Virus record (IMG/VR): IMGVR_UViG_3300037474_000032
Span: 1 to 42,109 of that record
Source of the DNA: a virus
Direction: 5' to 3' (one strand)
DNA length: 42,109 nucleotides
Below, one piece after another: positions 1 through 42,109 of the stretch. The stretch's first letter is position 1; the number at the start of each line of letters is the position of its first letter. The position numbers were made by a program, and so were the translations under genes. A model generated the notes under the pieces. That model was not told the origin of the DNA and ran no database searches. It saw nothing but the letters and a program-made list of their open reading frames with translations.

Positions 1-127
1 CTAAGTTCTCCCCCCATCCCAATGACAGTAGCAGCGTCTCCTCCACGCCACGCACGCTGTCAGCGGCTTTTTTGCCAGCCGTAGGGATGTTTGCGACCGG
101 TTGTTGTCTGCCGGTCGTTTTTTTATT
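1..127. repeat. 127-bp terminal direct repeat, identical to 41983..42109 (circular-assembly overlap or terminal redundancy)
   Basis: Direct comparison: ctaagttctcccccc...ccggtcgtttttttatt occurs at both contig ends with no mismatch. Confidence 0.95.
94..124 (+). terminator. Rho-independent terminator (duplicated at 42076..42106 inside the terminal repeat)
   Basis: Stem cgaccgg (94-100) pairs with ccggtcg (111-117), 10-nt loop, followed by a T7 run (118-124). It lies about 135 nt downstream of the Zn-ribbon gene on the circular map. Confidence 0.6.
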
Positions 128-209
128 CAGTGTGTTTTCCATGATCGCATTCTCTTTTTTTTGTCCGTTCACTGTCGTTCCTAGGCGTTCCTAGTTTTTA
201 GGGTGATCC

Positions 210-578
210 GTGTACAAGCTCTTTTACGGTGATGAAAACGAGGCCCTGCGCTCTGCGATAGAGAGCGGAAAGGGCTACAAGGCGACAGCGGCATACCTCT
301 GGCCCTCCCTCAAGCCAGAGACGGCCTACGCCAGGATCAAGGCGTGTGTGAACGAGGATAAAGCGGAGAAGTTTGCCTTCTCGGAAATCATCGCGCTGTG
401 CAACTTCAATGGGCGATTCGATCCACTGATGTATGCCTGCGATGAAACCCACCATGACCGCCCGCAAGAGAGGGCGCCTGCGGATAAGCACGCGCAACTG
501 ATGCAGCAATTTATCCAGACCGGCGAGCAGATGAAGCGCATTGCCGATCAGATTGAACGTTTGGGAGCTAAGCCATGA
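210..578 (+). CDS. Hypothetical early protein (weak resemblance to 186 CII/CP76-type regulators)
   Basis: 122-aa ORF with a GTG start. It is the first gene after terminator 94..124 and its stop overlaps the next ATG (ATGA). The product assignment is weak and rests on a pattern similarity only. Confidence 0.65.
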   Translation: MYKLFYGDENEALRSAIESGKGYKATAAYLWPSLKPETAYARIKACVNEDKAEKFAFSEIIALCNFNGRFDPLMYACDETHHDRPQERAPADKHAQLMQQFIQTGEQMKRIADQIERLGAKP

Positions 579-847
579 GCGGACAGATTGAAGTAGGCAA
601 GTGGGCGGTGATGTACAAGCCCATGCCTTGTTGTGGTGATCGCCAATATCAAAACCTTCCGTTCGTCGTTACGGAAATCAGGAATCAATGGGGTACCTGC
701 ACTAAATGCAGAGCCAAATTTTTCTCGCTCGGCGTCTTCGGCGTTGGTGGTCATCCGATGTATAGCGCCAACATTGAAATCTGCAAGCGCATCGATGATT
801 TGGAAGACCCCACCGAAGAAACCAAAGAGCTAGAGCTTGAACTGTGA
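575..847 (+). CDS. Hypothetical small cysteine-pair (zinc-ribbon-like) protein
   Basis: 90-aa ORF whose ATG overlaps the upstream stop. It contains the cysteine pairs PCCGD and CTKC. Confidence 0.65.
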   Translation: MSGQIEVGKWAVMYKPMPCCGDRQYQNLPFVVTEIRNQWGTCTKCRAKFFSLGVFGVGGHPMYSANIEICKRIDDLEDPTEETKELELEL

Positions 848-967
848 CTACTGCTTTAAGCCTCTCTATAAAAGTAGAGGGAAGTATTTGTATGTTGTTG
901 TAGGGGATAAGAAGGTTCACTACAGATGTGAATTTCTTATCAGGACAGAACCCCGTAGGAACTAGCC

Positions 968-996
968 GCGCCCCACAAGCAGGGGCGCTAGGAGAG
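968..996 (+). repeat. Hairpin-SD element copy 1 (gcgcccc-acaagca-ggggcgc + TAGGAGAG)
   Basis: 7-bp GC stem with a 7-nt loop acaagca, directly followed by TAGGAGAG (989-996) and the GTG at 1001. Confidence 0.8.
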
Positions 997-1000
997 CAGA

Positions 1001-1216
1001 GTGAGCAATATCCACATCCCTCAGCGATTGTCCGGCGAGGACTTCGAGTCCTACAAGCAGCGCCGCCGCGATAGCCAAGCCGCCATCAAGGAATACATCG
1101 ACAACCCGCCCAAGTCGAATATTCGGTGGCACAAAGTCATGGTTGGTCCGTGGCAATTCAAGATGATCAGCCTGAACCGCCTGGACAAGAAGTCCGCGCG
1201 TTACCAAGCGAGGTAA
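1001..1216 (+). CDS. Hypothetical protein
   Basis: 71-aa ORF. The GTG start lies 4 nt after the strong SD TAGGAGAG. Confidence 0.7.
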   Translation: MSNIHIPQRLSGEDFESYKQRRRDSQAAIKEYIDNPPKSNIRWHKVMVGPWQFKMISLNRLDKKSARYQAR

Positions 1217-1218
1217 TC

Positions 1219-1410
1219 ATGACCGCACGCGAAAAAATCGCCGCCCATCTCGCAAAGGGCAAGACCATTACCCCGGCCCAAGCCTACGCCTGGTTCCACA
1301 CCATGAGCCTCAGTCAGCACTGTGGAGCGCTCAGAAAGCGCGGGATGAAGATCGGCTCATACATCAAGCCTGGGCATCGCTACGCGGTCTATTACTGCGT
1401 CAACACCTGA
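1219..1410 (+). CDS. Small HTH/winged-helix DNA-binding protein (putative)
   Basis: Uses ATG 1219, 2 nt after the upstream stop, within ORF 1126..1410. The 63-aa product has the segment TITPAQAYAWFHTMSLSQHCGALRKRGMKI, typical of small phage HTH proteins. Confidence 0.6.
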   Translation: MTAREKIAAHLAKGKTITPAQAYAWFHTMSLSQHCGALRKRGMKIGSYIKPGHRYAVYYCVNT

Positions 1411-1480
1411 CCATAGCTTAAATGGAAGAGCACCTTGGCCCTGATCCAAGGGGATGCGGGTTCGAATCCCGCTGGCAGGT
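1406..1480 (+). tRNA. tRNA-like element: possible non-canonical tRNA-Gln(CUG) or tRNA pseudogene
   Basis: Hand fold. T-arm gcggg-TTCGAAT-cccgc (1456-1472). Acceptor 3' strand tggcagg (1473-79) pairs with cctg(a)cca (1406-13) if A1410 is bulged. U8 and A9 at 1414-15. D-arm gctt/gagc with GG in the loop. Anticodon stem ccttgg/ccaagg with loop ccCTGat. Anomalies: C33, a 6-bp anticodon stem, the acceptor bulge, and no encoded CCA. Confidence 0.45.
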
Positions 1481-1501
1481 TCCGAATCTAGAGGCAGACG
1501 T

Positions 1502-2272
1502 TTGAATCACTACCCGCATCACATTGGAGACTACCTGAAGGACACAGCTCACCTGTCCTTGCTGGAGCATGGATGCTACCGCCGATTACTAGACGTTTAT
1601 TACACCCGCGAGAAGCCATATCAGGATGCAGTTGAGGCATGCAAGTTGATCGGGGCAAAAACTTCGCAGGAAAAGGCCGCTGTAGGCGTGCTGCTGTCGG
1701 ATTACTTCAGGGAAGAACCGGATGGCTGGCATCAAAGACGATGCGATCAGGAAATAGAGGTTTACCAATCAAAAGCGGAGGCAAACAGGGAAAACGGCAA
1801 AGGTGGTGGCAGGCCAAAGAAAACCCAAACGGATACCCAAAAAAACCCAGATGGTTTCTGGAAACCGCAGGACACCGAAACCCAAAAAAACCTTAACCAA
1901 GAACCAATAGCCAATAGCCAAGAGCCAGTTAAAAAACAAAAGCCGCGCAAAGCGCGCGTTGTTGAAATCCCGCCGTGGATGCCAATGGCGGTTTGGGAAG
2001 AGTTTCGAGAGTACCGAGGCAAGAGCTTTACCGACCTATCGCAGATCAAGGCTATTGCGACGCTGGGCGAACTCAGAGCGGCCGGCAATGACCCGGCAGC
2101 GGTGCTGAATCAAACCATTGCAAGCGGCTGGAGTGGGCTGTTTCCACTGAAAAATCAAAAGGCAAATCATGTCAGCAAATCCGATGAACGAAAGGCCACA
2201 CTCGATGCACTTACCGGCAGAACAAGGCCCCGAGAAAAGGACATTACAGCCGATTCCACTGTCGTGGGTTGA
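1502..2272 (+). CDS. DUF1376 (YdaU-like) replication-associated protein
   Basis: Lies in ORF 1454..2272. The N-terminal sequence NHYPHHIGDYLKDTAHLSLLEHGCYRRLLDVYY matches the conserved start of the DUF1376 family. The in-frame TTG 1502 clears the tRNA-like element; ATG 1454 is the alternative start. Confidence 0.8.
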   Translation: MNHYPHHIGDYLKDTAHLSLLEHGCYRRLLDVYYTREKPYQDAVEACKLIGAKTSQEKAAVGVLLSDYFREEPDGWHQRRCDQEIEVYQSKAEANRENGKGGGRPKKTQTDTQKNPDGFWKPQDTETQKNLNQEPIANSQEPVKKQKPRKARVVEIPPWMPMAVWEEFREYRGKSFTDLSQIKAIATLGELRAAGNDPAAVLNQTIASGWSGLFPLKNQKANHVSKSDERKATLDALTGRTRPREKDITADSTVVG

Positions 2273-2288
2273 CCGGATTTTTGCTCGC

Positions 2289-2879
2289 ATGAATGCCTTC
2301 TACGGGTCGAAACTGGCTGATGCCTGGACCGGCTCAAACCTGGATGAAGTCAAGGAAATCTGGGCCGAAGAACTCGGCGGCTACAGCCCCGAAGAAATCC
2401 GCGATGGCGTTGCCGCGATGAAAAAGCGCGACTGGCCCCCGACCCTGCCTGAATTCCTGAAACTTTGCCGGCCACCGATTGAACCGGCTACCGCCCACGC
2501 CGAAGCCTGCGAGAAATATCCCCGCTGGCTGTCTGGCGAAGATGTGAACTGGACTCGCCCCGAGGTCTTTTGGGCCGCGCAAAAGGTCGGCGCGTGGGAA
2601 CTCAAGAACACCCTCTATCGCCAGCTTGAAGGGCGATGGACCAAGGCACTTGACGAAGCCTCCAGCGATGACCCGCCGAAGGCCAAGAAAGCCCTGCCAA
2701 GCACTTCTGAGGCTTATGCCGACCCCGAGGTAAAGGCCAGGGTGGCAGAAGGACTACGCCAGCTTGCAACGCGCATGCGCATGCCTGGAACCCCACAACG
2801 TCAGCGCGATGACTATGCATTCGATGTGGAGCGCATGGCGGCTGAGGCTGATTTGGAAAAGCGCGGCGAGATTATTTAA
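2289..2879 (+). CDS. Lambda P-like replication protein (putative helicase loader)
   Basis: Lies in ORF 2169..2879. The segment IWAEELGGYSPEEIRDGVAAMKKRDWPPTLPEFLKLCR resembles the N-terminal domain of lambda P-family proteins. ATG 2289 avoids a 104-nt overlap with the upstream gene; alternative starts are 2169, 2184 and 2205. Confidence 0.65.
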   Translation: MNAFYGSKLADAWTGSNLDEVKEIWAEELGGYSPEEIRDGVAAMKKRDWPPTLPEFLKLCRPPIEPATAHAEACEKYPRWLSGEDVNWTRPEVFWAAQKVGAWELKNTLYRQLEGRWTKALDEASSDDPPKAKKALPSTSEAYADPEVKARVAEGLRQLATRMRMPGTPQRQRDDYAFDVERMAAEADLEKRGEII

Positions 2880-2916
2880 CCGGCAAGCGTAGCCGTAGAT
2901 ACGCAAGGAGATTTGC

Positions 2917-3180
2917 ATGGATGGTGAAACCGTATTGATCGAAACATTCCAAGGCGGCGCCGTTGAATGGGGCGTTAGCTTCACCAGCGGGAACCCGGAA
3001 GCCGCTGACTACGTGGCATGCGCTTCTTCTGATGATGCTGCTCGCCTTAAAGAAAAGGTTGATGGGGATCGCAAAAAGTTAGCGGCAGTCTCTGGATGGA
3101 TAGAGCGATGGTCTGACGAAAAAGTGAGCGGCGACCCGTGGTTTTTTGCGGCACAAGAAATTAATTCAATTCTGCAATAA
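2917..3180 (+). CDS. Hypothetical protein
   Basis: 87-aa ORF with SD caaggag 6 nt upstream of the ATG. Confidence 0.7.
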   Translation: MDGETVLIETFQGGAVEWGVSFTSGNPEAADYVACASSDDAARLKEKVDGDRKKLAAVSGWIERWSDEKVSGDPWFFAAQEINSILQ

Positions 3181-3197
3181 CGCGGAAGGAAATTTAA

Positions 3198-3374
3198 ATG
3201 TTTGAGATGTTTGAAAAACTGGCTAAAGCAGCCATTGGAATAGTGGTTGAAACACCGGTAGCTATCGTCGCTGATGTGGTTACTTTGGGCGGAGTACTGA
3301 GCGATAAAGATAAGCCGTATACGGCAACGGCAGTTGAAAAGGTAGTTAAGAACATTTCTGAGGCATCTGAATAA
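3198..3374 (+). CDS. Small hydrophobic protein (58 aa, below the ORF-track cutoff)
   Basis: Hand translation gives MFEMFEKLAKAAIGIVVETPVAIVADVVTLGGVLSDKDKPYTATAVEKVVKNISEASE. SD ggaagga lies 7 nt upstream, and the TAA abuts the next ATG (3375). It fills a gap in a co-directional operon. Confidence 0.6.
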   Translation: MFEMFEKLAKAAIGIVVETPVAIVADVVTLGGVLSDKDKPYTATAVEKVVKNISEASE

Positions 3375-3656
3375 ATGCGCAACGCCGCCCGAGTGGACAA
3401 AAATCAGCCAAGCATAGTGGCCGGACTGCGGGCGGCAGGGTATTCAGTAGAGATTATTGGGCTACCTGTTGATCTTCTTGTTGGATGGGGAGGAACTGGC
3501 GGGAATACTGGTAAGTCAGCGCTGCTAGAAATCAAGCTACCAGAGAAGCGAAAAGACCTTACCGAGTTTCAGAAGAAGTTTATTCCGGCTTGGAGAGGGC
3601 CTGTGTGTGTGGTTACGAGTGTTGATGAGGCGATTGAGTTTCTAGAGTCTATTTAG
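3375..3656 (+). CDS. PD-(D/E)XK nuclease-fold protein (VRR-NUC-like)
   Basis: 93 aa. The pattern DKNQ..IV..LR..G, then PVDLLVG, then LLEIK fits the D...E-x-K catalytic arrangement of VRR-NUC-type phage nucleases. Confidence 0.6.
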   Translation: MRNAARVDKNQPSIVAGLRAAGYSVEIIGLPVDLLVGWGGTGGNTGKSALLEIKLPEKRKDLTEFQKKFIPAWRGPVCVVTSVDEAIEFLESI

Positions 3657-3662
3657 GAGGTA

Positions 3663-3923
3663 GTGATGACGCCGTTCGAATTAGATATTTTGTTCTATTA
3701 CTACAGCCATGCAGACGACCATCCGGTAGTTACTGAAAATCCCCCAATCTGGGTGCAGACGCGAGATTGGTTCATCGATCAGAACCTTTTGCAGCATGGC
3801 GGGGCTTTTGATCGCGCTTATTCGATTACCGAGCGTGGGCAGTTTTACATCAATGAAGTCCTAAAGATTCCGTTGCCAGTGCGTACGTGGGCGATTCCAT
3901 GGCCTGAATCTCAGGAAGATTAA
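3663..3923 (+). CDS. Hypothetical protein
   Basis: 86-aa ORF with SD taggagg upstream. Start is GTG 3663 or ATG 3666. Confidence 0.7.
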   Translation: MMTPFELDILFYYYSHADDHPVVTENPPIWVQTRDWFIDQNLLQHGGAFDRAYSITERGQFYINEVLKIPLPVRTWAIPWPESQED

Positions 3924-3946
3924 TTGGGCAGCTACGACTAACAACC

Positions 3947-3975
3947 GCGTCGCAAAAGCAGCGACGCTAGGAGAG
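3947..3975 (+). repeat. Hairpin-SD element copy 2 (gcgtcgc-aaaagca-gcgacgc + TAGGAGAG)
   Basis: Same architecture as 968..996, immediately upstream of ATG 3982. Confidence 0.8.
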
Positions 3976-3981
3976 TGCGAA

Positions 3982-4563
3982 ATGGAATTTGAATCGTTTC
4001 AAAAGATTCCCCGTTTGAGCCGGGAGTGCACCATCACCGAGAAGATCGACGGCACCAATGCGCAAATCTTAATTCATGCGCTTGAAGGGTTTCCGGTCGA
4101 AGGCGCCACTTGGCAGGCCGATGGTGTGGCTATCTTTGCAGGCAGTCGCAACCGCTGGATTACGCCAAACGATGACAACTTCGGCTTTGCCAGCTGGGTG
4201 GCAGATCATGGCGAAGAACTCGCTGCCGGTTTGGGTTTTGGCCGCCATTTTGGCGAATGGTGGGGCGCTGGCATAGGGCGCCGATACGGTTTGCAAGAGA
4301 AGCGGTTTAGCCTGTTTAACGTCGGCAAGTGGAACGCCGAGAACAAGCCTGCATGCTGCCATGTCGTGCCGACCCTTTACAACGGCATCTTTGATTCCGG
4401 GATCATCTTTGAAAAATTGGCCGATCTGCGGCTAGACGGAAGCGCGGCCGCGCCCGGATTTATGAATCCTGAGGGAATCATCATTTACCACCACGCCGCC
4501 AATCTCTACTTCAAAAAGACTTTGGACAAGGACGAGGAGTGGAAGGGCAAACAAGCCGCCTAA
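3982..4563 (+). CDS. ATP-dependent RNA-ligase-family nucleotidyltransferase (stand-alone adenylyltransferase domain)
   Basis: 193 aa. All covalent nucleotidyltransferase motifs are visible: I EKIDGTN, III FGEWWG, IV PEGIIIY, V LYFKKT. Confidence 0.75.
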   Translation: MEFESFQKIPRLSRECTITEKIDGTNAQILIHALEGFPVEGATWQADGVAIFAGSRNRWITPNDDNFGFASWVADHGEELAAGLGFGRHFGEWWGAGIGRRYGLQEKRFSLFNVGKWNAENKPACCHVVPTLYNGIFDSGIIFEKLADLRLDGSAAAPGFMNPEGIIIYHHAANLYFKKTLDKDEEWKGKQAA

Positions 4564-4564
4564 A

Positions 4565-4585
4565 GCGCCGCTGCATCTGCGGCGC
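4565..4585. repeat. Hairpin element copy 3 (gcgccgc-tgcatct-gcggcgc), inverted loop orientation
   Basis: 7-bp GC stem with loop tgcatct, which resembles the complement-type loop tgcttct of other copies. It sits between the ligase stop and SD taaggag. Confidence 0.6.
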
Positions 4586-4612
4586 GGCAATCACCTAAGG
4601 AGTGACTCTCGT

Positions 4613-4801
4613 ATGAAAACGGACAACCCAAAGCGCACATCAATAGAACAATTCAACGGCCCAAAGAAAGCAGACATCACAACAGACGACCTACCAGTAA
4701 GACAATTCAAACCCTGGAAACCCCAACAGCAAACCATCGTCCACAGACCAGGAAGCCTGGACTACAGACAGATAAAGTCAGCTTACTCGGAGAAGCCATG
4801 A
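4613..4801 (+). CDS. Hypothetical protein
   Basis: 62-aa ORF with SD taaggagtg upstream. Its stop overlaps the next ATG. Confidence 0.6.
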   Translation: MKTDNPKRTSIEQFNGPKKADITTDDLPVRQFKPWKPQQQTIVHRPGSLDYRQIKSAYSEKP

Positions 4802-5019
4802 TCGCAATCTCAATTTTTATTCTTCTTTGGCTCGCCAGCGGGGCGCTCAGTTTTATCTACTGGTGGACAAAGGAATTCGACTTCACATCCGAAGAGATTG
4901 CATTTTGCATGTTCATTTCGATTGGCGGCCCGATAACCTTCATTGGGGGATGGATTGTGCATGGAGACGAACTGCTCGATAGTAGGCGTGTACTTTTGCG
5001 TCGCCGGGGTAATAAATGA
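4798..5019 (+). CDS. Small membrane protein (2 predicted TM segments)
   Basis: 73 aa with hydrophobic stretches IAISIFILLWLASGALSFIYWW and FCMFISIGGPITFIGGWIV. ATGA coupling on both sides. Confidence 0.7.
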   Translation: MIAISIFILLWLASGALSFIYWWTKEFDFTSEEIAFCMFISIGGPITFIGGWIVHGDELLDSRRVLLRRRGNK

Positions 5020-5240
5020 GAAGCCAAATAACTGTAAGCAAAGATCACCCGCTATTCCATGCTTTTGGATGGAAAGAATGCGGCACTTACACGGTATATA
5101 ACCAGGACGGCAGCATCACGACTTGGGGATGGAGTAGGGAATACGACGGCGCCGGGGAAATGATATCCAATACTTGTGAGCCGATTTCCACTCTGGTTCC
5201 GCCTCCGCGCAAATCATTCTGGAAAAGGTTGTTTGGATGA
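5016..5240 (+). CDS. Hypothetical protein
   Basis: 74-aa ORF, translationally coupled by ATGA overlaps at both ends. Confidence 0.65.
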   Translation: MRSQITVSKDHPLFHAFGWKECGTYTVYNQDGSITTWGWSREYDGAGEMISNTCEPISTLVPPPRKSFWKRLFG

Positions 5241-5716
5241 GCATCGAACGCTATAGCCGCGCAGTAGAGTCCAAGAACCTCCAATGGCGAGACTACACAG
5301 TCTTGGATATCGACTGGATAGCCGCCGCTGGCGCAGTCTCCATCAAAGACGCTTTACCGGCCCAGGTGGCCCGCTGGCTGGCTGGCGACTACACCCAAGT
5401 ATTCCCCATCATGAGGGCCGTACAGAACCGCTATGGTAAATCCTGGACCCTTAGCGACGCAGCAAGGGACCAAATCCAAGACGCCCTAGACTGGTGGCGG
5501 GACAGGAAATGTAGGAACTGTGAAGGGCGGAGATACATGGCGATTCCCGACACCCCAAATCTTTCAGACACCCCCTGTCCGATCTGCAAAGCAACGGGAC
5601 TCGAACCCCACAGACACGGAACAGAGGCAAAAGCCTACAGCTACACCCTGGCTTTGATGGACGAATCAGCAGCAGCCGTATACAAGATAAGGGAAAAAGC
5701 CCTTGCAAGTGCCTAA
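5237..5716 (+). CDS. Putative Q-like late-gene antiterminator (zinc-finger protein)
   Basis: 159 aa. It is the last early gene before the late region. It carries the paired CxxC motifs CRNCEGRRY...CPICKATG, as seen in Q-family antiterminators. Both position and motif support the call, but it is inference. Confidence 0.45.
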   Translation: MSIERYSRAVESKNLQWRDYTVLDIDWIAAAGAVSIKDALPAQVARWLAGDYTQVFPIMRAVQNRYGKSWTLSDAARDQIQDALDWWRDRKCRNCEGRRYMAIPDTPNLSDTPCPICKATGLEPHRHGTEAKAYSYTLALMDESAAAVYKIREKALASA

Positions 5717-6528
5717 ATGTTGTGGTACAAATAGCATTGTTGTACGTCGCGCAGGACCAGAGGGTACGCCCCGAGGTAGATAATGTGTGGCGAAGCTTTC
5801 TCTAAAGCGTCAAGAAGAAGTGATTTGCGTAGCAGCGGCAGCCAGTTGAAGCAGGCCGGGGAGCGTAAATCGAGAAGTCACTTCTTGTTGGTGATGCGAA
5901 AGCATGCGGACGTACGCCGCGATGCTCAACAGTGGATAGCGCAGTGCAGACACGGCTACCTGAGAGCCGCCAACAGCCAAGAAGCAAGCGGACGGAGTAG
6001 AACCCGAAAGGGAGTCGAAGTGCCTGATCAGCCCGTCCTCTTACTTGTTGGTGATGGATCGACTCAAGCTGGCTTAGTAGGGTGGTGCTGAAAAGCGGGC
6101 GCGATATCGATTTGCTGGTTAGGCTCTGAGCGAGCAACGGACAACCAATCCGGGAGAGCGGAAATAGCGACCCCCAACCAGTCGCCAACAACCAAAAAGT
6201 AAGCGCGTGTGACATAAAACTATCGGGCGGACCCCCTTGAACAGTCCGTAACTCACCCGAGCGCGCTTTCTTGTTGGTGATGCGAAAGCTTCGACCGTGC
6301 GAGCCGGCCTGGGCCAAAAACACGGGTGACACCGGATCGGCCACCAACTTCAATTGCAGTAGCGCCGAGCGAGGGTTTCGGTTGGGCGCCCCAGTAGCCG
6401 CGAGAGCGGATATTACCCAGTCAAAGCGCAAGACTGGTTGAGGCCGTAGTAAATCTACGGAAACCGATGACAGCCGGAAAGACGGCAACCCTATCGCCCC
6501 TGTCAGAAATGACCGGGGCTTTTTTATT
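5717..6528 (+). ncRNA. Candidate large structured non-coding RNA / late leader (three paralogous modules), unclassified
   Basis: No credible coding sequence. The 21-nt sequence TCTTGTTGGTGATGCGAAAGC is identical at 5883-5903 and 6269-6289, and a 13-nt core recurs at 6044-6056. Long-range pairings 5881-5891/5970-5984 and 6040-6051/6185-6203 show two compensatory changes. GNRA-capped hairpins are present. The region ends in terminator 6496-6528. Confidence 0.4.
6496..6528 (+). terminator. Rho-independent terminator at the end of the structured leader
   Basis: gcccctgtc (6496-6504) pairs with gaccggggc (6511-6519) with one mismatch, loop agaaat, followed by TTTTTTATT. Confidence 0.65.
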
Positions 6529-6652
6529 GCCAGCGCGGTCCCAGTGGCAAATAACGGCCGCAGTAGGCGACGAGCAAAGTGCGGACTTTCACTGGAACTC
6601 ACCCAGGTTTCCCCGCAGCGGGCGCTTACAACTTATATTAACGAGGTTTAAC

Positions 6653-6931
6653 GTGTCCTTTCCAAAAGGCGCGCCCCGGCCACCTGGGGCAGGCCGCAAG
6701 AAAGGTTCGGTCAATAAAGTCACTGCCGAACTCAAAGACATGATCCTGACGGCCCTGGATCAAGCCCATGATGGCGGGGGTGTCGAATACCTTAAGGAGC
6801 AGGCTAAAGCCAATCCCACGGCCTTCCTGAGTCTAGTTGGTAAGACCCTCCCTATGACAGTAGGTGGGACGGGCAAAGACGGCAAGATTCTTCACAAGGT
6901 CGAAGTTGTCATCATCGACCCTGCGGCTTGA
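6653..6931 (+). CDS. Small terminase subunit-like protein (DUF5681-like N-terminus)
   Basis: GTG 6653 lies 6 nt after SD gagg, within ORF 6467..6931. The sequence SFPKGAPRPPGAGRKKGSVNK resembles the basic G-R-P-K-G motif of small terminase/DUF5681 proteins. It sits directly upstream of TerL. Confidence 0.6.
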   Translation: MSFPKGAPRPPGAGRKKGSVNKVTAELKDMILTALDQAHDGGGVEYLKEQAKANPTAFLSLVGKTLPMTVGGTGKDGKILHKVEVVIIDPAA

Positions 6932-8240
6932 AGTCCCGCGCAAGTTAAAACCGTTACTAGGCAATAAACGATACAAGGGCGCGTACGGGGGTAGAGGCGG
7001 GGCTAAGTCCCACTTCTTTGCGGAACAGATCGTTCTCAGGTGCTATACCAGCTTTACAAGAGTCGTCTGCATCCGCGAAGTCCAAAACTCGATCAAGGAC
7101 TCAGTCAAACAACTCCTGATCGACAAGATTGCAAAGTTCGGACTGGAAGACAGTTTCCGCGAGCTGGAAGGCGAGATCAGAGGCCCGCACGGCTCAATCA
7201 TTATCTTTCGCGGGATGCAGTCCTATAACGCTGACAACATCAAATCCCTAGAGGGATACGATATAGCCTGGGTAGAAGAAGCCCAGACGCTAAGTCAGAC
7301 CAGCCTGGACCTACTTAGACCCACCTTGAGAAAGGACGGCTCTGAACTCTGGTTTAGCTGGAACCCACGATACAAGACCGACCCGGTAGACAAGTTCTTT
7401 CGGAAAAATCCTCCTGCTGAGGCTGTATCGGTCTTTGTGAACTGGCGGGATAACCCCTGGTTCCCACAGGTCTTGCAAAAGGAAATGGCCCATGACTTCC
7501 AAGTCGATCCTGACAAAGCGGAGCATATTTGGAACGGTGGATACGGGTCAAGCCAAGGCGCCATTCTTGCGCGATGGGTATCTCAGGCAGAGCGAGAGGG
7601 ACGCATACATGCTCAAGTTTTATATGACCCTTTCGGCTCCCCAATCGAAGTCTCTAGCGATTTGGGCTTCAGGGACACGGCGTCCTGGTGGTACTGGCAG
7701 CGAAAAGTAGGCGGCTACACCCTGCTCAAGTATGACGGCGATTCAGGTCTTGACGCTGATGACTGGATACCCCGCATTCAGGCTGAACTACTAGGTTTCA
7801 AGCTAGGGAAGATATGGCTGCCCCACGATGCCAAGGCAAAGACCTTCCAGTCCAAGCATACGAGTATCGAAAAGTTCCTCAAAGCCTTCCCTAGTCAGGT
7901 TGATGTAGTCCCCCAGACAAAGAAGCTTGACCAGATCAGCGCGGCTAGAGAAGTCATCCAACGCTGTGAATTTAGTAAAGATGATTGTGAGGACGGCCTA
8001 GACGGACTCAGGGCCTGGGAATACGAGTGGAACGACGACAACAACGTCTTCTCCAAAGAACCCCTACATAACTGGGCATCGCACCCATCAGACGCATTTG
8101 CGTATGGCTGTCAGGTCATGCAGCTATACGAACCCGTGAAGACAGTAGCCGACCCCATGAGGGGTATCACGGTAGGAAACAACAAGGTCACATTGGACGA
8201 ACTATGGCGCATGACGCCCAAACCATCACACAGGATATGA
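6864..8240 (+). CDS. terL: Terminase large subunit (PBSX-like family)
   Basis: 458 aa. It contains LKPLLGNKRYKGAYGGRGGAKSHFFA (Walker-A-like, typical of PBSX-type TerL) and a C-terminal nuclease region. The start could instead be TTG 6906. Confidence 0.85.
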   Translation: MGRAKTARFFTRSKLSSSTLRLEVPRKLKPLLGNKRYKGAYGGRGGAKSHFFAEQIVLRCYTSFTRVVCIREVQNSIKDSVKQLLIDKIAKFGLEDSFRELEGEIRGPHGSIIIFRGMQSYNADNIKSLEGYDIAWVEEAQTLSQTSLDLLRPTLRKDGSELWFSWNPRYKTDPVDKFFRKNPPAEAVSVFVNWRDNPWFPQVLQKEMAHDFQVDPDKAEHIWNGGYGSSQGAILARWVSQAEREGRIHAQVLYDPFGSPIEVSSDLGFRDTASWWYWQRKVGGYTLLKYDGDSGLDADDWIPRIQAELLGFKLGKIWLPHDAKAKTFQSKHTSIEKFLKAFPSQVDVVPQTKKLDQISAAREVIQRCEFSKDDCEDGLDGLRAWEYEWNDDNNVFSKEPLHNWASHPSDAFAYGCQVMQLYEPVKTVADPMRGITVGNNKVTLDELWRMTPKPSHRI

Positions 8241-8241
8241 C

Positions 8242-8511
8242 ATGGCATCGTTAGTGAATATGGGCGGTACCCCTGTCAATCTGTCAGCCTCTGGTGCGGT
8301 ATCCCTGACGCCTGGAACCCTGATTGGGTTCTATGTGAACAGCACATCTTCTGGGACCATCGTTCTTAAGGACGGCGGCACCAGCGGTACGGCTGTTACC
8401 GGAACCATTACCCCCGCGATCGGCTGGCACGCCTTTAACGGCACCTTTGCCACGAATTGCTATGCCACCCTCGGTTCAACCATCAACGTAACATTCATCT
8501 TCCAAGCCTGA
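8242..8511 (+). CDS. Small Gly/Thr/Ser-rich beta-type protein (hypothetical virion-associated)
   Basis: 89-aa ORF between terL and the portal gene. It has four N-x-S/T motifs. Its composition is similar to 10632..11009. Confidence 0.7.
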   Translation: MASLVNMGGTPVNLSASGAVSLTPGTLIGFYVNSTSSGTIVLKDGGTSGTAVTGTITPAIGWHAFNGTFATNCYATLGSTINVTFIFQA

Positions 8512-10631
8512 TGGCGATCAATGGTAAAGGGCGCCCTACCAAGGAGCAAAAGAAGGAACGGGACCTTTACCAAGAGTTAATGGGGCTAGTCACGGCCTAT
8601 GACCGTGATTTCGAGAAATGGACCAAGCGAACCGAAGAGATTATCAAGAAGTACCGGGACGAACAACGAAAGATTGGAGACACACAGTCCAAGTTCAACA
8701 TCCTGTGGAGCAATGTCCAGACCTTAGTCCCCGCGACTTACGCCAGACTTCCACAGCCTGATGTATCCCGGCGTTTTAAGGACCAAGACCCGGTTGGACG
8801 GGTGGGTGCTCTAATCATTGAGCGGGACCTGGACTACGACATCAACCACTATTCAGACTTCAGAAGCACCATGAAGTCGTGCGTATTGGACAGGTTCCTA
8901 GGTGGGCGTGGGACGGCCTGGGCGCGGTATGAACCCCATATCGAGGCCAAGGTACAAAACACCCCGACCGATGGGGTAAACGTCACCGAGGACATAGATG
9001 AGCCGGAAGAAGAACTCGACTACGAGTGCGCTCCCATTGATTATGTTCACTGGCGAGACTTCGGCCATAACGTCGCCCGGACCTGGGAAGAAGTCCATAC
9101 GGTATGGCGCAAGGTCTACATGGGTAGGCAGGCGTGTATTGATCGTTTCGGGGAAGAGTTAGGCAGTCAGATTCCTCTCGACTCTCGACCAGAGGGTCAG
9201 AATAAAGAGAAGGAAGACCAATCCGACACCAGGGCATTGGTCTACGAGTTCTGGGTAAAGACCAGCAAAAAAGCGCTGTGGGTATCTAAAAGCTTAGGGA
9301 AAGTACTAGACAAGCGCGATGATCCGCTTGAGTTGGAGCAGTTCTTCCCTTGTCCTAAACCCTTGTACGCCACGCTCAGTAATGAGAGTCTTGTGCCGGT
9401 TCCTGACTTCGCGTTGTATCAGGATCAAGCAAGAAGCCTGGATACGCTCTGTGACCGCATTGATGGTCTTATCCAGGCCCTACAAGTCAAAGGTGTCTAT
9501 AACTCGGAATTTCCAGAGATTGGCCGGTTGTTCACTGAGGCAACCAATACCAACCTGATCCCGGTAAAAGCCTTTAATGCCTTTGCTGAGAAGCAAGGGC
9601 TTAAAGGTGCATTGGATATGGTGGACTTGACGCCAATCTTCAATGCATTGACTTCGGCGTATGAGGCCTTTCAGCAAGTCCTCAAGCAGATTTACGACAT
9701 CACAGGTCTGGCTGACATTATCCGGGGCCAGTCAGAGGCTTCTGAGACCGCGACTGCTCAGCAGATTAAAGGGCAATACGCCAGCCTTCGTTTGAACTCG
9801 ATGAAGCATGACGTAGCGTTGTTTGCTACCGAAATCCTTCAGCTTAAAGCCCAAGTCATGTTGGGCAAGTTCGAGCAAAGTACCTTGCTAAAGATGGCGG
9901 CTGTAGACCAATTGAGCCAACAGGATCAGCAAATGATCCCGCAGGCCATGGAGCTACTTAAGAACGAACCCATGCAGGGCTTCCGCATTGATATTGCAGC
10001 GGACTCTCTTGTCCAGATCGATGAGCAGGAAGAGAAACAGGCCCGTACAGAGTTTATCAAGGTCATTGGGACGTATCTGAAAGACGCTCAGCCTGTTGTG
10101 CAGGGCGCTCCGATGCTTGCTCCTCTCGTACTCGAACTGCTTAAGTTCGGTGCGACTGCATTTAAGGTCGGGAAGACCGTTGAAGGCCTGATCGATGAAA
10201 CCGCTGAGAAGCTCAAGGCAGCAGCAGAACAAGCCATGAGCCAGCCCAAACCCGATCCTGAAATGGAGAAGGTCAAAGGTCAGCAGATGGCAGAACAAGC
10301 CAAATTGCAGGCAGACCAACAAGCAAAATCCGCTGAGTTCCAGCAAGAGCAGATGCGCATGCAGATGGAATCGCAGTTCGAACAACAGCGTCAGCAGATG
10401 GAAGAAGCCGCACGGGTACGGGAACTCCAGATGGAGGCCTCGATTGAACAGGCCAGGAACCAGATGGAAGCCCAAAGAGCGGCAATGCAGGCCCAGCTAG
10501 ACGCCGCCCTAAAGAGATTCGAAATTCAGGCTAACAACGAAGCAAAGATCGAAGTCGCGGAAATCTCCGCTAACGCCACCCTACAAGCAGCACAAACCAC
10601 TGCGGCAGAGTCCGCGACAGGAGCAGAGTAA
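8511..10631 (+). CDS. Portal protein with long C-terminal Q/E/M-rich coiled coil
   Basis: ATG 8511 overlaps the upstream TGA, within ORF 8457..10631. At 706 aa, its size and its position after terL fit a portal protein. The C-terminal ~130 aa are a low-complexity helical region, reminiscent of a P22-type barrel. Confidence 0.8.
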   Translation: MAINGKGRPTKEQKKERDLYQELMGLVTAYDRDFEKWTKRTEEIIKKYRDEQRKIGDTQSKFNILWSNVQTLVPATYARLPQPDVSRRFKDQDPVGRVGALIIERDLDYDINHYSDFRSTMKSCVLDRFLGGRGTAWARYEPHIEAKVQNTPTDGVNVTEDIDEPEEELDYECAPIDYVHWRDFGHNVARTWEEVHTVWRKVYMGRQACIDRFGEELGSQIPLDSRPEGQNKEKEDQSDTRALVYEFWVKTSKKALWVSKSLGKVLDKRDDPLELEQFFPCPKPLYATLSNESLVPVPDFALYQDQARSLDTLCDRIDGLIQALQVKGVYNSEFPEIGRLFTEATNTNLIPVKAFNAFAEKQGLKGALDMVDLTPIFNALTSAYEAFQQVLKQIYDITGLADIIRGQSEASETATAQQIKGQYASLRLNSMKHDVALFATEILQLKAQVMLGKFEQSTLLKMAAVDQLSQQDQQMIPQAMELLKNEPMQGFRIDIAADSLVQIDEQEEKQARTEFIKVIGTYLKDAQPVVQGAPMLAPLVLELLKFGATAFKVGKTVEGLIDETAEKLKAAAEQAMSQPKPDPEMEKVKGQQMAEQAKLQADQQAKSAEFQQEQMRMQMESQFEQQRQQMEEAARVRELQMEASIEQARNQMEAQRAAMQAQLDAALKRFEIQANNEAKIEVAEISANATLQAAQTTAAESATGAE

Positions 10632-11009
10632 ATGGCTTATGCAAAAGAACTCGTCGCAACCGGTTTTTCTCCGGGTCAAGCCGGGGGTGTTGGTGGTCAG
10701 TACAACGCCACCACAGCCGCAGGTAGTGCAATCACTGACGCCGCTACCGTGACAGCTTCCATGAGTGTTGTGGCCGGCGCTGATGGCACTAAAGGCGTCC
10801 TCCTGAATGGCCAGGTCGGGGATGAGGTTTGGCTGTTCAACAACAGCGCATCGACCCTCAAGGTTTATCCCGAGACTTCCTCGGTTGCCATCTGTGTTCC
10901 AGGAACGGGTACGGGCACAGGCGGAGCTGCATTTTCCCATCTGACCTACAAGACCGCGATCTACAAGAAAGTGACCTCCACTCAATGGCTGGTCAACGTC
11001 ACGGCATGA
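10632..11009 (+). CDS. Small Gly/Thr/Ala-rich beta-type protein (hypothetical head-associated)
   Basis: 125-aa ORF starting 1 nt after the portal stop. Confidence 0.7.
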   Translation: MAYAKELVATGFSPGQAGGVGGQYNATTAAGSAITDAATVTASMSVVAGADGTKGVLLNGQVGDEVWLFNNSASTLKVYPETSSVAICVPGTGTGTGGAAFSHLTYKTAIYKKVTSTQWLVNVTA

Positions 11010-11302
11010 GGAAGCGGTATATAGGTATCCCCGGTGGGGGATGGGCGGAACTCGGAGAACCCGAGACTTCTGATGGCGTGATGATCATGCCGGACATTGA
11101 ACCCTACCAGAACATGGTTGACGGCCAGATGATTACCAGTCGTTCCCAACATCGGGAATTCCTCAAGAAACACAACCTGGTCGAAGTCGGTAACGAGGTG
11201 AAGGCACATATGGATCAAGTCAAGCGGAAAGACATTCCGCGTGATCCTCGTTTGAAGCAAAGATTGATCGAAATCGCAGCGGAAAAACTCCGCTATGGCT
11301 GA
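11006..11302 (+). CDS. Hypothetical head-module protein
   Basis: ATG 11006 overlaps the upstream stop (ATGA), in frame with ORF 10829..11302. 98 aa. Confidence 0.65.
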   Translation: MRKRYIGIPGGGWAELGEPETSDGVMIMPDIEPYQNMVDGQMITSRSQHREFLKKHNLVEVGNEVKAHMDQVKRKDIPRDPRLKQRLIEIAAEKLRYG

Positions 11303-11726
11303 ACCGCTTGCCACAAAACTTGCGGCAATCATAGCGCAAGGGCAAGCACCGGTTTTGCCTGCAAATCAAGAGTTGGCCTATCAAATATGGCGACAAAAGA
11401 ACAATGTACCTGAGTCGTCTGATTACAACATGCGCGGCTTCTATCAGTCGCTTGCTCTGCCATCTGCCAGGGGTTCGGCCATCAATCCGAATGATGGGCA
11501 AATGCACTACCCAGACACTTTTAAGTTGCCAAATCATCCGACATTCTCCACGGATAGCGGGTACTACAACCCGGCAACAATGCCGCAAACGCCAACTTGG
11601 GCAGGTGGTCCCATAGGCGATACAGGACAAGAATCCTGGATGCTCAGACGCCCCAACGGACAAGTCGTTGAGCGAGAGGCGCCTTGGGTAAACAAGGGTT
11701 ACAAAAAAGGTTTGCTTTCATTTTAG
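11295..11726 (+). CDS. Hypothetical head-module protein
   Basis: 143-aa ORF with an 8-nt overlap with the upstream gene. Confidence 0.7.
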   Translation: MAEPLATKLAAIIAQGQAPVLPANQELAYQIWRQKNNVPESSDYNMRGFYQSLALPSARGSAINPNDGQMHYPDTFKLPNHPTFSTDSGYYNPATMPQTPTWAGGPIGDTGQESWMLRRPNGQVVEREAPWVNKGYKKGLLSF

Positions 11727-11750
11727 ACGCCCTACAGGCAAAGGATAGAT

Positions 11751-12782
11751 ATGGCTGACAGCCTCAGAGAAGCACTCGTTACCGCGATGGAAACTGCGCC
11801 AGTTGAGGTGGCTCCCGAACCCGCTCCCGTTGAGAGCGCCCCGGTCGAAACAGAGCAGCAGAAAGCGGACCGAGCAAGAGACGAGGCTGGACGCTTTACA
11901 AAGAATTCGACGGAACCGGCATTAGGTGGGGGGAAGCCAACAGCTAATGCAGTGACCCCTGCCGTGCAGCCGGCTGCCGTCGAACCACGTAAGCCGCCTT
12001 CTTCATGGAAGAAAGAATATTGGGAGCAATTCGCCCAACTCCCCGAACCCGTTGCAAAGTACATTGGGGAACGCGAGGAACAGTTCGCCTCAGGTGTTTC
12101 GACCTACAAGCAAGAGGCTGAGAGAGCCAAAGTCCTGTGGGATGCGATTGCCCCATTCCAGGAGGATTTGAACCGATACAACATCCAGCCCACTGACTGG
12201 ATTCGGCAACTCGGCACAGCCCACCAGATGCTGGCTAAGGGCTCTCCAGAGCAGAAGCTTCAGATGTTCCAGAAGCTTGCCCAAGATTACAACGTCCCTT
12301 TGCATGCCGTGCAAACGGGACAGGTTGACCCAGTTTCGCAGTATGTATCCCCGTTGCAAGAGCAAGTGCGCCAACTCCAAGGCCAACTCAACAGTTGGCA
12401 GCAGGAGAAGGAGCAAAGCGAGCAACAGAAATTGCAGTCCGATATACAAGCATTCGCAGCACAGCATGAGCATTACGAAGCGGTAAGAGACCAAATGGCG
12501 GGACTACTCCAGTCAGGAATCGCAACCGACCTTCAAGGCGCCTACGACAAAGCCCTAAGACTCAATGACGACCTTTGGAAAGCCGAACAACAACGGCAAT
12601 CCGAAGCGGCAGCAGAACGCCAGCGTCAAGAGCAGCAGGCCCGCGTCAACAAAGCCAAGTCCAACGCTGTCAGCCCACGTTCGGATACACCGAGCGGAAG
12701 CATGGTAGGCGAAGGAAAAAAAGGTCTGCGCAGCAACCTGGAAGAAGCAGCAGCTTCAATTCTGGGAGGCGGCAGGTTATGA
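11751..12782 (+). CDS. Scaffolding protein (putative)
   Basis: 343 aa, acidic and Q-rich with predicted coiled coil. It lies immediately upstream of the capsid gene. SD aaggatag. Confidence 0.65.
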   Translation: MADSLREALVTAMETAPVEVAPEPAPVESAPVETEQQKADRARDEAGRFTKNSTEPALGGGKPTANAVTPAVQPAAVEPRKPPSSWKKEYWEQFAQLPEPVAKYIGEREEQFASGVSTYKQEAERAKVLWDAIAPFQEDLNRYNIQPTDWIRQLGTAHQMLAKGSPEQKLQMFQKLAQDYNVPLHAVQTGQVDPVSQYVSPLQEQVRQLQGQLNSWQQEKEQSEQQKLQSDIQAFAAQHEHYEAVRDQMAGLLQSGIATDLQGAYDKALRLNDDLWKAEQQRQSEAAAERQRQEQQARVNKAKSNAVSPRSDTPSGSMVGEGKKGLRSNLEEAAASILGGGRL

Positions 12783-12801
12783 ACCTGATTAGGAGTCCAT
12801 T

Positions 12802-13833
12802 ATGGCATTCGCCAATAGTGCGATTTCGGACATCATCGCGACCACGATTCAATCTCGTACCGGTGAACTAGCCGACAACTGCACGAACAACAACGCCCTG
12901 CTGCGCCGCCTGAAAAGCAGGGGGAACGTCAAGACGTTCTCTGGCGGTAACGTCATCCTGCAAGAAATCATGTACAACGACTCCGCGCAAGCGAACGTCA
13001 ACTCGTACAGCGGCTTTGAAACCATTAACATTGGTGTCAACAGCCCGATTTCCGCAGCGCAGTTTCCGATTTCGCAATACGCGGCATCGGTCACTATTTC
13101 CGGCCTGGAAATGCTGCAAAACAGTTCCAAGGAGGCAATCATCGACCTGATGGAAGGTCGCATGGCTGTCACCGAAGCCCAGTTGAATGACCGGATCGCC
13201 AACGACCTGTACCTCGACGGTACCGGGAACGCGGGTAAGAACCTGATCGGCCTGAAAGCGGCTGTTCCGGATACCGCGACCTCCGGGACTTACGGTGGCA
13301 TCAATCGTGCCACCTGGACTTTCTGGCAGTCCAAGTCCTACTCCGGTGTGACCAATGGTGGCGCTGCTGTTACCGCTGCCAACATCCAGGCCTACATGAC
13401 CGCGCTGGCCATTCAAATGGTCCGTGGGAATGACAAGACCGACTTGATTGTCGCTGACAACACCTACTACCAGTACTACGTCAACTCGCTGCAAGCAATT
13501 CAGCGAGTGACGACCAATGGTTCGGGTGAAGCCGGCGCTTTGGGTGCCTCCATGAAGTTCTATGGTGGTGGGATGGAAGCTGATGTGGTTCTCGACGGCG
13601 GTCTGTACACCGGTGGGGACTCGGTCAACACCTCATGGTCTGGGGCTTCTTCGGCGCACATGTATTTCCTGAATACGAAATACATCTTCTTCCGTCCTCA
13701 CAAGGACCGCAACTTTGTACCGATCGGCGGCGAACGGCAAGCCGTTAACCAAGACGCAGTCGTGAAGCTGTACGGCTGGGCGGGGAATCTGACCTGCTCC
13801 GGATCGCAGTTTCAGGGCGTGCTGGTCGCTTAA
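12802..13833 (+). CDS. Major capsid protein
   Basis: 343 aa with SD aggag upstream. Position after the scaffold gene, size and composition are typical of a podovirus major capsid protein. Confidence 0.75.
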   Translation: MAFANSAISDIIATTIQSRTGELADNCTNNNALLRRLKSRGNVKTFSGGNVILQEIMYNDSAQANVNSYSGFETINIGVNSPISAAQFPISQYAASVTISGLEMLQNSSKEAIIDLMEGRMAVTEAQLNDRIANDLYLDGTGNAGKNLIGLKAAVPDTATSGTYGGINRATWTFWQSKSYSGVTNGGAAVTAANIQAYMTALAIQMVRGNDKTDLIVADNTYYQYYVNSLQAIQRVTTNGSGEAGALGASMKFYGGGMEADVVLDGGLYTGGDSVNTSWSGASSAHMYFLNTKYIFFRPHKDRNFVPIGGERQAVNQDAVVKLYGWAGNLTCSGSQFQGVLVA

Positions 13834-13842
13834 GGAGCAATC

Positions 13843-14373
13843 ATGGCCTACACCTTTACCGACCCGCGCTTGGGTCTGCCCAACATTACCAGCATTACCT
13901 CTGTGGCCTCCGCAGGTCTGTTGAACTCCACCGGCATCCCGGTCGGGACCATTGTTCGCGGTTCCGATCCGAGCCTTGGCGGGGGTGAGTTCATCTACCT
14001 TCCGGGGGTTTCCTCGTGCGTCGCCGGTTCCGTGGTGACGTTCAACCAGTCGGCCAATACCGTGATCTTGACGCCGAACACGGGCACCTACGCCGCCGCT
14101 CCCGTAGCGGTTGCCATGGCTGCAAATACCAGCGCCACAGCTCTTAGCTGGTATCAGATCGAGGGAGCCGCGACTGTCGCAAAAACGGCTGCCAAAATCA
14201 GCCCGCTGGTTACGCTGTACATCAGCAGCACGGCAGGCAAGGTGCAATCCACCCTGGCTACCGGTCTTCAAGTGGTTGGCGCCCGTTCGATCAACGCCGC
14301 CACTGTTGCCAGCGCTACCGCAACGGTCCTTGTGATTCTGGACCGTCCGCACATGCAAGGCTCGAAGACCTGA
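13843..14373 (+). CDS. Putative capsid decoration/cement protein
   Basis: 176-aa Ala/Thr/Val/Gly-rich protein directly after the capsid gene. SD aaggag. Confidence 0.55.
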   Translation: MAYTFTDPRLGLPNITSITSVASAGLLNSTGIPVGTIVRGSDPSLGGGEFIYLPGVSSCVAGSVVTFNQSANTVILTPNTGTYAAAPVAVAMAANTSATALSWYQIEGAATVAKTAAKISPLVTLYISSTAGKVQSTLATGLQVVGARSINAATVASATATVLVILDRPHMQGSKT

Positions 14374-14789
14374 TGTTCAGTGGGTTGAAAACTCTGTTGA
14401 GTTATTGGCCCAAATTTCCCCTGACCGATCTACAAACCATCGTAGACGGTCGGGGGACTTTAGTCGTAATGGAGAAGCTTGGCTTCGATTTCAAGCGAGC
14501 CTACTTTCTCCGGGATGTCACAAAAACCAGGGGCGGGCACGCTCACAAGGCATGCCGTCGCCTCATGGTTGCGGTCAATGGCTCTTTCAATCTCAACATG
14601 AGAAACAGAGGGGGCTATACAGATTTCATCATGAACGACCCAACAAAGGGCCAGATCATCGAGCCTTTGACGTGGTGCGAATTAACTGATTTCAGTCCGG
14701 ATGCGATTTGCCTTGTCCTCGCTTCTCATGAGCATGACGAGTCAGACGTGATTCGAGACTACAAAGAATTCCTGAAACTGCTTCGATGA
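14373..14789 (+). CDS. FdtA/WxcM-like cupin: dTDP-4-keto-6-deoxy-sugar 3,4-ketoisomerase family
   Basis: 138 aa. Motifs DGRGTLVVMEK...FDFKRAYFLRDV...RGGHAHK...LASHEHDESDVIRDY match the FdtA-type sugar isomerase domain. Confidence 0.7.
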   Translation: MFSGLKTLLSYWPKFPLTDLQTIVDGRGTLVVMEKLGFDFKRAYFLRDVTKTRGGHAHKACRRLMVAVNGSFNLNMRNRGGYTDFIMNDPTKGQIIEPLTWCELTDFSPDAICLVLASHEHDESDVIRDYKEFLKLLR

Positions 14790-16822
14790 TATCTCTGATC
14801 CTTCCATATTGGGATAGACAGGAAGCGGCAAACGAAGCATTGGCTTTACTCGACAAGACCTATCAAGGCATGGACCTTGAATTGGTCATCGTTAATGACG
14901 GGGGAGATTTTGTCCTTCCGAAACTCAGTCTTAAAACGACCGTTGTGGACCTCCCAAAGAAGTCCGAACCCAAGTGCCCTTGTACTGCCTGGAATGCCGG
15001 CGTAGAGGCTGCTAGCGGGTTCTATGTCGTTCTAAGCTGTATCGAGATACTGCACGAACGACCCGTTTTACAAAGTATGGCGTCGGAACTCGATTCCCTA
15101 GGGCCAATGGGGTATGTCCTGGCTGCGGCTTGGTGTCCCGAGGGGGGATGGCATTGCCATTCTTCTGTGCCTGTACCGACCTGTCCTTCTGGGACGGGGA
15201 TAGCTTTCTGCGGGATGCTGCGAAAGGCCCTATTCCAAAAAGTAGGGGGCTTTGATGAGGAATACAGAGAAGGCGCCGGTTATGAGGACCGCGACCTAAT
15301 CAACAGGCTGTTTGCATTCGGCGCAAAGTTCGTCATTCGCGATGATCTTATCGTCACCCACCCTAAAAAGGGCGCCACGATCTATTGGGGCGCCGATAAG
15401 TTTGCCAGGAACGAGGCACTTTATTTTAAGAAGTGGCCTAACTCGATAGTCCGTATCTGCTGCGTGAACTATGGCAACTATCTTGGAAGAGGTTCGGAAT
15501 ACGTTAACAATCTGTATCGCATGGTGGCTAGAAACGCCACTGCGTTTCGGTTTACTTGCTTTACTGATGACGATTCCGGGTTAGACGAGGGAATCGAGGC
15601 TAAGAGACTCCCAGTCTCCCTAATGGGCTGGGACAACAAGATAGCTTTATTCCACCCTGAGACTTTTGCAAAGGGTGAGCGAGTCGTTTATTTCGACCTC
15701 GATACCCTGATTCTCTCTCCGATAGACAACCTTCTTTCGTATAGAGGGCGATTCGCTGTCCTGAGAGATTTTTGGAGGCCTGAAGGTCTTGGACCTGCGG
15801 TCATGATGTGGGAGTCTGGGACTCATGACTGGATTTGGACGGAATACGAGCAAAGAGGGCGTCCTGATTTAGTAAGAGGGGATCAGGAATGGCTGGAAGA
15901 AGTCCTAAAAGATCGAGACATTCTCCAGGCTGTATTCCCGGACTTCTTTGTTTCGTACAAGACTCACTGCAATCCTTATCCCCCTGAAAAGGCGGGTGTG
16001 GTTTGTTTCCACGGTCTTCCAAGACCACACGAATGTACACAAAAGTGGGTACAAGACACATGGAGCGGAGAGGCCTCCAGGCTCAATCTTCATATTGCGG
16101 TCAATACCGATGTAAAGAAGATCCTCTCCAATGTCTGGGAAAACCGGGATGCAGCCCCTTGGATATGTTCTTCTCCAAAACATGAGGGAGAAGCTCTTAT
16201 CGTCGGGAGTGGGCCGAGTCTTTTGAAGACTCTGGAAGCTGTCAGGGCATACAAAGACGGCGGGGGCGTGATATTCGCCCTCAATAATTCAGCCAGTGTA
16301 TTGAATGAAGCCGGGATCATTCCAGACTATCAAGTCATCCTCGATGCACGGCCAGAGAACATCAAGTTTCTGACGAATTGCGGGATTTATCTTTTAGCTT
16401 CACAAGTTGACCCCTCGCTTTTTAAGCAGGTAAGTGGTCATGCTCTCCAATGGCATCCGGTGATTGAGGGTCTTGGCGAGTTATTTCCAGATGCCCCGAT
16501 AACCCTAATCGGCGGTGGTACGACAGTCGGTCTTTCTTCGATGGCCCTTGCGTATGCGATGGGCTTTAGAAAGCTGCACCTGTTTGGGTATGACTCAAGT
16601 TTCACTGAGGTTACCCACGCCATTCCACAGGACAGAACCGAACAAGAGGCGGCTTCTTTTGAAGTCTCTGTCGGTGAAAAAACATTTAAGACAAATGCCG
16701 CAATGGCGAAACAGGCAGAACTGTTCCCACAGTTTGCCCAGACCCTGGCGGATTTGGACGTTGTGATCAAGGTTTACGGAGAAGGGCTGCTCCCCCACAT
16801 CGCCCACACCTTAACTACTTAA
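14786..16822 (+). CDS. Three-domain glycosyltransferase (GT2-like + second GT-A/DxD domain + DUF115/Maf-like domain)
   Basis: 678 aa. N-terminus ISLILPYWDR...LELVIVNDGGD is GT2-like. The middle region, CVNYGNYLG...GWDNKIALF...VVYFDLDTLI, is a nucleotide-sugar transferase with a DxD motif. The C-terminus ALIVGSGPSL...FALNNS...PDYQVILDARPEN is MptE/DUF115-like, as in Maf flagellin glycosyltransferases. Confidence 0.75.
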   Translation: MISLILPYWDRQEAANEALALLDKTYQGMDLELVIVNDGGDFVLPKLSLKTTVVDLPKKSEPKCPCTAWNAGVEAASGFYVVLSCIEILHERPVLQSMASELDSLGPMGYVLAAAWCPEGGWHCHSSVPVPTCPSGTGIAFCGMLRKALFQKVGGFDEEYREGAGYEDRDLINRLFAFGAKFVIRDDLIVTHPKKGATIYWGADKFARNEALYFKKWPNSIVRICCVNYGNYLGRGSEYVNNLYRMVARNATAFRFTCFTDDDSGLDEGIEAKRLPVSLMGWDNKIALFHPETFAKGERVVYFDLDTLILSPIDNLLSYRGRFAVLRDFWRPEGLGPAVMMWESGTHDWIWTEYEQRGRPDLVRGDQEWLEEVLKDRDILQAVFPDFFVSYKTHCNPYPPEKAGVVCFHGLPRPHECTQKWVQDTWSGEASRLNLHIAVNTDVKKILSNVWENRDAAPWICSSPKHEGEALIVGSGPSLLKTLEAVRAYKDGGGVIFALNNSASVLNEAGIIPDYQVILDARPENIKFLTNCGIYLLASQVDPSLFKQVSGHALQWHPVIEGLGELFPDAPITLIGGGTTVGLSSMALAYAMGFRKLHLFGYDSSFTEVTHAIPQDRTEQEAASFEVSVGEKTFKTNAAMAKQAELFPQFAQTLADLDVVIKVYGEGLLPHIAHTLTT

Positions 16823-16830
16823 GGATACCC

Positions 16831-17451
16831 ATGCTTGCTTCTGATATCGATAATCCTGAATTTCTCGGCTCCAAAAACCCCGATGACATGCTGCATGTCG
16901 AGTTTTACGACTACGCAGCCCCCGACCCTTGGGCGACACGCGAAACCGGCATTCAAAGCTTCCGCAAGGAATGTCCGTTCGTCCGCATTCAAGTGCCGGG
17001 CCAAAAGGACACCATCATTGAAAGACCCGCAGATGGAAAGGACTTGAAGCGCTTCCCCCGTCAATGGCTGCACTACCAAATGATGACCGGGAAGATCGCC
17101 AATGCGGAGAATGTCCCCGGCTGGCAGATCGAGGAATGGGAAGAACTCAATCCGGAGCAAGTCAGGCAACTCAAGTTCCTCCGTTTTTATACCGTGGAAC
17201 AGATCGCAGGGGCTAATGACGCCCAGATTCAGGGTATTGGCATGGGTGGAGCGGGGCTTCGCACTAAAGCTCAGGATGCCCTGCGAGCACGACAAGGGCA
17301 GGCTGTAAGTCAGGCCGTCGCGGAGCGTGACGCCAAGATCGCGGGTCTGGAAGACAGCATTGAACAGATGAAACAGATGATGGCACAACTCTTGGCGGTG
17401 CAAGCCGAAGAGCCTAAAAAGCGTGGGCGTCCGGCGAAGGTTGAAGAATGA
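16831..17451 (+). CDS. Hypothetical virion-module protein
   Basis: 206-aa ORF with SD aaggatacc upstream. Function unknown. Confidence 0.7.
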   Translation: MLASDIDNPEFLGSKNPDDMLHVEFYDYAAPDPWATRETGIQSFRKECPFVRIQVPGQKDTIIERPADGKDLKRFPRQWLHYQMMTGKIANAENVPGWQIEEWEELNPEQVRQLKFLRFYTVEQIAGANDAQIQGIGMGGAGLRTKAQDALRARQGQAVSQAVAERDAKIAGLEDSIEQMKQMMAQLLAVQAEEPKKRGRPAKVEE

Positions 17452-17753
17452 GCCACAGCCTTTACGAGGTAGACAAAAAGATTCTCGCCATCGTCAAGTT
17501 TGGCCCTCCTACGTCTGTAGATGGCCTGAAACCTGCCGAGTACTACCAAGTCACGATTGACCCGGAGAAGATTTCACCTTCTGGTGACTACATCCGCTTT
17601 GGGACTTACGGTGGAGATGAAATCATCGGCTGGCAGCGTTGCGCGGCTTTGACGCTGGTTGAAGTCTTGGGCGAGTGGCAGGAAACCGAGGAGCAGACCT
17701 TTAAGTTCGGCACTCAAGGCCGCGTCGAAATGATGATGAGGGATGATGGCTAA
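17448..17753 (+). CDS. Hypothetical virion-module protein
   Basis: 101-aa ORF with an ATGA overlap with the upstream gene. Confidence 0.7.
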   Translation: MSHSLYEVDKKILAIVKFGPPTSVDGLKPAEYYQVTIDPEKISPSGDYIRFGTYGGDEIIGWQRCAALTLVEVLGEWQETEEQTFKFGTQGRVEMMMRDDG

Positions 17754-18654
17754 CAGCACCATGCTTCAGCTAGTACAGCAGGCCACCGGAGAAATGGGGC
17801 TTGCTGTACCTAACGCTGTCGCGGGTAGCACCTCAACGGACACGATTCAGCAACTCGCCCTGTTGAATGCTGTTGGCTATGAGCTTCTCAGAAAACACCC
17901 CTGGCAGGCGCTGAACAACGCCTACATCTTCCAAGTAGATGTCATCACGATTACCGGGAACACGACTCTCAATTCCTCGAACATCACGAATGCCTCAAGC
18001 ATCGTTGGAATTGACAGTAATTATCAGGTTGCAGGTCTTGGTATTAATCAGGCGACATATGTAAGCGGAACCCCTTCGGGTTCGACTATCGGTCTTAGTC
18101 AACCGGCCACAAGCACGAATACCGGCGCGACTTTTACGCTAACTAAAGTCAAGTACGCCATGCCGTCAGACTATGACCGGCAGATCGATAACACCCATTG
18201 GGACAAATCGAAGCACTGGCAGATGTTAGGTCCTGAATCCCCTCAACAATGGGAATGGCTGCTCTCCGGTTATATCTCGACAGGCCCGAGAGTTAGATAC
18301 CGAATCTTTCAAGACAAGTTCCAGATTTGGCCGGCTGTTGGTAGTGCTGAAGTCCTGGGTTTTGAGTATGTGAGTAAAGGATGGGCCAGGAGCACGACTG
18401 GAACCGTTCAAAACTCCTTCACCGCTGACACTGATACCTGTATTTTCCCTGACCGTCTGATGGTCCTGGGACTTAAACATAAGTATTTCCAGGTCAAGGG
18501 TTTTGGGGATGTCTATGCTCAAGACTACGACGACGAATTAGGAGAGGCCAAGACCAACGACGCAGGCTCCGCAACTCTAGCCATGGCGCCTCAACCGGGT
18601 AATGTGCTTATTACCTGGAATAACATACCCGATTCAGGTTACGGGCAGTCGTGA
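17743..18654 (+). CDS. Virion structural protein (putative adaptor/tail component)
   Basis: 303 aa in the tail-proximal module. It contains the cluster GNTTLNSSNITNASS. Confidence 0.6.
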   Translation: MMANSTMLQLVQQATGEMGLAVPNAVAGSTSTDTIQQLALLNAVGYELLRKHPWQALNNAYIFQVDVITITGNTTLNSSNITNASSIVGIDSNYQVAGLGINQATYVSGTPSGSTIGLSQPATSTNTGATFTLTKVKYAMPSDYDRQIDNTHWDKSKHWQMLGPESPQQWEWLLSGYISTGPRVRYRIFQDKFQIWPAVGSAEVLGFEYVSKGWARSTTGTVQNSFTADTDTCIFPDRLMVLGLKHKYFQVKGFGDVYAQDYDDELGEAKTNDAGSATLAMAPQPGNVLITWNNIPDSGYGQS

Positions 18655-20180
18655 GAATGATTCCCAGTCCCTTGAACAAGGGGCGAGCAAAAGAACAGAC
18701 ACTATCAGCACCAACCGGGGGATGGAACGCCCTGGACTCTCTCGAAAGCATGCCGCCGAATGACGCCCCGATTCTTACTAATTGGGTGCCGACTCCAACG
18801 ACATGCACTGTTAGAAACGGTTATACCCAATATGCCACCGGCCTTGTTTCCCAAGTCGAAACTGTTGCATCTTTCGTTGGGACGACAAGTAGCAAGCTGA
18901 TAGCAGCCGCTGGTACGAATATCTACGATGTGACCAGTGGTGGGACGGTCGGCGCTCCAGTTCAAACCGGTCTTAGTAATGCCCGATGGCAGTTTGTAAA
19001 CTACGCAAATACAGGTGGTTCCTATCTCTATCTCGTCAATGGCGCGGATGCTCCGAGATACTGGGATGGGACAACCTGGACCAATGCAGCGATTACAGGT
19101 GTCACTCCTGCAAACCTGATCCACATCAACCTACATAAAAACAGGGTATGGTTCGTTGAAAAGAACAGTCTCAATGCCTGGTATCTCGCCACAAGCGCCA
19201 TCGCAGGGGCCGCGACAAAGTTTGACCTGACTGGGGTTGTTCAGCAAGGTGGTTACCTCGTCGCCATGGGGACATGGACTATCGACGCCGGTTATGGGGT
19301 GGATGACTACGCGGTCTTCATTACGAGTAAGGGTGAAGTCCTCGTTTACAAAGGCTCAGACCCTGCTGATGCAACGACCTGGGGACTGATCGGAGACTTC
19401 CAAATTGGCGCTCCGATTGGGAGGCGCTGCTTCCTGAAGTACCAAGGAGACCTGTTGATCATCTGCCAAGATGGTCTCTACCCCATGTCGGGGGCTTTGC
19501 AGTCTTCGAGAACCAATCCGAAGGTTGCCCTTAGCTACAAGATTCAATACGCCATGTCCCAGGCGGTAAGTACCTATGGGGGAAATTTTGGATGGGAAGT
19601 CTTCCAATTTCCCAAACAAAACCTTCTATGGGTAAATGTTCCTGTCGCTGAAGGTTCGACCCAACAACAATACGTGATGACCACGATTAATAAGTCATGG
19701 TGCAACTTCAAGGGTTGGAGCGCGAACTGTTGGGAACTGTTCAACGATGACCCGTATTTCGGTGGTAATGGATTTGTAGGTAGGGCTTGGAATGGTCTTG
19801 CGGACAACGGTACCGATATTCAAACCGATGCCCTACAAGCTTTTAACTACTTCGGAAGTGAGGCCCTAAAACGCTTCACAATGATGCGACCCTTCCTGTT
19901 GACCAACGGAAGCCCCGCCGTTTTAGGTAGTTTGAATATCGATTTCAGTCTCGCAGACACAACGGCGGCACTGACGTTCAGTCCAATTGCTTACGCGACC
20001 TGGGATAACGGGATTTGGGACTCCTCCGTCTGGGGTGGTGACCTGAATCTGTCTAGCCAATGGCAGGGTGCTCAAGGGGTAGGAAATACCGCCGCGATAA
20101 GAATTAAAAGCGCAACACAGGGCATTCAACTCCAATGGACGGCCACGACCGTGGTATGGGAGACCGGGGGCATTCTTTGA
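18651..20180 (+). CDS. Virion structural protein (putative tail tube/hub component)
   Basis: 509 aa with a GTGA-type overlap with the upstream gene. Beta-rich composition. The call rests on position. Confidence 0.6.
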   Translation: MRMIPSPLNKGRAKEQTLSAPTGGWNALDSLESMPPNDAPILTNWVPTPTTCTVRNGYTQYATGLVSQVETVASFVGTTSSKLIAAAGTNIYDVTSGGTVGAPVQTGLSNARWQFVNYANTGGSYLYLVNGADAPRYWDGTTWTNAAITGVTPANLIHINLHKNRVWFVEKNSLNAWYLATSAIAGAATKFDLTGVVQQGGYLVAMGTWTIDAGYGVDDYAVFITSKGEVLVYKGSDPADATTWGLIGDFQIGAPIGRRCFLKYQGDLLIICQDGLYPMSGALQSSRTNPKVALSYKIQYAMSQAVSTYGGNFGWEVFQFPKQNLLWVNVPVAEGSTQQQYVMTTINKSWCNFKGWSANCWELFNDDPYFGGNGFVGRAWNGLADNGTDIQTDALQAFNYFGSEALKRFTMMRPFLLTNGSPAVLGSLNIDFSLADTTAALTFSPIAYATWDNGIWDSSVWGGDLNLSSQWQGAQGVGNTAAIRIKSATQGIQLQWTATTVVWETGGIL

Positions 20181-20614
20181 TCGTCGCCGGTCCCGGCGTT
20201 GTGGAGTACGTGGAGAGAGTCAACGGCAGGAAAGACCCATACAGCGGTTATCCGGTCGGGATTGGGATTGAGAAAGAGGGGAAGTTGATCGGCGGAATTG
20301 TTTTCCACGAATTCAACGGTTCCAATTTTTACATACATGTTGCTAGTGATCACCCTAAACGATGGGTGACGCGCGAATGGCTGCACTCTGTTTTTTCCTA
20401 TGCCTTCGATGTCTGCAAGGCAAAACGAATCACCGGAATTGTCCCTGAATCAAATCAGGTGGCACTCAATTTTGACTTGTCTGTCGGCTTCGAAATCGAA
20501 GCAAGGCTTAAAGACGCGCACCCTAAAGGCGACATGCTGGTTATCAAGATGACCCGAGAAACTTGCAAATGGATTGACTATGAGCGATTCCCCAAGCCCG
20601 CCGCCCGCTCCTGA
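20177..20614 (+). CDS. GNAT-family N-acetyltransferase embedded in the tail module
   Basis: Lies in ORF 20135..20614. TTG 20177 overlaps the upstream TGA; ATG 20135 and ATG 20156 are alternatives. The sequence IGIEKEGKLIGGIVFHEFNG...ITGIVPESNQVALNFDLSVGFEIEARLKD fits the GNAT fold. Confidence 0.65.
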   Translation: MIVAGPGVVEYVERVNGRKDPYSGYPVGIGIEKEGKLIGGIVFHEFNGSNFYIHVASDHPKRWVTREWLHSVFSYAFDVCKAKRITGIVPESNQVALNFDLSVGFEIEARLKDAHPKGDMLVIKMTRETCKWIDYERFPKPAARS

Positions 20615-21377
20615 TTATGCGGGAGCAGCGAATGCGACCGCCGCAGGCAACCTAGAAGCGGCGCAGTACGCCACCAAAGCGAACCGGGTCAATCAATACA
20701 CGCCCTATGGGAACCTGATTTACTCCCAACAAAACCCGGATGATCCTAATTCCACATGGTCAAGCCGTATCGATCTTTCTCCCACAGGGCAACAACTTCT
20801 CGACTACAGTAACGCCTCCTCTCTAGGTCTTGGGCAGCAGACCAATCAGGCTTTGGGAAGGGTGAACGACGCGCTCTCTCAACCATTCGACCAAAAGTCC
20901 GTACAGGATATCTACGATACCTCGTACAAGACCCAGACCGACAGGCTCGACCCACAATGGCAACATCAACAGGGGATGGTGGAGAACCAGCTAGTCAACC
21001 AGGGACTAAGGCCGGGGACTGAGGCGTACGACAACGCCATGCGGGTATTTAACCAGGGCAAGAATGACGCCTATGGTCAAGCACGACAAAGTGCAATTTC
21101 CACCATGCCGCAGACCTACCAGCTCGCAACAGCGGCGAGAAACCAGCCTTTGAATGAGTTGAATGCCCTTAGAACTGGGTCTCAGGTAACGAACCCGAGT
21201 TTCAATAGTGCCGTTCCCCAACAACAGACCACGGCGGGAGCAAATCAGTTGGGCGCCATGCAAGCAGGTTCACAGTACAACCAAGGTCTGTACAACGCCA
21301 ACGTTGCGCAGCAAAACTCCTATAACCAAGGGCTTATGTCCCTCGCTGGCACCGCTCTCGGTGCATTCCTGATGTGA
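20574..21377 (+). CDS. Q/N-rich internal virion/ejection protein (putative)
   Basis: 267 aa, low complexity and Q/N/A-rich, with a C-terminal hydrophobic tail LAGTALGAFLM. Position is typical of podovirus core proteins. Confidence 0.6.
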   Translation: MTMSDSPSPPPAPDYAGAANATAAGNLEAAQYATKANRVNQYTPYGNLIYSQQNPDDPNSTWSSRIDLSPTGQQLLDYSNASSLGLGQQTNQALGRVNDALSQPFDQKSVQDIYDTSYKTQTDRLDPQWQHQQGMVENQLVNQGLRPGTEAYDNAMRVFNQGKNDAYGQARQSAISTMPQTYQLATAARNQPLNELNALRTGSQVTNPSFNSAVPQQQTTAGANQLGAMQAGSQYNQGLYNANVAQQNSYNQGLMSLAGTALGAFLM

Positions 21378-21679
21378 AGCCGTTCGAATATTCCATGTCG
21401 TCTTTCCTGGGTGAAAGACCTATCCAGGCATGGAAGGACGACACCTATTGCGCGATTGCCTATGAGTGTTGCGGGGCTATTCATCTGACCGTCAACAGGC
21501 TCGATATGAAAGACGGCATCACTTGGGACGAACTTCAGCGGATCAAGAACGCCTGCGGGTTTGAAGACCGGGACGCTGTTGAGGCTTACCCAAGACAGAG
21601 AGACGTGATCAACACAGGGAACATCCGGCACTTGTACGTATTTGAGCAACTGCTACCGCTTATCACCAGGGCAAATTAA
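21374..21679 (+). CDS. Hypothetical protein
   Basis: 101-aa ORF. GTG 21374 overlaps the upstream TGA. Confidence 0.6.
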   Translation: MKPFEYSMSSFLGERPIQAWKDDTYCAIAYECCGAIHLTVNRLDMKDGITWDELQRIKNACGFEDRDAVEAYPRQRDVINTGNIRHLYVFEQLLPLITRAN

Positions 21680-23361
21680 TGGCTACCGCACCTATCAGCT
21701 ACGGCAGTGAATATGGTACTGATTCAGCGGCGATTGAACGCGCGCGCAAGTACGCGGAACTCATGCAGCAACAGTCCTTGCAGCCTACCGAACAGCAAAC
21801 GGCGGGTGGGTGGGTTATTCCTACTTCATGGACTCAGGGTCTTGCTAAAGCTGCTCAAGGGATTGCCGGGGCATATGGACAACGTAAAGCCGATGAAAAA
21901 GAAAAGGCTCTCGCCACAAAGTATCAAACCGACCTTGCGGACGTAATTAAAAGAGGAACCGCCGCACAGTCCGGCACCCCTGAGAGGTCCTTCCAGACCC
22001 CCGCGAATGAGATGGGGGATGAGGCTGCTACCCAGAGAATCCCAGCCACTCAAGCAGATCCTGGGGCCGCTGCGGGCATTTACATGAGTCACCCCGCAAC
22101 CCAGCAATTGGGCATGCAGTTGGCCCAACAGAACGCGCAACGTCAGCAATGGGCGCAATTGCTGGGTGGTGCGCCTGGCGCAACCCCAGGCGCTCCGCAA
22201 GGTGCCGCCCCTCAAAGTCCAAGCCTGCTTTCTGGCACAGGCATAGACGAACGCACTGCACAGGCCATGCTGTTGGCCGATCCTACCGGAAAGACCTTGA
22301 CAGAGGCTATTGCAAAGGCGCGTTACGACCTGAATAAGCCGCATATCTCTGCTAACGGCCAGGTTGTCCAATACCAACAACTACCAGACGGAACGATGGG
22401 TTTCGCGCCTGGTCGTGGTGCTGTCGCTGCCGCCCAGCAGTTCGCAGACGTGATGAGTCCGATGGATCGTCAGAAAATGGACATCGCTGCCGCCGAGCAA
22501 TTCGACAAGACCGGCCGAGATTTGCCCGGTTATATCCAGGGCCGCCGCGCCGCACCACAGGCCCAGCAACCTCAATTGCCCCCTGAACTGGCCGGACTTC
22601 CCCCCGCTCAAGCGCAGGCCATCATGGCTGACATGCAGAAGACGGGCACGCAAAACGCCAATTTCCGCCTCGGCCCTTCGGATGCTTCCGGCCCTGTAGC
22701 ACCCCAGAACATCCGCGCCGGAACCATCGGGCGCCTATCCGCAACTCCTACAGGAACCTCTCCCGCCGATCAGCGCGCCATTGATAAAAAGATGGGAGAA
22801 AAGCTCAACGATCTGACGGCAGAGGAAATTATTAGCGGCTACAAAGCCAGTCAAAAAGCCGCCGATCAACTGTCATCCATTCAGGAAAGCCGCAAAGCTA
22901 TTGCCGGGGGAGCCTTTCAAGGGGCTGGAGCGGGGGCCAAAACGGACATTGCGAAATTTGCTAAAGGCGTGTTTGGTATCGACCTTGATCCGACCAAAAC
23001 GGCAAATTCCGATTATTTGCGCTCCACTCTCGGCTCACAAGTTCTTAATTGGGCCAAGGCATTGGGAAGCAACCCCTCCAATGCCGATGCAAAACGCATT
23101 GATGAGATTGTGGGGAACATCGACAAAGACCCCGGCGCCCTTAATGAACTTTTGGATTGGCAGGAACAAATTGTTCGAAAGTCGGTGGCTCAGCATAACT
23201 CTAACGTGGATCAAATGGAAAAGCGCGGATATCGGCCGCCGATTGATTACCGCGTCCAACTCCCCGAACCCACGCAGTTTGAATCCAAGAATCCGGGACG
23301 GCGCGAAAGTGACAAAACGCCAGTTAAGCGTTACAACCCGGCCACAGGAAAGATTGAGTAA
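21679..23361 (+). CDS. Internal virion/ejection protein (putative)
   Basis: 560 aa, Ala/Gln/Pro-rich. Tightly coupled to its neighbours (TAATG junction). Confidence 0.6.
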   Translation: MATAPISYGSEYGTDSAAIERARKYAELMQQQSLQPTEQQTAGGWVIPTSWTQGLAKAAQGIAGAYGQRKADEKEKALATKYQTDLADVIKRGTAAQSGTPERSFQTPANEMGDEAATQRIPATQADPGAAAGIYMSHPATQQLGMQLAQQNAQRQQWAQLLGGAPGATPGAPQGAAPQSPSLLSGTGIDERTAQAMLLADPTGKTLTEAIAKARYDLNKPHISANGQVVQYQQLPDGTMGFAPGRGAVAAAQQFADVMSPMDRQKMDIAAAEQFDKTGRDLPGYIQGRRAAPQAQQPQLPPELAGLPPAQAQAIMADMQKTGTQNANFRLGPSDASGPVAPQNIRAGTIGRLSATPTGTSPADQRAIDKKMGEKLNDLTAEEIISGYKASQKAADQLSSIQESRKAIAGGAFQGAGAGAKTDIAKFAKGVFGIDLDPTKTANSDYLRSTLGSQVLNWAKALGSNPSNADAKRIDEIVGNIDKDPGALNELLDWQEQIVRKSVAQHNSNVDQMEKRGYRPPIDYRVQLPEPTQFESKNPGRRESDKTPVKRYNPATGKIE

Positions 23362-25346
23362 TGCCTACCCGCGTTGATGTGCCAGGAATGGGAATTGTCG
23401 AATTCCCAGATGGTATGTCAGATGCGCAAATCGCTGCCGCCATTCAAAAAAGCACCGCGCCCCCATCACGCATCGGTACATTTGGAAATTCCCTTGTAAA
23501 GGGCGCCGCAGGTTTTGGCGACATGATCGGGAATGGGTTGGTCAATACATCCAACCTTTTAATCGCTGGTTACGGAGCGACCAAAGGGGCGTTAGGTGGA
23601 AAGGACCTTCCAGACCTGATTCCATCGGATGCTTTGTCCGGTTATAGCAAGATCGGCCATGCAACTGGACTGATTAAGCCGGAACGTGAGCCAACCGATG
23701 CTCTGGGGCGAGTTATCGATGTAACTGGGCAAGTCATCGGCGGGGGCGGGGTAAATCCCGCCGCTGCCGCTCGGTCCTTGTCTCGCGGTGCCGTTCTTCC
23801 GGTTGTTAGAGATGTAGTTGCCGCAACTGCCGGAGGGGTGGGTGCCGGGCTTGGCGCGGAAGCGGTAAGGAACGTTAAAACCGGCTCAGATACGCTCGAT
23901 AGAACCATCAAGGCGATTGTTCCAATACTGACCGGGGCGGCGCCAAGTGCGGTCCTATCTTCTCGCGGAACGGCTGGGGACCGAACGTCAGCAGCACTTT
24001 CTGGCGTCACGGAAGAACAATTGCGGATGGCAAAAGCTATCCAGGAAAAAGCCAATGCTGCTGGAACTCCGGTAACCGGCTATGAAGCCATCCAAGCGGT
24101 TACGGGGATCAACCCCAAGATGCAGACCCAGCAGCGGGTTACCGAACAGTCAGACGCCGCCGCTCCCCTGACTTCCATGATGCAGAAGAGGCCCGAGAAC
24201 AATGCCGCCTATTTTGAGAGGGTTGCCGGTGGAATTGCTCCAAAAGAGGCTCTTCCAGATACTCTAGCTGGGCAACTTCGCACAAGCGCCGAAGGCGCGA
24301 TCAATGAGGCTAGGCAGTCTGGCAATGCTGCCGCAAAGCCTTATTACGATGTGGCCAGACAGACCAAACTAAGCCCGGCCCAAGCATCAGCAACGGTCTT
24401 TGAACCGGCGCTGAATATGGCGATTGAGAAGGTAAGGAAAGACCCGCTCAATCACGCATATGGAAAACCAGCGAATAGCGTTGAGGTAATCGACGCGGCT
24501 AAAAAGTATTTGGATGACATCGGCTCTAGCGCGTCCATGTCAGGTAAAAACAGCCTCGCATCCAACGCAAAAAGCGCCGCCCTTACCGCGAAGAACGTAG
24601 GCATAGCTGCTTCGCCTGAATACGGCACAGCACTTCAGATCACGGCAGACAACATGAAGAATGTTGTTGAGCCGATGAAAAATAGTCAGGTTGGAAAACT
24701 CTCACGATCCGACGAATTCAAAGCACAAGCTGGAGCCCTTCTACCCGAAAATCCGATGGACGTTACCCCGTCCGTTGTTGACAGAACCATCAGGACTGTC
24801 AGCCAGCAAGACCCGGACGTTGTTCGTAAGTTTCTCGCTCAGTACCTTCGAGGAACCTTCAATGAATCGAGTGGCGGTGGGGTCGGAAATAATGCCTTCG
24901 GTGGTTATCAGTTCGCCAAGAAGGTTGCGGACAATCCCGGCCAAAAAGAAAACCTGATTCAGGCCTTGAAGTCTTCCGGGGCTAATCCTGCTGGGATTTC
25001 CGATGCCCTGGATATCTTCCGCGCTCAGGGGATGAAACCTCCCGTCAACTCAGCGACCACAGCCAATGCCACGGAAGCGGCGGCGATGGGGCAGAAGAAG
25101 ATGATTGACGCCATTCTGCACCCGGTGAGCGTAGCCCCTGGCTACCTTGCAGGGAAAACTGACGCCTGGCGAAACGGCATGTCAACCAAGGAAATGGCGA
25201 AAGCCCTTTCCGATCCGAACAGCATCCAACGCCTTGAAGAACTGGCGCGGGCAAACGGGACTTACAACCCGCTAACTCAGCAGATGCTGGCGCAAATGAT
25301 TCTGGCTAGCCGCGCGAATTCAGCCACTCAGCCAGAAGGAAGATAA
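23361..25346 (+). CDS. Internal virion/ejection protein (putative)
   Basis: 661 aa, Ala/Gly-rich with glycine-zipper-like hydrophobic segments. TAATG junction with the upstream gene. Confidence 0.6.
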   Translation: MPTRVDVPGMGIVEFPDGMSDAQIAAAIQKSTAPPSRIGTFGNSLVKGAAGFGDMIGNGLVNTSNLLIAGYGATKGALGGKDLPDLIPSDALSGYSKIGHATGLIKPEREPTDALGRVIDVTGQVIGGGGVNPAAAARSLSRGAVLPVVRDVVAATAGGVGAGLGAEAVRNVKTGSDTLDRTIKAIVPILTGAAPSAVLSSRGTAGDRTSAALSGVTEEQLRMAKAIQEKANAAGTPVTGYEAIQAVTGINPKMQTQQRVTEQSDAAAPLTSMMQKRPENNAAYFERVAGGIAPKEALPDTLAGQLRTSAEGAINEARQSGNAAAKPYYDVARQTKLSPAQASATVFEPALNMAIEKVRKDPLNHAYGKPANSVEVIDAAKKYLDDIGSSASMSGKNSLASNAKSAALTAKNVGIAASPEYGTALQITADNMKNVVEPMKNSQVGKLSRSDEFKAQAGALLPENPMDVTPSVVDRTIRTVSQQDPDVVRKFLAQYLRGTFNESSGGGVGNNAFGGYQFAKKVADNPGQKENLIQALKSSGANPAGISDALDIFRAQGMKPPVNSATTANATEAAAMGQKKMIDAILHPVSVAPGYLAGKTDAWRNGMSTKEMAKALSDPNSIQRLEELARANGTYNPLTQQMLAQMILASRANSATQPEGR

Positions 25347-25414
25347 CCAGCAAGGCCACCCAGACTACTGCTATCCACGCAAGTAGTTGCATAACGCTCT
25401 CTGAAGGAAATTCT

Positions 25415-26731
25415 ATGCCTAGAAACGGGGCAGGTACCTACACGCTCCCAGCCGGGAACCCCGTTGTAACGGGTACCACTATCAGCAGTACCGTGCAGAA
25501 TAACACGACTTCCGATATTGCGACGGCTCTAACGCAGTCTATCGCGGTAGATGGGCAGTCTGTTGTGACGGCCAATATCCCGATGAACAGCAATAAACTG
25601 ACGGGATTGGGAGCGGCTACGGCTTCAGGGGATGCCTTGTCTTATGGGCAATCTGGGATCTCAGTTGCTGGCCTTACCCTTACCGGGGCTTTGAATGAAG
25701 CACAAGGGGCGGATATTGCCTCTGCCGCTACAACCAACCTCGACACCGCGACAGGCAACCTTGTAGACGTAACCGGTACTACCACTATTACCGCGATCAC
25801 CTTGTCTCAAGGTCGGTCGAGAACCGTGCGCTTTACAGGCTCCCTGACCCTGACCAATGGGGCAAGTCTGGTTCTCCCCGGTTCTCAGAATATTCAAACG
25901 ACTCCGGGGGACTTCGCGGTATTTCGTGGCTATGCATCAAGCGTTGTTCGGCTGGTTTCTTATTCACGTGCTCTTGTTCCGAGTTTTACCCCACCTGCGG
26001 GAGTGATTTTTGGCCTGACCATGAGCACCGCAGGCAGTTCCGCGACCATGACGGTAGCTGCTGGAACGGCGATGGATAGTACCGGTGTTATCGCAATGAA
26101 GCTCCTTGCTTCCACCGGAAAAACTACCTCGGCATGGGCTGTTGGCACAGGGAATGGCGGCCTTGATACTGGCTCAATTGCCAATAACACTTGGTATCAC
26201 TTCTACCAAATCATGAGGCCGGATACGGGTGTCGTGGATGTGGTTTTTTCGACCAACGCAACGTCCCCAACACTGCCGACGAACTACACATTCTATCGAC
26301 GAATAGGGTCTGGCCGTACAAACGGTTCAGCCCAATGGACCAGTTTCACCCAGGATGGGGATTATTTTGAGTGGGCTAGTCCAACCCTAGATGTGAATGC
26401 CGCTGCTCCAGGCGCTTCCGCCGTCACTCGTACTTTGACAACTCCCCTTGGAGTTTCGGTAAGGGCGGCTGTGAACATCTATCTGGACGGCACCACATCG
26501 GGGGACGCTGTTTATCTATCGGACCTCGCCACTACAGACCTCGCGCCTTCAATTACCGCCTCCCCCCTTGCGCAGGCAAACGTCAATGCCGCCTTAAACG
26601 GCTTTGGCAATGCGATTGTTCGTACCAATACATCCTCGCAAATCAGAAGTCGTTGTCAGGTCGGCGGAGGTTCAAACGTCCTCCGACTCGCTACTACCGC
26701 ATGGTATGACCGTCGCGGCCAAGACGCTTAA
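25415..26731 (+). CDS. Tail fibre protein
   Basis: 438 aa. The N-terminus MPRNGAGTYTLPAGNPVVTGTTISSTVQNNTTSDIATALTQSIAVDGQS...MNSNKLTGLG...GDALSYGQ is the conserved phage tail-fibre N-terminal motif. Confidence 0.8.
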   Translation: MPRNGAGTYTLPAGNPVVTGTTISSTVQNNTTSDIATALTQSIAVDGQSVVTANIPMNSNKLTGLGAATASGDALSYGQSGISVAGLTLTGALNEAQGADIASAATTNLDTATGNLVDVTGTTTITAITLSQGRSRTVRFTGSLTLTNGASLVLPGSQNIQTTPGDFAVFRGYASSVVRLVSYSRALVPSFTPPAGVIFGLTMSTAGSSATMTVAAGTAMDSTGVIAMKLLASTGKTTSAWAVGTGNGGLDTGSIANNTWYHFYQIMRPDTGVVDVVFSTNATSPTLPTNYTFYRRIGSGRTNGSAQWTSFTQDGDYFEWASPTLDVNAAAPGASAVTRTLTTPLGVSVRAAVNIYLDGTTSGDAVYLSDLATTDLAPSITASPLAQANVNAALNGFGNAIVRTNTSSQIRSRCQVGGGSNVLRLATTAWYDRRGQDA

Positions 26732-26758
26732 AATGGAAGCCTCACAAGTGAGGTTCCC

Positions 26759-27820
26759 ATGCGCCGCCGTCTATTCCTTGCTGGTCTTGTCGCAGTTCCC
26801 TTAATCGCATGGAGAACGAAAATCCTTAACGCCCTCGATTTCCCAAACCTGCAATCAGCCATCAATGCCGCCGCTGGTGGACGACTCGTCATCCCACGAG
26901 GTAGTTATACGACTACCGGACTTACTGGAGTCTCCAATATCCAGATTGACACTGACGGTCCGGTGACGATTTCCAGTTCCACGAGTGCCCCAATTCTGGA
27001 CTTCACCAATTGCTCAAATTTCGCCCTGAATGGGCATTTGAGTTTGGTTGGAAATGGCCCTGCCTATGTGAGTTGGGGGCCGTCTGGCTATGGTCCTGGC
27101 CCATGCGTTGATACAGGACAACACGGGATAAAACTGAACAACTGCGACCGCTACGACATCTCTGGAAAGATCGAGATTCGCAACATGAACGGGGCCGGGA
27201 TTCTCCGTCAAGCCTCTGCCGGTGGATGGCAACACCAAGGGAGAATCTCCGGGGTTCGCATGCGTGACTGCTTCTACGGCATGAAGTCGGAAGCGATCCT
27301 TGTTTCTGGCGTCCTCCAAGGTTCGGAATACGATACCCATTCAGACCTGATGATTGACAACTGCGTCTTTGGGATTCTCGAAGCCTGCGCCAATAACACC
27401 TACTCCAATTGCAAGACCATCTTTTGCAGCATCGGCGCCAAGATCACCGGGGCGACAGGAATCAACCATTCTCACGGCATTTTCACTGGGTGGGAGTCGA
27501 ATCACAACACCTATGATTTGACCATGGATGGGGCGAGCTACGGTTATACCTTCTCAGGTTGCCACCTGATTTCGGACCAAAGTGGTAGCGGACCGGGGAT
27601 CATCAATATCCTGAATGGAAGCCGGGCAAACTTCACTGGCGGAAATCTGGGCGCAACGCTCAGCATCGATGCCACAAGCATCGCTAGCGTCCAAGGCGCT
27701 TACATCCGTATCGACCTGTCAACCGCTCCTGTAGTGACCTCTGGCGGTATCTACATCGGCAGAGGCAATTGGTCCACCGCTGGGATTCTTCCCACTGGCA
27801 CAGGACAGTGGAATACCTAA
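26759..27820 (+). CDS. Right-handed beta-helix (pectate-lyase-like) protein with Tat-like N-terminal signal
   Basis: 353 aa. The N-terminus MRRRLFLAGLVAVPLIA fits the twin-arginine RRxFL motif plus an h-region. The body has repeated Gly/Asn/Ile-rich beta-helix-type turns (e.g. NCSNFALNG and NNCDRYDISG). Confidence 0.7.
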   Translation: MRRRLFLAGLVAVPLIAWRTKILNALDFPNLQSAINAAAGGRLVIPRGSYTTTGLTGVSNIQIDTDGPVTISSSTSAPILDFTNCSNFALNGHLSLVGNGPAYVSWGPSGYGPGPCVDTGQHGIKLNNCDRYDISGKIEIRNMNGAGILRQASAGGWQHQGRISGVRMRDCFYGMKSEAILVSGVLQGSEYDTHSDLMIDNCVFGILEACANNTYSNCKTIFCSIGAKITGATGINHSHGIFTGWESNHNTYDLTMDGASYGYTFSGCHLISDQSGSGPGIINILNGSRANFTGGNLGATLSIDATSIASVQGAYIRIDLSTAPVVTSGGIYIGRGNWSTAGILPTGTGQWNT

Positions 27821-27971
27821 AGTAAGACGGGGCGACCCCTGATGTTACTAGCATCAGAAGCCCCTTTAGTTCGACTAACCCGAACCTCAGGTAATGCCCC
27901 GCCGCCGTCATGACAGCGGGATAACCTTATCACGGTTCGATCCTTTCAAATATCGACCAAAAGGACTAGCC

Positions 27972-28139
27972 GTGCCCGACATTCACGAACGATTAGCCAT
28001 GTTAGAGGCTAATCAACGTCACCTGGATAAGTGTATGGATGAGACCAAGCAAGCGGTAAAGGATCTTCAAATCACCATCTGGAAGGCGTCAGGCGTTATT
28101 GGCCTGCTCGTGTTTCTCGCGCCGCTTTTGTTGAAATGA
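27972..28139 (+). CDS. Small C-terminally membrane-anchored protein (possible lysis accessory/holin-like)
   Basis: GTG 27972 lies 6 nt after SD aagga, within ORF 27894..28139. 55 aa with the C-terminal TM segment ASGVIGLLVFLAPLLL. Its stop overlaps the endolysin ATG. Confidence 0.55.
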   Translation: MPDIHERLAMLEANQRHLDKCMDETKQAVKDLQITIWKASGVIGLLVFLAPLLLK

Positions 28140-28633
28140 GTAAATTTGACGAATTCTTCACTCGACTGATAGGTAACGAAGGTGGGTATGTCTTCAACAA
28201 AGACGATCCTGGCGGCGAAACGAATTGGGGCATCTCCAAACGATCCTACCCAAATGTAGATATCAAGAACCTGACTCGCGAGGGGGCTAAAGCGATTTAT
28301 TACAGGGATTTTTGGCAGGCTGCTCAAATGGATCAGCTAGACCCGGCGATTGCCTACCAATGCTTTGATGCCGCCGTAAATCATGGCATCAGCCGTGCAA
28401 AGAAGCTACTCCAACAGGCTGTCAATGTGACGGTTGATGGCGTAATTGGCGCCAAAACAATCGGCGCTGTCAGGCAAATGGATAAGAATGATGTGCTATT
28501 CCGATACGATGCATTCCGCCTCATGTTTTATGCCGATCCAAGGTATTTCGATGACCGGCAGTGGTTGAAGTTTGGGCGCGGGTGGGTGAATCGTTCGGCA
28601 AATAATCTGCTTTACGCCGCCGAGGACAATTAA
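28136..28633 (+). CDS. Endolysin, glycoside hydrolase family 108 with PG_binding_3-like C-terminus
   Basis: 165 aa. The sequence FFTRLIGNEGGYVFNKDDPGGETNWGISKRSYP is the GH108 signature, including the catalytic E in NEGGY. Confidence 0.85.
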   Translation: MSKFDEFFTRLIGNEGGYVFNKDDPGGETNWGISKRSYPNVDIKNLTREGAKAIYYRDFWQAAQMDQLDPAIAYQCFDAAVNHGISRAKKLLQQAVNVTVDGVIGAKTIGAVRQMDKNDVLFRYDAFRLMFYADPRYFDDRQWLKFGRGWVNRSANNLLYAAEDN

Positions 28634-28914
28634 TGGACCTCATCAATGCTGGCGGCCTGATCTTCCTTCTCCTGGTCGGATACAGCCTGTTCCTCGCCCA
28701 CAAAGGGAATACCCCGTTTAACCTTCTCGATCTCCTAATGCATGAGGGGCGGGTGGATAAGCTGGCATGTGTCTTTATGGGGTCCTGGGCGGTCCATAGC
28801 TGGATCATGATTAACCTGACAACCTCCGGGAAAATGTCAGAGGGGTATGTAACCCTTTACGCAGCTACCTGGATAGCTCCAATAATTACCAAGCTGATTG
28901 CGAAGAAGACATGA
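28633..28914 (+). CDS. Holin (3-TM type, putative)
   Basis: 93 aa with three hydrophobic segments, lying between the endolysin and the spanins. TAATG junction. Confidence 0.7.
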   Translation: MDLINAGGLIFLLLVGYSLFLAHKGNTPFNLLDLLMHEGRVDKLACVFMGSWAVHSWIMINLTTSGKMSEGYVTLYAATWIAPIITKLIAKKT

Positions 28915-29432
28915 GCTGGCTTGCCCTAAAACTATTCTTCGGCGGTGTCTGGAAATTCCTATCCAGCCTACCCCCTTGGGTGTATGCCGCCATCGCCGTA
29001 GCGGTCTTGTGGGGCGCTTCCATGTTCTGGGCATATGGACATGGCAAGGACTCCCAGAAAGCCGCTACAGAGGCTGTAAAGACCGAATACGGGCAGTTTG
29101 TAGCCGAGACTAAACGTCAGGGCCTGGAGGCGACCAAGAAAGCCAGAGAGCAGGAATTAGCCGATAAACAACGGAAGGAATTAGCTGATGCTGAAAATGC
29201 CAAAACTGTTGCCACTTTGCGTGCTGATAATCAGCGGCTGCTCAACAGCCGTACCACTCGCGGTTACTTGCCCCCCGCCGCCCCCAGTTCCGGAAGTCCT
29301 GCGACAGCCTGTTTCTCAAGGGCCGACCTTGAGTCAGCAATACGACAGCTTGATGCAGGCGTTTCGAGACTCATTGGCGAAGGCGATCAAGGAATAGCAG
29401 GGCTGGATACGGCTAAGAGGTGGGCGCAGTAG
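28911..29432 (+). CDS. i-spanin (Rz-like)
   Basis: 173 aa with an N-terminal TM segment and a charged coiled coil (KKAREQELADKQRKELADAENAK). The o-spanin gene is embedded within it. Confidence 0.8.
   Translation: MSWLALKLFFGGVWKFLSSLPPWVYAAIAVAVLWGASMFWAYGHGKDSQKAATEAVKTEYGQFVAETKRQGLEATKKAREQELADKQRKELADAENAKTVATLRADNQRLLNSRTTRGYLPPAAPSSGSPATACFSRADLESAIRQLDAGVSRLIGEGDQGIAGLDTAKRWAQ
29188..29397 (+). CDS. o-spanin (Rz1-like lipoprotein), embedded in the +1 frame of the i-spanin gene
   Basis: 69 aa with lipobox LIISGC after a signal sequence, and a proline-rich mature part (CPPPPPVPE). Confidence 0.8.
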   Translation: MLKMPKLLPLCVLIISGCSTAVPLAVTCPPPPPVPEVLRQPVSQGPTLSQQYDSLMQAFRDSLAKAIKE

Positions 29433-29438
29433 GGCCGG

Positions 29439-29606
29439 TTACCAGAGGTCGTTCATGTAGTCCTCAATGGTGTATGGCTTGGCTCCGGGCGCGTAAGGTT
29501 CTGGCGCTTCCTTGACTAGCCCGATCTTGAACGCGAGCCATACGAAAGCCCACACGCCAGCAAAACTGGCTGCAAAAGCGGAAAGAAGGAATTGCCAAAG
29601 CTCCAC
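29439..29606 (-). CDS. Small membrane protein (55 aa, below the ORF-track cutoff)
   Basis: Hand translation gives VELWQFLLSAFAASFAGVWAFVWLAFKIGLVKEAPEPYAPGAKPYTIEDYMNDLW. GTG 29606 is preceded by ctaggagagtagc, identical to the leader of the neighbouring gene at 29852. Confidence 0.6.
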   Translation of the reverse strand: MELWQFLLSAFAASFAGVWAFVWLAFKIGLVKEAPEPYAPGAKPYTIEDYMNDLW

Positions 29607-29615
29607 GCTACTCTC

Positions 29616-29852
29616 CTAGATGCGGATCGTTGTCTCAAACGGCAGTTCCATCCCAAGTTTTGTTTGGGAGCCAAAAACATCCATCAGATGCCAAAGCCGA
29701 AATTTGGTATAGCCATCCGCATCCACTTCTGGCTCAGTGTAATCCGGAAGTTTCGGGAATCGCGCCTTTAGTTCTGCATGCCGATTCCGCAGAATCTGCC
29801 GGCCTATGTCGTTCAGCTTTACGCTTACGTATTCGTTGATGTTGAATTCCAC
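29616..29852 (-). CDS. Hypothetical protein
   Basis: 78-aa ORF with a GTG start after the CTAGGAGAG SD. Its TAG stop lies inside the next gene's SD. Confidence 0.7.
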   Translation of the reverse strand: MEFNINEYVSVKLNDIGRQILRNRHAELKARFPKLPDYTEPEVDADGYTKFRLWHLMDVFGSQTKLGMELPFETTIRI

Positions 29853-29864
29853 GCTACTCTCCTA

Positions 29865-29885
29865 GCGCCTCTGCGTTTGAGGCGC
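29865..29885 (-). repeat. Hairpin-SD element copy 4 (minus-strand reading: gcgcctc-aaacgca-gaggcgc + TAGGAGAG)
   Basis: 7-bp stem directly upstream (coding sense) of CTAGGAGAG and GTG 29852. Confidence 0.75.
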
Positions 29886-29950
29886 GGGTGTTTGTTGCAG
29901 GGTGCCGAATAAATAAACAATATCCGGCTGTCACTCCGTAGTTACATCCC

Positions 29951-29971
29951 GCTCCCCAGAAGCAGGGGAGC
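29951..29971. repeat. Hairpin element copy 5 (gctcccc-agaagca-ggggagc), loop in plus orientation
   Basis: 7-bp stem. It overlaps the TAG stop of the minus-strand gene 29971..30240. Confidence 0.7.
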
Positions 29972-30240
29972 TAGTGGTCAATCCGCACATCAATCATCCC
30001 ATGCACCTTGAGATGATCCACAACCCGAACCAAGTCCTTGCAATCATCGCCCCTGTAGGCGGCTAGAACTCCCTCAAGGAACGGCAAATCCTCGGCAGTC
30101 AGAGTAATGGTATCGCCACTCAGCGAACCATCGTGATCGTAATACCGAGCCGCGATAATGCCCTTTAAGGGCTGCTTGAACGCCGCGATTTCATCCACTG
30201 ACTGAACCGGCGTCTTGCTGAAAAATAGAGTGCTGCTCAT
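29971..30240 (-). CDS. Hypothetical protein
   Basis: 89-aa ORF with SD gggaggggat upstream. Confidence 0.7.
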   Translation of the reverse strand: MSSTLFFSKTPVQSVDEIAAFKQPLKGIIAARYYDHDGSLSGDTITLTAEDLPFLEGVLAAYRGDDCKDLVRVVDHLKVHGMIDVRIDH

Positions 30241-30249
30241 ATCCCCTCC

Positions 30250-30474
30250 CTAAGAGTATCTAGCCATAATCGCCTCAGCACTCAACTGGGCGCCATGAGC
30301 GGCAGGCAAACTAAGTTTGCTGGCAACGTCATCACATGCTCCAGCGCAATCTTCCGCTACTAGCCGTGCAAAGGCTTCTACAGAAGCAGCAGAACACTCG
30401 CTGAACTCCCTTGGATCATCGCTCACAAAGCATAGCCCCGCTTGCTCTGCCATTTTGCGTAATTGATCGTTCAT
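30250..30474 (-). CDS. Hypothetical acidic protein
   Basis: 74-aa ORF with SD aaggaatagaga upstream. Confidence 0.65.
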   Translation of the reverse strand: MNDQLRKMAEQAGLCFVSDDPREFSECSAASVEAFARLVAEDCAGACDDVASKLSLPAAHGAQLSAEAIMARYS

Positions 30475-30506
30475 TCTCTATTCCTTAAATTTAAGCGTAT
30501 AGGGCA

Positions 30507-31031
30507 CTAGCGCCTGACCATCGATTCTGCAATCTTACGCAAGACAGATTCGCCCCAAACATTCATCGCCACATTCACGGCGACACAAACCACCCGAACA
30601 TTCCCACGCACATACCCTTTGGCGTTATCAATCCGGTCAATGCTAGGAAAATACGGCCGACGCACATTATTCTTTGCCCCAGATAAGTCAAATTCCAGTC
30701 CGCTTACTGCGCAAACATTCCCATGGCGGGCGGCAATCTTAAGAATATCCTCTGGCGTCAAGGAAAACTCAAGATTTCGAGTCTTTGCGTTCCTGCCAGC
30801 AACGTGAATGGCCTGGCGAATAGCAATCTCCAATGGGGAGCGCTCCGGCTTTTTCAGTTTGGCAAAATATTCGGCTAAGTTCGCATCCTTTTTATACCTC
30901 CAAATACCATCGTCGCCCTGAACAAGCTGTGGAGTGGGGTTGAACATTCCGCGCGCCCTAAGTGAGTCGTAATTGAGTTGTTCCACGTGAAACACCTCTG
31001 AAATCTTCGATTGAACTACGGCGAGATACAT
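30507..31031 (-). CDS. HNH-like (beta-beta-alpha-Me) nuclease-fold protein
   Basis: 174 aa. The C-terminal motif CAVSGLEF...PSIDRIDNAKGYVRGNVRVVCVAVNVAMN is typical of a phage HNH-related family. It is the first gene of the minus-strand accessory block, divergent from int. Confidence 0.6.
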   Translation of the reverse strand: MYLAVVQSKISEVFHVEQLNYDSLRARGMFNPTPQLVQGDDGIWRYKKDANLAEYFAKLKKPERSPLEIAIRQAIHVAGRNAKTRNLEFSLTPEDILKIAARHGNVCAVSGLEFDLSGAKNNVRRPYFPSIDRIDNAKGYVRGNVRVVCVAVNVAMNVWGESVLRKIAESMVRR

Positions 31032-31134
31032 TAATTCTACTCTACCGACTGCCTTAATTCACTTACTTTCTTCTACTCTGTGGCAATATTCGCTTACCGC
31101 AAAAGTGAGTCGCAGAGTGATATAGGGGTGAGTC

Positions 31135-32133
31135 GTGGCAAGCGTAATCAAGCTCAATGGCAAATGGCGGGCGCTGATCCGGAAAAAAGGCCATAAGCCT
31201 ATCTCTAAGTGGTTTGACCGGAAGATCGATGCGGACGCCTGGGCGCGGGATATTGAAGACCAGATATCCAAGGGCGTACAGAAGCCCCAGAAGGGCTTTA
31301 CGGTCGGCAAGATGATACAAGCCTACCGAAAGCTTCGGGACCATTCTAGGCCGATCCTGGACACTTCCACGGAGCATTACACCCTCAAGCGCATAGAAGA
31401 ATTGTTAGGGGATAAGTCGGTTTACTTAACCGTCGATGAGTTGCTTGATTTTGCTGTCGCGCGAAAGAAGGAGGGCGCCGGTCCTTACACCATCAACTGC
31501 GACATCTCTAAGCTGGGGACCGTCTTTCGATATGCTGGGAATGGTGCGCCTGACGTTGTCGCTATTGCCAGACCAAAGCTGAAATACCTCAGTTTGATTG
31601 GGGATGGTAAACGGCGGGAGAGGCGCCCAGAGCAAAGCGAGCTGGAAGATATCCTGGATGCGCTTGAGCAGCCTTACAAAGACGCCGTCTTGTTTGCAGT
31701 TCTCACAGCGATGAGGCTCGGAGAGATTTGCAGAATCCAGCGAGTTGACCTGAATAGCGAGAAACGTACCGTCCTGATCCGTGACCGTAAACATCCGCGA
31801 AACAAGGCCGGAAACAATGAGGAGGTCCCATTGCTCGGACCCGCCTGGGATATCGCTACCCGTCAGCCGGATGGTGAGCTTATTTTCCCAATCTACCCCG
31901 GTACGCTTTCCAAGAAATTCACAAAGGTCTGTAGCGACCTTGGGATTCCCGACCTTCACTTTCACGATCTGCGACATGAGGGCGTTTCCAGGCTATTTGA
32001 GCAAGGGTTCACAATCGAGCAGGTTGCCTTGGTATCGGGGCATAAGGATTGGAGACACCTTAGGCGCTACACAAACCTAAAGCCTGAATCCCTTCACTCG
32101 CTCTCCCCTCAAGGTACGCGGCCAAAACCTTAG
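31135..32133 (+). CDS. int: Tyrosine integrase
   Basis: 332 aa with a GTG start. The catalytic region reads LTAMRLGEI...HFHDLRHEGVSRL...VSGHKDWRHLRRYTNL (R..HxxR..H..Y). Confidence 0.9.
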   Translation: MASVIKLNGKWRALIRKKGHKPISKWFDRKIDADAWARDIEDQISKGVQKPQKGFTVGKMIQAYRKLRDHSRPILDTSTEHYTLKRIEELLGDKSVYLTVDELLDFAVARKKEGAGPYTINCDISKLGTVFRYAGNGAPDVVAIARPKLKYLSLIGDGKRRERRPEQSELEDILDALEQPYKDAVLFAVLTAMRLGEICRIQRVDLNSEKRTVLIRDRKHPRNKAGNNEEVPLLGPAWDIATRQPDGELIFPIYPGTLSKKFTKVCSDLGIPDLHFHDLRHEGVSRLFEQGFTIEQVALVSGHKDWRHLRRYTNLKPESLHSLSPQGTRPKP

Positions 32134-32302
32134 TCGAGCACCAACGACGCCGCCCCTCTTTGTAGGTAGGCACGGGTAGGGAATCGCGGTAAATTTTGTT
32201 GTAGACCGTTTGTGCTTCCAAGGACAATTCCTCGGCTACCTGCTCGACAGTCAAACGATGCCCGTACTTTCGGTACAGGCGTTCTTCCAGGGTAATTTCC
32301 AT
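32060..32302 (-). CDS. Excisionase/PrtN-like HTH protein
   Basis: 80 aa. LTVEQVAEELSLEAQTVYNKIYRDSLPVPTYKEGRRRWCSTKVLAAYLE resembles PrtN/excisionase-family HTH proteins. It is convergent with int and overlaps its 3' end by 74 nt. Confidence 0.65.
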   Translation of the reverse strand: MEITLEERLYRKYGHRLTVEQVAEELSLEAQTVYNKIYRDSLPVPTYKEGRRRWCSTKVLAAYLEGRASEGIQALGLCSA

Positions 32303-32314
32303 TTCCTTCTCCTA

Positions 32315-32335
32315 GGGCCGCTGCTTGTGCGGCCC
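32315..32335 (-). repeat. Hairpin-SD element copy 6 (minus reading: gggccgc-acaagca-gcggccc + TAGGAGAA)
   Basis: 7-bp stem directly upstream (coding sense) of ctaggagaaggaaATG at 32302. Confidence 0.75.
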
Positions 32336-32364
32336 GATACTCTCAACGTAGCTGCTCTCTGATG

Positions 32365-32595
32365 TCAAAACTTGCACGACCCATCTGGTAATACTTCGTA
32401 ATCTGCTCTTGGTTCTTCTGCTTTCATGGCTTTGTCGATGGCATAGGCATCAATCGCCCGATCCAAATCCTCATCGCAAAGCACTTCCGTCATACAGCCG
32501 ATTGGCTCCGGGAACTTTGCGCCGTTGTGACGCAACCACCGATATCGTTCAGCATCCCTCTGTAGTTCCTCTACCTGCTCTTTAGTCAGATGCAT
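32365..32595 (-). CDS. Hypothetical protein
   Basis: 76-aa ORF with SD aaggag upstream. Confidence 0.7.
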   Translation of the reverse strand: MHLTKEQVEELQRDAERYRWLRHNGAKFPEPIGCMTEVLCDEDLDRAIDAYAIDKAMKAEEPRADYEVLPDGSCKF

Positions 32596-32597
32596 GG

Positions 32598-33080
32598 CTA
32601 CTCCTTGGGGGCGGCGGGAAGGGGTGTCCAGTGGGTCGGCGTTGGATAGCTACGCTCATGCGTTTGGTCATACCAGCCGCGAGCCATTCCATCATCTCCA
32701 TCAAAATGGGCGGCAATGCCTAAGTAGTATTCCTTTGGCGAGAAATACCCGCAGACGATTACATCCTCTCCACTTGGAGGAAAATTGTCTGCTACCAGAG
32801 TCCACCCTTCTGCGGGGGCGCTGTGGATGTAGCAAAGCGCCATTGGGTTGCTCTGACCGCCTCCGCATGTCCCCGTGAACGCCTGAGCCTCCGCGCACAC
32901 TGGACATGCCACCGGCTGCGCTTCTTCGGCGCGGAGGGCTTGGGCGCGGTATTGTTCGGCCTTTAAAAGAAGGCGATTCACAATGTGAAAACAACCACTT
33001 TCAAACGGCCCGCCGTCACGGCTATACGGCTGCGCTGCGAGTTCTTCCAACGCTTCGGCAATCAGTATCGTTGCGTTCAT
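32598..33080 (-). CDS. DUF551-domain protein
   Basis: ATG 33080 follows SD aaagga, within ORF 32598..33152. The C-terminus WTLVADNFPPSGEDVIVCGY...THWTPLPAAP matches the DUF551 pattern. Confidence 0.7.
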   Translation of the reverse strand: MNATILIAEALEELAAQPYSRDGGPFESGCFHIVNRLLLKAEQYRAQALRAEEAQPVACPVCAEAQAFTGTCGGGQSNPMALCYIHSAPAEGWTLVADNFPPSGEDVIVCGYFSPKEYYLGIAAHFDGDDGMARGWYDQTHERSYPTPTHWTPLPAAPKE

Positions 33081-33090
33081 ATCAGTCCTT

Positions 33091-33231
33091 TCAAAGAACG
33101 GCTTCAAGAATCCCAAGAAGCGCGAAAAATCCAAAGCCAATAAGCGCACCAACCAAGTTTCTATCTAGCAGGCACGCGCCAACCACCAACGCGGCAGTAA
33201 TCCAGTACCAAAACCAAGCGCGGGAGTTCAC
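33091..33231 (-). CDS. Small 2-TM membrane protein (46 aa, below the ORF-track cutoff)
   Basis: Hand translation gives VNSRAWFWYWITAALVVGACLLDRNLVGALIGFGFFALLGILEAVL. GTG 33231 overlaps the upstream TGA (GTGA). Confidence 0.5.
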   Translation of the reverse strand: MNSRAWFWYWITAALVVGACLLDRNLVGALIGFGFFALLGILEAVL

Positions 33232-33569
33232 GTCTGCTTTCTTTTCATTGCGACCAACGCACGGAGGGTGACGGTTCGGAGGGCGCGCACAGGATCGCCC
33301 TCAATCAACTCGCAAACCAAAACAAAAGGTTGGCCGTCGTCGCTATATTGAATGGCCTTAACTGTTTCTTGATAACCACCGACAACGATTCTTTTGGGCC
33401 ACAGCACCCGCACCATGATTTCCGCGCATGCCTCCGTGGATTCGTGGAGCCAAGCATCGCGCCAAGGTCTAACTCGTTCATTGGCGGTTCCCGGTAATTC
33501 GCCAGTGATCTGCAACTCCTCCGGCAAGCACCCCGCCGCGTCCCGGCTCAGTTGCTCTAGGTCGGTCAT
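33228..33569 (-). CDS. Hypothetical protein
   Basis: 113-aa ORF with an ATGA overlap with the upstream gene. Confidence 0.7.
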   Translation of the reverse strand: MTDLEQLSRDAAGCLPEELQITGELPGTANERVRPWRDAWLHESTEACAEIMVRVLWPKRIVVGGYQETVKAIQYSDDGQPFVLVCELIEGDPVRALRTVTLRALVAMKRKQT

Positions 33570-34000
33570 TTGACTTTCCTCTTGTAGACTGGATATGCGG
33601 ACGGGTCTTTTTTGGCCTGCTCTGGCAGATGGTAAAACTCATCCGCAGCACCTAGCCAACCTACGATGTAGTAGCCTTGCTTCTCCAACTCCGCCACCCT
33701 AGCCCGCAGCGCGGCTGCTTCGGATTGGGCGGCGGCTAAGCCAGCATAGAAAATGTCGCGGTGCTCTTTGCAGTCCGCATAGCGGGATTCTCGGAAATAT
33801 TCCGCCGCTACCGCTTCCGCATCCGTCCTCGGCGCCCCTTCGCGCGAAGGCTCCTTGTGGAGGGTAGCCGAATAGGCACGCACGGCATTTGCTTGATTAC
33901 GTAGAAATGCGCTTATCTCTTGCCCGTTAAAGATTTTCTTGCCCTGCGCGAGGAATGCATCTGCCTGTTGTTCCAATGCATCCGCTACTTTATCGGTCAT
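33566..34000 (-). CDS. Hypothetical protein
   Basis: 144-aa ORF with an 11-nt overlap with the upstream gene. Confidence 0.7.
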   Translation of the reverse strand: MTDKVADALEQQADAFLAQGKKIFNGQEISAFLRNQANAVRAYSATLHKEPSREGAPRTDAEAVAAEYFRESRYADCKEHRDIFYAGLAAAQSEAAALRARVAELEKQGYYIVGWLGAADEFYHLPEQAKKDPSAYPVYKRKVK

Positions 34001-34595
34001 GGCTAGTTCCTTTGATGGCAGCGTATGCCTGCTCGCAGGTGACGGCGCGCTTTACCAGGCCGTGCTTCACCCAGGAGCCAATCGGTTTTAGAGTGCGGCC
34101 TTCGAGATTCACATCCGGAAGCACCACATAGACAGGCTTTCCCATGCCGATGGCAATGCCGCACTCGACAAGCGCGCCTTTCAGCGGGAAATCTGCGCGC
34201 TCGGCGTATAGGATGACGCCTGCCGCCGCACGAATCTCGCGAGTAATGCGCGCCCATAGCTCCGTGAAGTCGGAAGTCTCGCCCTCTCCAGCTTCATCGA
34301 TCCATGTAGATGTGATATTCCAACCAGAAGCACGAAACGCCTTCCACATTTCCGGTCGCGCGGCGAGTGAAGCGCGAGAGGCGACATACACGCTAGGGGC
34401 CGCTGCTTCTGCGGACCCGGAGGCATCGCCGGAGACGGAATGCTCCAATCCCTTAAGCGCCAGTTCCAGGATTGGCAGTAGGGCGGCTGGATTGGTATTG
34501 GCGCGGTAGTCTTGCCATACGTCACTAAAGCGCGTCTCCACGAATAGCTCGGCCACCTTCGCCAGTGCTATCAGTTCTTCTATTTGTTGCTTCAT
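33990..34595 (-). CDS. Hypothetical protein with Rossmann-like C-terminal domain (nucleoside 2-deoxyribosyltransferase-like, tentative)
   Basis: ATG 34595 overlaps the upstream TGA, within ORF 33990..34874. The segment VYVASRAS...GWNITSTWIDE...AAGVILYAE...LKGALVECGIAIGMGKPVYVV resembles the Nuc_deoxyrib_tr/DUF4406 architecture. Confidence 0.55.
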   Translation of the reverse strand: MKQQIEELIALAKVAELFVETRFSDVWQDYRANTNPAALLPILELALKGLEHSVSGDASGSAEAAAPSVYVASRASLAARPEMWKAFRASGWNITSTWIDEAGEGETSDFTELWARITREIRAAAGVILYAERADFPLKGALVECGIAIGMGKPVYVVLPDVNLEGRTLKPIGSWVKHGLVKRAVTCEQAYAAIKGTSHDR

Positions 34596-34822
34596 GGCTT
34601 CTTCTCGGCAAGTTTCTTCGCGCTTTCGTTTGCGGCCTTCAGGCTCATCTTGCCGGCGCGATAGGCGAAGAAGGTCGCGGCGTCCTGGATCGCGGTGAGA
34701 AAGCCGCCAAAGTCGTCGAACCAGCCGTCGTAGGTCAGGCCATCGACTTCTATGTGCAGCTTCCAGGCGCGCGCATGCAGGCCGCTTTTTGTGATGCTGA
34801 TGTCTTGAATGTCCATGCTCAT
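34592..34822 (-). CDS. Hypothetical protein
   Basis: 76-aa ORF with ATGA coupling at both ends. Confidence 0.7.
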   Translation of the reverse strand: MSMDIQDISITKSGLHARAWKLHIEVDGLTYDGWFDDFGGFLTAIQDAATFFAYRAGKMSLKAANESAKKLAEKKP

Positions 34823-35061
34823 TCCCCCGAAAAGTGCTCTGGATAGGTAGAGCGGACCTTGTTGATCCCTTCATGCATAGTCATTGACTTGCCGAAGGTT
34901 TCGACGCACCGCCTCACCGCCGCTCGTTCGGCTGCTTGGTAGCCGAGCCAGGCGGCTTCCGTGTCCGCGTTGGCAAACGTTCGCCCGAACTCGATCAAGC
35001 TGGCTGGCGACGTGACATACCCCATCGTCGGTGCCCACGCCTCAAACTCAGCGCGACTCAC
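34819..35061 (-). CDS. Hypothetical protein
   Basis: GTG 35061 overlaps the upstream TGA (GTGA), in frame with ORF 34819..35196. 80 aa. Confidence 0.6.
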   Translation of the reverse strand: MSRAEFEAWAPTMGYVTSPASLIEFGRTFANADTEAAWLGYQAAERAAVRRCVETFGKSMTMHEGINKVRSTYPEHFSGE

Positions 35062-35603
35062 GGCAGCACCCGGTAGGCGATGATGTCGTTCTTCCCGTTG
35101 TGCCGCCATCTGTAAACTCCAGCTTTGCAGCCTTGTTGCGTCATTTCCGGGTCCGTGGTCTTTATTTCCACCCGCGTCCCCGCCGCCACCGGGCACTCAC
35201 CCCCAGCCCACTCGATCCACGTTTCGGCCAGTTCGGCGGGAGTGGGGAGGCGCCACTCGCCGGGCTCACAATCGAATTCATGGCCGCGTTTCCGATCCAA
35301 TACCCTGGCATGGCCCTTGTTGCCGAGCAGCTCGACAAAATGCATCGGCCGCCACTCATTGCTGATAATGCCAAGCCACATCACCAGGTCACCCGGCTTG
35401 AGGGGTGCCGCTGCATCAGGCTTGACAACGAACTCCAGTTTGACTGGCGCATCGGTAGCGCCGTCCTGCTTCTGGGCGGCGCATTGTTGTTGCGGAGTGG
35501 CGTAAATATGGGCATTGATCCGCTTGACCGATTCAAGCACTTTCTCTTTTGCAGAACGCTCAAACTTGAGGATCATTGGATCTTGGAATTTCAGATGGTT
35601 CAT
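35058..35603 (-). CDS. Hypothetical protein
   Basis: 181-aa ORF. Function unknown. Confidence 0.7.
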   Translation of the reverse strand: MNHLKFQDPMILKFERSAKEKVLESVKRINAHIYATPQQQCAAQKQDGATDAPVKLEFVVKPDAAAPLKPGDLVMWLGIISNEWRPMHFVELLGNKGHARVLDRKRGHEFDCEPGEWRLPTPAELAETWIEWAGGECPVAAGTRVEIKTTDPEMTQQGCKAGVYRWRHNGKNDIIAYRVLP

Positions 35604-35644
35604 GACTAATTCCCTATCTAAGAGTAGCCTTCGCTGTAACTACC

Positions 35645-35665
35645 GCGCCTCAGAAGCAGAGGCGC
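35645..35665. repeat. Hairpin element copy 7 (gcgcctc-agaagca-gaggcgc), loop in plus orientation
   Basis: 7-bp stem overlapping the TAG stop of the minus-strand gene 35665..36234. The stem sequence is the same as in copy 4. Confidence 0.7.
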
Positions 35666-36234
35666 TAGCAGCTACAGCAATAAAATCCATATTCCTTCTT
35701 CTCGGCAGGCACAGAGGTTTCCATGTAAATTTCATAGTGGTGCCAGAAGTTTTCCCGGTCGAAGTCATCACGCCAGTTTTCCGATCCATGCTGCACAACA
35801 TGGTTCTCGTGCTCAATCCAGTCCTGTGCGTGGTCAAGCATGGCCTCCAGCGTCAGGCCCATACTGTTTGCATGCCCATCAAGCCATTCCCTGGACTTCT
35901 GCTTGTGGTCCGTCTGGGAAATAACCTTCGGCGCTTCTGGCTGTCCATCGAACGCGGGATGTGACCATTCATGCCGCAGCCCGGTAATGGTGTTCGGAAA
36001 CAGGAACATGTAGAAACGTTCATCCTCATAGACCGGCTCGGTCAAATAGGGATCAACAATCCCCACCAACTTCTTTGCGCGGCCAACGCGCCCATCCTTT
36101 TCAAAGCCGATAGGCTGACCAGGATGCAGGCGGACACCGGCAATAACCGGGGCAACGGCAATATGGATTGCATCGCGGTGCGCTTCGGCCTCCAGCTTCT
36201 TGCCGATCTGCTTTTGGGTATCTTCCTTGCTCAT
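35665..36234 (-). CDS. Hypothetical conserved-looking protein (C-terminal CCSC)
   Basis: 189-aa ORF with SD ataggagat upstream. Contains HRDAIHIAVAP and a His/Trp-rich core. Confidence 0.7.
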   Translation of the reverse strand: MSKEDTQKQIGKKLEAEAHRDAIHIAVAPVIAGVRLHPGQPIGFEKDGRVGRAKKLVGIVDPYLTEPVYEDERFYMFLFPNTITGLRHEWSHPAFDGQPEAPKVISQTDHKQKSREWLDGHANSMGLTLEAMLDHAQDWIEHENHVVQHGSENWRDDFDRENFWHHYEIYMETSVPAEKKEYGFYCCSC

Positions 36235-36235
36235 C

Positions 36236-36514
36236 TCAATCTCCTATAACCAACAATCCACGATTAATCCAGCGCAACACCTGATCCGGGAACAGATCGT
36301 TAAAGAACCTGCGCTTTTCATCCCGGCTCATGTTCCCTTGATCGTATGAAACATGGCACCTGTAGCAAAGCTCCAATGCCCACACATCGATACCTGATGC
36401 CCTTGCCTTATGCTCATTGCGATGCGCCAGAACAACAGTCCCATCTTCCGCTCCGCAGGCAATGCAGCTTTGCCCCTCGGCCTTGCGCTTGAGAACGTTG
36501 CTCTTAAAGCTCAC
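36236..36514 (-). CDS. YbcO-like (DUF1364) putative nuclease
   Basis: The sequence LKRKAEGQSCIACG...VVLAHRN...LCYRCHVSYDQG parallels E. coli YbcO (RKAARGRECQVR...LAH...CSACHDEID). GTG 36514 overlaps the upstream TGA; ATG 36562 is the alternative start. Confidence 0.65.
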   Translation of the reverse strand: MSFKSNVLKRKAEGQSCIACGAEDGTVVLAHRNEHKARASGIDVWALELCYRCHVSYDQGNMSRDEKRRFFNDLFPDQVLRWINRGLLVIGD

Positions 36515-36843
36515 GTTGCCGCCTTTCCTTCCGCCCGATTGTTCGCGCTCTGGGTTTGCCAAGCATTCACCTTCGCCAAAGCAGCCTCCCGCAAGAACCG
36601 GAATTCCTCATCAACCCTGACCGCCTCCCGGATCGCTTCCAGGTGTTCCCGGTACTCTTTGTGGTCATACGCAAACACTTCTTGCGCTCCAATCGATTTA
36701 TCAGCCACAGCGCTCATTAAACGGGCTTTGATGGTCTTGCGGTACTCCTCGACATAGATACGCTCGGCCCGAGCCTGCGCAGCCACTGGGGCGTTATCCC
36801 GCAGCCAGTCAATGGCTTTTTCAATGTCGGTTTCCTTGATCAT
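36511..36843 (-). CDS. Hypothetical protein
   Basis: 110-aa ORF with an ATGA overlap with the upstream gene. Confidence 0.7.
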   Translation of the reverse strand: MIKETDIEKAIDWLRDNAPVAAQARAERIYVEEYRKTIKARLMSAVADKSIGAQEVFAYDHKEYREHLEAIREAVRVDEEFRFLREAALAKVNAWQTQSANNRAEGKAAT

Positions 36844-37226
36844 TTCCTCAGCCTGTAAAGTTCCCTGCGCCTTGCGTTGATTTCGTCCTTGCGTTCTCTG
36901 CGTTTTTCGAGAACCTTTTCCCGGTTGTTGGCGTAGTACGCTTTCGCTCTTGCCCTTGCTTTGTCTCGGTAGTCCTTCTTTTTGTAGAGCTTCTTGGCTT
37001 TCTTCTTGAAGCTCTCCGGGTTTTTCGCATAACGCTCTCTGCGCTTCCGATTGATTTCGTCCCGGTTTTGAGCGAAGTAATCACGCCAACGCGCTAAAAC
37101 GCTTCCCCGATTTGCCGCGTACCAATGGGCAAAGTAATTCTTTGCCTGTGGCTCATCGTCTATGAGCTTGTAGACAACCCGACTTGGACCGGGGATGCGG
37201 ATCGGCGTTTGGCGCAGAATGTCCAT
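36840..37226 (-). CDS. Hypothetical highly basic protein with Y-x2-N-x-E repeats
   Basis: ATG 37226 overlaps the erf TGA, within ORF 36840..37319. 128 aa with repeated motifs RERYAKNPE and KAYYANNRE. Confidence 0.65.
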   Translation of the reverse strand: MDILRQTPIRIPGPSRVVYKLIDDEPQAKNYFAHWYAANRGSVLARWRDYFAQNRDEINRKRRERYAKNPESFKKKAKKLYKKKDYRDKARARAKAYYANNREKVLEKRRERKDEINARRRELYRLRK

Positions 37227-37882
37227 CAGGCGGCTTCCCTCTGTGCGGCAGCCTGCCCAATGCTTTTCAGGGTAGAGCGCTCCTTGGACTCCAGGAGGGA
37301 CCACAGACCAGCCTTGCAATCAGAGTCAAATTGCTCCTCCTCAAGCCGCTCAAAGGCTTTCTTGTCCTCGCCTTTGTGGAGAAGCAATTTCACATCCGCA
37401 GCAACGCTACGCAGGTAGTCTTGCGTTTCCGGGTCCAGTCCATTGAATGCCAGCTTGGCCGGGGCGTGAGGGGCTTCAAACGCTTTCTGAATGCCCTTCT
37501 TGGCCGGAGCAGCGGCAGCGGCGTTTCCATCATCATCAACGGAAGGCACCCCAAAGGCCGTTTGCAGGCTGTAGCGACGCGCGTAGGTAATGGCTGAGCC
37601 ATACCCTTGGGCATCGCCCTTGGAGACCGGTACGGACGTTTTTCCGCAGGAATAGGTTTCCCCGGATTCGTGAATAATCACGGTCTCGACAATGGCCTGA
37701 TTGTCGGCGTCATGGCAGACTTGGACAAAACCAAGCCCGTGAGCGCTAAGGGCCGGGCGGATGGCCTCCATCACTGCTGACAGGTCGGCATACTTCGACT
37801 TGAAAAACGGGTTCGCTGAGTCCTTCTTGGCTCCCGTCATTTCGGCTTGCGCCTTGACCAGCGCGGATGCGAGATTCTTCAT
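37226..37882 (-). CDS. erf: ERF-family single-strand annealing recombinase
   Basis: Motifs NPFFKSKYADLSAVMEAIRPAL and GYGSAITYARRYSLQTAFG are ERF signatures. ATG 37882 has SD aaagga upstream; the ORF track's 37897 start is a TTG. Confidence 0.85.
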   Translation of the reverse strand: MKNLASALVKAQAEMTGAKKDSANPFFKSKYADLSAVMEAIRPALSAHGLGFVQVCHDADNQAIVETVIIHESGETYSCGKTSVPVSKGDAQGYGSAITYARRYSLQTAFGVPSVDDDGNAAAAAPAKKGIQKAFEAPHAPAKLAFNGLDPETQDYLRSVAADVKLLLHKGEDKKAFERLEEEQFDSDCKAGLWSLLESKERSTLKSIGQAAAQREAA

Positions 37883-37964
37883 TCCATTTCCTTTCAAGTT
37901 CAGCGACTGCTTCCTCTATTTCCTGCTCTCGCTGAACAGTTTCGTAAAACTGCTGTTGCGACAT
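37746..37964 (-). CDS. Questionable small ORF with strong SD, overlapping the erf start
   Basis: ATG 37964 is preceded by TAGGAGAGAACC. The first ~28 aa look protein-like (MSQQQFYETVQREQEIEEAVAELERKWN). The remainder runs out of frame through erf and looks non-native. Confidence 0.35.
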   Translation of the reverse strand: MSQQQFYETVQREQEIEEAVAELERKWNEESRIRAGQGASRNDGSQEGLSEPVFQVEVCRPVSSDGGHPPGP

Positions 37965-37976
37965 GGTTCTCTCCTA

Positions 37977-38107
37977 AGTGCTTTTGGAAGGTGGGGCCGG
38001 TGCTGCCAAATTCCGGCTTTCTGGCTTCCGTTAGTGGATGGATGCGCCAGCACTTTCCACACACAGATTGCGCATCAGCCTGCGCATTCCCACCATCCAA
38101 AAGCACT
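37977..38107 (-). other. Long imperfect inverted repeat (19-bp arms) enclosing 93 nt: candidate structured RNA/regulatory element
   Basis: agtgcttttggaaggtggg (37977-37995) pairs with cccaccatccaaaagcact (38089-38107), 18 of 19 bp. Internal hairpin gccgg...ccggc (37996-38016). The region is intergenic within the leftward operon. Confidence 0.5.
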
Positions 38108-38115
38108 TCTGTTTG

Positions 38116-38268
38116 TTACTTCTTCTCGCAAATAAGCGTTGTTGAACCAACGCGGGTTTTGCCGAGCAGCTCACAATCGCGCTTGATCCTTCCGCTATCG
38201 TCGGCAACGAAAAGGCCAATCACAAGACCAACACAGGCCGCCAAAAACACCGCTCCAATTTCATCCAT
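38116..38268 (-). CDS. Small N-terminally anchored membrane protein (50 aa, below the ORF-track cutoff)
   Basis: Hand translation gives MDEIGAVFLAACVGLVIGLFVADDSGRIKRDCELLGKTRVGSTTLICEKK. ATG 38268 is preceded by CTAGGAGAGATTC. Confidence 0.6.
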   Translation of the reverse strand: MDEIGAVFLAACVGLVIGLFVADDSGRIKRDCELLGKTRVGSTTLICEKK

Positions 38269-38284
38269 GAATCTCTCCTAGTTG

Positions 38285-38488
38285 TTACTTGCCAAGTAGA
38301 TCGCGCAGCGCCTCGAATAAGCATTCGGCTTCCTTGGGCGCAAAGCTCATGCGATGTAATGACTGGGTGCTATTCCCTTCGTAATAGCGAATCTCGATGT
38401 TCTCGGGAATGTCGCGGCAGGGGCCAACTTCGTAATGCCACTCGTCGCACCAAATCTCAAACATCTTTTCCAACGTCGGGTCTTCCAC
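38285..38488 (-). CDS. Hypothetical protein
   Basis: 67-aa ORF with a GTG start after CTAGGAGAAAACC. Confidence 0.7.
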   Translation of the reverse strand: MEDPTLEKMFEIWCDEWHYEVGPCRDIPENIEIRYYEGNSTQSLHRMSFAPKEAECLFEALRDLLGK

Positions 38489-38497
38489 GGTTTTCTC

Positions 38498-38668
38498 CTA
38501 GCCGCGCTGCTGTTGCGCGGCAGCAGTCACAGCACTGGGAAAGCAGAATTTATAAAGCGGCAAACTCGCATCAAACGGAGTCTTACGTTTAGCTCTCTGC
38601 TCCTCACAAAGACAAAACCTCCTCCCAAGAAACTCAACCGCTTTGCGATATTTCTGCTCAGAAGTCAT
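38498..38668 (-). CDS. Small basic protein (56 aa, below the ORF-track cutoff)
   Basis: Hand translation gives MTSEQKYRKAVEFLGRRFCLCEEQRAKRKTPFDASLPLYKFCFPSAVTAAAQQQRG. SD taggtga upstream. Its TAG stop lies within the next gene's CTAGGAGAA SD. Confidence 0.5.
   Translation of the reverse strand: MTSEQKYRKAVEFLGRRFCLCEEQRAKRKTPFDASLPLYKFCFPSAVTAAAQQQRG
38501..38521 (-). repeat. Hairpin-SD element copy 8 (minus reading: gccgcgc-aacagca-gcgcggc + TAGGAGAA)
   Basis: 7-bp stem directly upstream (coding sense) of ctaggagaaaaccGTG at 38488. It lies inside the 3' end of the 56-aa ORF. Confidence 0.7.
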
Positions 38669-38737
38669 AAATCACCTAAAAAGAATAAGAAGTGCTGCTA
38701 AGACAAGAAGCGCCTTACAGGCTGAGAGTTCTTCCAT

Positions 38738-39565
38738 CTACGCTTTGACGAACTTGTGCTTATCGTTCAGGCGATAGGCGGTATTGGCCTCGATTCCGTC
38801 TTCGCCCACATAGCCGATGACAGTGCGGTAACGGTCGTTCTTCTTATCCCACCAGCGGATACGGATTTCGCCCTTCTCCCCGGCCCTTGAGGTGCCGCTG
38901 TCGCCCGAGGTTGAGGTGCCGTAGGCGCCCGAGGTTGAGGTGCCTCTGTCGCCCGAGGTTGAGGTGCCGTAGGCGCCCGAGGTTGAGGTGCCTCTGTAGC
39001 CCGAGGTTGAGGTGCCGCTGTCGCCCGAGGTTGAGGTGCCGTAGGCGCCCGAGGTTGAGGTGCCTCTGTAGCCCGAGGTTGAGGTGCCGTAGGCGCCCGA
39101 GGTTGAGGTGCCTCTGTAGCCCGAGGTTGAGGTGCCGCTGTCGCCCGAGGTTGAGGTGCCGTAGGCGCCGGTCGAAGCCAGGACATCGGCGACGACTGTC
39201 TCACCGATAATCAGGCATTCATTGCATTTCGGCTCGTTGTCGCGGATGAACTTCGCAGCTTCGGCCATGCTGCCGACGAACCGCACCACGCCACGGGGAA
39301 ACTTGCACTTTCCGCCAAGCATGATGATGCTGGTGCTCTCGACCTCTACTACCAGCCACTTCTTGTCAGGGCCGAAGTTGGCGACACCATGATCGCCAGA
39401 ACCATACAGCCAGCCATGCAGCCCATTGCCGCATTCTTCGGTCGGCGCCCAGTCCGGGCAAACCGCCTCCTCGCCAACGGTCAGCGGCCAGCGGAAACCG
39501 TTCTGGCTCTCGCCGTTGGGGCCACAGTTGCGCAGGACAAGCGATGTTTCCTTTTTCTTTGCCAT
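38738..39565 (-). CDS. Octapeptide-repeat protein (ice-nucleation-protein-like G-x-x-G-T-S-T-S repeats) flanked by globular N- and C-terminal domains
   Basis: 275 aa. The N-terminal domain carries NGFRWPL...CPDW...CGNGLHGWLYG. It is followed by 12 tandem octapeptides (AYGTSTSG/DSGTSTSG/YRGTSTSG) and a C-terminal domain GEIRIRWWDKKNDRYRTVIGYVGEDGIEANTAYRL. Confidence 0.85.
   Translation of the reverse strand: MAKKKETSLVLRNCGPNGESQNGFRWPLTVGEEAVCPDWAPTEECGNGLHGWLYGSGDHGVANFGPDKKWLVVEVESTSIIMLGGKCKFPRGVVRFVGSMAEAAKFIRDNEPKCNECLIIGETVVADVLASTGAYGTSTSGDSGTSTSGYRGTSTSGAYGTSTSGYRGTSTSGAYGTSTSGDSGTSTSGYRGTSTSGAYGTSTSGDRGTSTSGAYGTSTSGDSGTSRAGEKGEIRIRWWDKKNDRYRTVIGYVGEDGIEANTAYRLNDKHKFVKA
38888..39175. 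repeat. 12 tandem 24-bp repeats (tgaggtgcc-nnn-g-nnn-gcccgaggt), coding for the octapeptide array
   Basis: Read directly from the sequence. Units differ only at about 4-6 variable positions, with a higher-order 48/72-bp pattern. All three frames on both strands stay open as a consequence. Confidence 0.9.
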
Positions 39566-39577
39566 TTTTCTCTCCGG

Positions 39578-39895
39578 TTAACGTGAATAAGACGCCTCTT
39601 CTTCCAGCAGATCAGCGCACCTTGCCTCATCCTCTGCTGCCTCTACTGCCTCTTGGAATACATGGGCAATACTCGACTGAGCAAACAGCGCTTTCAGGAC
39701 AAGAGCCGTATCGTGCTCATCGAACTTGATGGAGCGGATAGCCTCGCAAATCTCATCGACCTTGGCGCAATGCATCCAATGGGCCGATAATTTGGAGAGC
39801 TTGTCCAGGTTCGGCGTCATGGCCTGTTGTTTGAGTACCTCGGGAATCGAGGTAGGCCCATGACATACAGCTTTGGGGAGGCAGGATTTGTGCAT
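39578..39895 (-). CDS. Hypothetical protein
   Basis: 105-aa ORF starting 2 nt after the upstream stop. Confidence 0.7.
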   Translation of the reverse strand: MHKSCLPKAVCHGPTSIPEVLKQQAMTPNLDKLSKLSAHWMHCAKVDEICEAIRSIKFDEHDTALVLKALFAQSSIAHVFQEAVEAAEDEARCADLLEEEASYSR

Positions 39896-39897
39896 GG

Positions 39898-40191
39898 TTA
39901 TTCCTTTGTCCGTTGGGCGAGCATGGCGTCAGCGTAGGCATAGCGATCAGCAGCACGCTTGATCCGCCGCGCTTTTAAAATCTGTTCTGCGGTAGGTGAT
40001 CGCTCGTTTGCACTTGGCAGCCCAAGAATCGTGCAAACTTCGCCCATCGTCATAGCGTTTGTCGTGTAGGCTTCCGGGCAATGCGCCGCGAAGTAATCAC
40101 GCAGGCTCATGCCTTCCGCGCCATCCCGCAACGGTCCGCCAGTAGTTCCTGGCGTGCGCGCAAAAGCCGGTCCGCCGTCATAGGTGGGCAT
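39898..40191 (-). CDS. Hypothetical protein
   Basis: ATG 40191 has SD gaggaataacc upstream and lies 2 nt after the upstream TAA, within ORF 39898..40311. 97 aa. Confidence 0.65.
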   Translation of the reverse strand: MPTYDGGPAFARTPGTTGGPLRDGAEGMSLRDYFAAHCPEAYTTNAMTMGEVCTILGLPSANERSPTAEQILKARRIKRAADRYAYADAMLAQRTKE

Positions 40192-40193
40192 GG

Positions 40194-40412
40194 TTATTCC
40201 TCGGCACAGGCAATGAAGTGGAGGAGAAGGGCGGCGAATCCGCCCTCGTCGGCCAAACTCAAAGACGGCCCTTCGCCCATACCCGGTCCGCCCGGTACTT
40301 CCCATACCCACTTATCGAGGGCGTAATCAAAAAGTTCAGTTTCTACAACCCCAAACACGCCGCAATCTTCAGCGGTTTGTGCCCACTTACGGATTCGTTG
40401 AGCTTTGGTCAT
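40194..40412 (-). CDS. Hypothetical protein
   Basis: 72-aa ORF with an ATGA overlap with the upstream gene. Confidence 0.65.
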   Translation of the reverse strand: MTKAQRIRKWAQTAEDCGVFGVVETELFDYALDKWVWEVPGGPGMGEGPSLSLADEGGFAALLLHFIACAEE

Positions 40413-40729
40413 TGCTGCACCTTGGCGAGAGCGGCGCGGGCTTCTTCGAGGGGGCGCCGACCAACGTAGCCAAAATCTTCGATTTGCTGGACGAGATAGG
40501 ACAGAGCGCTTACCAATGCGTCATGGCTGTTCACTGCGCGGCAGATGAGGGCGGCGGTTTCCTTTTCTTTGCCGGTCATCCAGAATTCGGCGATGGGATG
40601 ATTGTTGGCATCGCGAATATCAATCGTCACGCCGCGATCATGAACAGAAAACGGCAACGGGCTAGGCGCCTCTGCTGTTGAGGCGCCGCTAGTCACAGCG
40701 GAGCCGTTATTGGATATGCCGTTTGACAT
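40409..40729 (-). CDS. Hypothetical protein, first gene of the leftward early operon
   Basis: ATG 40729 is preceded by ccaggagagagca, within ORF 40409..40780. 106 aa. Confidence 0.65.
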   Translation of the reverse strand: MSNGISNNGSAVTSGASTAEAPSPLPFSVHDRGVTIDIRDANNHPIAEFWMTGKEKETAALICRAVNSHDALVSALSYLVQQIEDFGYVGRRPLEEARAALAKVQQ

Positions 40730-40774
40730 TGCTCTCTCCTGGTTAAGCGCATCGTTTAGCGCATGGAGAGATTT

Positions 40775-40788
40775 AACCACATTCGGTT
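40775..40788. promoter_or_regulatory. Operator half-strength site OL-b (aaccacattcggtt)
   Basis: This is the reverse complement of aaccgaatgtggtt, which is near-identical to 41229..41242. It lies 9 bp from the perfect-core site 40798..40811. Confidence 0.6.
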
Positions 40789-40797
40789 TAAACTTGC

Positions 40798-40811
40798 AAC
40801 CGAATTCGGGT
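40798..40811. promoter_or_regulatory. Operator OL-a (aaCCGAATTCGGgt), in the putative leftward early promoter region
   Basis: Perfect 10-bp palindrome CCGAATTCGG. The 14-mer is identical at 41252..41265. On the minus strand, ttgcaa-N17-ttaaat is a candidate PL. Confidence 0.65.
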
Positions 40812-40861
40812 ACAAAAGTTGTAACAGAGATAAACCTGAGATTTTTCAGGCGCTTGGAACG

Positions 40862-40886
40862 ATAAAAAGCCCGCGCAGGGCGGGCT
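40862..40886 (-). terminator. Rho-independent terminator downstream of the repressor gene
   Basis: On the minus strand, agcccgc-cctgc-gcgggct is followed by TTTTTA. It lies 19 nt after the repressor stop (40905). Confidence 0.6.
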
Positions 40887-40904
40887 ATATGGGGCGGTTA
40901 GAGG

Positions 40905-41204
40905 CTACTGAAGGCCGGCGATCTTGCGGGCGGCTTCCTTCAGCTCCTCATTTTTCTGCGCCTCTTGATGGGAAAGAGTCTTGACCGGAAGGTTATCTGG
41001 ATCAAGGTCCGGCGCCAGGAGCACCCATACGTCTACTTGCAGGGCCTTAGCCAGGTCGGCAAGGGTATCTATATCTGCTGCATTCTCGCCGCGCTCTAGG
41101 CGACTCACGGTCGTTTGTGGAACGGACCCAAGATCACCTTGCCGCAGGCCCCGCAGGTTGCGGATGGCTCTCAAATTCTTCGCCAAAAGCTCGCGGGTGG
41201 ACAT
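40905..41204 (-). CDS. XRE-family HTH repressor (CI-like, no peptidase domain)
   Basis: ATG 41204 lies within ORF 40905..41390. 99 aa. The sequence LLAKNLRAIRNLRGLRQGDLGSVPQTTVSRLERGENAADIDTLADLAKALQVDVWVLL is a classic HTH_3 domain. It is divergent from the cro-like gene. A -10-like tatagt sits 6 nt upstream of the ATG, so the mRNA may be leaderless. Confidence 0.8.
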   Translation of the reverse strand: MSTRELLAKNLRAIRNLRGLRQGDLGSVPQTTVSRLERGENAADIDTLADLAKALQVDVWVLLAPDLDPDNLPVKTLSHQEAQKNEELKEAARKIAGLQ

Positions 41205-41228
41205 GCGCTCACTATATTTGGATTCTCT

Positions 41229-41242
41229 AACCGAGTGTGGTT
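41229..41242. promoter_or_regulatory. Operator OR-b (aaccgagtgtggtt)
   Basis: Degenerate copy of the operator. It overlaps the -35 TTGACA (41241-41246) of the rightward promoter. Confidence 0.6.
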
Positions 41243-41270
41243 GACAGGTATAACCGAATTCGGGTATAAG
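41241..41270 (+). promoter_or_regulatory. Putative rightward early promoter PR (TTGACA-N17/18-(G)TATAAG) with operator OR-a in the spacer
   Basis: TTGACA at 41241-46, aaCCGAATTCGGgt at 41252-65, and TATAAG at 41265-70. The cro-like ATG lies only 8 nt downstream of the -10. Confidence 0.65.
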
Positions 41271-41277
41271 ATGCCTT

Positions 41278-41463
41278 ATGCTCGATTTCAACGCCATTCT
41301 ACGCCGCCTGTCGGGGCTAAACCGCGAGGACCTCCGCCACATTGCTGACTCCTCCGGGGTGCCTTTTGACACCCTCTTAAAGATTGCCAACGGCGAAACG
41401 AAGAATCCACGCGTCCTGACCGTGGAGCCGCTGGTTGCCTATTTTGAGCGGGAGACGGCATGA
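41278..41463 (+). CDS. Cro-like small HTH regulator
   Basis: 61 aa, divergent from the repressor and directly downstream of the PR/operator. The segment REDLRHIADSSGVPFDTLLKIANGETKNP is HTH-like. Confidence 0.7.
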   Translation: MLDFNAILRRLSGLNREDLRHIADSSGVPFDTLLKIANGETKNPRVLTVEPLVAYFERETA

Positions 41464-41581
41464 GGTCGCCAATCCGATCAACGCTTCCTGCACATGACAG
41501 GATCATGAATGTGCGCGATTTTTCTTCCGGTTGCAAGCAATCAAAAGGCCTAGGTCGAATCGGCAATTGCGGCGGTGCGCA

Positions 41582-41986
41582 ATGAATGGCGATAAGCGCT
41601 CCGCACTGCATGAAATCGTTTGCGCGATTTGCGGCAAGAAGGATTTGCGTCGTGGTTCGAGCAAGAACTGCATGGCCTGTTCTCGTGAGCGCTCCGGCAA
41701 GTCCACGCATGTCTCTACTGGAAAGCCAGTAGGGCGCCCACGTAATGCCGCCCCTAAGGTCATCGAGCCGAAGAAAACCTTTTACTGCCTTGAGTGCCGC
41801 AATTACCTGCCTATTGAATTGCTGTCTCACAAAAAAGGAAAGGCCTGTTTTTGCGTGGCCTGCGCGAAAAAGATTAAGCGCAGTGTGGCTGGGCACAAAG
41901 CAAATCCGCGCCGCGTTTTGAAAAAAACGGCAACAGAAGCGCAACTTAACAATCTGTGCCGCTGGGTCAATAACCATGGCGGCTAA
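41582..41986 (+). CDS. Basic double zinc-ribbon protein (hypothetical early regulator)
   Basis: First ATG in ORF 41531..41986 (position 41531 is a TTG). Four CxxC pairs: CAIC..CMAC and CLEC..CVAC. Confidence 0.6.
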   Translation: MNGDKRSALHEIVCAICGKKDLRRGSSKNCMACSRERSGKSTHVSTGKPVGRPRNAAPKVIEPKKTFYCLECRNYLPIELLSHKKGKACFCVACAKKIKRSVAGHKANPRRVLKKTATEAQLNNLCRWVNNHGG

Positions 41987-42109
41987 GTTCTCCCCCCATC
42001 CCAATGACAGTAGCAGCGTCTCCTCCACGCCACGCACGCTGTCAGCGGCTTTTTTGCCAGCCGTAGGGATGTTTGCGACCGGTTGTTGTCTGCCGGTCGT
42101 TTTTTTATT
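41983..42109. repeat. Second copy of the 127-bp terminal direct repeat
   Basis: Identical to 1..127. Confidence 0.95.

Follow-up and report, generated by a model that had tools for sequence, protein, structure and literature searches.

Tandem copies of a three-box module in the putative late leader of a temperate lambda-like phage: a candidate for optional RNA cargo

What lies between a Q-type antiterminator gene and the terminase genes of this phage, at positions 5717-6652, is the question that the locus raises. The window, which is the whole stretch of 42,109 nucleotides that was analysed, contains an integrase (31135-32133), an ERF recombinase and an endolysin, a temperate lambdoid layout, and two open reading frames are present in the region itself, 5783-6091(+) and 5802-6602(-). 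Their codon log-odds were -0.07 and -0.12, respectively, versus +0.07 to +0.26 for the real genes of the window, Pfam and PHROG searches with both frames gave zero matches, and neither frame is conserved in the closest relative (contig L201), which has in common with the window only the first 101 nt, the boxes described below and the terminator. Coding repeats were also rejected, given these negative codon scores and a motif frame that differs in modules A and C with respect to module B. By these sequence criteria the region is non-coding, in agreement with the first-pass annotation, which had seen no credible coding potential in it, and the 266-codon antisense frame should not be called a gene.

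The protein encoded upstream gave zero Pfam or PHROG matches when it was searched alone, and its AlphaFold model (pLDDT 40) was unusable. The profile of its 80-member family matched lambda Q (PDB 7UBM chain Q) with an E value of 4.6e-6 over profile positions 20-137, both CxxC pairs included, and PDB 4MO1 with an E value of 0.019; furthermore, PHROG 127 was matched by 24 of the 80 members and PHROG 6060 by 13, both families being named 'anti-termination protein Q-like'. At the level of profile comparison these matches confirm that the gene, described earlier only as Q-like, is a remote homologue of lambda Q. The end of this gene overlaps a promoter-like site (-35 TTGCAA at 5703-5708, a spacer of 17 nt, TG at 5723-5724 and -10 TACAAA at 5726-5731) from which transcription would start at about 5738. 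This site, with its weak -10, was not called by a consensus scanner because the -10 ends in A, and promoter hexamers are found in the equivalent position behind each homologous Q gene (TTGCAA-17-TATAAA in L202, TTGACG-17-TACTAT in L205 and TTGACA-17-TACAAA in L206). Just downstream, the columns CCA..GG....CC.CGAGGT are invariant in seven loci whose Q proteins are 49-92% identical, which makes this block a candidate Q-loading or pause region (coordinates of all features are collected in Table 1).

Table 1. Features of the region between the Q-type gene and the late genes, in coordinates of the window
Feature	Position	Strand	Details
Q-type late antiterminator gene	5237-5716	+	159 aa, CxxC...CxxC zinc motif
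Putative PR'-like late promoter	5703-5731	+	Overlaps the Q stop codon; read from sequence
Conserved initial-transcribed block	5739-5777	+	GTCGCGCAGGACCAGAGGGTACGCCCCGAGGT; invariant columns across seven loci
Module A	5807-5978	+	box1 5807-5826, box2 5875-5895, box3 5966-5976; P1 hairpin 5810-5891, -31.0 kcal/mol
Module B	5975-6193	+	box1 5977-5995, box2 6033-6055, box3 6181-6191; P1 hairpin 5977-6051, -25.6 kcal/mol
Module C	6192-6350	+	box1 6192-6208, box2 6261-6281, box3 6339-6348; P1 hairpin 6192-6277, -28.5 kcal/mol
Degenerate fourth box2	6365-6388	+	CCGAGCGAGGGTTTCGGTTGGGCG; 71% identical in register to 6257-6277
Three small hairpins before the terminator	6417-6486	+	6417-6437, 6444-6460 and 6473-6486; the last holds CCGGAAAGACGG
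Predicted intrinsic leader terminator (tR' equivalent)	6496-6528	+	Stem 6496-6519, U-run 6520-6525
First late genes	6653-8240	+	Small terminase 6653-6931; large terminase 6864-8240 (PBSX/Terminase_3 type); portal from 8457

At the other end of the leader, the intrinsic terminator that the first-pass annotation had marked was recovered with a free energy of -16.5 kcal/mol (z = -3.07) followed by U6. Its 30-nt stretch is 100% identical in L201, and the cmscan alignment also treats 6496-6528 as a terminator stem. It is single, which does not fit the earlier suggestion of a multi-terminator leader. As in a lambda-Q-type unit, the terminator is located between the putative promoter and the terS, terL and portal genes, which were assigned to PHROG 11043 (small terminase), PHROG 3717 and PF04466 (large terminase) and PHROG 12082 (portal). 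The segment 6436-6530 folds at -35.3 kcal/mol (z = -3.35), and a 14-mer of the pre-terminator hairpins, CCGGAAAGACGGC, is common to the window and the L202 leader.

The space between the conserved block and these hairpins is occupied by three tandem copies of a module defined by three boxes in fixed order, box1 (CCAAGAAGnAAGCG), box2 (CGCUUnCUUGUUGGUGAU) and box3 (GYCRCCAAC), box1 and box3 being near-duplicates of the form CGCCAA[G/C]AA. Three modules had been noticed before from their repeats, and the same boxes recur in three otherwise dissimilar phage contigs. All the sequence features that had been listed were found within 1 nt of their coordinates, including the hairpins at 5894-5905, 6003-6012 and 6444-6460. 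The 22-mer TTCTTGTTGGTGATGCGAAAGC is located at 5882-5903 and 6268-6289 and the core CTTGTTGGTGATG additionally at 6044-6056, and a scan of the whole 42-kb window found the exact 12-mer core at three sites only; the 3' motif AGCCGCCAACAGCCAAGAAGCAAGCG at 5965-5990 has an 85% identical version at 6180-6205, and GAGAGCGGA is found at 6154 and 6402. The P1 hairpin of module B encloses CCC-GAAA-GGG, module C is the nearest of the three to the single copy of L201, and the box2-like sequence downstream of it is probably the decayed remnant of another repeat. The recurring AGTAG motifs are present but only mildly enriched (4 observed vs 0.9 expected; 26 of 1000 shuffles reach 4). The description of the region as highly structured was not supported by the folding energies, as its z score was -1.7 (plus strand) and -1.5 (minus strand) and those of single modules ranged from -0.25 to -1.4, the stand-out values of about -3 being confined to the last 95-170 nt.

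In each module, box1 and box2 would form a long, irregular hairpin (P1), and immediately after it a second helix, P2 (GUUGGUG:CRCCAAC), would enclose a variable insert of several hairpins, with box1 and box3 competing for the UUGG of box2. P1 is a local hairpin in which the upstream box CCAAGAAGnAAGCG pairs with CGCUUnCUUGUUGG in box2, and it is backed by the comparison across phages. In the six copies available, both sides change at five pairs, amounting to 11 cells vs 4.4 +/- 1.8 in shuffled data (0/500 shuffles), and 89% of the P1 cells are paired vs 43-55% after a shift of the partner by 1-3 columns, both figures being taken from a hand-fitted core alignment that inflates the agreement. 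P1 was recovered independently by RNAalifold on an unedited MAFFT alignment. Its distal stem covaries, and its G.G and U.U mismatches are kept in four to five of the six copies. Moreover, nine cells are G.U when read on the plus strand, against a single C.A cell that would turn into G.U on the minus strand, an asymmetry that favours an RNA read from the plus strand.

The first-pass annotation had proposed for modules A and B a compensatory helix between the 5' motif and a downstream segment, and covariation was indeed found when the copies of different phages were compared. Compensatory change does preserve one helix or more in each module, but the supported pairing is the upstream P1 and not the downstream one. 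The downstream pairing is equally possible in the tandem array because each AAGnAAG box is flanked there by two copies of box2; in the single-copy homologues (n=3) the upstream box is the only partner. The GUUGG:CCAAC pairing, that is P2, is invariant and shows no compensatory change, and it is unproven as a helix because it never varies.

Besides the three copies of the window, the module is found once each in L201, in L348 (identical to L235) and in L218, making six copies in four contigs among the matches listed. Box order and the P1 hairpin are kept in all six, identity of the boxes extends over 12-20 nt between leaders that are otherwise unlike, and the inserts between them are unrelated, so that only the boxes are shared. 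Five copies are co-oriented with the flanking operon. In L201, the only contig with an ORF start near box3, a stretch of 1.6 kb that includes genes separates the copy from terS. The copy of L218 is found at the end of a prophage and is convergent with the adjacent tail genes, and its transcription is therefore uncertain. Copy number differs between close relatives: it is three in the window vs one in L201, the 5' leaders being 98% identical and the terminators identical, and one in L348 vs zero in L360, the flanks being 100% identical over 206 and 185 nt and the TerS proteins identical. Sequence comparison thus shows the architecture, the homology, the covariation of P1 and the optional nature of the module.

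The element is very rare in public data. When viral contigs, reference genomes and metagenomes were scanned for the two-box pattern and for the P1 pattern, the true ones among the matches listed were L218, L235 and L348; the two-box pattern gave only four chance matches in 596 Gb of reference genomes, all in coding regions, and true copies were not found in 185,579 reference genomes. BLAST of the region against isolate phages and E. coli genomes gave no match, BLAST of the box consensus against phages and plasmids gave chance-level matches only, and all 120 of the 120 matches of an exact 14-mer scan of viral contigs were due to chance. A profile scan with a 6-sequence Q alignment found no Q-family contigs beyond the known set.

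The first-pass annotation had considered the leader 4-5 times longer than is normal after a Q gene. The relatives do not support this for the present Q family, as gaps of 440-700 nt without called genes follow the Q gene in five of five relatives, whatever terminase comes next (450-800 nt over all relatives found); in the window, the length is explained by the three tandem copies of a folded RNA element inside. The leaders of L202, L203, L206 and L354 carry tRNA-Met, tRNA-Thr and Rfam RF02278 'Betaproteobacteria toxic small RNA' (the latter with 55-56 bits in L202, L203 and L206, vs a gathering score of 50), and leaders without the module are found in other family members. L001 and L002 have, at the same leader position, a different tandem hairpin pair with a shared base. 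The slot is identical in the window and in the relatives, between the conserved leader block and the terminator, and its content is accessory and variable; unlike theirs, the slot of the window contains no tRNA, and the RF02278 covariance model, which describes CCUCCUCCC hairpins plus a terminator, gave no match in the window. When the loci were aligned by TerL synteny (80 loci, TerL identity up to 82%), the leader region was not shared; therefore, the leader goes with the Q gene rather than with the terminase.

On balance, we think it probable that the region serves a temperate lambda-like phage as its late-operon leader, released as a terminated RNA in the absence of Q and holding accessory structured RNA modules as optional cargo; since related phages have one copy or none, the modules would be optional RNA cargo and not one giant RNA. 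Transcription would start near 5738, at the putative promoter that overlaps the Q stop codon, and without Q the RNA polymerase would halt at the single strong terminator (6496-6525), producing a non-coding RNA of ~790 nt; with Q, it would pass the terminator into terS, terL and the portal gene. We infer both this start and the termination within the leader from the signals described above. The leader of this Q family may be a slot for accessory small RNAs, which in the window would be filled by three tandem modules and a decayed fourth one, and copy number could shift via recombination between the boxes. Our best guess for the role of the module is that of an accessory structured RNA set free by late-leader termination. 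Once released, the modules would act as RNA in one of two ways: the multiple copies could decoy or regulate a partner, from host or phage, that recognises the invariant CUUGUUGGUGAU, or the effect could come from the alternative pairing of box1 and box3. Late transcription seems not to need them as an obligatory part of its control.

Much more tentatively, the three-box module could represent a new, self-masking class of phage-borne regulatory RNA, in which the invariant 12-nt G/U-rich CUUGUUGGUGAU would be handed between the near-identical C/A-rich box1 and box3. Such an RNA, expressed from a constitutive prophage late leader and amplified by tandem duplication, might titrate a host RNA or RNA-binding protein, or mimic one, like prophage anti-sRNAs or pseudo-antitoxin repeat expansions do.

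Among other explanations, we consider it unlikely, although worth weighing, that the modules work in cis, as an RNA switch or as a signal for processing of the late transcript. In such a switch box2 would first form P1 with box1 and later be taken over by box3, its better match, to form P2, thereby setting pausing, cleavage by RNase III, E or P or the stability of the terS-terL mRNA, and the tandem copies would sharpen the response. The competition between two near-duplicate boxes for the UUGG of box2, the conserved mismatches of P1, the location of the module in three of four lineages, directly ahead of terS and flanked by a promoter and a terminator, and the different hairpin pair that L001 and L002 bear at the same place are all in line with it. 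However, the near-identical L360 has no module and yet its promoter, terminator and TerS are unchanged, copy number varies between three and one, other members of the same Q family do without the module, the copy of L218 is outside any late leader, and box3 is not consistently coupled to a U-tract or a ribosome-binding site.

We find it improbable that the modules are selfish or decaying repeats without function, derived from a small palindromic mobile element or from unequal recombination and tolerated since the leader lacks coding constraint. A patchy distribution, a variable copy number, a decayed fourth copy and the rarity of the element in public data (four lineages among the matches listed in all scans) would suit such repeats, but copies of a mobile element would show the reverse of the pattern seen here, conserved boxes around unrelated inserts; in addition, compensatory change has kept the helix intact, and no copies were found in the reference genomes. 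A MITE/REP-type element was rejected for the unrelated interiors of the six copies and the lack of true copies in those 185,579 genomes.

It is very unlikely that the boxes are DNA sites, 9-bp CRCCAA[C/G]AA sequences in alternating orientation bound by the small terminase (pac), a late regulator or a recombinase, the RNA folding being incidental. This reading would account for boxes that are invariant in sequence and not just in pairing and that lie upstream of terS in three lineages, for the alternating orientation of the seven sites of the window and for mosaic leaders with break points at the boxes. Against it, the module does not follow the small terminase, as the TerS of the window is 60% identical to that of L001, a phage without the module, and L201 and L348 have the module with TerS proteins not detectably similar to that of the window (E 0.05-0.07); pac/cos repeats, and with them the packaging site proposed by the first-pass annotation, were rejected because presence does not co-vary with TerS. 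Neither does the module co-occur with the Q family, and a protein-site repeat leaves unexplained the distal P1 stem, which covaries with arbitrary sequence. The one-sided G.U pairs (9 vs 1) and the distance to terS in L201 also speak against DNA sites. Finally, we regard as hardly tenable that the whole 0.8 kb is one large structured ncRNA of the GOLLD/ROOL/OLE size class, as proposed earlier with GOLLD and ROOL as the size comparison, since in spite of its ~790 nt, its many local hairpins and a long-range complement (5791-5800/6284-6293) in the minimum-energy fold, there is no Rfam match at E <= 10, three short boxes per module are what is conserved, L201 has nothing in common with the region beyond the 5' 101 nt, a single module and the terminator, copies number 3, 1 and 0 in near-identical phages, overall folding is similar on the opposite strand, and the units are repeats and not distinct domains.

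In the Rfam comparisons, the one cmscan match in the whole window at gathering thresholds was a tRNA-Gln (1407-1479), and at E <= 10 the segment 5500-6900 gave only weak matches driven by the terminator (Spot 42, 22.7 bits with a gathering score of 80; NsiR1, 15.7 bits with a gathering score of 39). The covariance models of the large ncRNAs (GOLLD, ROOL, HEARO, OLE, raiA and group I/II introns), several of which had been put forward for checking, did not match the region, and nothing matching the modules was found in 13 related loci. By these searches the three-box module is uncatalogued and has no Rfam family. Other candidates were rejected one by one. For a tRNA-like P2 domain (a 7-bp helix, 76 nt in module C), the tRNA model gave no match at E <= 10 and ARAGORN at 70-90% thresholds gave no prediction coinciding with 5887-5974, 6047-6189 or 6273-6348. 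A CsrA-type sponge was discarded as GGA is not enriched (16 observed vs 19.6 expected). Inspection of the letters alone served to discard integron attC sites (whose core pattern, GTTRRRY/RYYYAAC, is not matched here), an invertible-segment shufflon (segments of 55-130 bp only and no adjacent recombinase) and RfaH ops (GGCGGTAG-like GTAG motifs are only weakly enriched), and boxA/nut and CRISPR-repeat mimicry were considered and set aside in the same way.

Several known systems resemble parts of this arrangement. In the immI leader of P1 and P7, the recognition sequence of the c4 antisense RNA is flanked on both sides, on the same transcript, by complementary boxes, as box2 is by box1 and box3; c4 is Rfam family RF01695, to which the window has no match, and an ORF start near box3 is found in L201 only. 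The put RNAs of HK022 are cis-acting antiterminator RNAs that consist of two adjacent stem-loops with conserved stem sequence, promoter-proximal and upstream of a terminator, and they act at early promoters in a phage without a protein antiterminator. The module likewise has adjacent stem-loops with conserved stem sequence in a leader upstream of a terminator, but the window has a Q gene, the module is optional and it is located 70-500 nt from the presumed start. A parallel in layout is the PR' leader of lambda ('6S'), of ~0.2 kb, and its counterpart in Shiga toxin phages, where a Q-type gene is followed, as it would be here, by a promoter, a non-coding leader, a terminator and the late genes. 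In Stx phages PR' is constitutive and the terminated leader is a functional sRNA, StxS (PMC7547250). The terminated leader is thus an RNA product there and would be so here, whereas the leader of the window is ~790 nt long, has no sequence similarity to them and is built of repeated modules.

If the preferred reading of optional RNA cargo is right, the principle of the Shiga toxin phages, a terminated Q-controlled leader as a gene product, would extend to an uncultured phage lineage in which the leader would be an exchangeable small-RNA slot for tRNAs, the 'toxic small RNA' or the three-box module. It would also provide a concrete candidate RNA motif, with defined boxes and one helix supported by covariation, and as there are natural variants with 0, 1 and 3 copies, these would be ready-made deletion and dosage experiments. 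Most of the invariant bases of the module are located inside helices, which fits a sequence-specific recognition, possibly at the DNA level.

The region between the Q-like gene and the terminase genes is, in our reading, a late-operon leader of the lambda-Q type, next to its promoter and bounded by a terminator; we place moderate confidence in this architecture. Part of the finding is accounted for by known biology, that of the lambda-Q-type late-operon leader, which in Stx phages is transcribed as a constitutive sRNA (PMC7547250). The new part is the cargo, an uncatalogued module of structured RNA arrayed in tandem, which has invariant boxes, one hairpin supported by covariation, and natural variants carrying zero, one and three copies. 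The repeats and structure are a real finding and no artefact. As the best reading, although with low confidence about the mode of action, the module may be an accessory RNA that would act after its release from the terminated leader.

The first-pass annotation had regarded the region as non-coding, and this was borne out by family searches, codon usage, the frames of the repeats and the comparison with the closest relative (contig L201). Neither ORF, 5783-6091(+) or 5802-6602(-), had any Pfam or PHROG match, and their mean codon log-odds (-0.07 and -0.12, with ten structural genes of the window as reference set) compare with +0.07 to +0.26 for the Q gene, TerS, RNA ligase and structural genes. 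Furthermore, the reading frame of the repeated motif differs between modules A/C and B, and the window region and L201 have in common only the first 101 nt, one box set and the terminator, a conservation unlike that of a protein gene.

The 159-aa protein encoded upstream had no family match on its own. An exhaustive profile search gathered 495 representatives of its family at E <= 0.001, and an 80-member alignment matched lambda Q (PDB 7UBM; E 4.6e-6, 118 profile positions, both CxxC pairs included) and 4MO1 (E 0.019); 24 of the 80 aligned members matched PHROG 127 and 13 matched PHROG 6060, both 'anti-termination protein Q-like'. The label 'Q-like' is therefore justified as remote homology. 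A small terminase (PHROG 11043), a large terminase (PBSX/Terminase_3) and a portal gene follow downstream. The phage is temperate, encoding an integrase (31135-32133), a recombinase of the ERF type and an endolysin of family GH108. A tRNA-Gln(CTG) gene (1407-1480), which L201 shares, and an RNA ligase gene (3982-4563; PF09414, PHROG 548) lie in the early region, so the phage carries further RNA-related cargo.

Judging from gene neighbourhoods, the leader goes with the Q gene and not with the terminase. The region was absent from 80 fetched loci encoding TerL relatives (up to 82% TerL identity). A database search returned only five Q homologues, and in all five contigs 440-700 nt directly 3' of the Q gene hold no called gene, a stretch that persists beside a different terminase family (Terminase_2) in the Q-family contig L202. 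Candidate -35/-10 hexamers with 17-nt spacing overlap the Q gene end in the window and all its homologue loci, and an invariant block lies in the first ~40 nt of the presumed transcript in seven Q-family loci whose Q proteins are 49-92% identical. This block resembles the expected Q-utilisation region and could be a Q-loading or pause site. A tRNA-Met lies in the leaders of L202, L203, L204, L206 and L354, joined in L202 and L203 by a tRNA-Thr, and the leaders read to their end (L202, L203, L206, L354) finish with an sRNA of the Rfam family RF02278, 'Betaproteobacteria toxic small RNA' (55-56 bits in the three leaders scanned, against a gathering score of 50), and a terminator. This sRNA family is known to be expressed in Burkholderia (PMC4603805). 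Long leaders that carry RNA genes are therefore usual in this Q family and no peculiarity of the window, and the unusual length previously ascribed to it does not hold.

Coordinates and sequences of features in the window leader and in compared phage loci
Feature	Locus	Position	Sequence or property
Candidate -35/-10 after Q gene	Window and L201		TTGCAA/TACAAA
Candidate -35/-10 after Q gene	L202		TTGCAA/TATAAA
Candidate -35/-10 after Q gene	L205		TTGACG/TACTAT
Candidate -35/-10 after Q gene	L206		TTGACA/TACAAA
Invariant block	Window	5739-5777	CCA..GG....CC.CGAGGT
22-mer, identical copies	Window	5882-5903, 6268-6289	TTCTTGTTGGTGATGCGAAAGC
22-mer, third copy	Window	6042-6063	68%; core CTTGTTGGTGATG exact at 6044-6056
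Second motif	Window	5965-5990	AGCCGCCAACAGCCAAGAAGCAAGCG
Second motif, repeat	Window	6180-6205	85% identical
Decayed fourth box2	Window	6365-6388	
Intrinsic terminator	Window	Stem 6496-6519, U-run 6520-6525 (+)	-16.5 kcal/mol, z = -3.07
Long-range complement	Window	5791-5800 with 6284-6293	CGAAGCUUUC with GAAAGCUUCG
Box1 consensus			(G)CGCCAAGAAGUAAGCG
Box2 consensus			CGCUUUCUUGUUGGUGAU; invariant part CUUGUUGGUGAU
Box3 consensus			GGCCRCCAAC(AA)
tRNA-like stretch	L348	2038-2105	GGCGTAGCTCAATGAGAG...GCAGGCATCAAATCCTGCCGCCAGTACCA
Long hairpins, tandem pair	L001	4671-4765, 4767-4844	Common base CAAAACGC...GCCGTTTTG
Long hairpin, single	L002	4815-4900	Same base
Common leader element	L202, L205, L206, L354	4810-5000, 4690-4790, 4720-4910, about 2040-2230	GGGGCTTCTAATTTGGTCGAGGGCAGACCCC.GCAAGCG.CAGAT..CGGC...GGCCCAGCGGCGCCGGA...CGTAACCGGCACC
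Terminator-to-late-gene spacer	Window, L202, L205	6529-6652, 5057-5180, 4975-5105	Contains GGTTTCC(C/T)C

The three boxes of each module are separated by unrelated segments of variable length (18-55 nt and 33-125 nt). When the whole 42-kb window was scanned, the exact 12-mer CTTGTTGGTGAT was found at three sites only, all in these repeats, and the small hairpins and GAGAGCGGA repeat reported earlier were confirmed in place. The region had also been called highly structured; its stability is ordinary (z = -1.71 on the plus and -1.50 on the minus strand), single modules score -0.25 to -1.4, and the only thermodynamic outlier is its last 95-170 nt. In the minimum-energy fold the array as a whole is closed by a perfect 10-bp long-range complement built on an AAGCTT palindrome. 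This complement is not kept in L201 and is probably incidental.

Box1 and box2 form a hairpin, P1, of 16-19 positions (-25 to -38.5 kcal/mol), whose distal stem differs in sequence in every copy with pairing kept. In a core alignment fitted by hand, 5 of its 19 pairs have two-sided changes, the 11 cells concerned comparing with 4.4 +/- 1.8 after shuffling (0 of 500 shuffles reached 11), and pairing covers 89% of cells, falling to 43-55% on shifting the partner by 1-3 columns. As this fit was manual, RNAalifold was run on an unedited MAFFT alignment of full modules, and P1 was the only structure that it recovered. All six copies can form a putative second helix, P2 (GUUGGUG with CRCCAAC), which is conserved in sequence, its variation being limited to U.G versus U-A. 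Nine G.U cells lie on the plus strand and one C.A cell would be G.U on the minus, a bias that favours a plus-strand RNA.

The same boxes were found by pattern scans, among the matches listed, in two more phage contigs that are otherwise unrelated, L348 (identical to L235) and L218; no more copies were found among the 360-odd fetched loci screened, and the matches in plasmids, isolate phages and reference genomes were all due to chance. In L348 a scanner-called promoter (TTGACT-17-TAGAGT) precedes a ~560-nt leader with one module, ending in a CUCCUCCC hairpin and a terminator just 5' of terS and terL. The tRNA-like stretch after this module has a T-arm-like hairpin and an ACCA end, with no tRNA call from ARAGORN or Rfam. 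In L218 the module sits at the end of a prophage, with a partial tRNA on one side and tail-fibre genes on the other.

Copy number is also variable between close relatives. The window has three copies and the decayed box2, and L201, whose Q protein is 92% identical, has a single copy, nearest to module C; the 5' leader before this copy is 98% identical to that of the window, and the terminator after it is identical. The box1 of L201 combines the flank found in module A of the window with the AAGTAAGCGCG of module C, as recombination between boxes would produce. Furthermore, a look-up of contigs encoding exactly the L348 TerS located L360, a natural deletion or replacement variant, which is 100% identical to L348 over 206 nt upstream (promoter included) and 185 nt downstream (terminator included), and which at 240-330 has 28 nt in place of the 329-nt segment (L357 2493-2822, equal to L348 1778-2107) holding the module and the tRNA-like stretch. 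Because so similar a phage does without it, the module is no obligatory part of late-gene control.

The module may instead be a cis-acting switch or processing signal. Box1 and box3 are near-duplicates (CGCCAA[G/C]AA) and therefore compete for the UUGG of box2, and P1 keeps mismatches at position 5 (G.G or A.G in five copies, C-G in L218) and position 9 (U.U or C.A in four copies, A-U in L218, missing from module A); this alternative pairing and these mismatches suggest a switch. The pairing of box2 with a downstream CCAAC..AAGAAG, proposed in the first-pass annotation, arises because each box1 of the array lies directly 3' of the preceding box3; it is a real alternative there, but it cannot form in single-copy homologues. 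The different long hairpins of the loci L001 and L002, at the same leader position, also point to a switch. However, the optional nature of the module and its L218 context argue against this as the main role. The L001 and L002 hairpins have covarying distal arms, lie after a different small gene and a promoter, and follow the same copy-number logic as the window modules; that of L002 adjoins a degenerate tRNA (4900-4981; Rfam tRNA 34.5 bits). In L201 (4693-4839), a strong Shine-Dalgarno AAGGAG stands 3 nt after box3, followed by the ATG of a 43-codon ORF (4708-4839), not called by the gene caller and with no PHROG match, so that box3 pairing could possibly gate its translation.

A packaging (pac) site for the small terminase is disfavoured, as the module does not follow TerS: the window TerS shares 60% identity with the TerS of L001, a locus lacking the module, and has no detectable similarity to those of the module-bearing L201 and L348. 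A mobile palindromic element is likewise disfavoured by interiors that differ among copies and by the absence of genomic copies from reference genomes. The single GOLLD- or ROOL-class RNA suggested previously is at odds with the repeat structure, the poor conservation and the absence of an Rfam match to the modules, and a tRNA-like fold of the module was tested and not found.

Other leaders of the family have features of their own. L202, L205, L206 and L354 share a non-coding element just 5' of the RF02278 sRNA and 3' of any tRNAs, its conserved length ranging over ~90-200 nt according to the pair compared; with no match in Rfam, it may be another uncatalogued RNA. In L206 five minus-strand genes, one of them for an IS1595-family transposase, are inserted directly after the leader terminator and before the late genes (5033-7426), an insertion that its sister contig L354 lacks. 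The spacer between terminator and first late gene has a stretch common to the window, L202 and L205.

Follow-up and report, generated by a model that had tools for sequence, protein, structure and literature searches.

What function do genes for sugar-modifying enzymes serve when they lie between the capsid and tail genes of a temperate phage? The window analyzed here (the whole stretch of 42,109 nucleotides) is a complete, circular genome (about 42 kb) whose late operon is of the Mx8 type. Within this operon, genes for an FdtA-like isomerase and a three-domain glycosyltransferase fusion follow the genes for the major capsid protein (MCP) and the structural protein p176 (Table 1). To our knowledge, phage-encoded glycosylation of virions has so far been documented only in mycobacteriophages, with giant algal viruses as a further case. 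In mycobacteriophages, the modification blunts antibody recognition.

Genomic context of the cassette

From terL (6864) to p661 (25346), the genes form one tightly packed array on the + strand that includes the cassette, and intergenic gaps are no larger than 27 nucleotides from the scaffold gene onward. The ATG of the isomerase gene shares one base with the stop codon of p176 (TGATG), and an ATGA overlap couples the start of the fusion gene to the stop codon of the isomerase gene. These boundaries, overlaps and the co-oriented arrangement within a late structural operon agree with an earlier description of the DNA made from its letters alone (hereafter, the sequence-only reading). That reading also called p176 a decoration protein, whereas its PHROG match identifies only a virion structural protein.

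Table 1. Positions of the cassette, its domains and reference genes in the window
Feature	Coordinates	Strand	Evidence or remark
Major capsid protein (MCP); left anchor of the slot and alternative acceptor	12802..13833	+	phrog_9953 E=4e-95
p176, virion structural (capsid-accessory) protein; Mx8 gp49 homologue	13843..14373	+	phrog_29386 E=3e-24; Mx8 synteny
FdtA/QdtA-like cupin, predicted NDP-4-keto-6-deoxyhexose 3,4-ketoisomerase, 138 aa	14373..14789	+	PF05523
Glycosyltransferase fusion, 678 aa, three domains, soluble	14786..16822	+	
N-domain of fusion, GT2-like GT-A, aa 1 to ~218	14786..15439	+	partial PF02709/PF10111; PF00535 in homologues
Central domain of fusion, GT8-like/PmgQ-like GT-A, aa ~222-427	15449..16066	+	phrog_1962 E=5e-29
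C-domain of fusion, Maf/MptE-like, aa ~464-678	16175..16822	+	PF01973
p206, Mx8 gp50 homologue; right anchor of the slot	16831..17451	+	
Integrase	31135..32133		cassette ~14 kb away

A scan of positions 5500-22000 revealed no promoter-like site on the + strand (two sites were found, both on the - strand, versus 10.3 expected) and no convincing terminator, and the cassette carries no promoter-like site of its own. Its position in the operon and its translational coupling suggest that the cassette is expressed late. The MCP is 50% identical to that of Mx8. The cassette has the lowest GC content of the operon (0.49-0.50, versus 0.56-0.61 for MCP and p176). Signs of a temperate lifestyle in the window are the integrase, an HTH repressor-like gene and ERF.

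The isomerase

The predicted isomerase matches PF05523 with E=9e-33 (113.3 bits versus a cutoff of 23), where residues 17-136 align to profile positions 5-129 of 131, and it matches the FdtA/QdtA structure 2pa7 with E=4e-20. The catalytic His-x-His is retained in the sequence RGGHAHK, which reads RGFHAHK in 2pa7 and RGYHSHK in QdtA. The assignment made in the sequence-only reading is thereby borne out. As that reading had also noted for aminotransferases and RmlA/B, neither these nor a reductase is found among the window ORFs scanned with Pfam, PHROGs and NCBIfam, and thus host supply would be required. FdtA enzymes yield an unstable keto sugar, and the missing reductase and aminotransferase therefore count against the glycosylation reading proposed below. 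We considered a GNAT gene (20135..20614) as encoding a sugar N-acetyltransferase that might partner FdtA and rejected it, because the gene belongs to the backbone of Mx8, BUCT555 and ppBjS10J-1, which lack the sugar genes.

The glycosyltransferase fusion

The AF2 model of the 678-residue fusion has a pLDDT of 92.6, and the protein contains no membrane segment (the maximum 19-residue hydropathy is 1.54, in a strand of a GT-A core). The N-domain gives only weak, partial matches to PF02709 and PF10111, whereas PF00535 is found in many homologues. The homologue alignment reveals DDG, E87..H90, GAGYEDxD and DDL..HPK as invariant. DDG and EDxD are conserved, but an invariant E87-x-x-H90 (ExxH) occupies the DxD position.

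The central domain matches P1 PmgQ and P7 HdmD and carries the motifs FDLDTL (DxD) and CFHGxPRPH. Residues D304-L-D306 and C407-F-H-G-x-P-R-P-H (including H409) are invariant in 50 homologues, which fits a GT8-type DxD and a C-terminal metal-binding motif of the HxxGxxKP type. The domain has no Pfam GT8 match and its sequence matches in PDB are weak (6mw5, E=0.03; glycogenin-2, E=0.74), whereas its fold matches glycogenin and GlyE with E values of ~1e-7 to 1e-8.

The C-domain matches the MptE-like family PF01973 at residues 464-608 (E=3e-21, 76.2 bits versus a cutoff of 34.6) and the NCBIfam PseD domain (E=1e-7). It resembles the flagellin glycosyltransferase Maf (5mu5) both in sequence (E=9e-8) and in fold (Foldseek E=1e-8), and the two share the motifs GSGPS, PD(Y/F)Q and GFRxLxLFGxD. 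Only Maf residues 274-416 align, and two GT-A domains flank the C-domain. The PF01973, phrog_1962 and GT-A matches together uphold the earlier proposal that a GT2-like, a DxD-containing GT-A and a Maf-like domain are fused in one protein.

In Foldseek, the whole fusion matches best with the bifunctional polymerases K4CP (E=9e-11) and PmHS2, but with low TM-scores (0.25) that derive only from the arrangement of two GT-A domains. Fold matches in BFVD include multi-domain glycosyltransferases of Catovirus, Hyperionvirus and Moumouvirus. Catalytic-type residues are kept in all three transferase domains and in the isomerase across homologues that are 45-70% identical. From these sequences, the two genes very probably encode an active glycosylation cassette.

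An exchangeable slot in the late operon

At least 562 relatives of the cassette occur in metagenomes, and together they make up a large and very variable family that has hitherto gone unstudied. No cultured carriers were found: a megablast search with positions 12800-17500 yielded no match among GenBank phages, and neither did a tblastn search with the C-domain, even at E<0.01. The relatives share the order MCP, p176, slot, p206 and adaptor. Among roughly 53 slot-spanning loci seeded by MCP, about 19 carry an MptE-like gene between MCP/p176 and p206/adaptor, as do 11 of the 12 loci whose MCP is at least 66% identical. Loci retrieved via the fusion itself have the same order, and the late-operon location is retained even where MCPs are only 33-36% identical. 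Capsid and tail genes neighbor the cassette in every locus examined. The MAG bin labels of relatives include Gammaproteobacteria (locus L111) and Thiobacillus (locus L115).

The constant part of the slot is the Maf-like C-domain, either by itself or in fusion with GT-A domains or a SAM methyltransferase. If the GT2-like, central and Maf-like domains are denoted N, M and C, the architectures are C alone (relatives of ~255 residues), M+C, C+M, N+M+C, double MptE, and C plus methyltransferase (locus L088). In most relatives, the Maf-like domain stands alone or is accompanied by a single GT-A domain. Upstream lies an exchangeable sugar-tailoring gene encoding FdtA, a C-methyltransferase, a PseB-like SDR or a radical-SAM enzyme. 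Such genes are present only where the GT2-like N-domain is found (15 of 19 loci, versus none of 41; Fisher p=7e-11). The isomerase, presented in the sequence-only reading as part of the cassette, is a credible and probably active sugar enzyme. Several tailoring genes can take its place, however, and FdtA is in the minority, present at 4 of the 19 non-redundant fusion loci. Nor can dTDP-4-keto-6-deoxyglucose be assumed as the substrate of every tailoring enzyme, because the SDR of locus L101 is PseB/FnlA-like, which indicates UDP-GlcNAc chemistry.

The slot is empty in Mx8 and ppBjS10J-1, and in Stenotrophomonas phage BUCT555 it holds a holin/endolysin lysis cassette. It is therefore a cargo insertion point, and position by itself does not imply that the enzymes act on the virion. 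The argument from location put forward in the sequence-only reading is thus weaker than assumed. Support for that reading comes from the late-operon site with its recurrence in dozens of related phages, from the soluble enzymes and from the richer Ser/Thr content of p176 homologues where the cassette is present.

Candidate acceptors

p176 carries a Ser/Thr-rich loop at about residues 17-33 and an NTSAT patch at about residues 93-101. With phylogeny ignored, its homologues average 22.0% Ser+Thr where the cassette is present (n=35) versus 15.3% where it is absent (n=7), and those of cassette-bearing (GT+) phages contain an extra Ser/Thr loop. The ORF after the MCP gene likewise contains 21.2% Ser+Thr with the cassette versus 12.7% without it (p=3.5e-8, phylogeny ignored). 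There are exceptions in both directions: locus L119 is GT+ yet has 12.7%, and the GT- loci L012-23, L026, L048 and L110 have Ser/Thr-rich post-MCP ORFs. The Ser/Thr content of the MCP does not differ between GT+ and GT- loci. p206 is an unlikely acceptor because only 5% of its residues are Ser or Thr.

In a partial Mantel test, the divergence of p176 follows that of GT_C after MCP is accounted for (partial r=0.66), but the value for the adaptor is much the same (0.68). Linkage therefore explains the correlation equally well, and we do not regard it as a specific signal of co-evolution. A p176 profile search against PDB sequences and a Pfam search over 17 homologues gave no match, and the single-sequence AlphaFold model has a pLDDT of 36.

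The sequence-only reading had nominated small proteins rich in N-x-S/T motifs as substrates. This excess is marginal for p89 (p=0.03), p176 (p=0.05) and p125 (p=0.055) and weaker for the adaptor (p=0.18), in composition-preserving shuffles of 20 proteins that carry no multiple-test correction. Moreover, N-x-S/T is the signal for N-glycosylation, whereas Maf-type enzymes attach O-glycans to Ser/Thr and need no sequon (PMC11339370), and the motif is of little use as a guide to the acceptor here. On the available evidence p176 is the best candidate acceptor, albeit a tentative choice that could well be wrong, and the MCP or tail proteins might serve instead.

Proposed function and alternatives

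The late-operon site, the soluble enzymes and the Ser/Thr-richer p176 homologues make O-glycosylation of the virion the best reading, and from the sequences we lean slightly toward a virion protein as the target of the cassette. In its full form, this reading describes an island for virion O-glycosylation that is hypervariable and widespread among Mx8-like podophages of Gram-negative hosts (at least 562 metagenomic loci). A minimal Maf-type domain would be combined with plug-in GT-A, methyltransferase and NDP-sugar-tailoring modules, giving a small capsid-accessory protein a lineage-specific glycan coat. We assign it a probability of roughly 0.45.

Cytoplasmic enzymes made late would place a short O-linked glycan on a virion surface protein during capsid production. 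The Maf-like C-domain might add the first sugar to an exposed Ser/Thr, as Maf does on flagellin, using a CMP-activated host sugar that is possibly CMP-Kdo. Maf itself modifies exposed Ser/Thr without a sequon and is reported to accept CMP-Kdo (PMC11339370; bioRxiv 10.1101/2020.06.03.131540), but the phage domain has no counterpart of the N- and C-terminal domains of Maf, and thus Maf acceptor specificity cannot be transferred to it. The GT8-like and GT2-like domains could then attach further sugars. For the latter, FdtA would convert a host NDP-4-keto-6-deoxyhexose (an RmlB-type intermediate) into a 3-keto-6-deoxyhexose. Exchange of FdtA for a C-methyltransferase, a PseB-like dehydratase or a radical-SAM enzyme might then yield a different glycan in each phage lineage.

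Alternatively, the cassette might alter host envelope glycans (LPS core/O-antigen, capsule or EPS precursors). It could do so as a moron for lysogenic conversion or during late infection, when it would keep progeny from adsorbing to debris or exclude other phages. We consider this improbable, but it is the alternative to be taken most seriously. FdtA, C-methyltransferases and PseB-type enzymes are the kind of proteins typically encoded at loci for O-antigen and S-layer glycans. The phage is temperate, the slot accepts unrelated cargo, the tandem GT-A layout resembles the capsule polymerases K4CP and PmHS2, and the low GC content of the cassette points the same way. However, the proteins lack membrane segments and GtrA/GtrB/Gtr(type) or Wzy/Wzx-like partners, and the cassette, which is remote from the integrase, lacks its own promoter-like site and is coupled in translation to a virion gene. 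Its constancy of place across divergent MCPs and the association of Ser/Thr-rich p176 with its presence likewise favor a virion target. We rejected seroconversion of the Gtr type because of the missing membrane segments and the 14 kb that separate the cassette from the integrase.

Homology of the C-domain to the flagellin glycosyltransferases Maf and PseD raises the prospect that a protein outside the virion is modified, such as host flagellin or pilin or another phage or host cytoplasmic protein, with changed host behavior as the outcome. This seems quite unlikely, given that the N-terminal and C-terminal (FliS/flagellin-like) domains of Maf have no counterpart here, that no flagellar or nonulosonic-acid genes lie nearby, and that late expression would leave little time for flagellar effects. 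Even less probable is the synthesis of a free or lipid-linked polysaccharide by two alternating GT-A domains, as in glycosaminoglycan synthases, with the polymer freed at lysis or coating virions non-covalently. The Foldseek matches to bifunctional polymerases suggest such an activity, but they reflect domain arrangement only, and relatives with a Maf-like domain alone or one GT-A domain could not polymerize an alternating chain.

Least plausible is hypermodification of phage DNA with sugars against restriction, as in T4 or 5hmC-glycan systems: phage GT-A enzymes that add Kdo, heptose and other sugars to DNA exist, but such pathways cluster with C5-methyltransferase/5mYOX or thymidylate-synthase-like and replication genes (bioRxiv 10.1101/2023.12.21.572611), whereas no C5-methyltransferase, TET/5mYOX or ThyS gene is detectable in the window and in all relatives the cassette is surrounded by capsid and tail genes.

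If the cassette does O-glycosylate virions, Gram-negative bacteria are hosts to a large environmental lineage of phages that glycosylate their virions with a different enzyme toolkit, and no phage-encoded system of this kind would previously have been known outside actinobacteriophages. Maf-type enzymes would likewise gain a substrate class other than flagellin for the first time, which would widen the range of substrates of the Maf/PF01973 fold. Swapping of modules would parallel the way in which O-antigen and flagellin-glycan loci diversify, and the pattern implies selection on the outward appearance of the virion by agents such as host defenses, receptors, grazers or particles. The cassettes would also offer a compact family of soluble, sequon-independent protein O-glycosyltransferases with varied donor sugars, which might find use in engineering the glycans of proteins and phage particles.

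Comparison with known systems

Gtr proteins are membrane proteins encoded beside int/att and expressed in lysogens. Like the phage described here, Gtr-type systems involve temperate phages that carry sugar-modifying genes as exchangeable cargo, but the present proteins are soluble, and their genes lie in the late operon, where they are coupled to a virion gene. The isomerase shares with FdtA/QdtA enzymes (PDB 2pa7, 4o9e) a single cupin of ~140 residues, ~35% full-length identity and the catalytic His-x-His. Unlike those systems, the phage encodes no FdtB/QdtB aminotransferase, acetyltransferase or RmlA/B, and the sequence does not reveal the nucleotide carrier (dTDP or UDP) or the product stereochemistry.

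Maf, PseD and PseE (PDB 5mu5; PMC11339370) are cytoplasmic and possess a homologous PF01973 catalytic domain, and Maf O-glycosylates surface Ser/Thr of a self-assembling structural protein before assembly (PMC11339370). Maf consists of N-terminal Rossmann-like, central and C-terminal helical FliS/flagellin-like domains (PMC11339370). The phage domain lacks the first and last of these, is fused to GT-A or methyltransferase domains, and resides in a capsid operon rather than beside flagellar or nonulosonic-acid biosynthesis genes.

Chlorovirus PBCV-1 (A064R; A111/114R) and the glycosyltransferase/methyltransferase fusions of giant viruses are likewise virus-encoded, soluble and multi-domain, and enzymes of the PBCV-1 type (GT + GT + GT or methyltransferase) build an unusual MCP glycan in the cytoplasm (PMC7826918). 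These are eukaryotic viruses with N-linked glycans and no Maf-like domain, and homology to the phage fusion is not detectable beyond the generic GT-A fold.

The mycobacteriophage glycans are experimentally shown, whereas the function proposed here is predicted from the genes. Those of Che8, Corndog and Myrna are carried on capsid and tail-tube proteins (Freeman et al. 2023, as cited in PMC12619734), and the enzymes are not themselves virion components. The mycobacteriophages infect actinobacteria, are siphoviruses or myoviruses, and have no Maf/MptE-like domain, FdtA or three-domain fusion. Both systems place glycosylation genes in the virion structural operon: in Corndog, genes gp35-38, which encode glycosyltransferases and a methyltransferase, are inserted between portal and protease (PMC4351075), whereas the insertion here follows the MCP and its accessory protein.

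Organization of the Genome and Late Operon

The contig begins and ends with an identical 127-bp repeat (1..127 and 41983..42109), so the window represents an entire genome of 41,982 bp, either circular or terminally redundant. The phage is temperate and, besides a tyrosine integrase, its temperate and early genes include an HTH repressor-like gene, ERF and lambda O/P-like replication genes. Immediately before the O-like replication gene is a tRNA-Gln (anticodon CTG) that overlaps the predicted start of this gene; the true start probably lies further downstream.

No near relative was found among GenBank phages. By major capsid protein (MCP), the closest cultured phages are Myxococcus Mx8 and Mx9, Stenotrophomonas BUCT555 and Bradyrhizobium ppBjS10J-1 (~49-50% identity), followed by Brucella Tb-type podoviruses. 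Mx8 has the same gene order as the window, namely MCP, gp49 (p176, annotated as 'virion structural protein'), gp50 (p206), adaptor, gp52 (p509) and GNAT, but carries no sugar genes in the slot between p176 and p206. In BUCT555 (8643..9963 of its locus), a holin and an endolysin are located between the capsid genes and gp50/adaptor, and sugar genes are likewise absent. Thus, late operons of the Mx8 type have in this slot a general insertion point for cargo. The GNAT gene (phrog_4470) belongs to the backbone and lies outside the cassette. Its ORF shares 46 nucleotides with the 509-aa tail gene, and its position is kept in Mx8 (gp53, annotated as 'potential holin'), BUCT555 and ppBjS10J-1.

The cassette genes reside within an unbroken plus-strand array bounded by the large terminase (6864) and a 661-aa tail protein (25346). 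Beginning with the scaffold gene, gaps do not exceed 27 nucleotides and many genes overlap. Both cassette ORFs were located where the sequence-only reading had placed them, co-oriented and tightly packed with stop/start overlaps at each gene. A scan of positions 5500-22000 revealed no sigma-70-like consensus site on the plus strand (two were found, both on the minus strand, against a chance expectation of 10.3) nor any convincing plus-strand terminator, which is weakly consistent with transcription of the cassette as part of the late operon. The cassette is also the GC minimum of this operon (0.49-0.50; MCP has 0.56 and p176 has 0.61), perhaps because it was acquired horizontally or is expressed at a lower level. 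Upstream, the probable start of the portal gene is ATG 8511, one base of which also belongs to the stop codon of the 89-aa ORF (TGATG), rather than TTG 8457.

Features of the window and domains of the fusion protein
Feature	Position	Strand	Remarks
tRNA-Gln	1407..1480
O-like replication gene	1454..2272
RNA-ligase-like protein	3982..4563	+	PF09414, E=3e-10; early region
p89	8242..8511
p125	10632..11009
MCP	12802..13833
p176	13843..14373
FdtA-like gene	14373..14789	+	138 aa; ATG shares one base with the p176 TGA stop (TGATG)
Fusion gene	14786..16822	+	678 aa; start inside FdtA stop (ATGA)
N-domain			GT2/GT7C-type GT-A; partial matches in window protein, PF00535 in many homologues
Central domain	aa ~222-427		PHROG 1962 'glycosyltransferase', E=5e-29
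C-domain	aa 464-608		PF01973 MptE-like, E=3e-21 (Pfam)
p206	16831..17451
Adaptor	17743..18654
GNAT-like gene	20135..20614
438-aa tail-region protein	25415..26731		25% Ser+Thr
HNH endonuclease	30507..31031	-	early region
Tyrosine integrase	31135..32133
Nucleoside 2-deoxyribosyltransferase-like	33990..34874	-	sub-threshold match; early region

Proteins Encoded by the Cassette

The 138-aa protein scores 113 bits against the Pfam FdtA/WxcM-C model (PF05523; gathering score 23) and, along its entire length, matches the FdtA (2pa7, E=4e-20) and QdtA crystal structures. Its RGGHAHK segment aligns with the catalytic His-x-His segment RGFHAHK. By both overall sequence and catalytic residues, the protein is thus FdtA-like, as had been proposed without database searches. 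An alternative public gene call gives a 106-aa product, which we rejected because it would lack the conserved N-terminal strand; the 138-aa reading is correct. The usual FdtA pathway partners are missing among the window ORFs scanned.

The C-domain of the fusion matches the Maf flagellin glycosyltransferase 5mu5 (E=9e-8 by sequence; common motifs GSGPS, PD(Y/F)Q and GFRxLxLFGxD) and the NCBIfam PseD flagellin-modification domain (E=1e-7). Among the three domains, the central one alone has cultured-phage homologues, including P1 PmgQ, P7 HdmD and proteins of jumbo phages. An AlphaFold model based on a 50-homologue alignment (mean pLDDT 92.6) matches the tandem GT-A enzymes K4CP and PmHS2, Maf 5mu5, and, in the GT8 or protein-O-glycosylating class, glycogenin, GlyE and ppGalNAc-T in the PDB. 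Pfam, PHROG and structure searches therefore agree with the original assignment of a GT-A N-domain, a DxD GT-A domain and a Maf-like C-domain.

Across 50 homologues (46-69% identity), invariant or nearly invariant residues include DDG, E87..H90 (at the usual DxD position), GAGYEDxD and DDLxVxHPK in the N-domain, FDLDTL (DxD) and CFHGxPRPH, a GT8-like metal-binding motif pair, in the central domain, and GxGPS, DAR, GYDSS and H611 in the C-domain. Because these are catalytic-type motifs, all three domains look enzymatically active. The fusion has no membrane segment.

A Modular Family in Uncultured Phages

The cassette belongs to a large, modular family that is so far confined to uncultured Mx8-like phages. 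Database proteins include more than 260 full-length homologues of the fusion, many of them on ~40-kb contigs, and a metagenome scan yielded at least 562 encoded relatives. The closest relatives come from freshwater, soil and MAG data (L102, L103, L111). The MptE-like domain was not detectable in cultured phages in a GenBank phage search, and phage records contain almost no FdtA homologues. Relatives in UniProt/BFVD are only automatically named 'MptE-like' proteins of uncultured Caudovirales, and a full-text literature search found no papers on them.

We retrieved 80 IMG/VR loci with MCP alone, ~53 of which span the slot. An MptE-like gene occupies it in ~19 of these, and in 11 of the 12 loci whose MCP is at least 66% identical to that of the window. 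The slot variants are modular, comprising the MptE-like domain by itself (~255 aa), its fusion to a class I SAM methyltransferase (439-460 aa; 6995..8314 of locus L088, 439 aa, and ~14 similar loci within L083-L099), the central and MptE-like domains in either order, the full three-domain fusion, and a 960-aa protein with two MptE-like domains (P0028, locus L104). The MptE-like domain is the sole element constant across cassette variants.

Upstream of the fusion is an exchangeable sugar-tailoring gene. The commonest is a TylC3/TcaB9-type C-methyltransferase (Methyltransf_13/14). FdtA occurs in the window and in loci L102 (MCP 92% identical), L186 and L111 (MCP 35% identical), a radical-SAM enzyme in L203, and other methyltransferases in further loci. 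Locus L101 (7605..10013) carries a truncated PseB/FnlA-like UDP-GlcNAc 4,6-dehydratase (E=6e-43, below the curated cutoff) and a separate GT2; a GIY-YIG homing endonuclease also lies just before its fusion gene. These enzymes have in common chemistry around an NDP-4-keto-6-deoxyhexose, with the nucleotide carrier differing among them. Tailoring genes accompany 15/19 non-redundant loci with the N-domain versus 0/41 without it (Fisher p=7e-11, a statistic that ignores phylogeny), which ties the tailored donor sugar to the N-domain.

Candidate Acceptors

Maf enzymes act in the cytoplasm, where they O-glycosylate exposed Ser/Thr residues of a structural protein with no need for a sequon, and they can accept CMP-Kdo, a donor produced by every Gram-negative host (PMC11339370; bioRxiv 10.1101/2020.06.03.131540). 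The cassette enzymes are soluble and would be made alongside capsid proteins; by analogy with Maf, they would modify a virion protein by O-glycosylation. This is the best-supported mechanism, and the case for it rests on context and correlation; to a virion target we assign a probability of roughly 0.55.

The most plausible specific acceptor, named here only tentatively, would be p176, a small virion protein encoded directly upstream of the cassette. Its homologues contain 22.0 ± 2.7% Ser+Thr with the cassette (n=35) and 15.3 ± 1.1% without it (n=7); in L010, a close relative lacking the cassette, the value is 13.4%, within the cassette-free set. For the first ORF after MCP, the corresponding values are 21.2% (n=52) and 12.7% (n=19; Mann-Whitney p=3.5e-8), or 20.5% versus 12.7% for distant-MCP loci only, with exceptions both ways and some non-p176 homologues in the cassette-free set. 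The samples in these comparisons are phylogenetically non-independent. Ser/Thr content of MCP does not differ with the cassette.

In p176 homologues that accompany the cassette, an additional loop rich in Ser/Thr (window aa ~17-33) and an NTSAT patch are present, and the C-terminus is a conserved RPHxQGxxT, usually with terminal Thr, whereas most cassette-free homologues end otherwise (alignment A2). Mycobacteriophage glycans are located at C-termini, and thus this C-terminal motif could be a glycan site. Neither a profile search against PDB sequences nor Pfam over 17 homologues gave a fold match for p176, and its single-sequence AlphaFold pLDDT is 36. Partial Mantel tests tie p176 divergence more closely to the MptE-like domain (r=0.66, MCP controlled) than to MCP (r=0.21). 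However, the adaptor is equally dependent on this domain (r=0.68), and simple linkage within mosaic genomes therefore suffices to explain the pattern.

The sequence-only reading had chosen candidate substrates partly by N-x-S/T motifs. This argument does not hold, as enrichment is marginal (raw p of ~0.03-0.05 in 3/20 proteins) and sequons are irrelevant to Maf-, GT8- and GT2-type O-transfer. Of the proteins it proposed, p89 is barely conserved, and p125 does track the cassette weakly (9/32 vs 1/35), but relatedness confounds this count. The 438-aa tail-region protein weakly matches (E=0.007) domain 2 of Mtd, the tropism determinant of BPP-1; the window showed no reverse transcriptase.

Alternative Functions

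The main alternative is that the cassette modifies host glycans, through either lysogenic conversion or late receptor masking. A temperate phage, a slot that accepts cargo and tailoring enzymes typical of O-antigen loci would all suit such a role. However, the cassette proteins are soluble, Gtr/Wzx/Wzy-type partners are absent, and the cassette, which is coupled to a virion gene, lacks a separate promoter in the consensus scan and keeps its position across very divergent capsids. Glycosylation of DNA would require methyltransferase/dioxygenase or thymidylate-synthase partners, which were not detected in the window, and modification of flagellin or pilin is disfavored by the lack of Maf acceptor-binding domains in the phage protein. 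A polysaccharide polymerase is suggested solely by the tandem GT-A arrangement (TM 0.25) and is inapplicable to the many single-domain relatives.

Comparison with Known Systems

The virion-glycosylation genes of mycobacteriophages are functionally the closest comparison to the cassette. Corndog carries a methyltransferase and three transferases within its structural operon (PMC4351075), and mycobacteriophage capsid and tail-tube glycans are cited in PMC12619734. Similarities extend to the multi-domain capsid glycosyltransferases of chloroviruses (PMC7826918), but the cassette lies outside both enzyme families. With Maf, the C-domain has its catalytic domain type in common, but differs in two features that define Maf, the three-domain architecture and the flagellin context.
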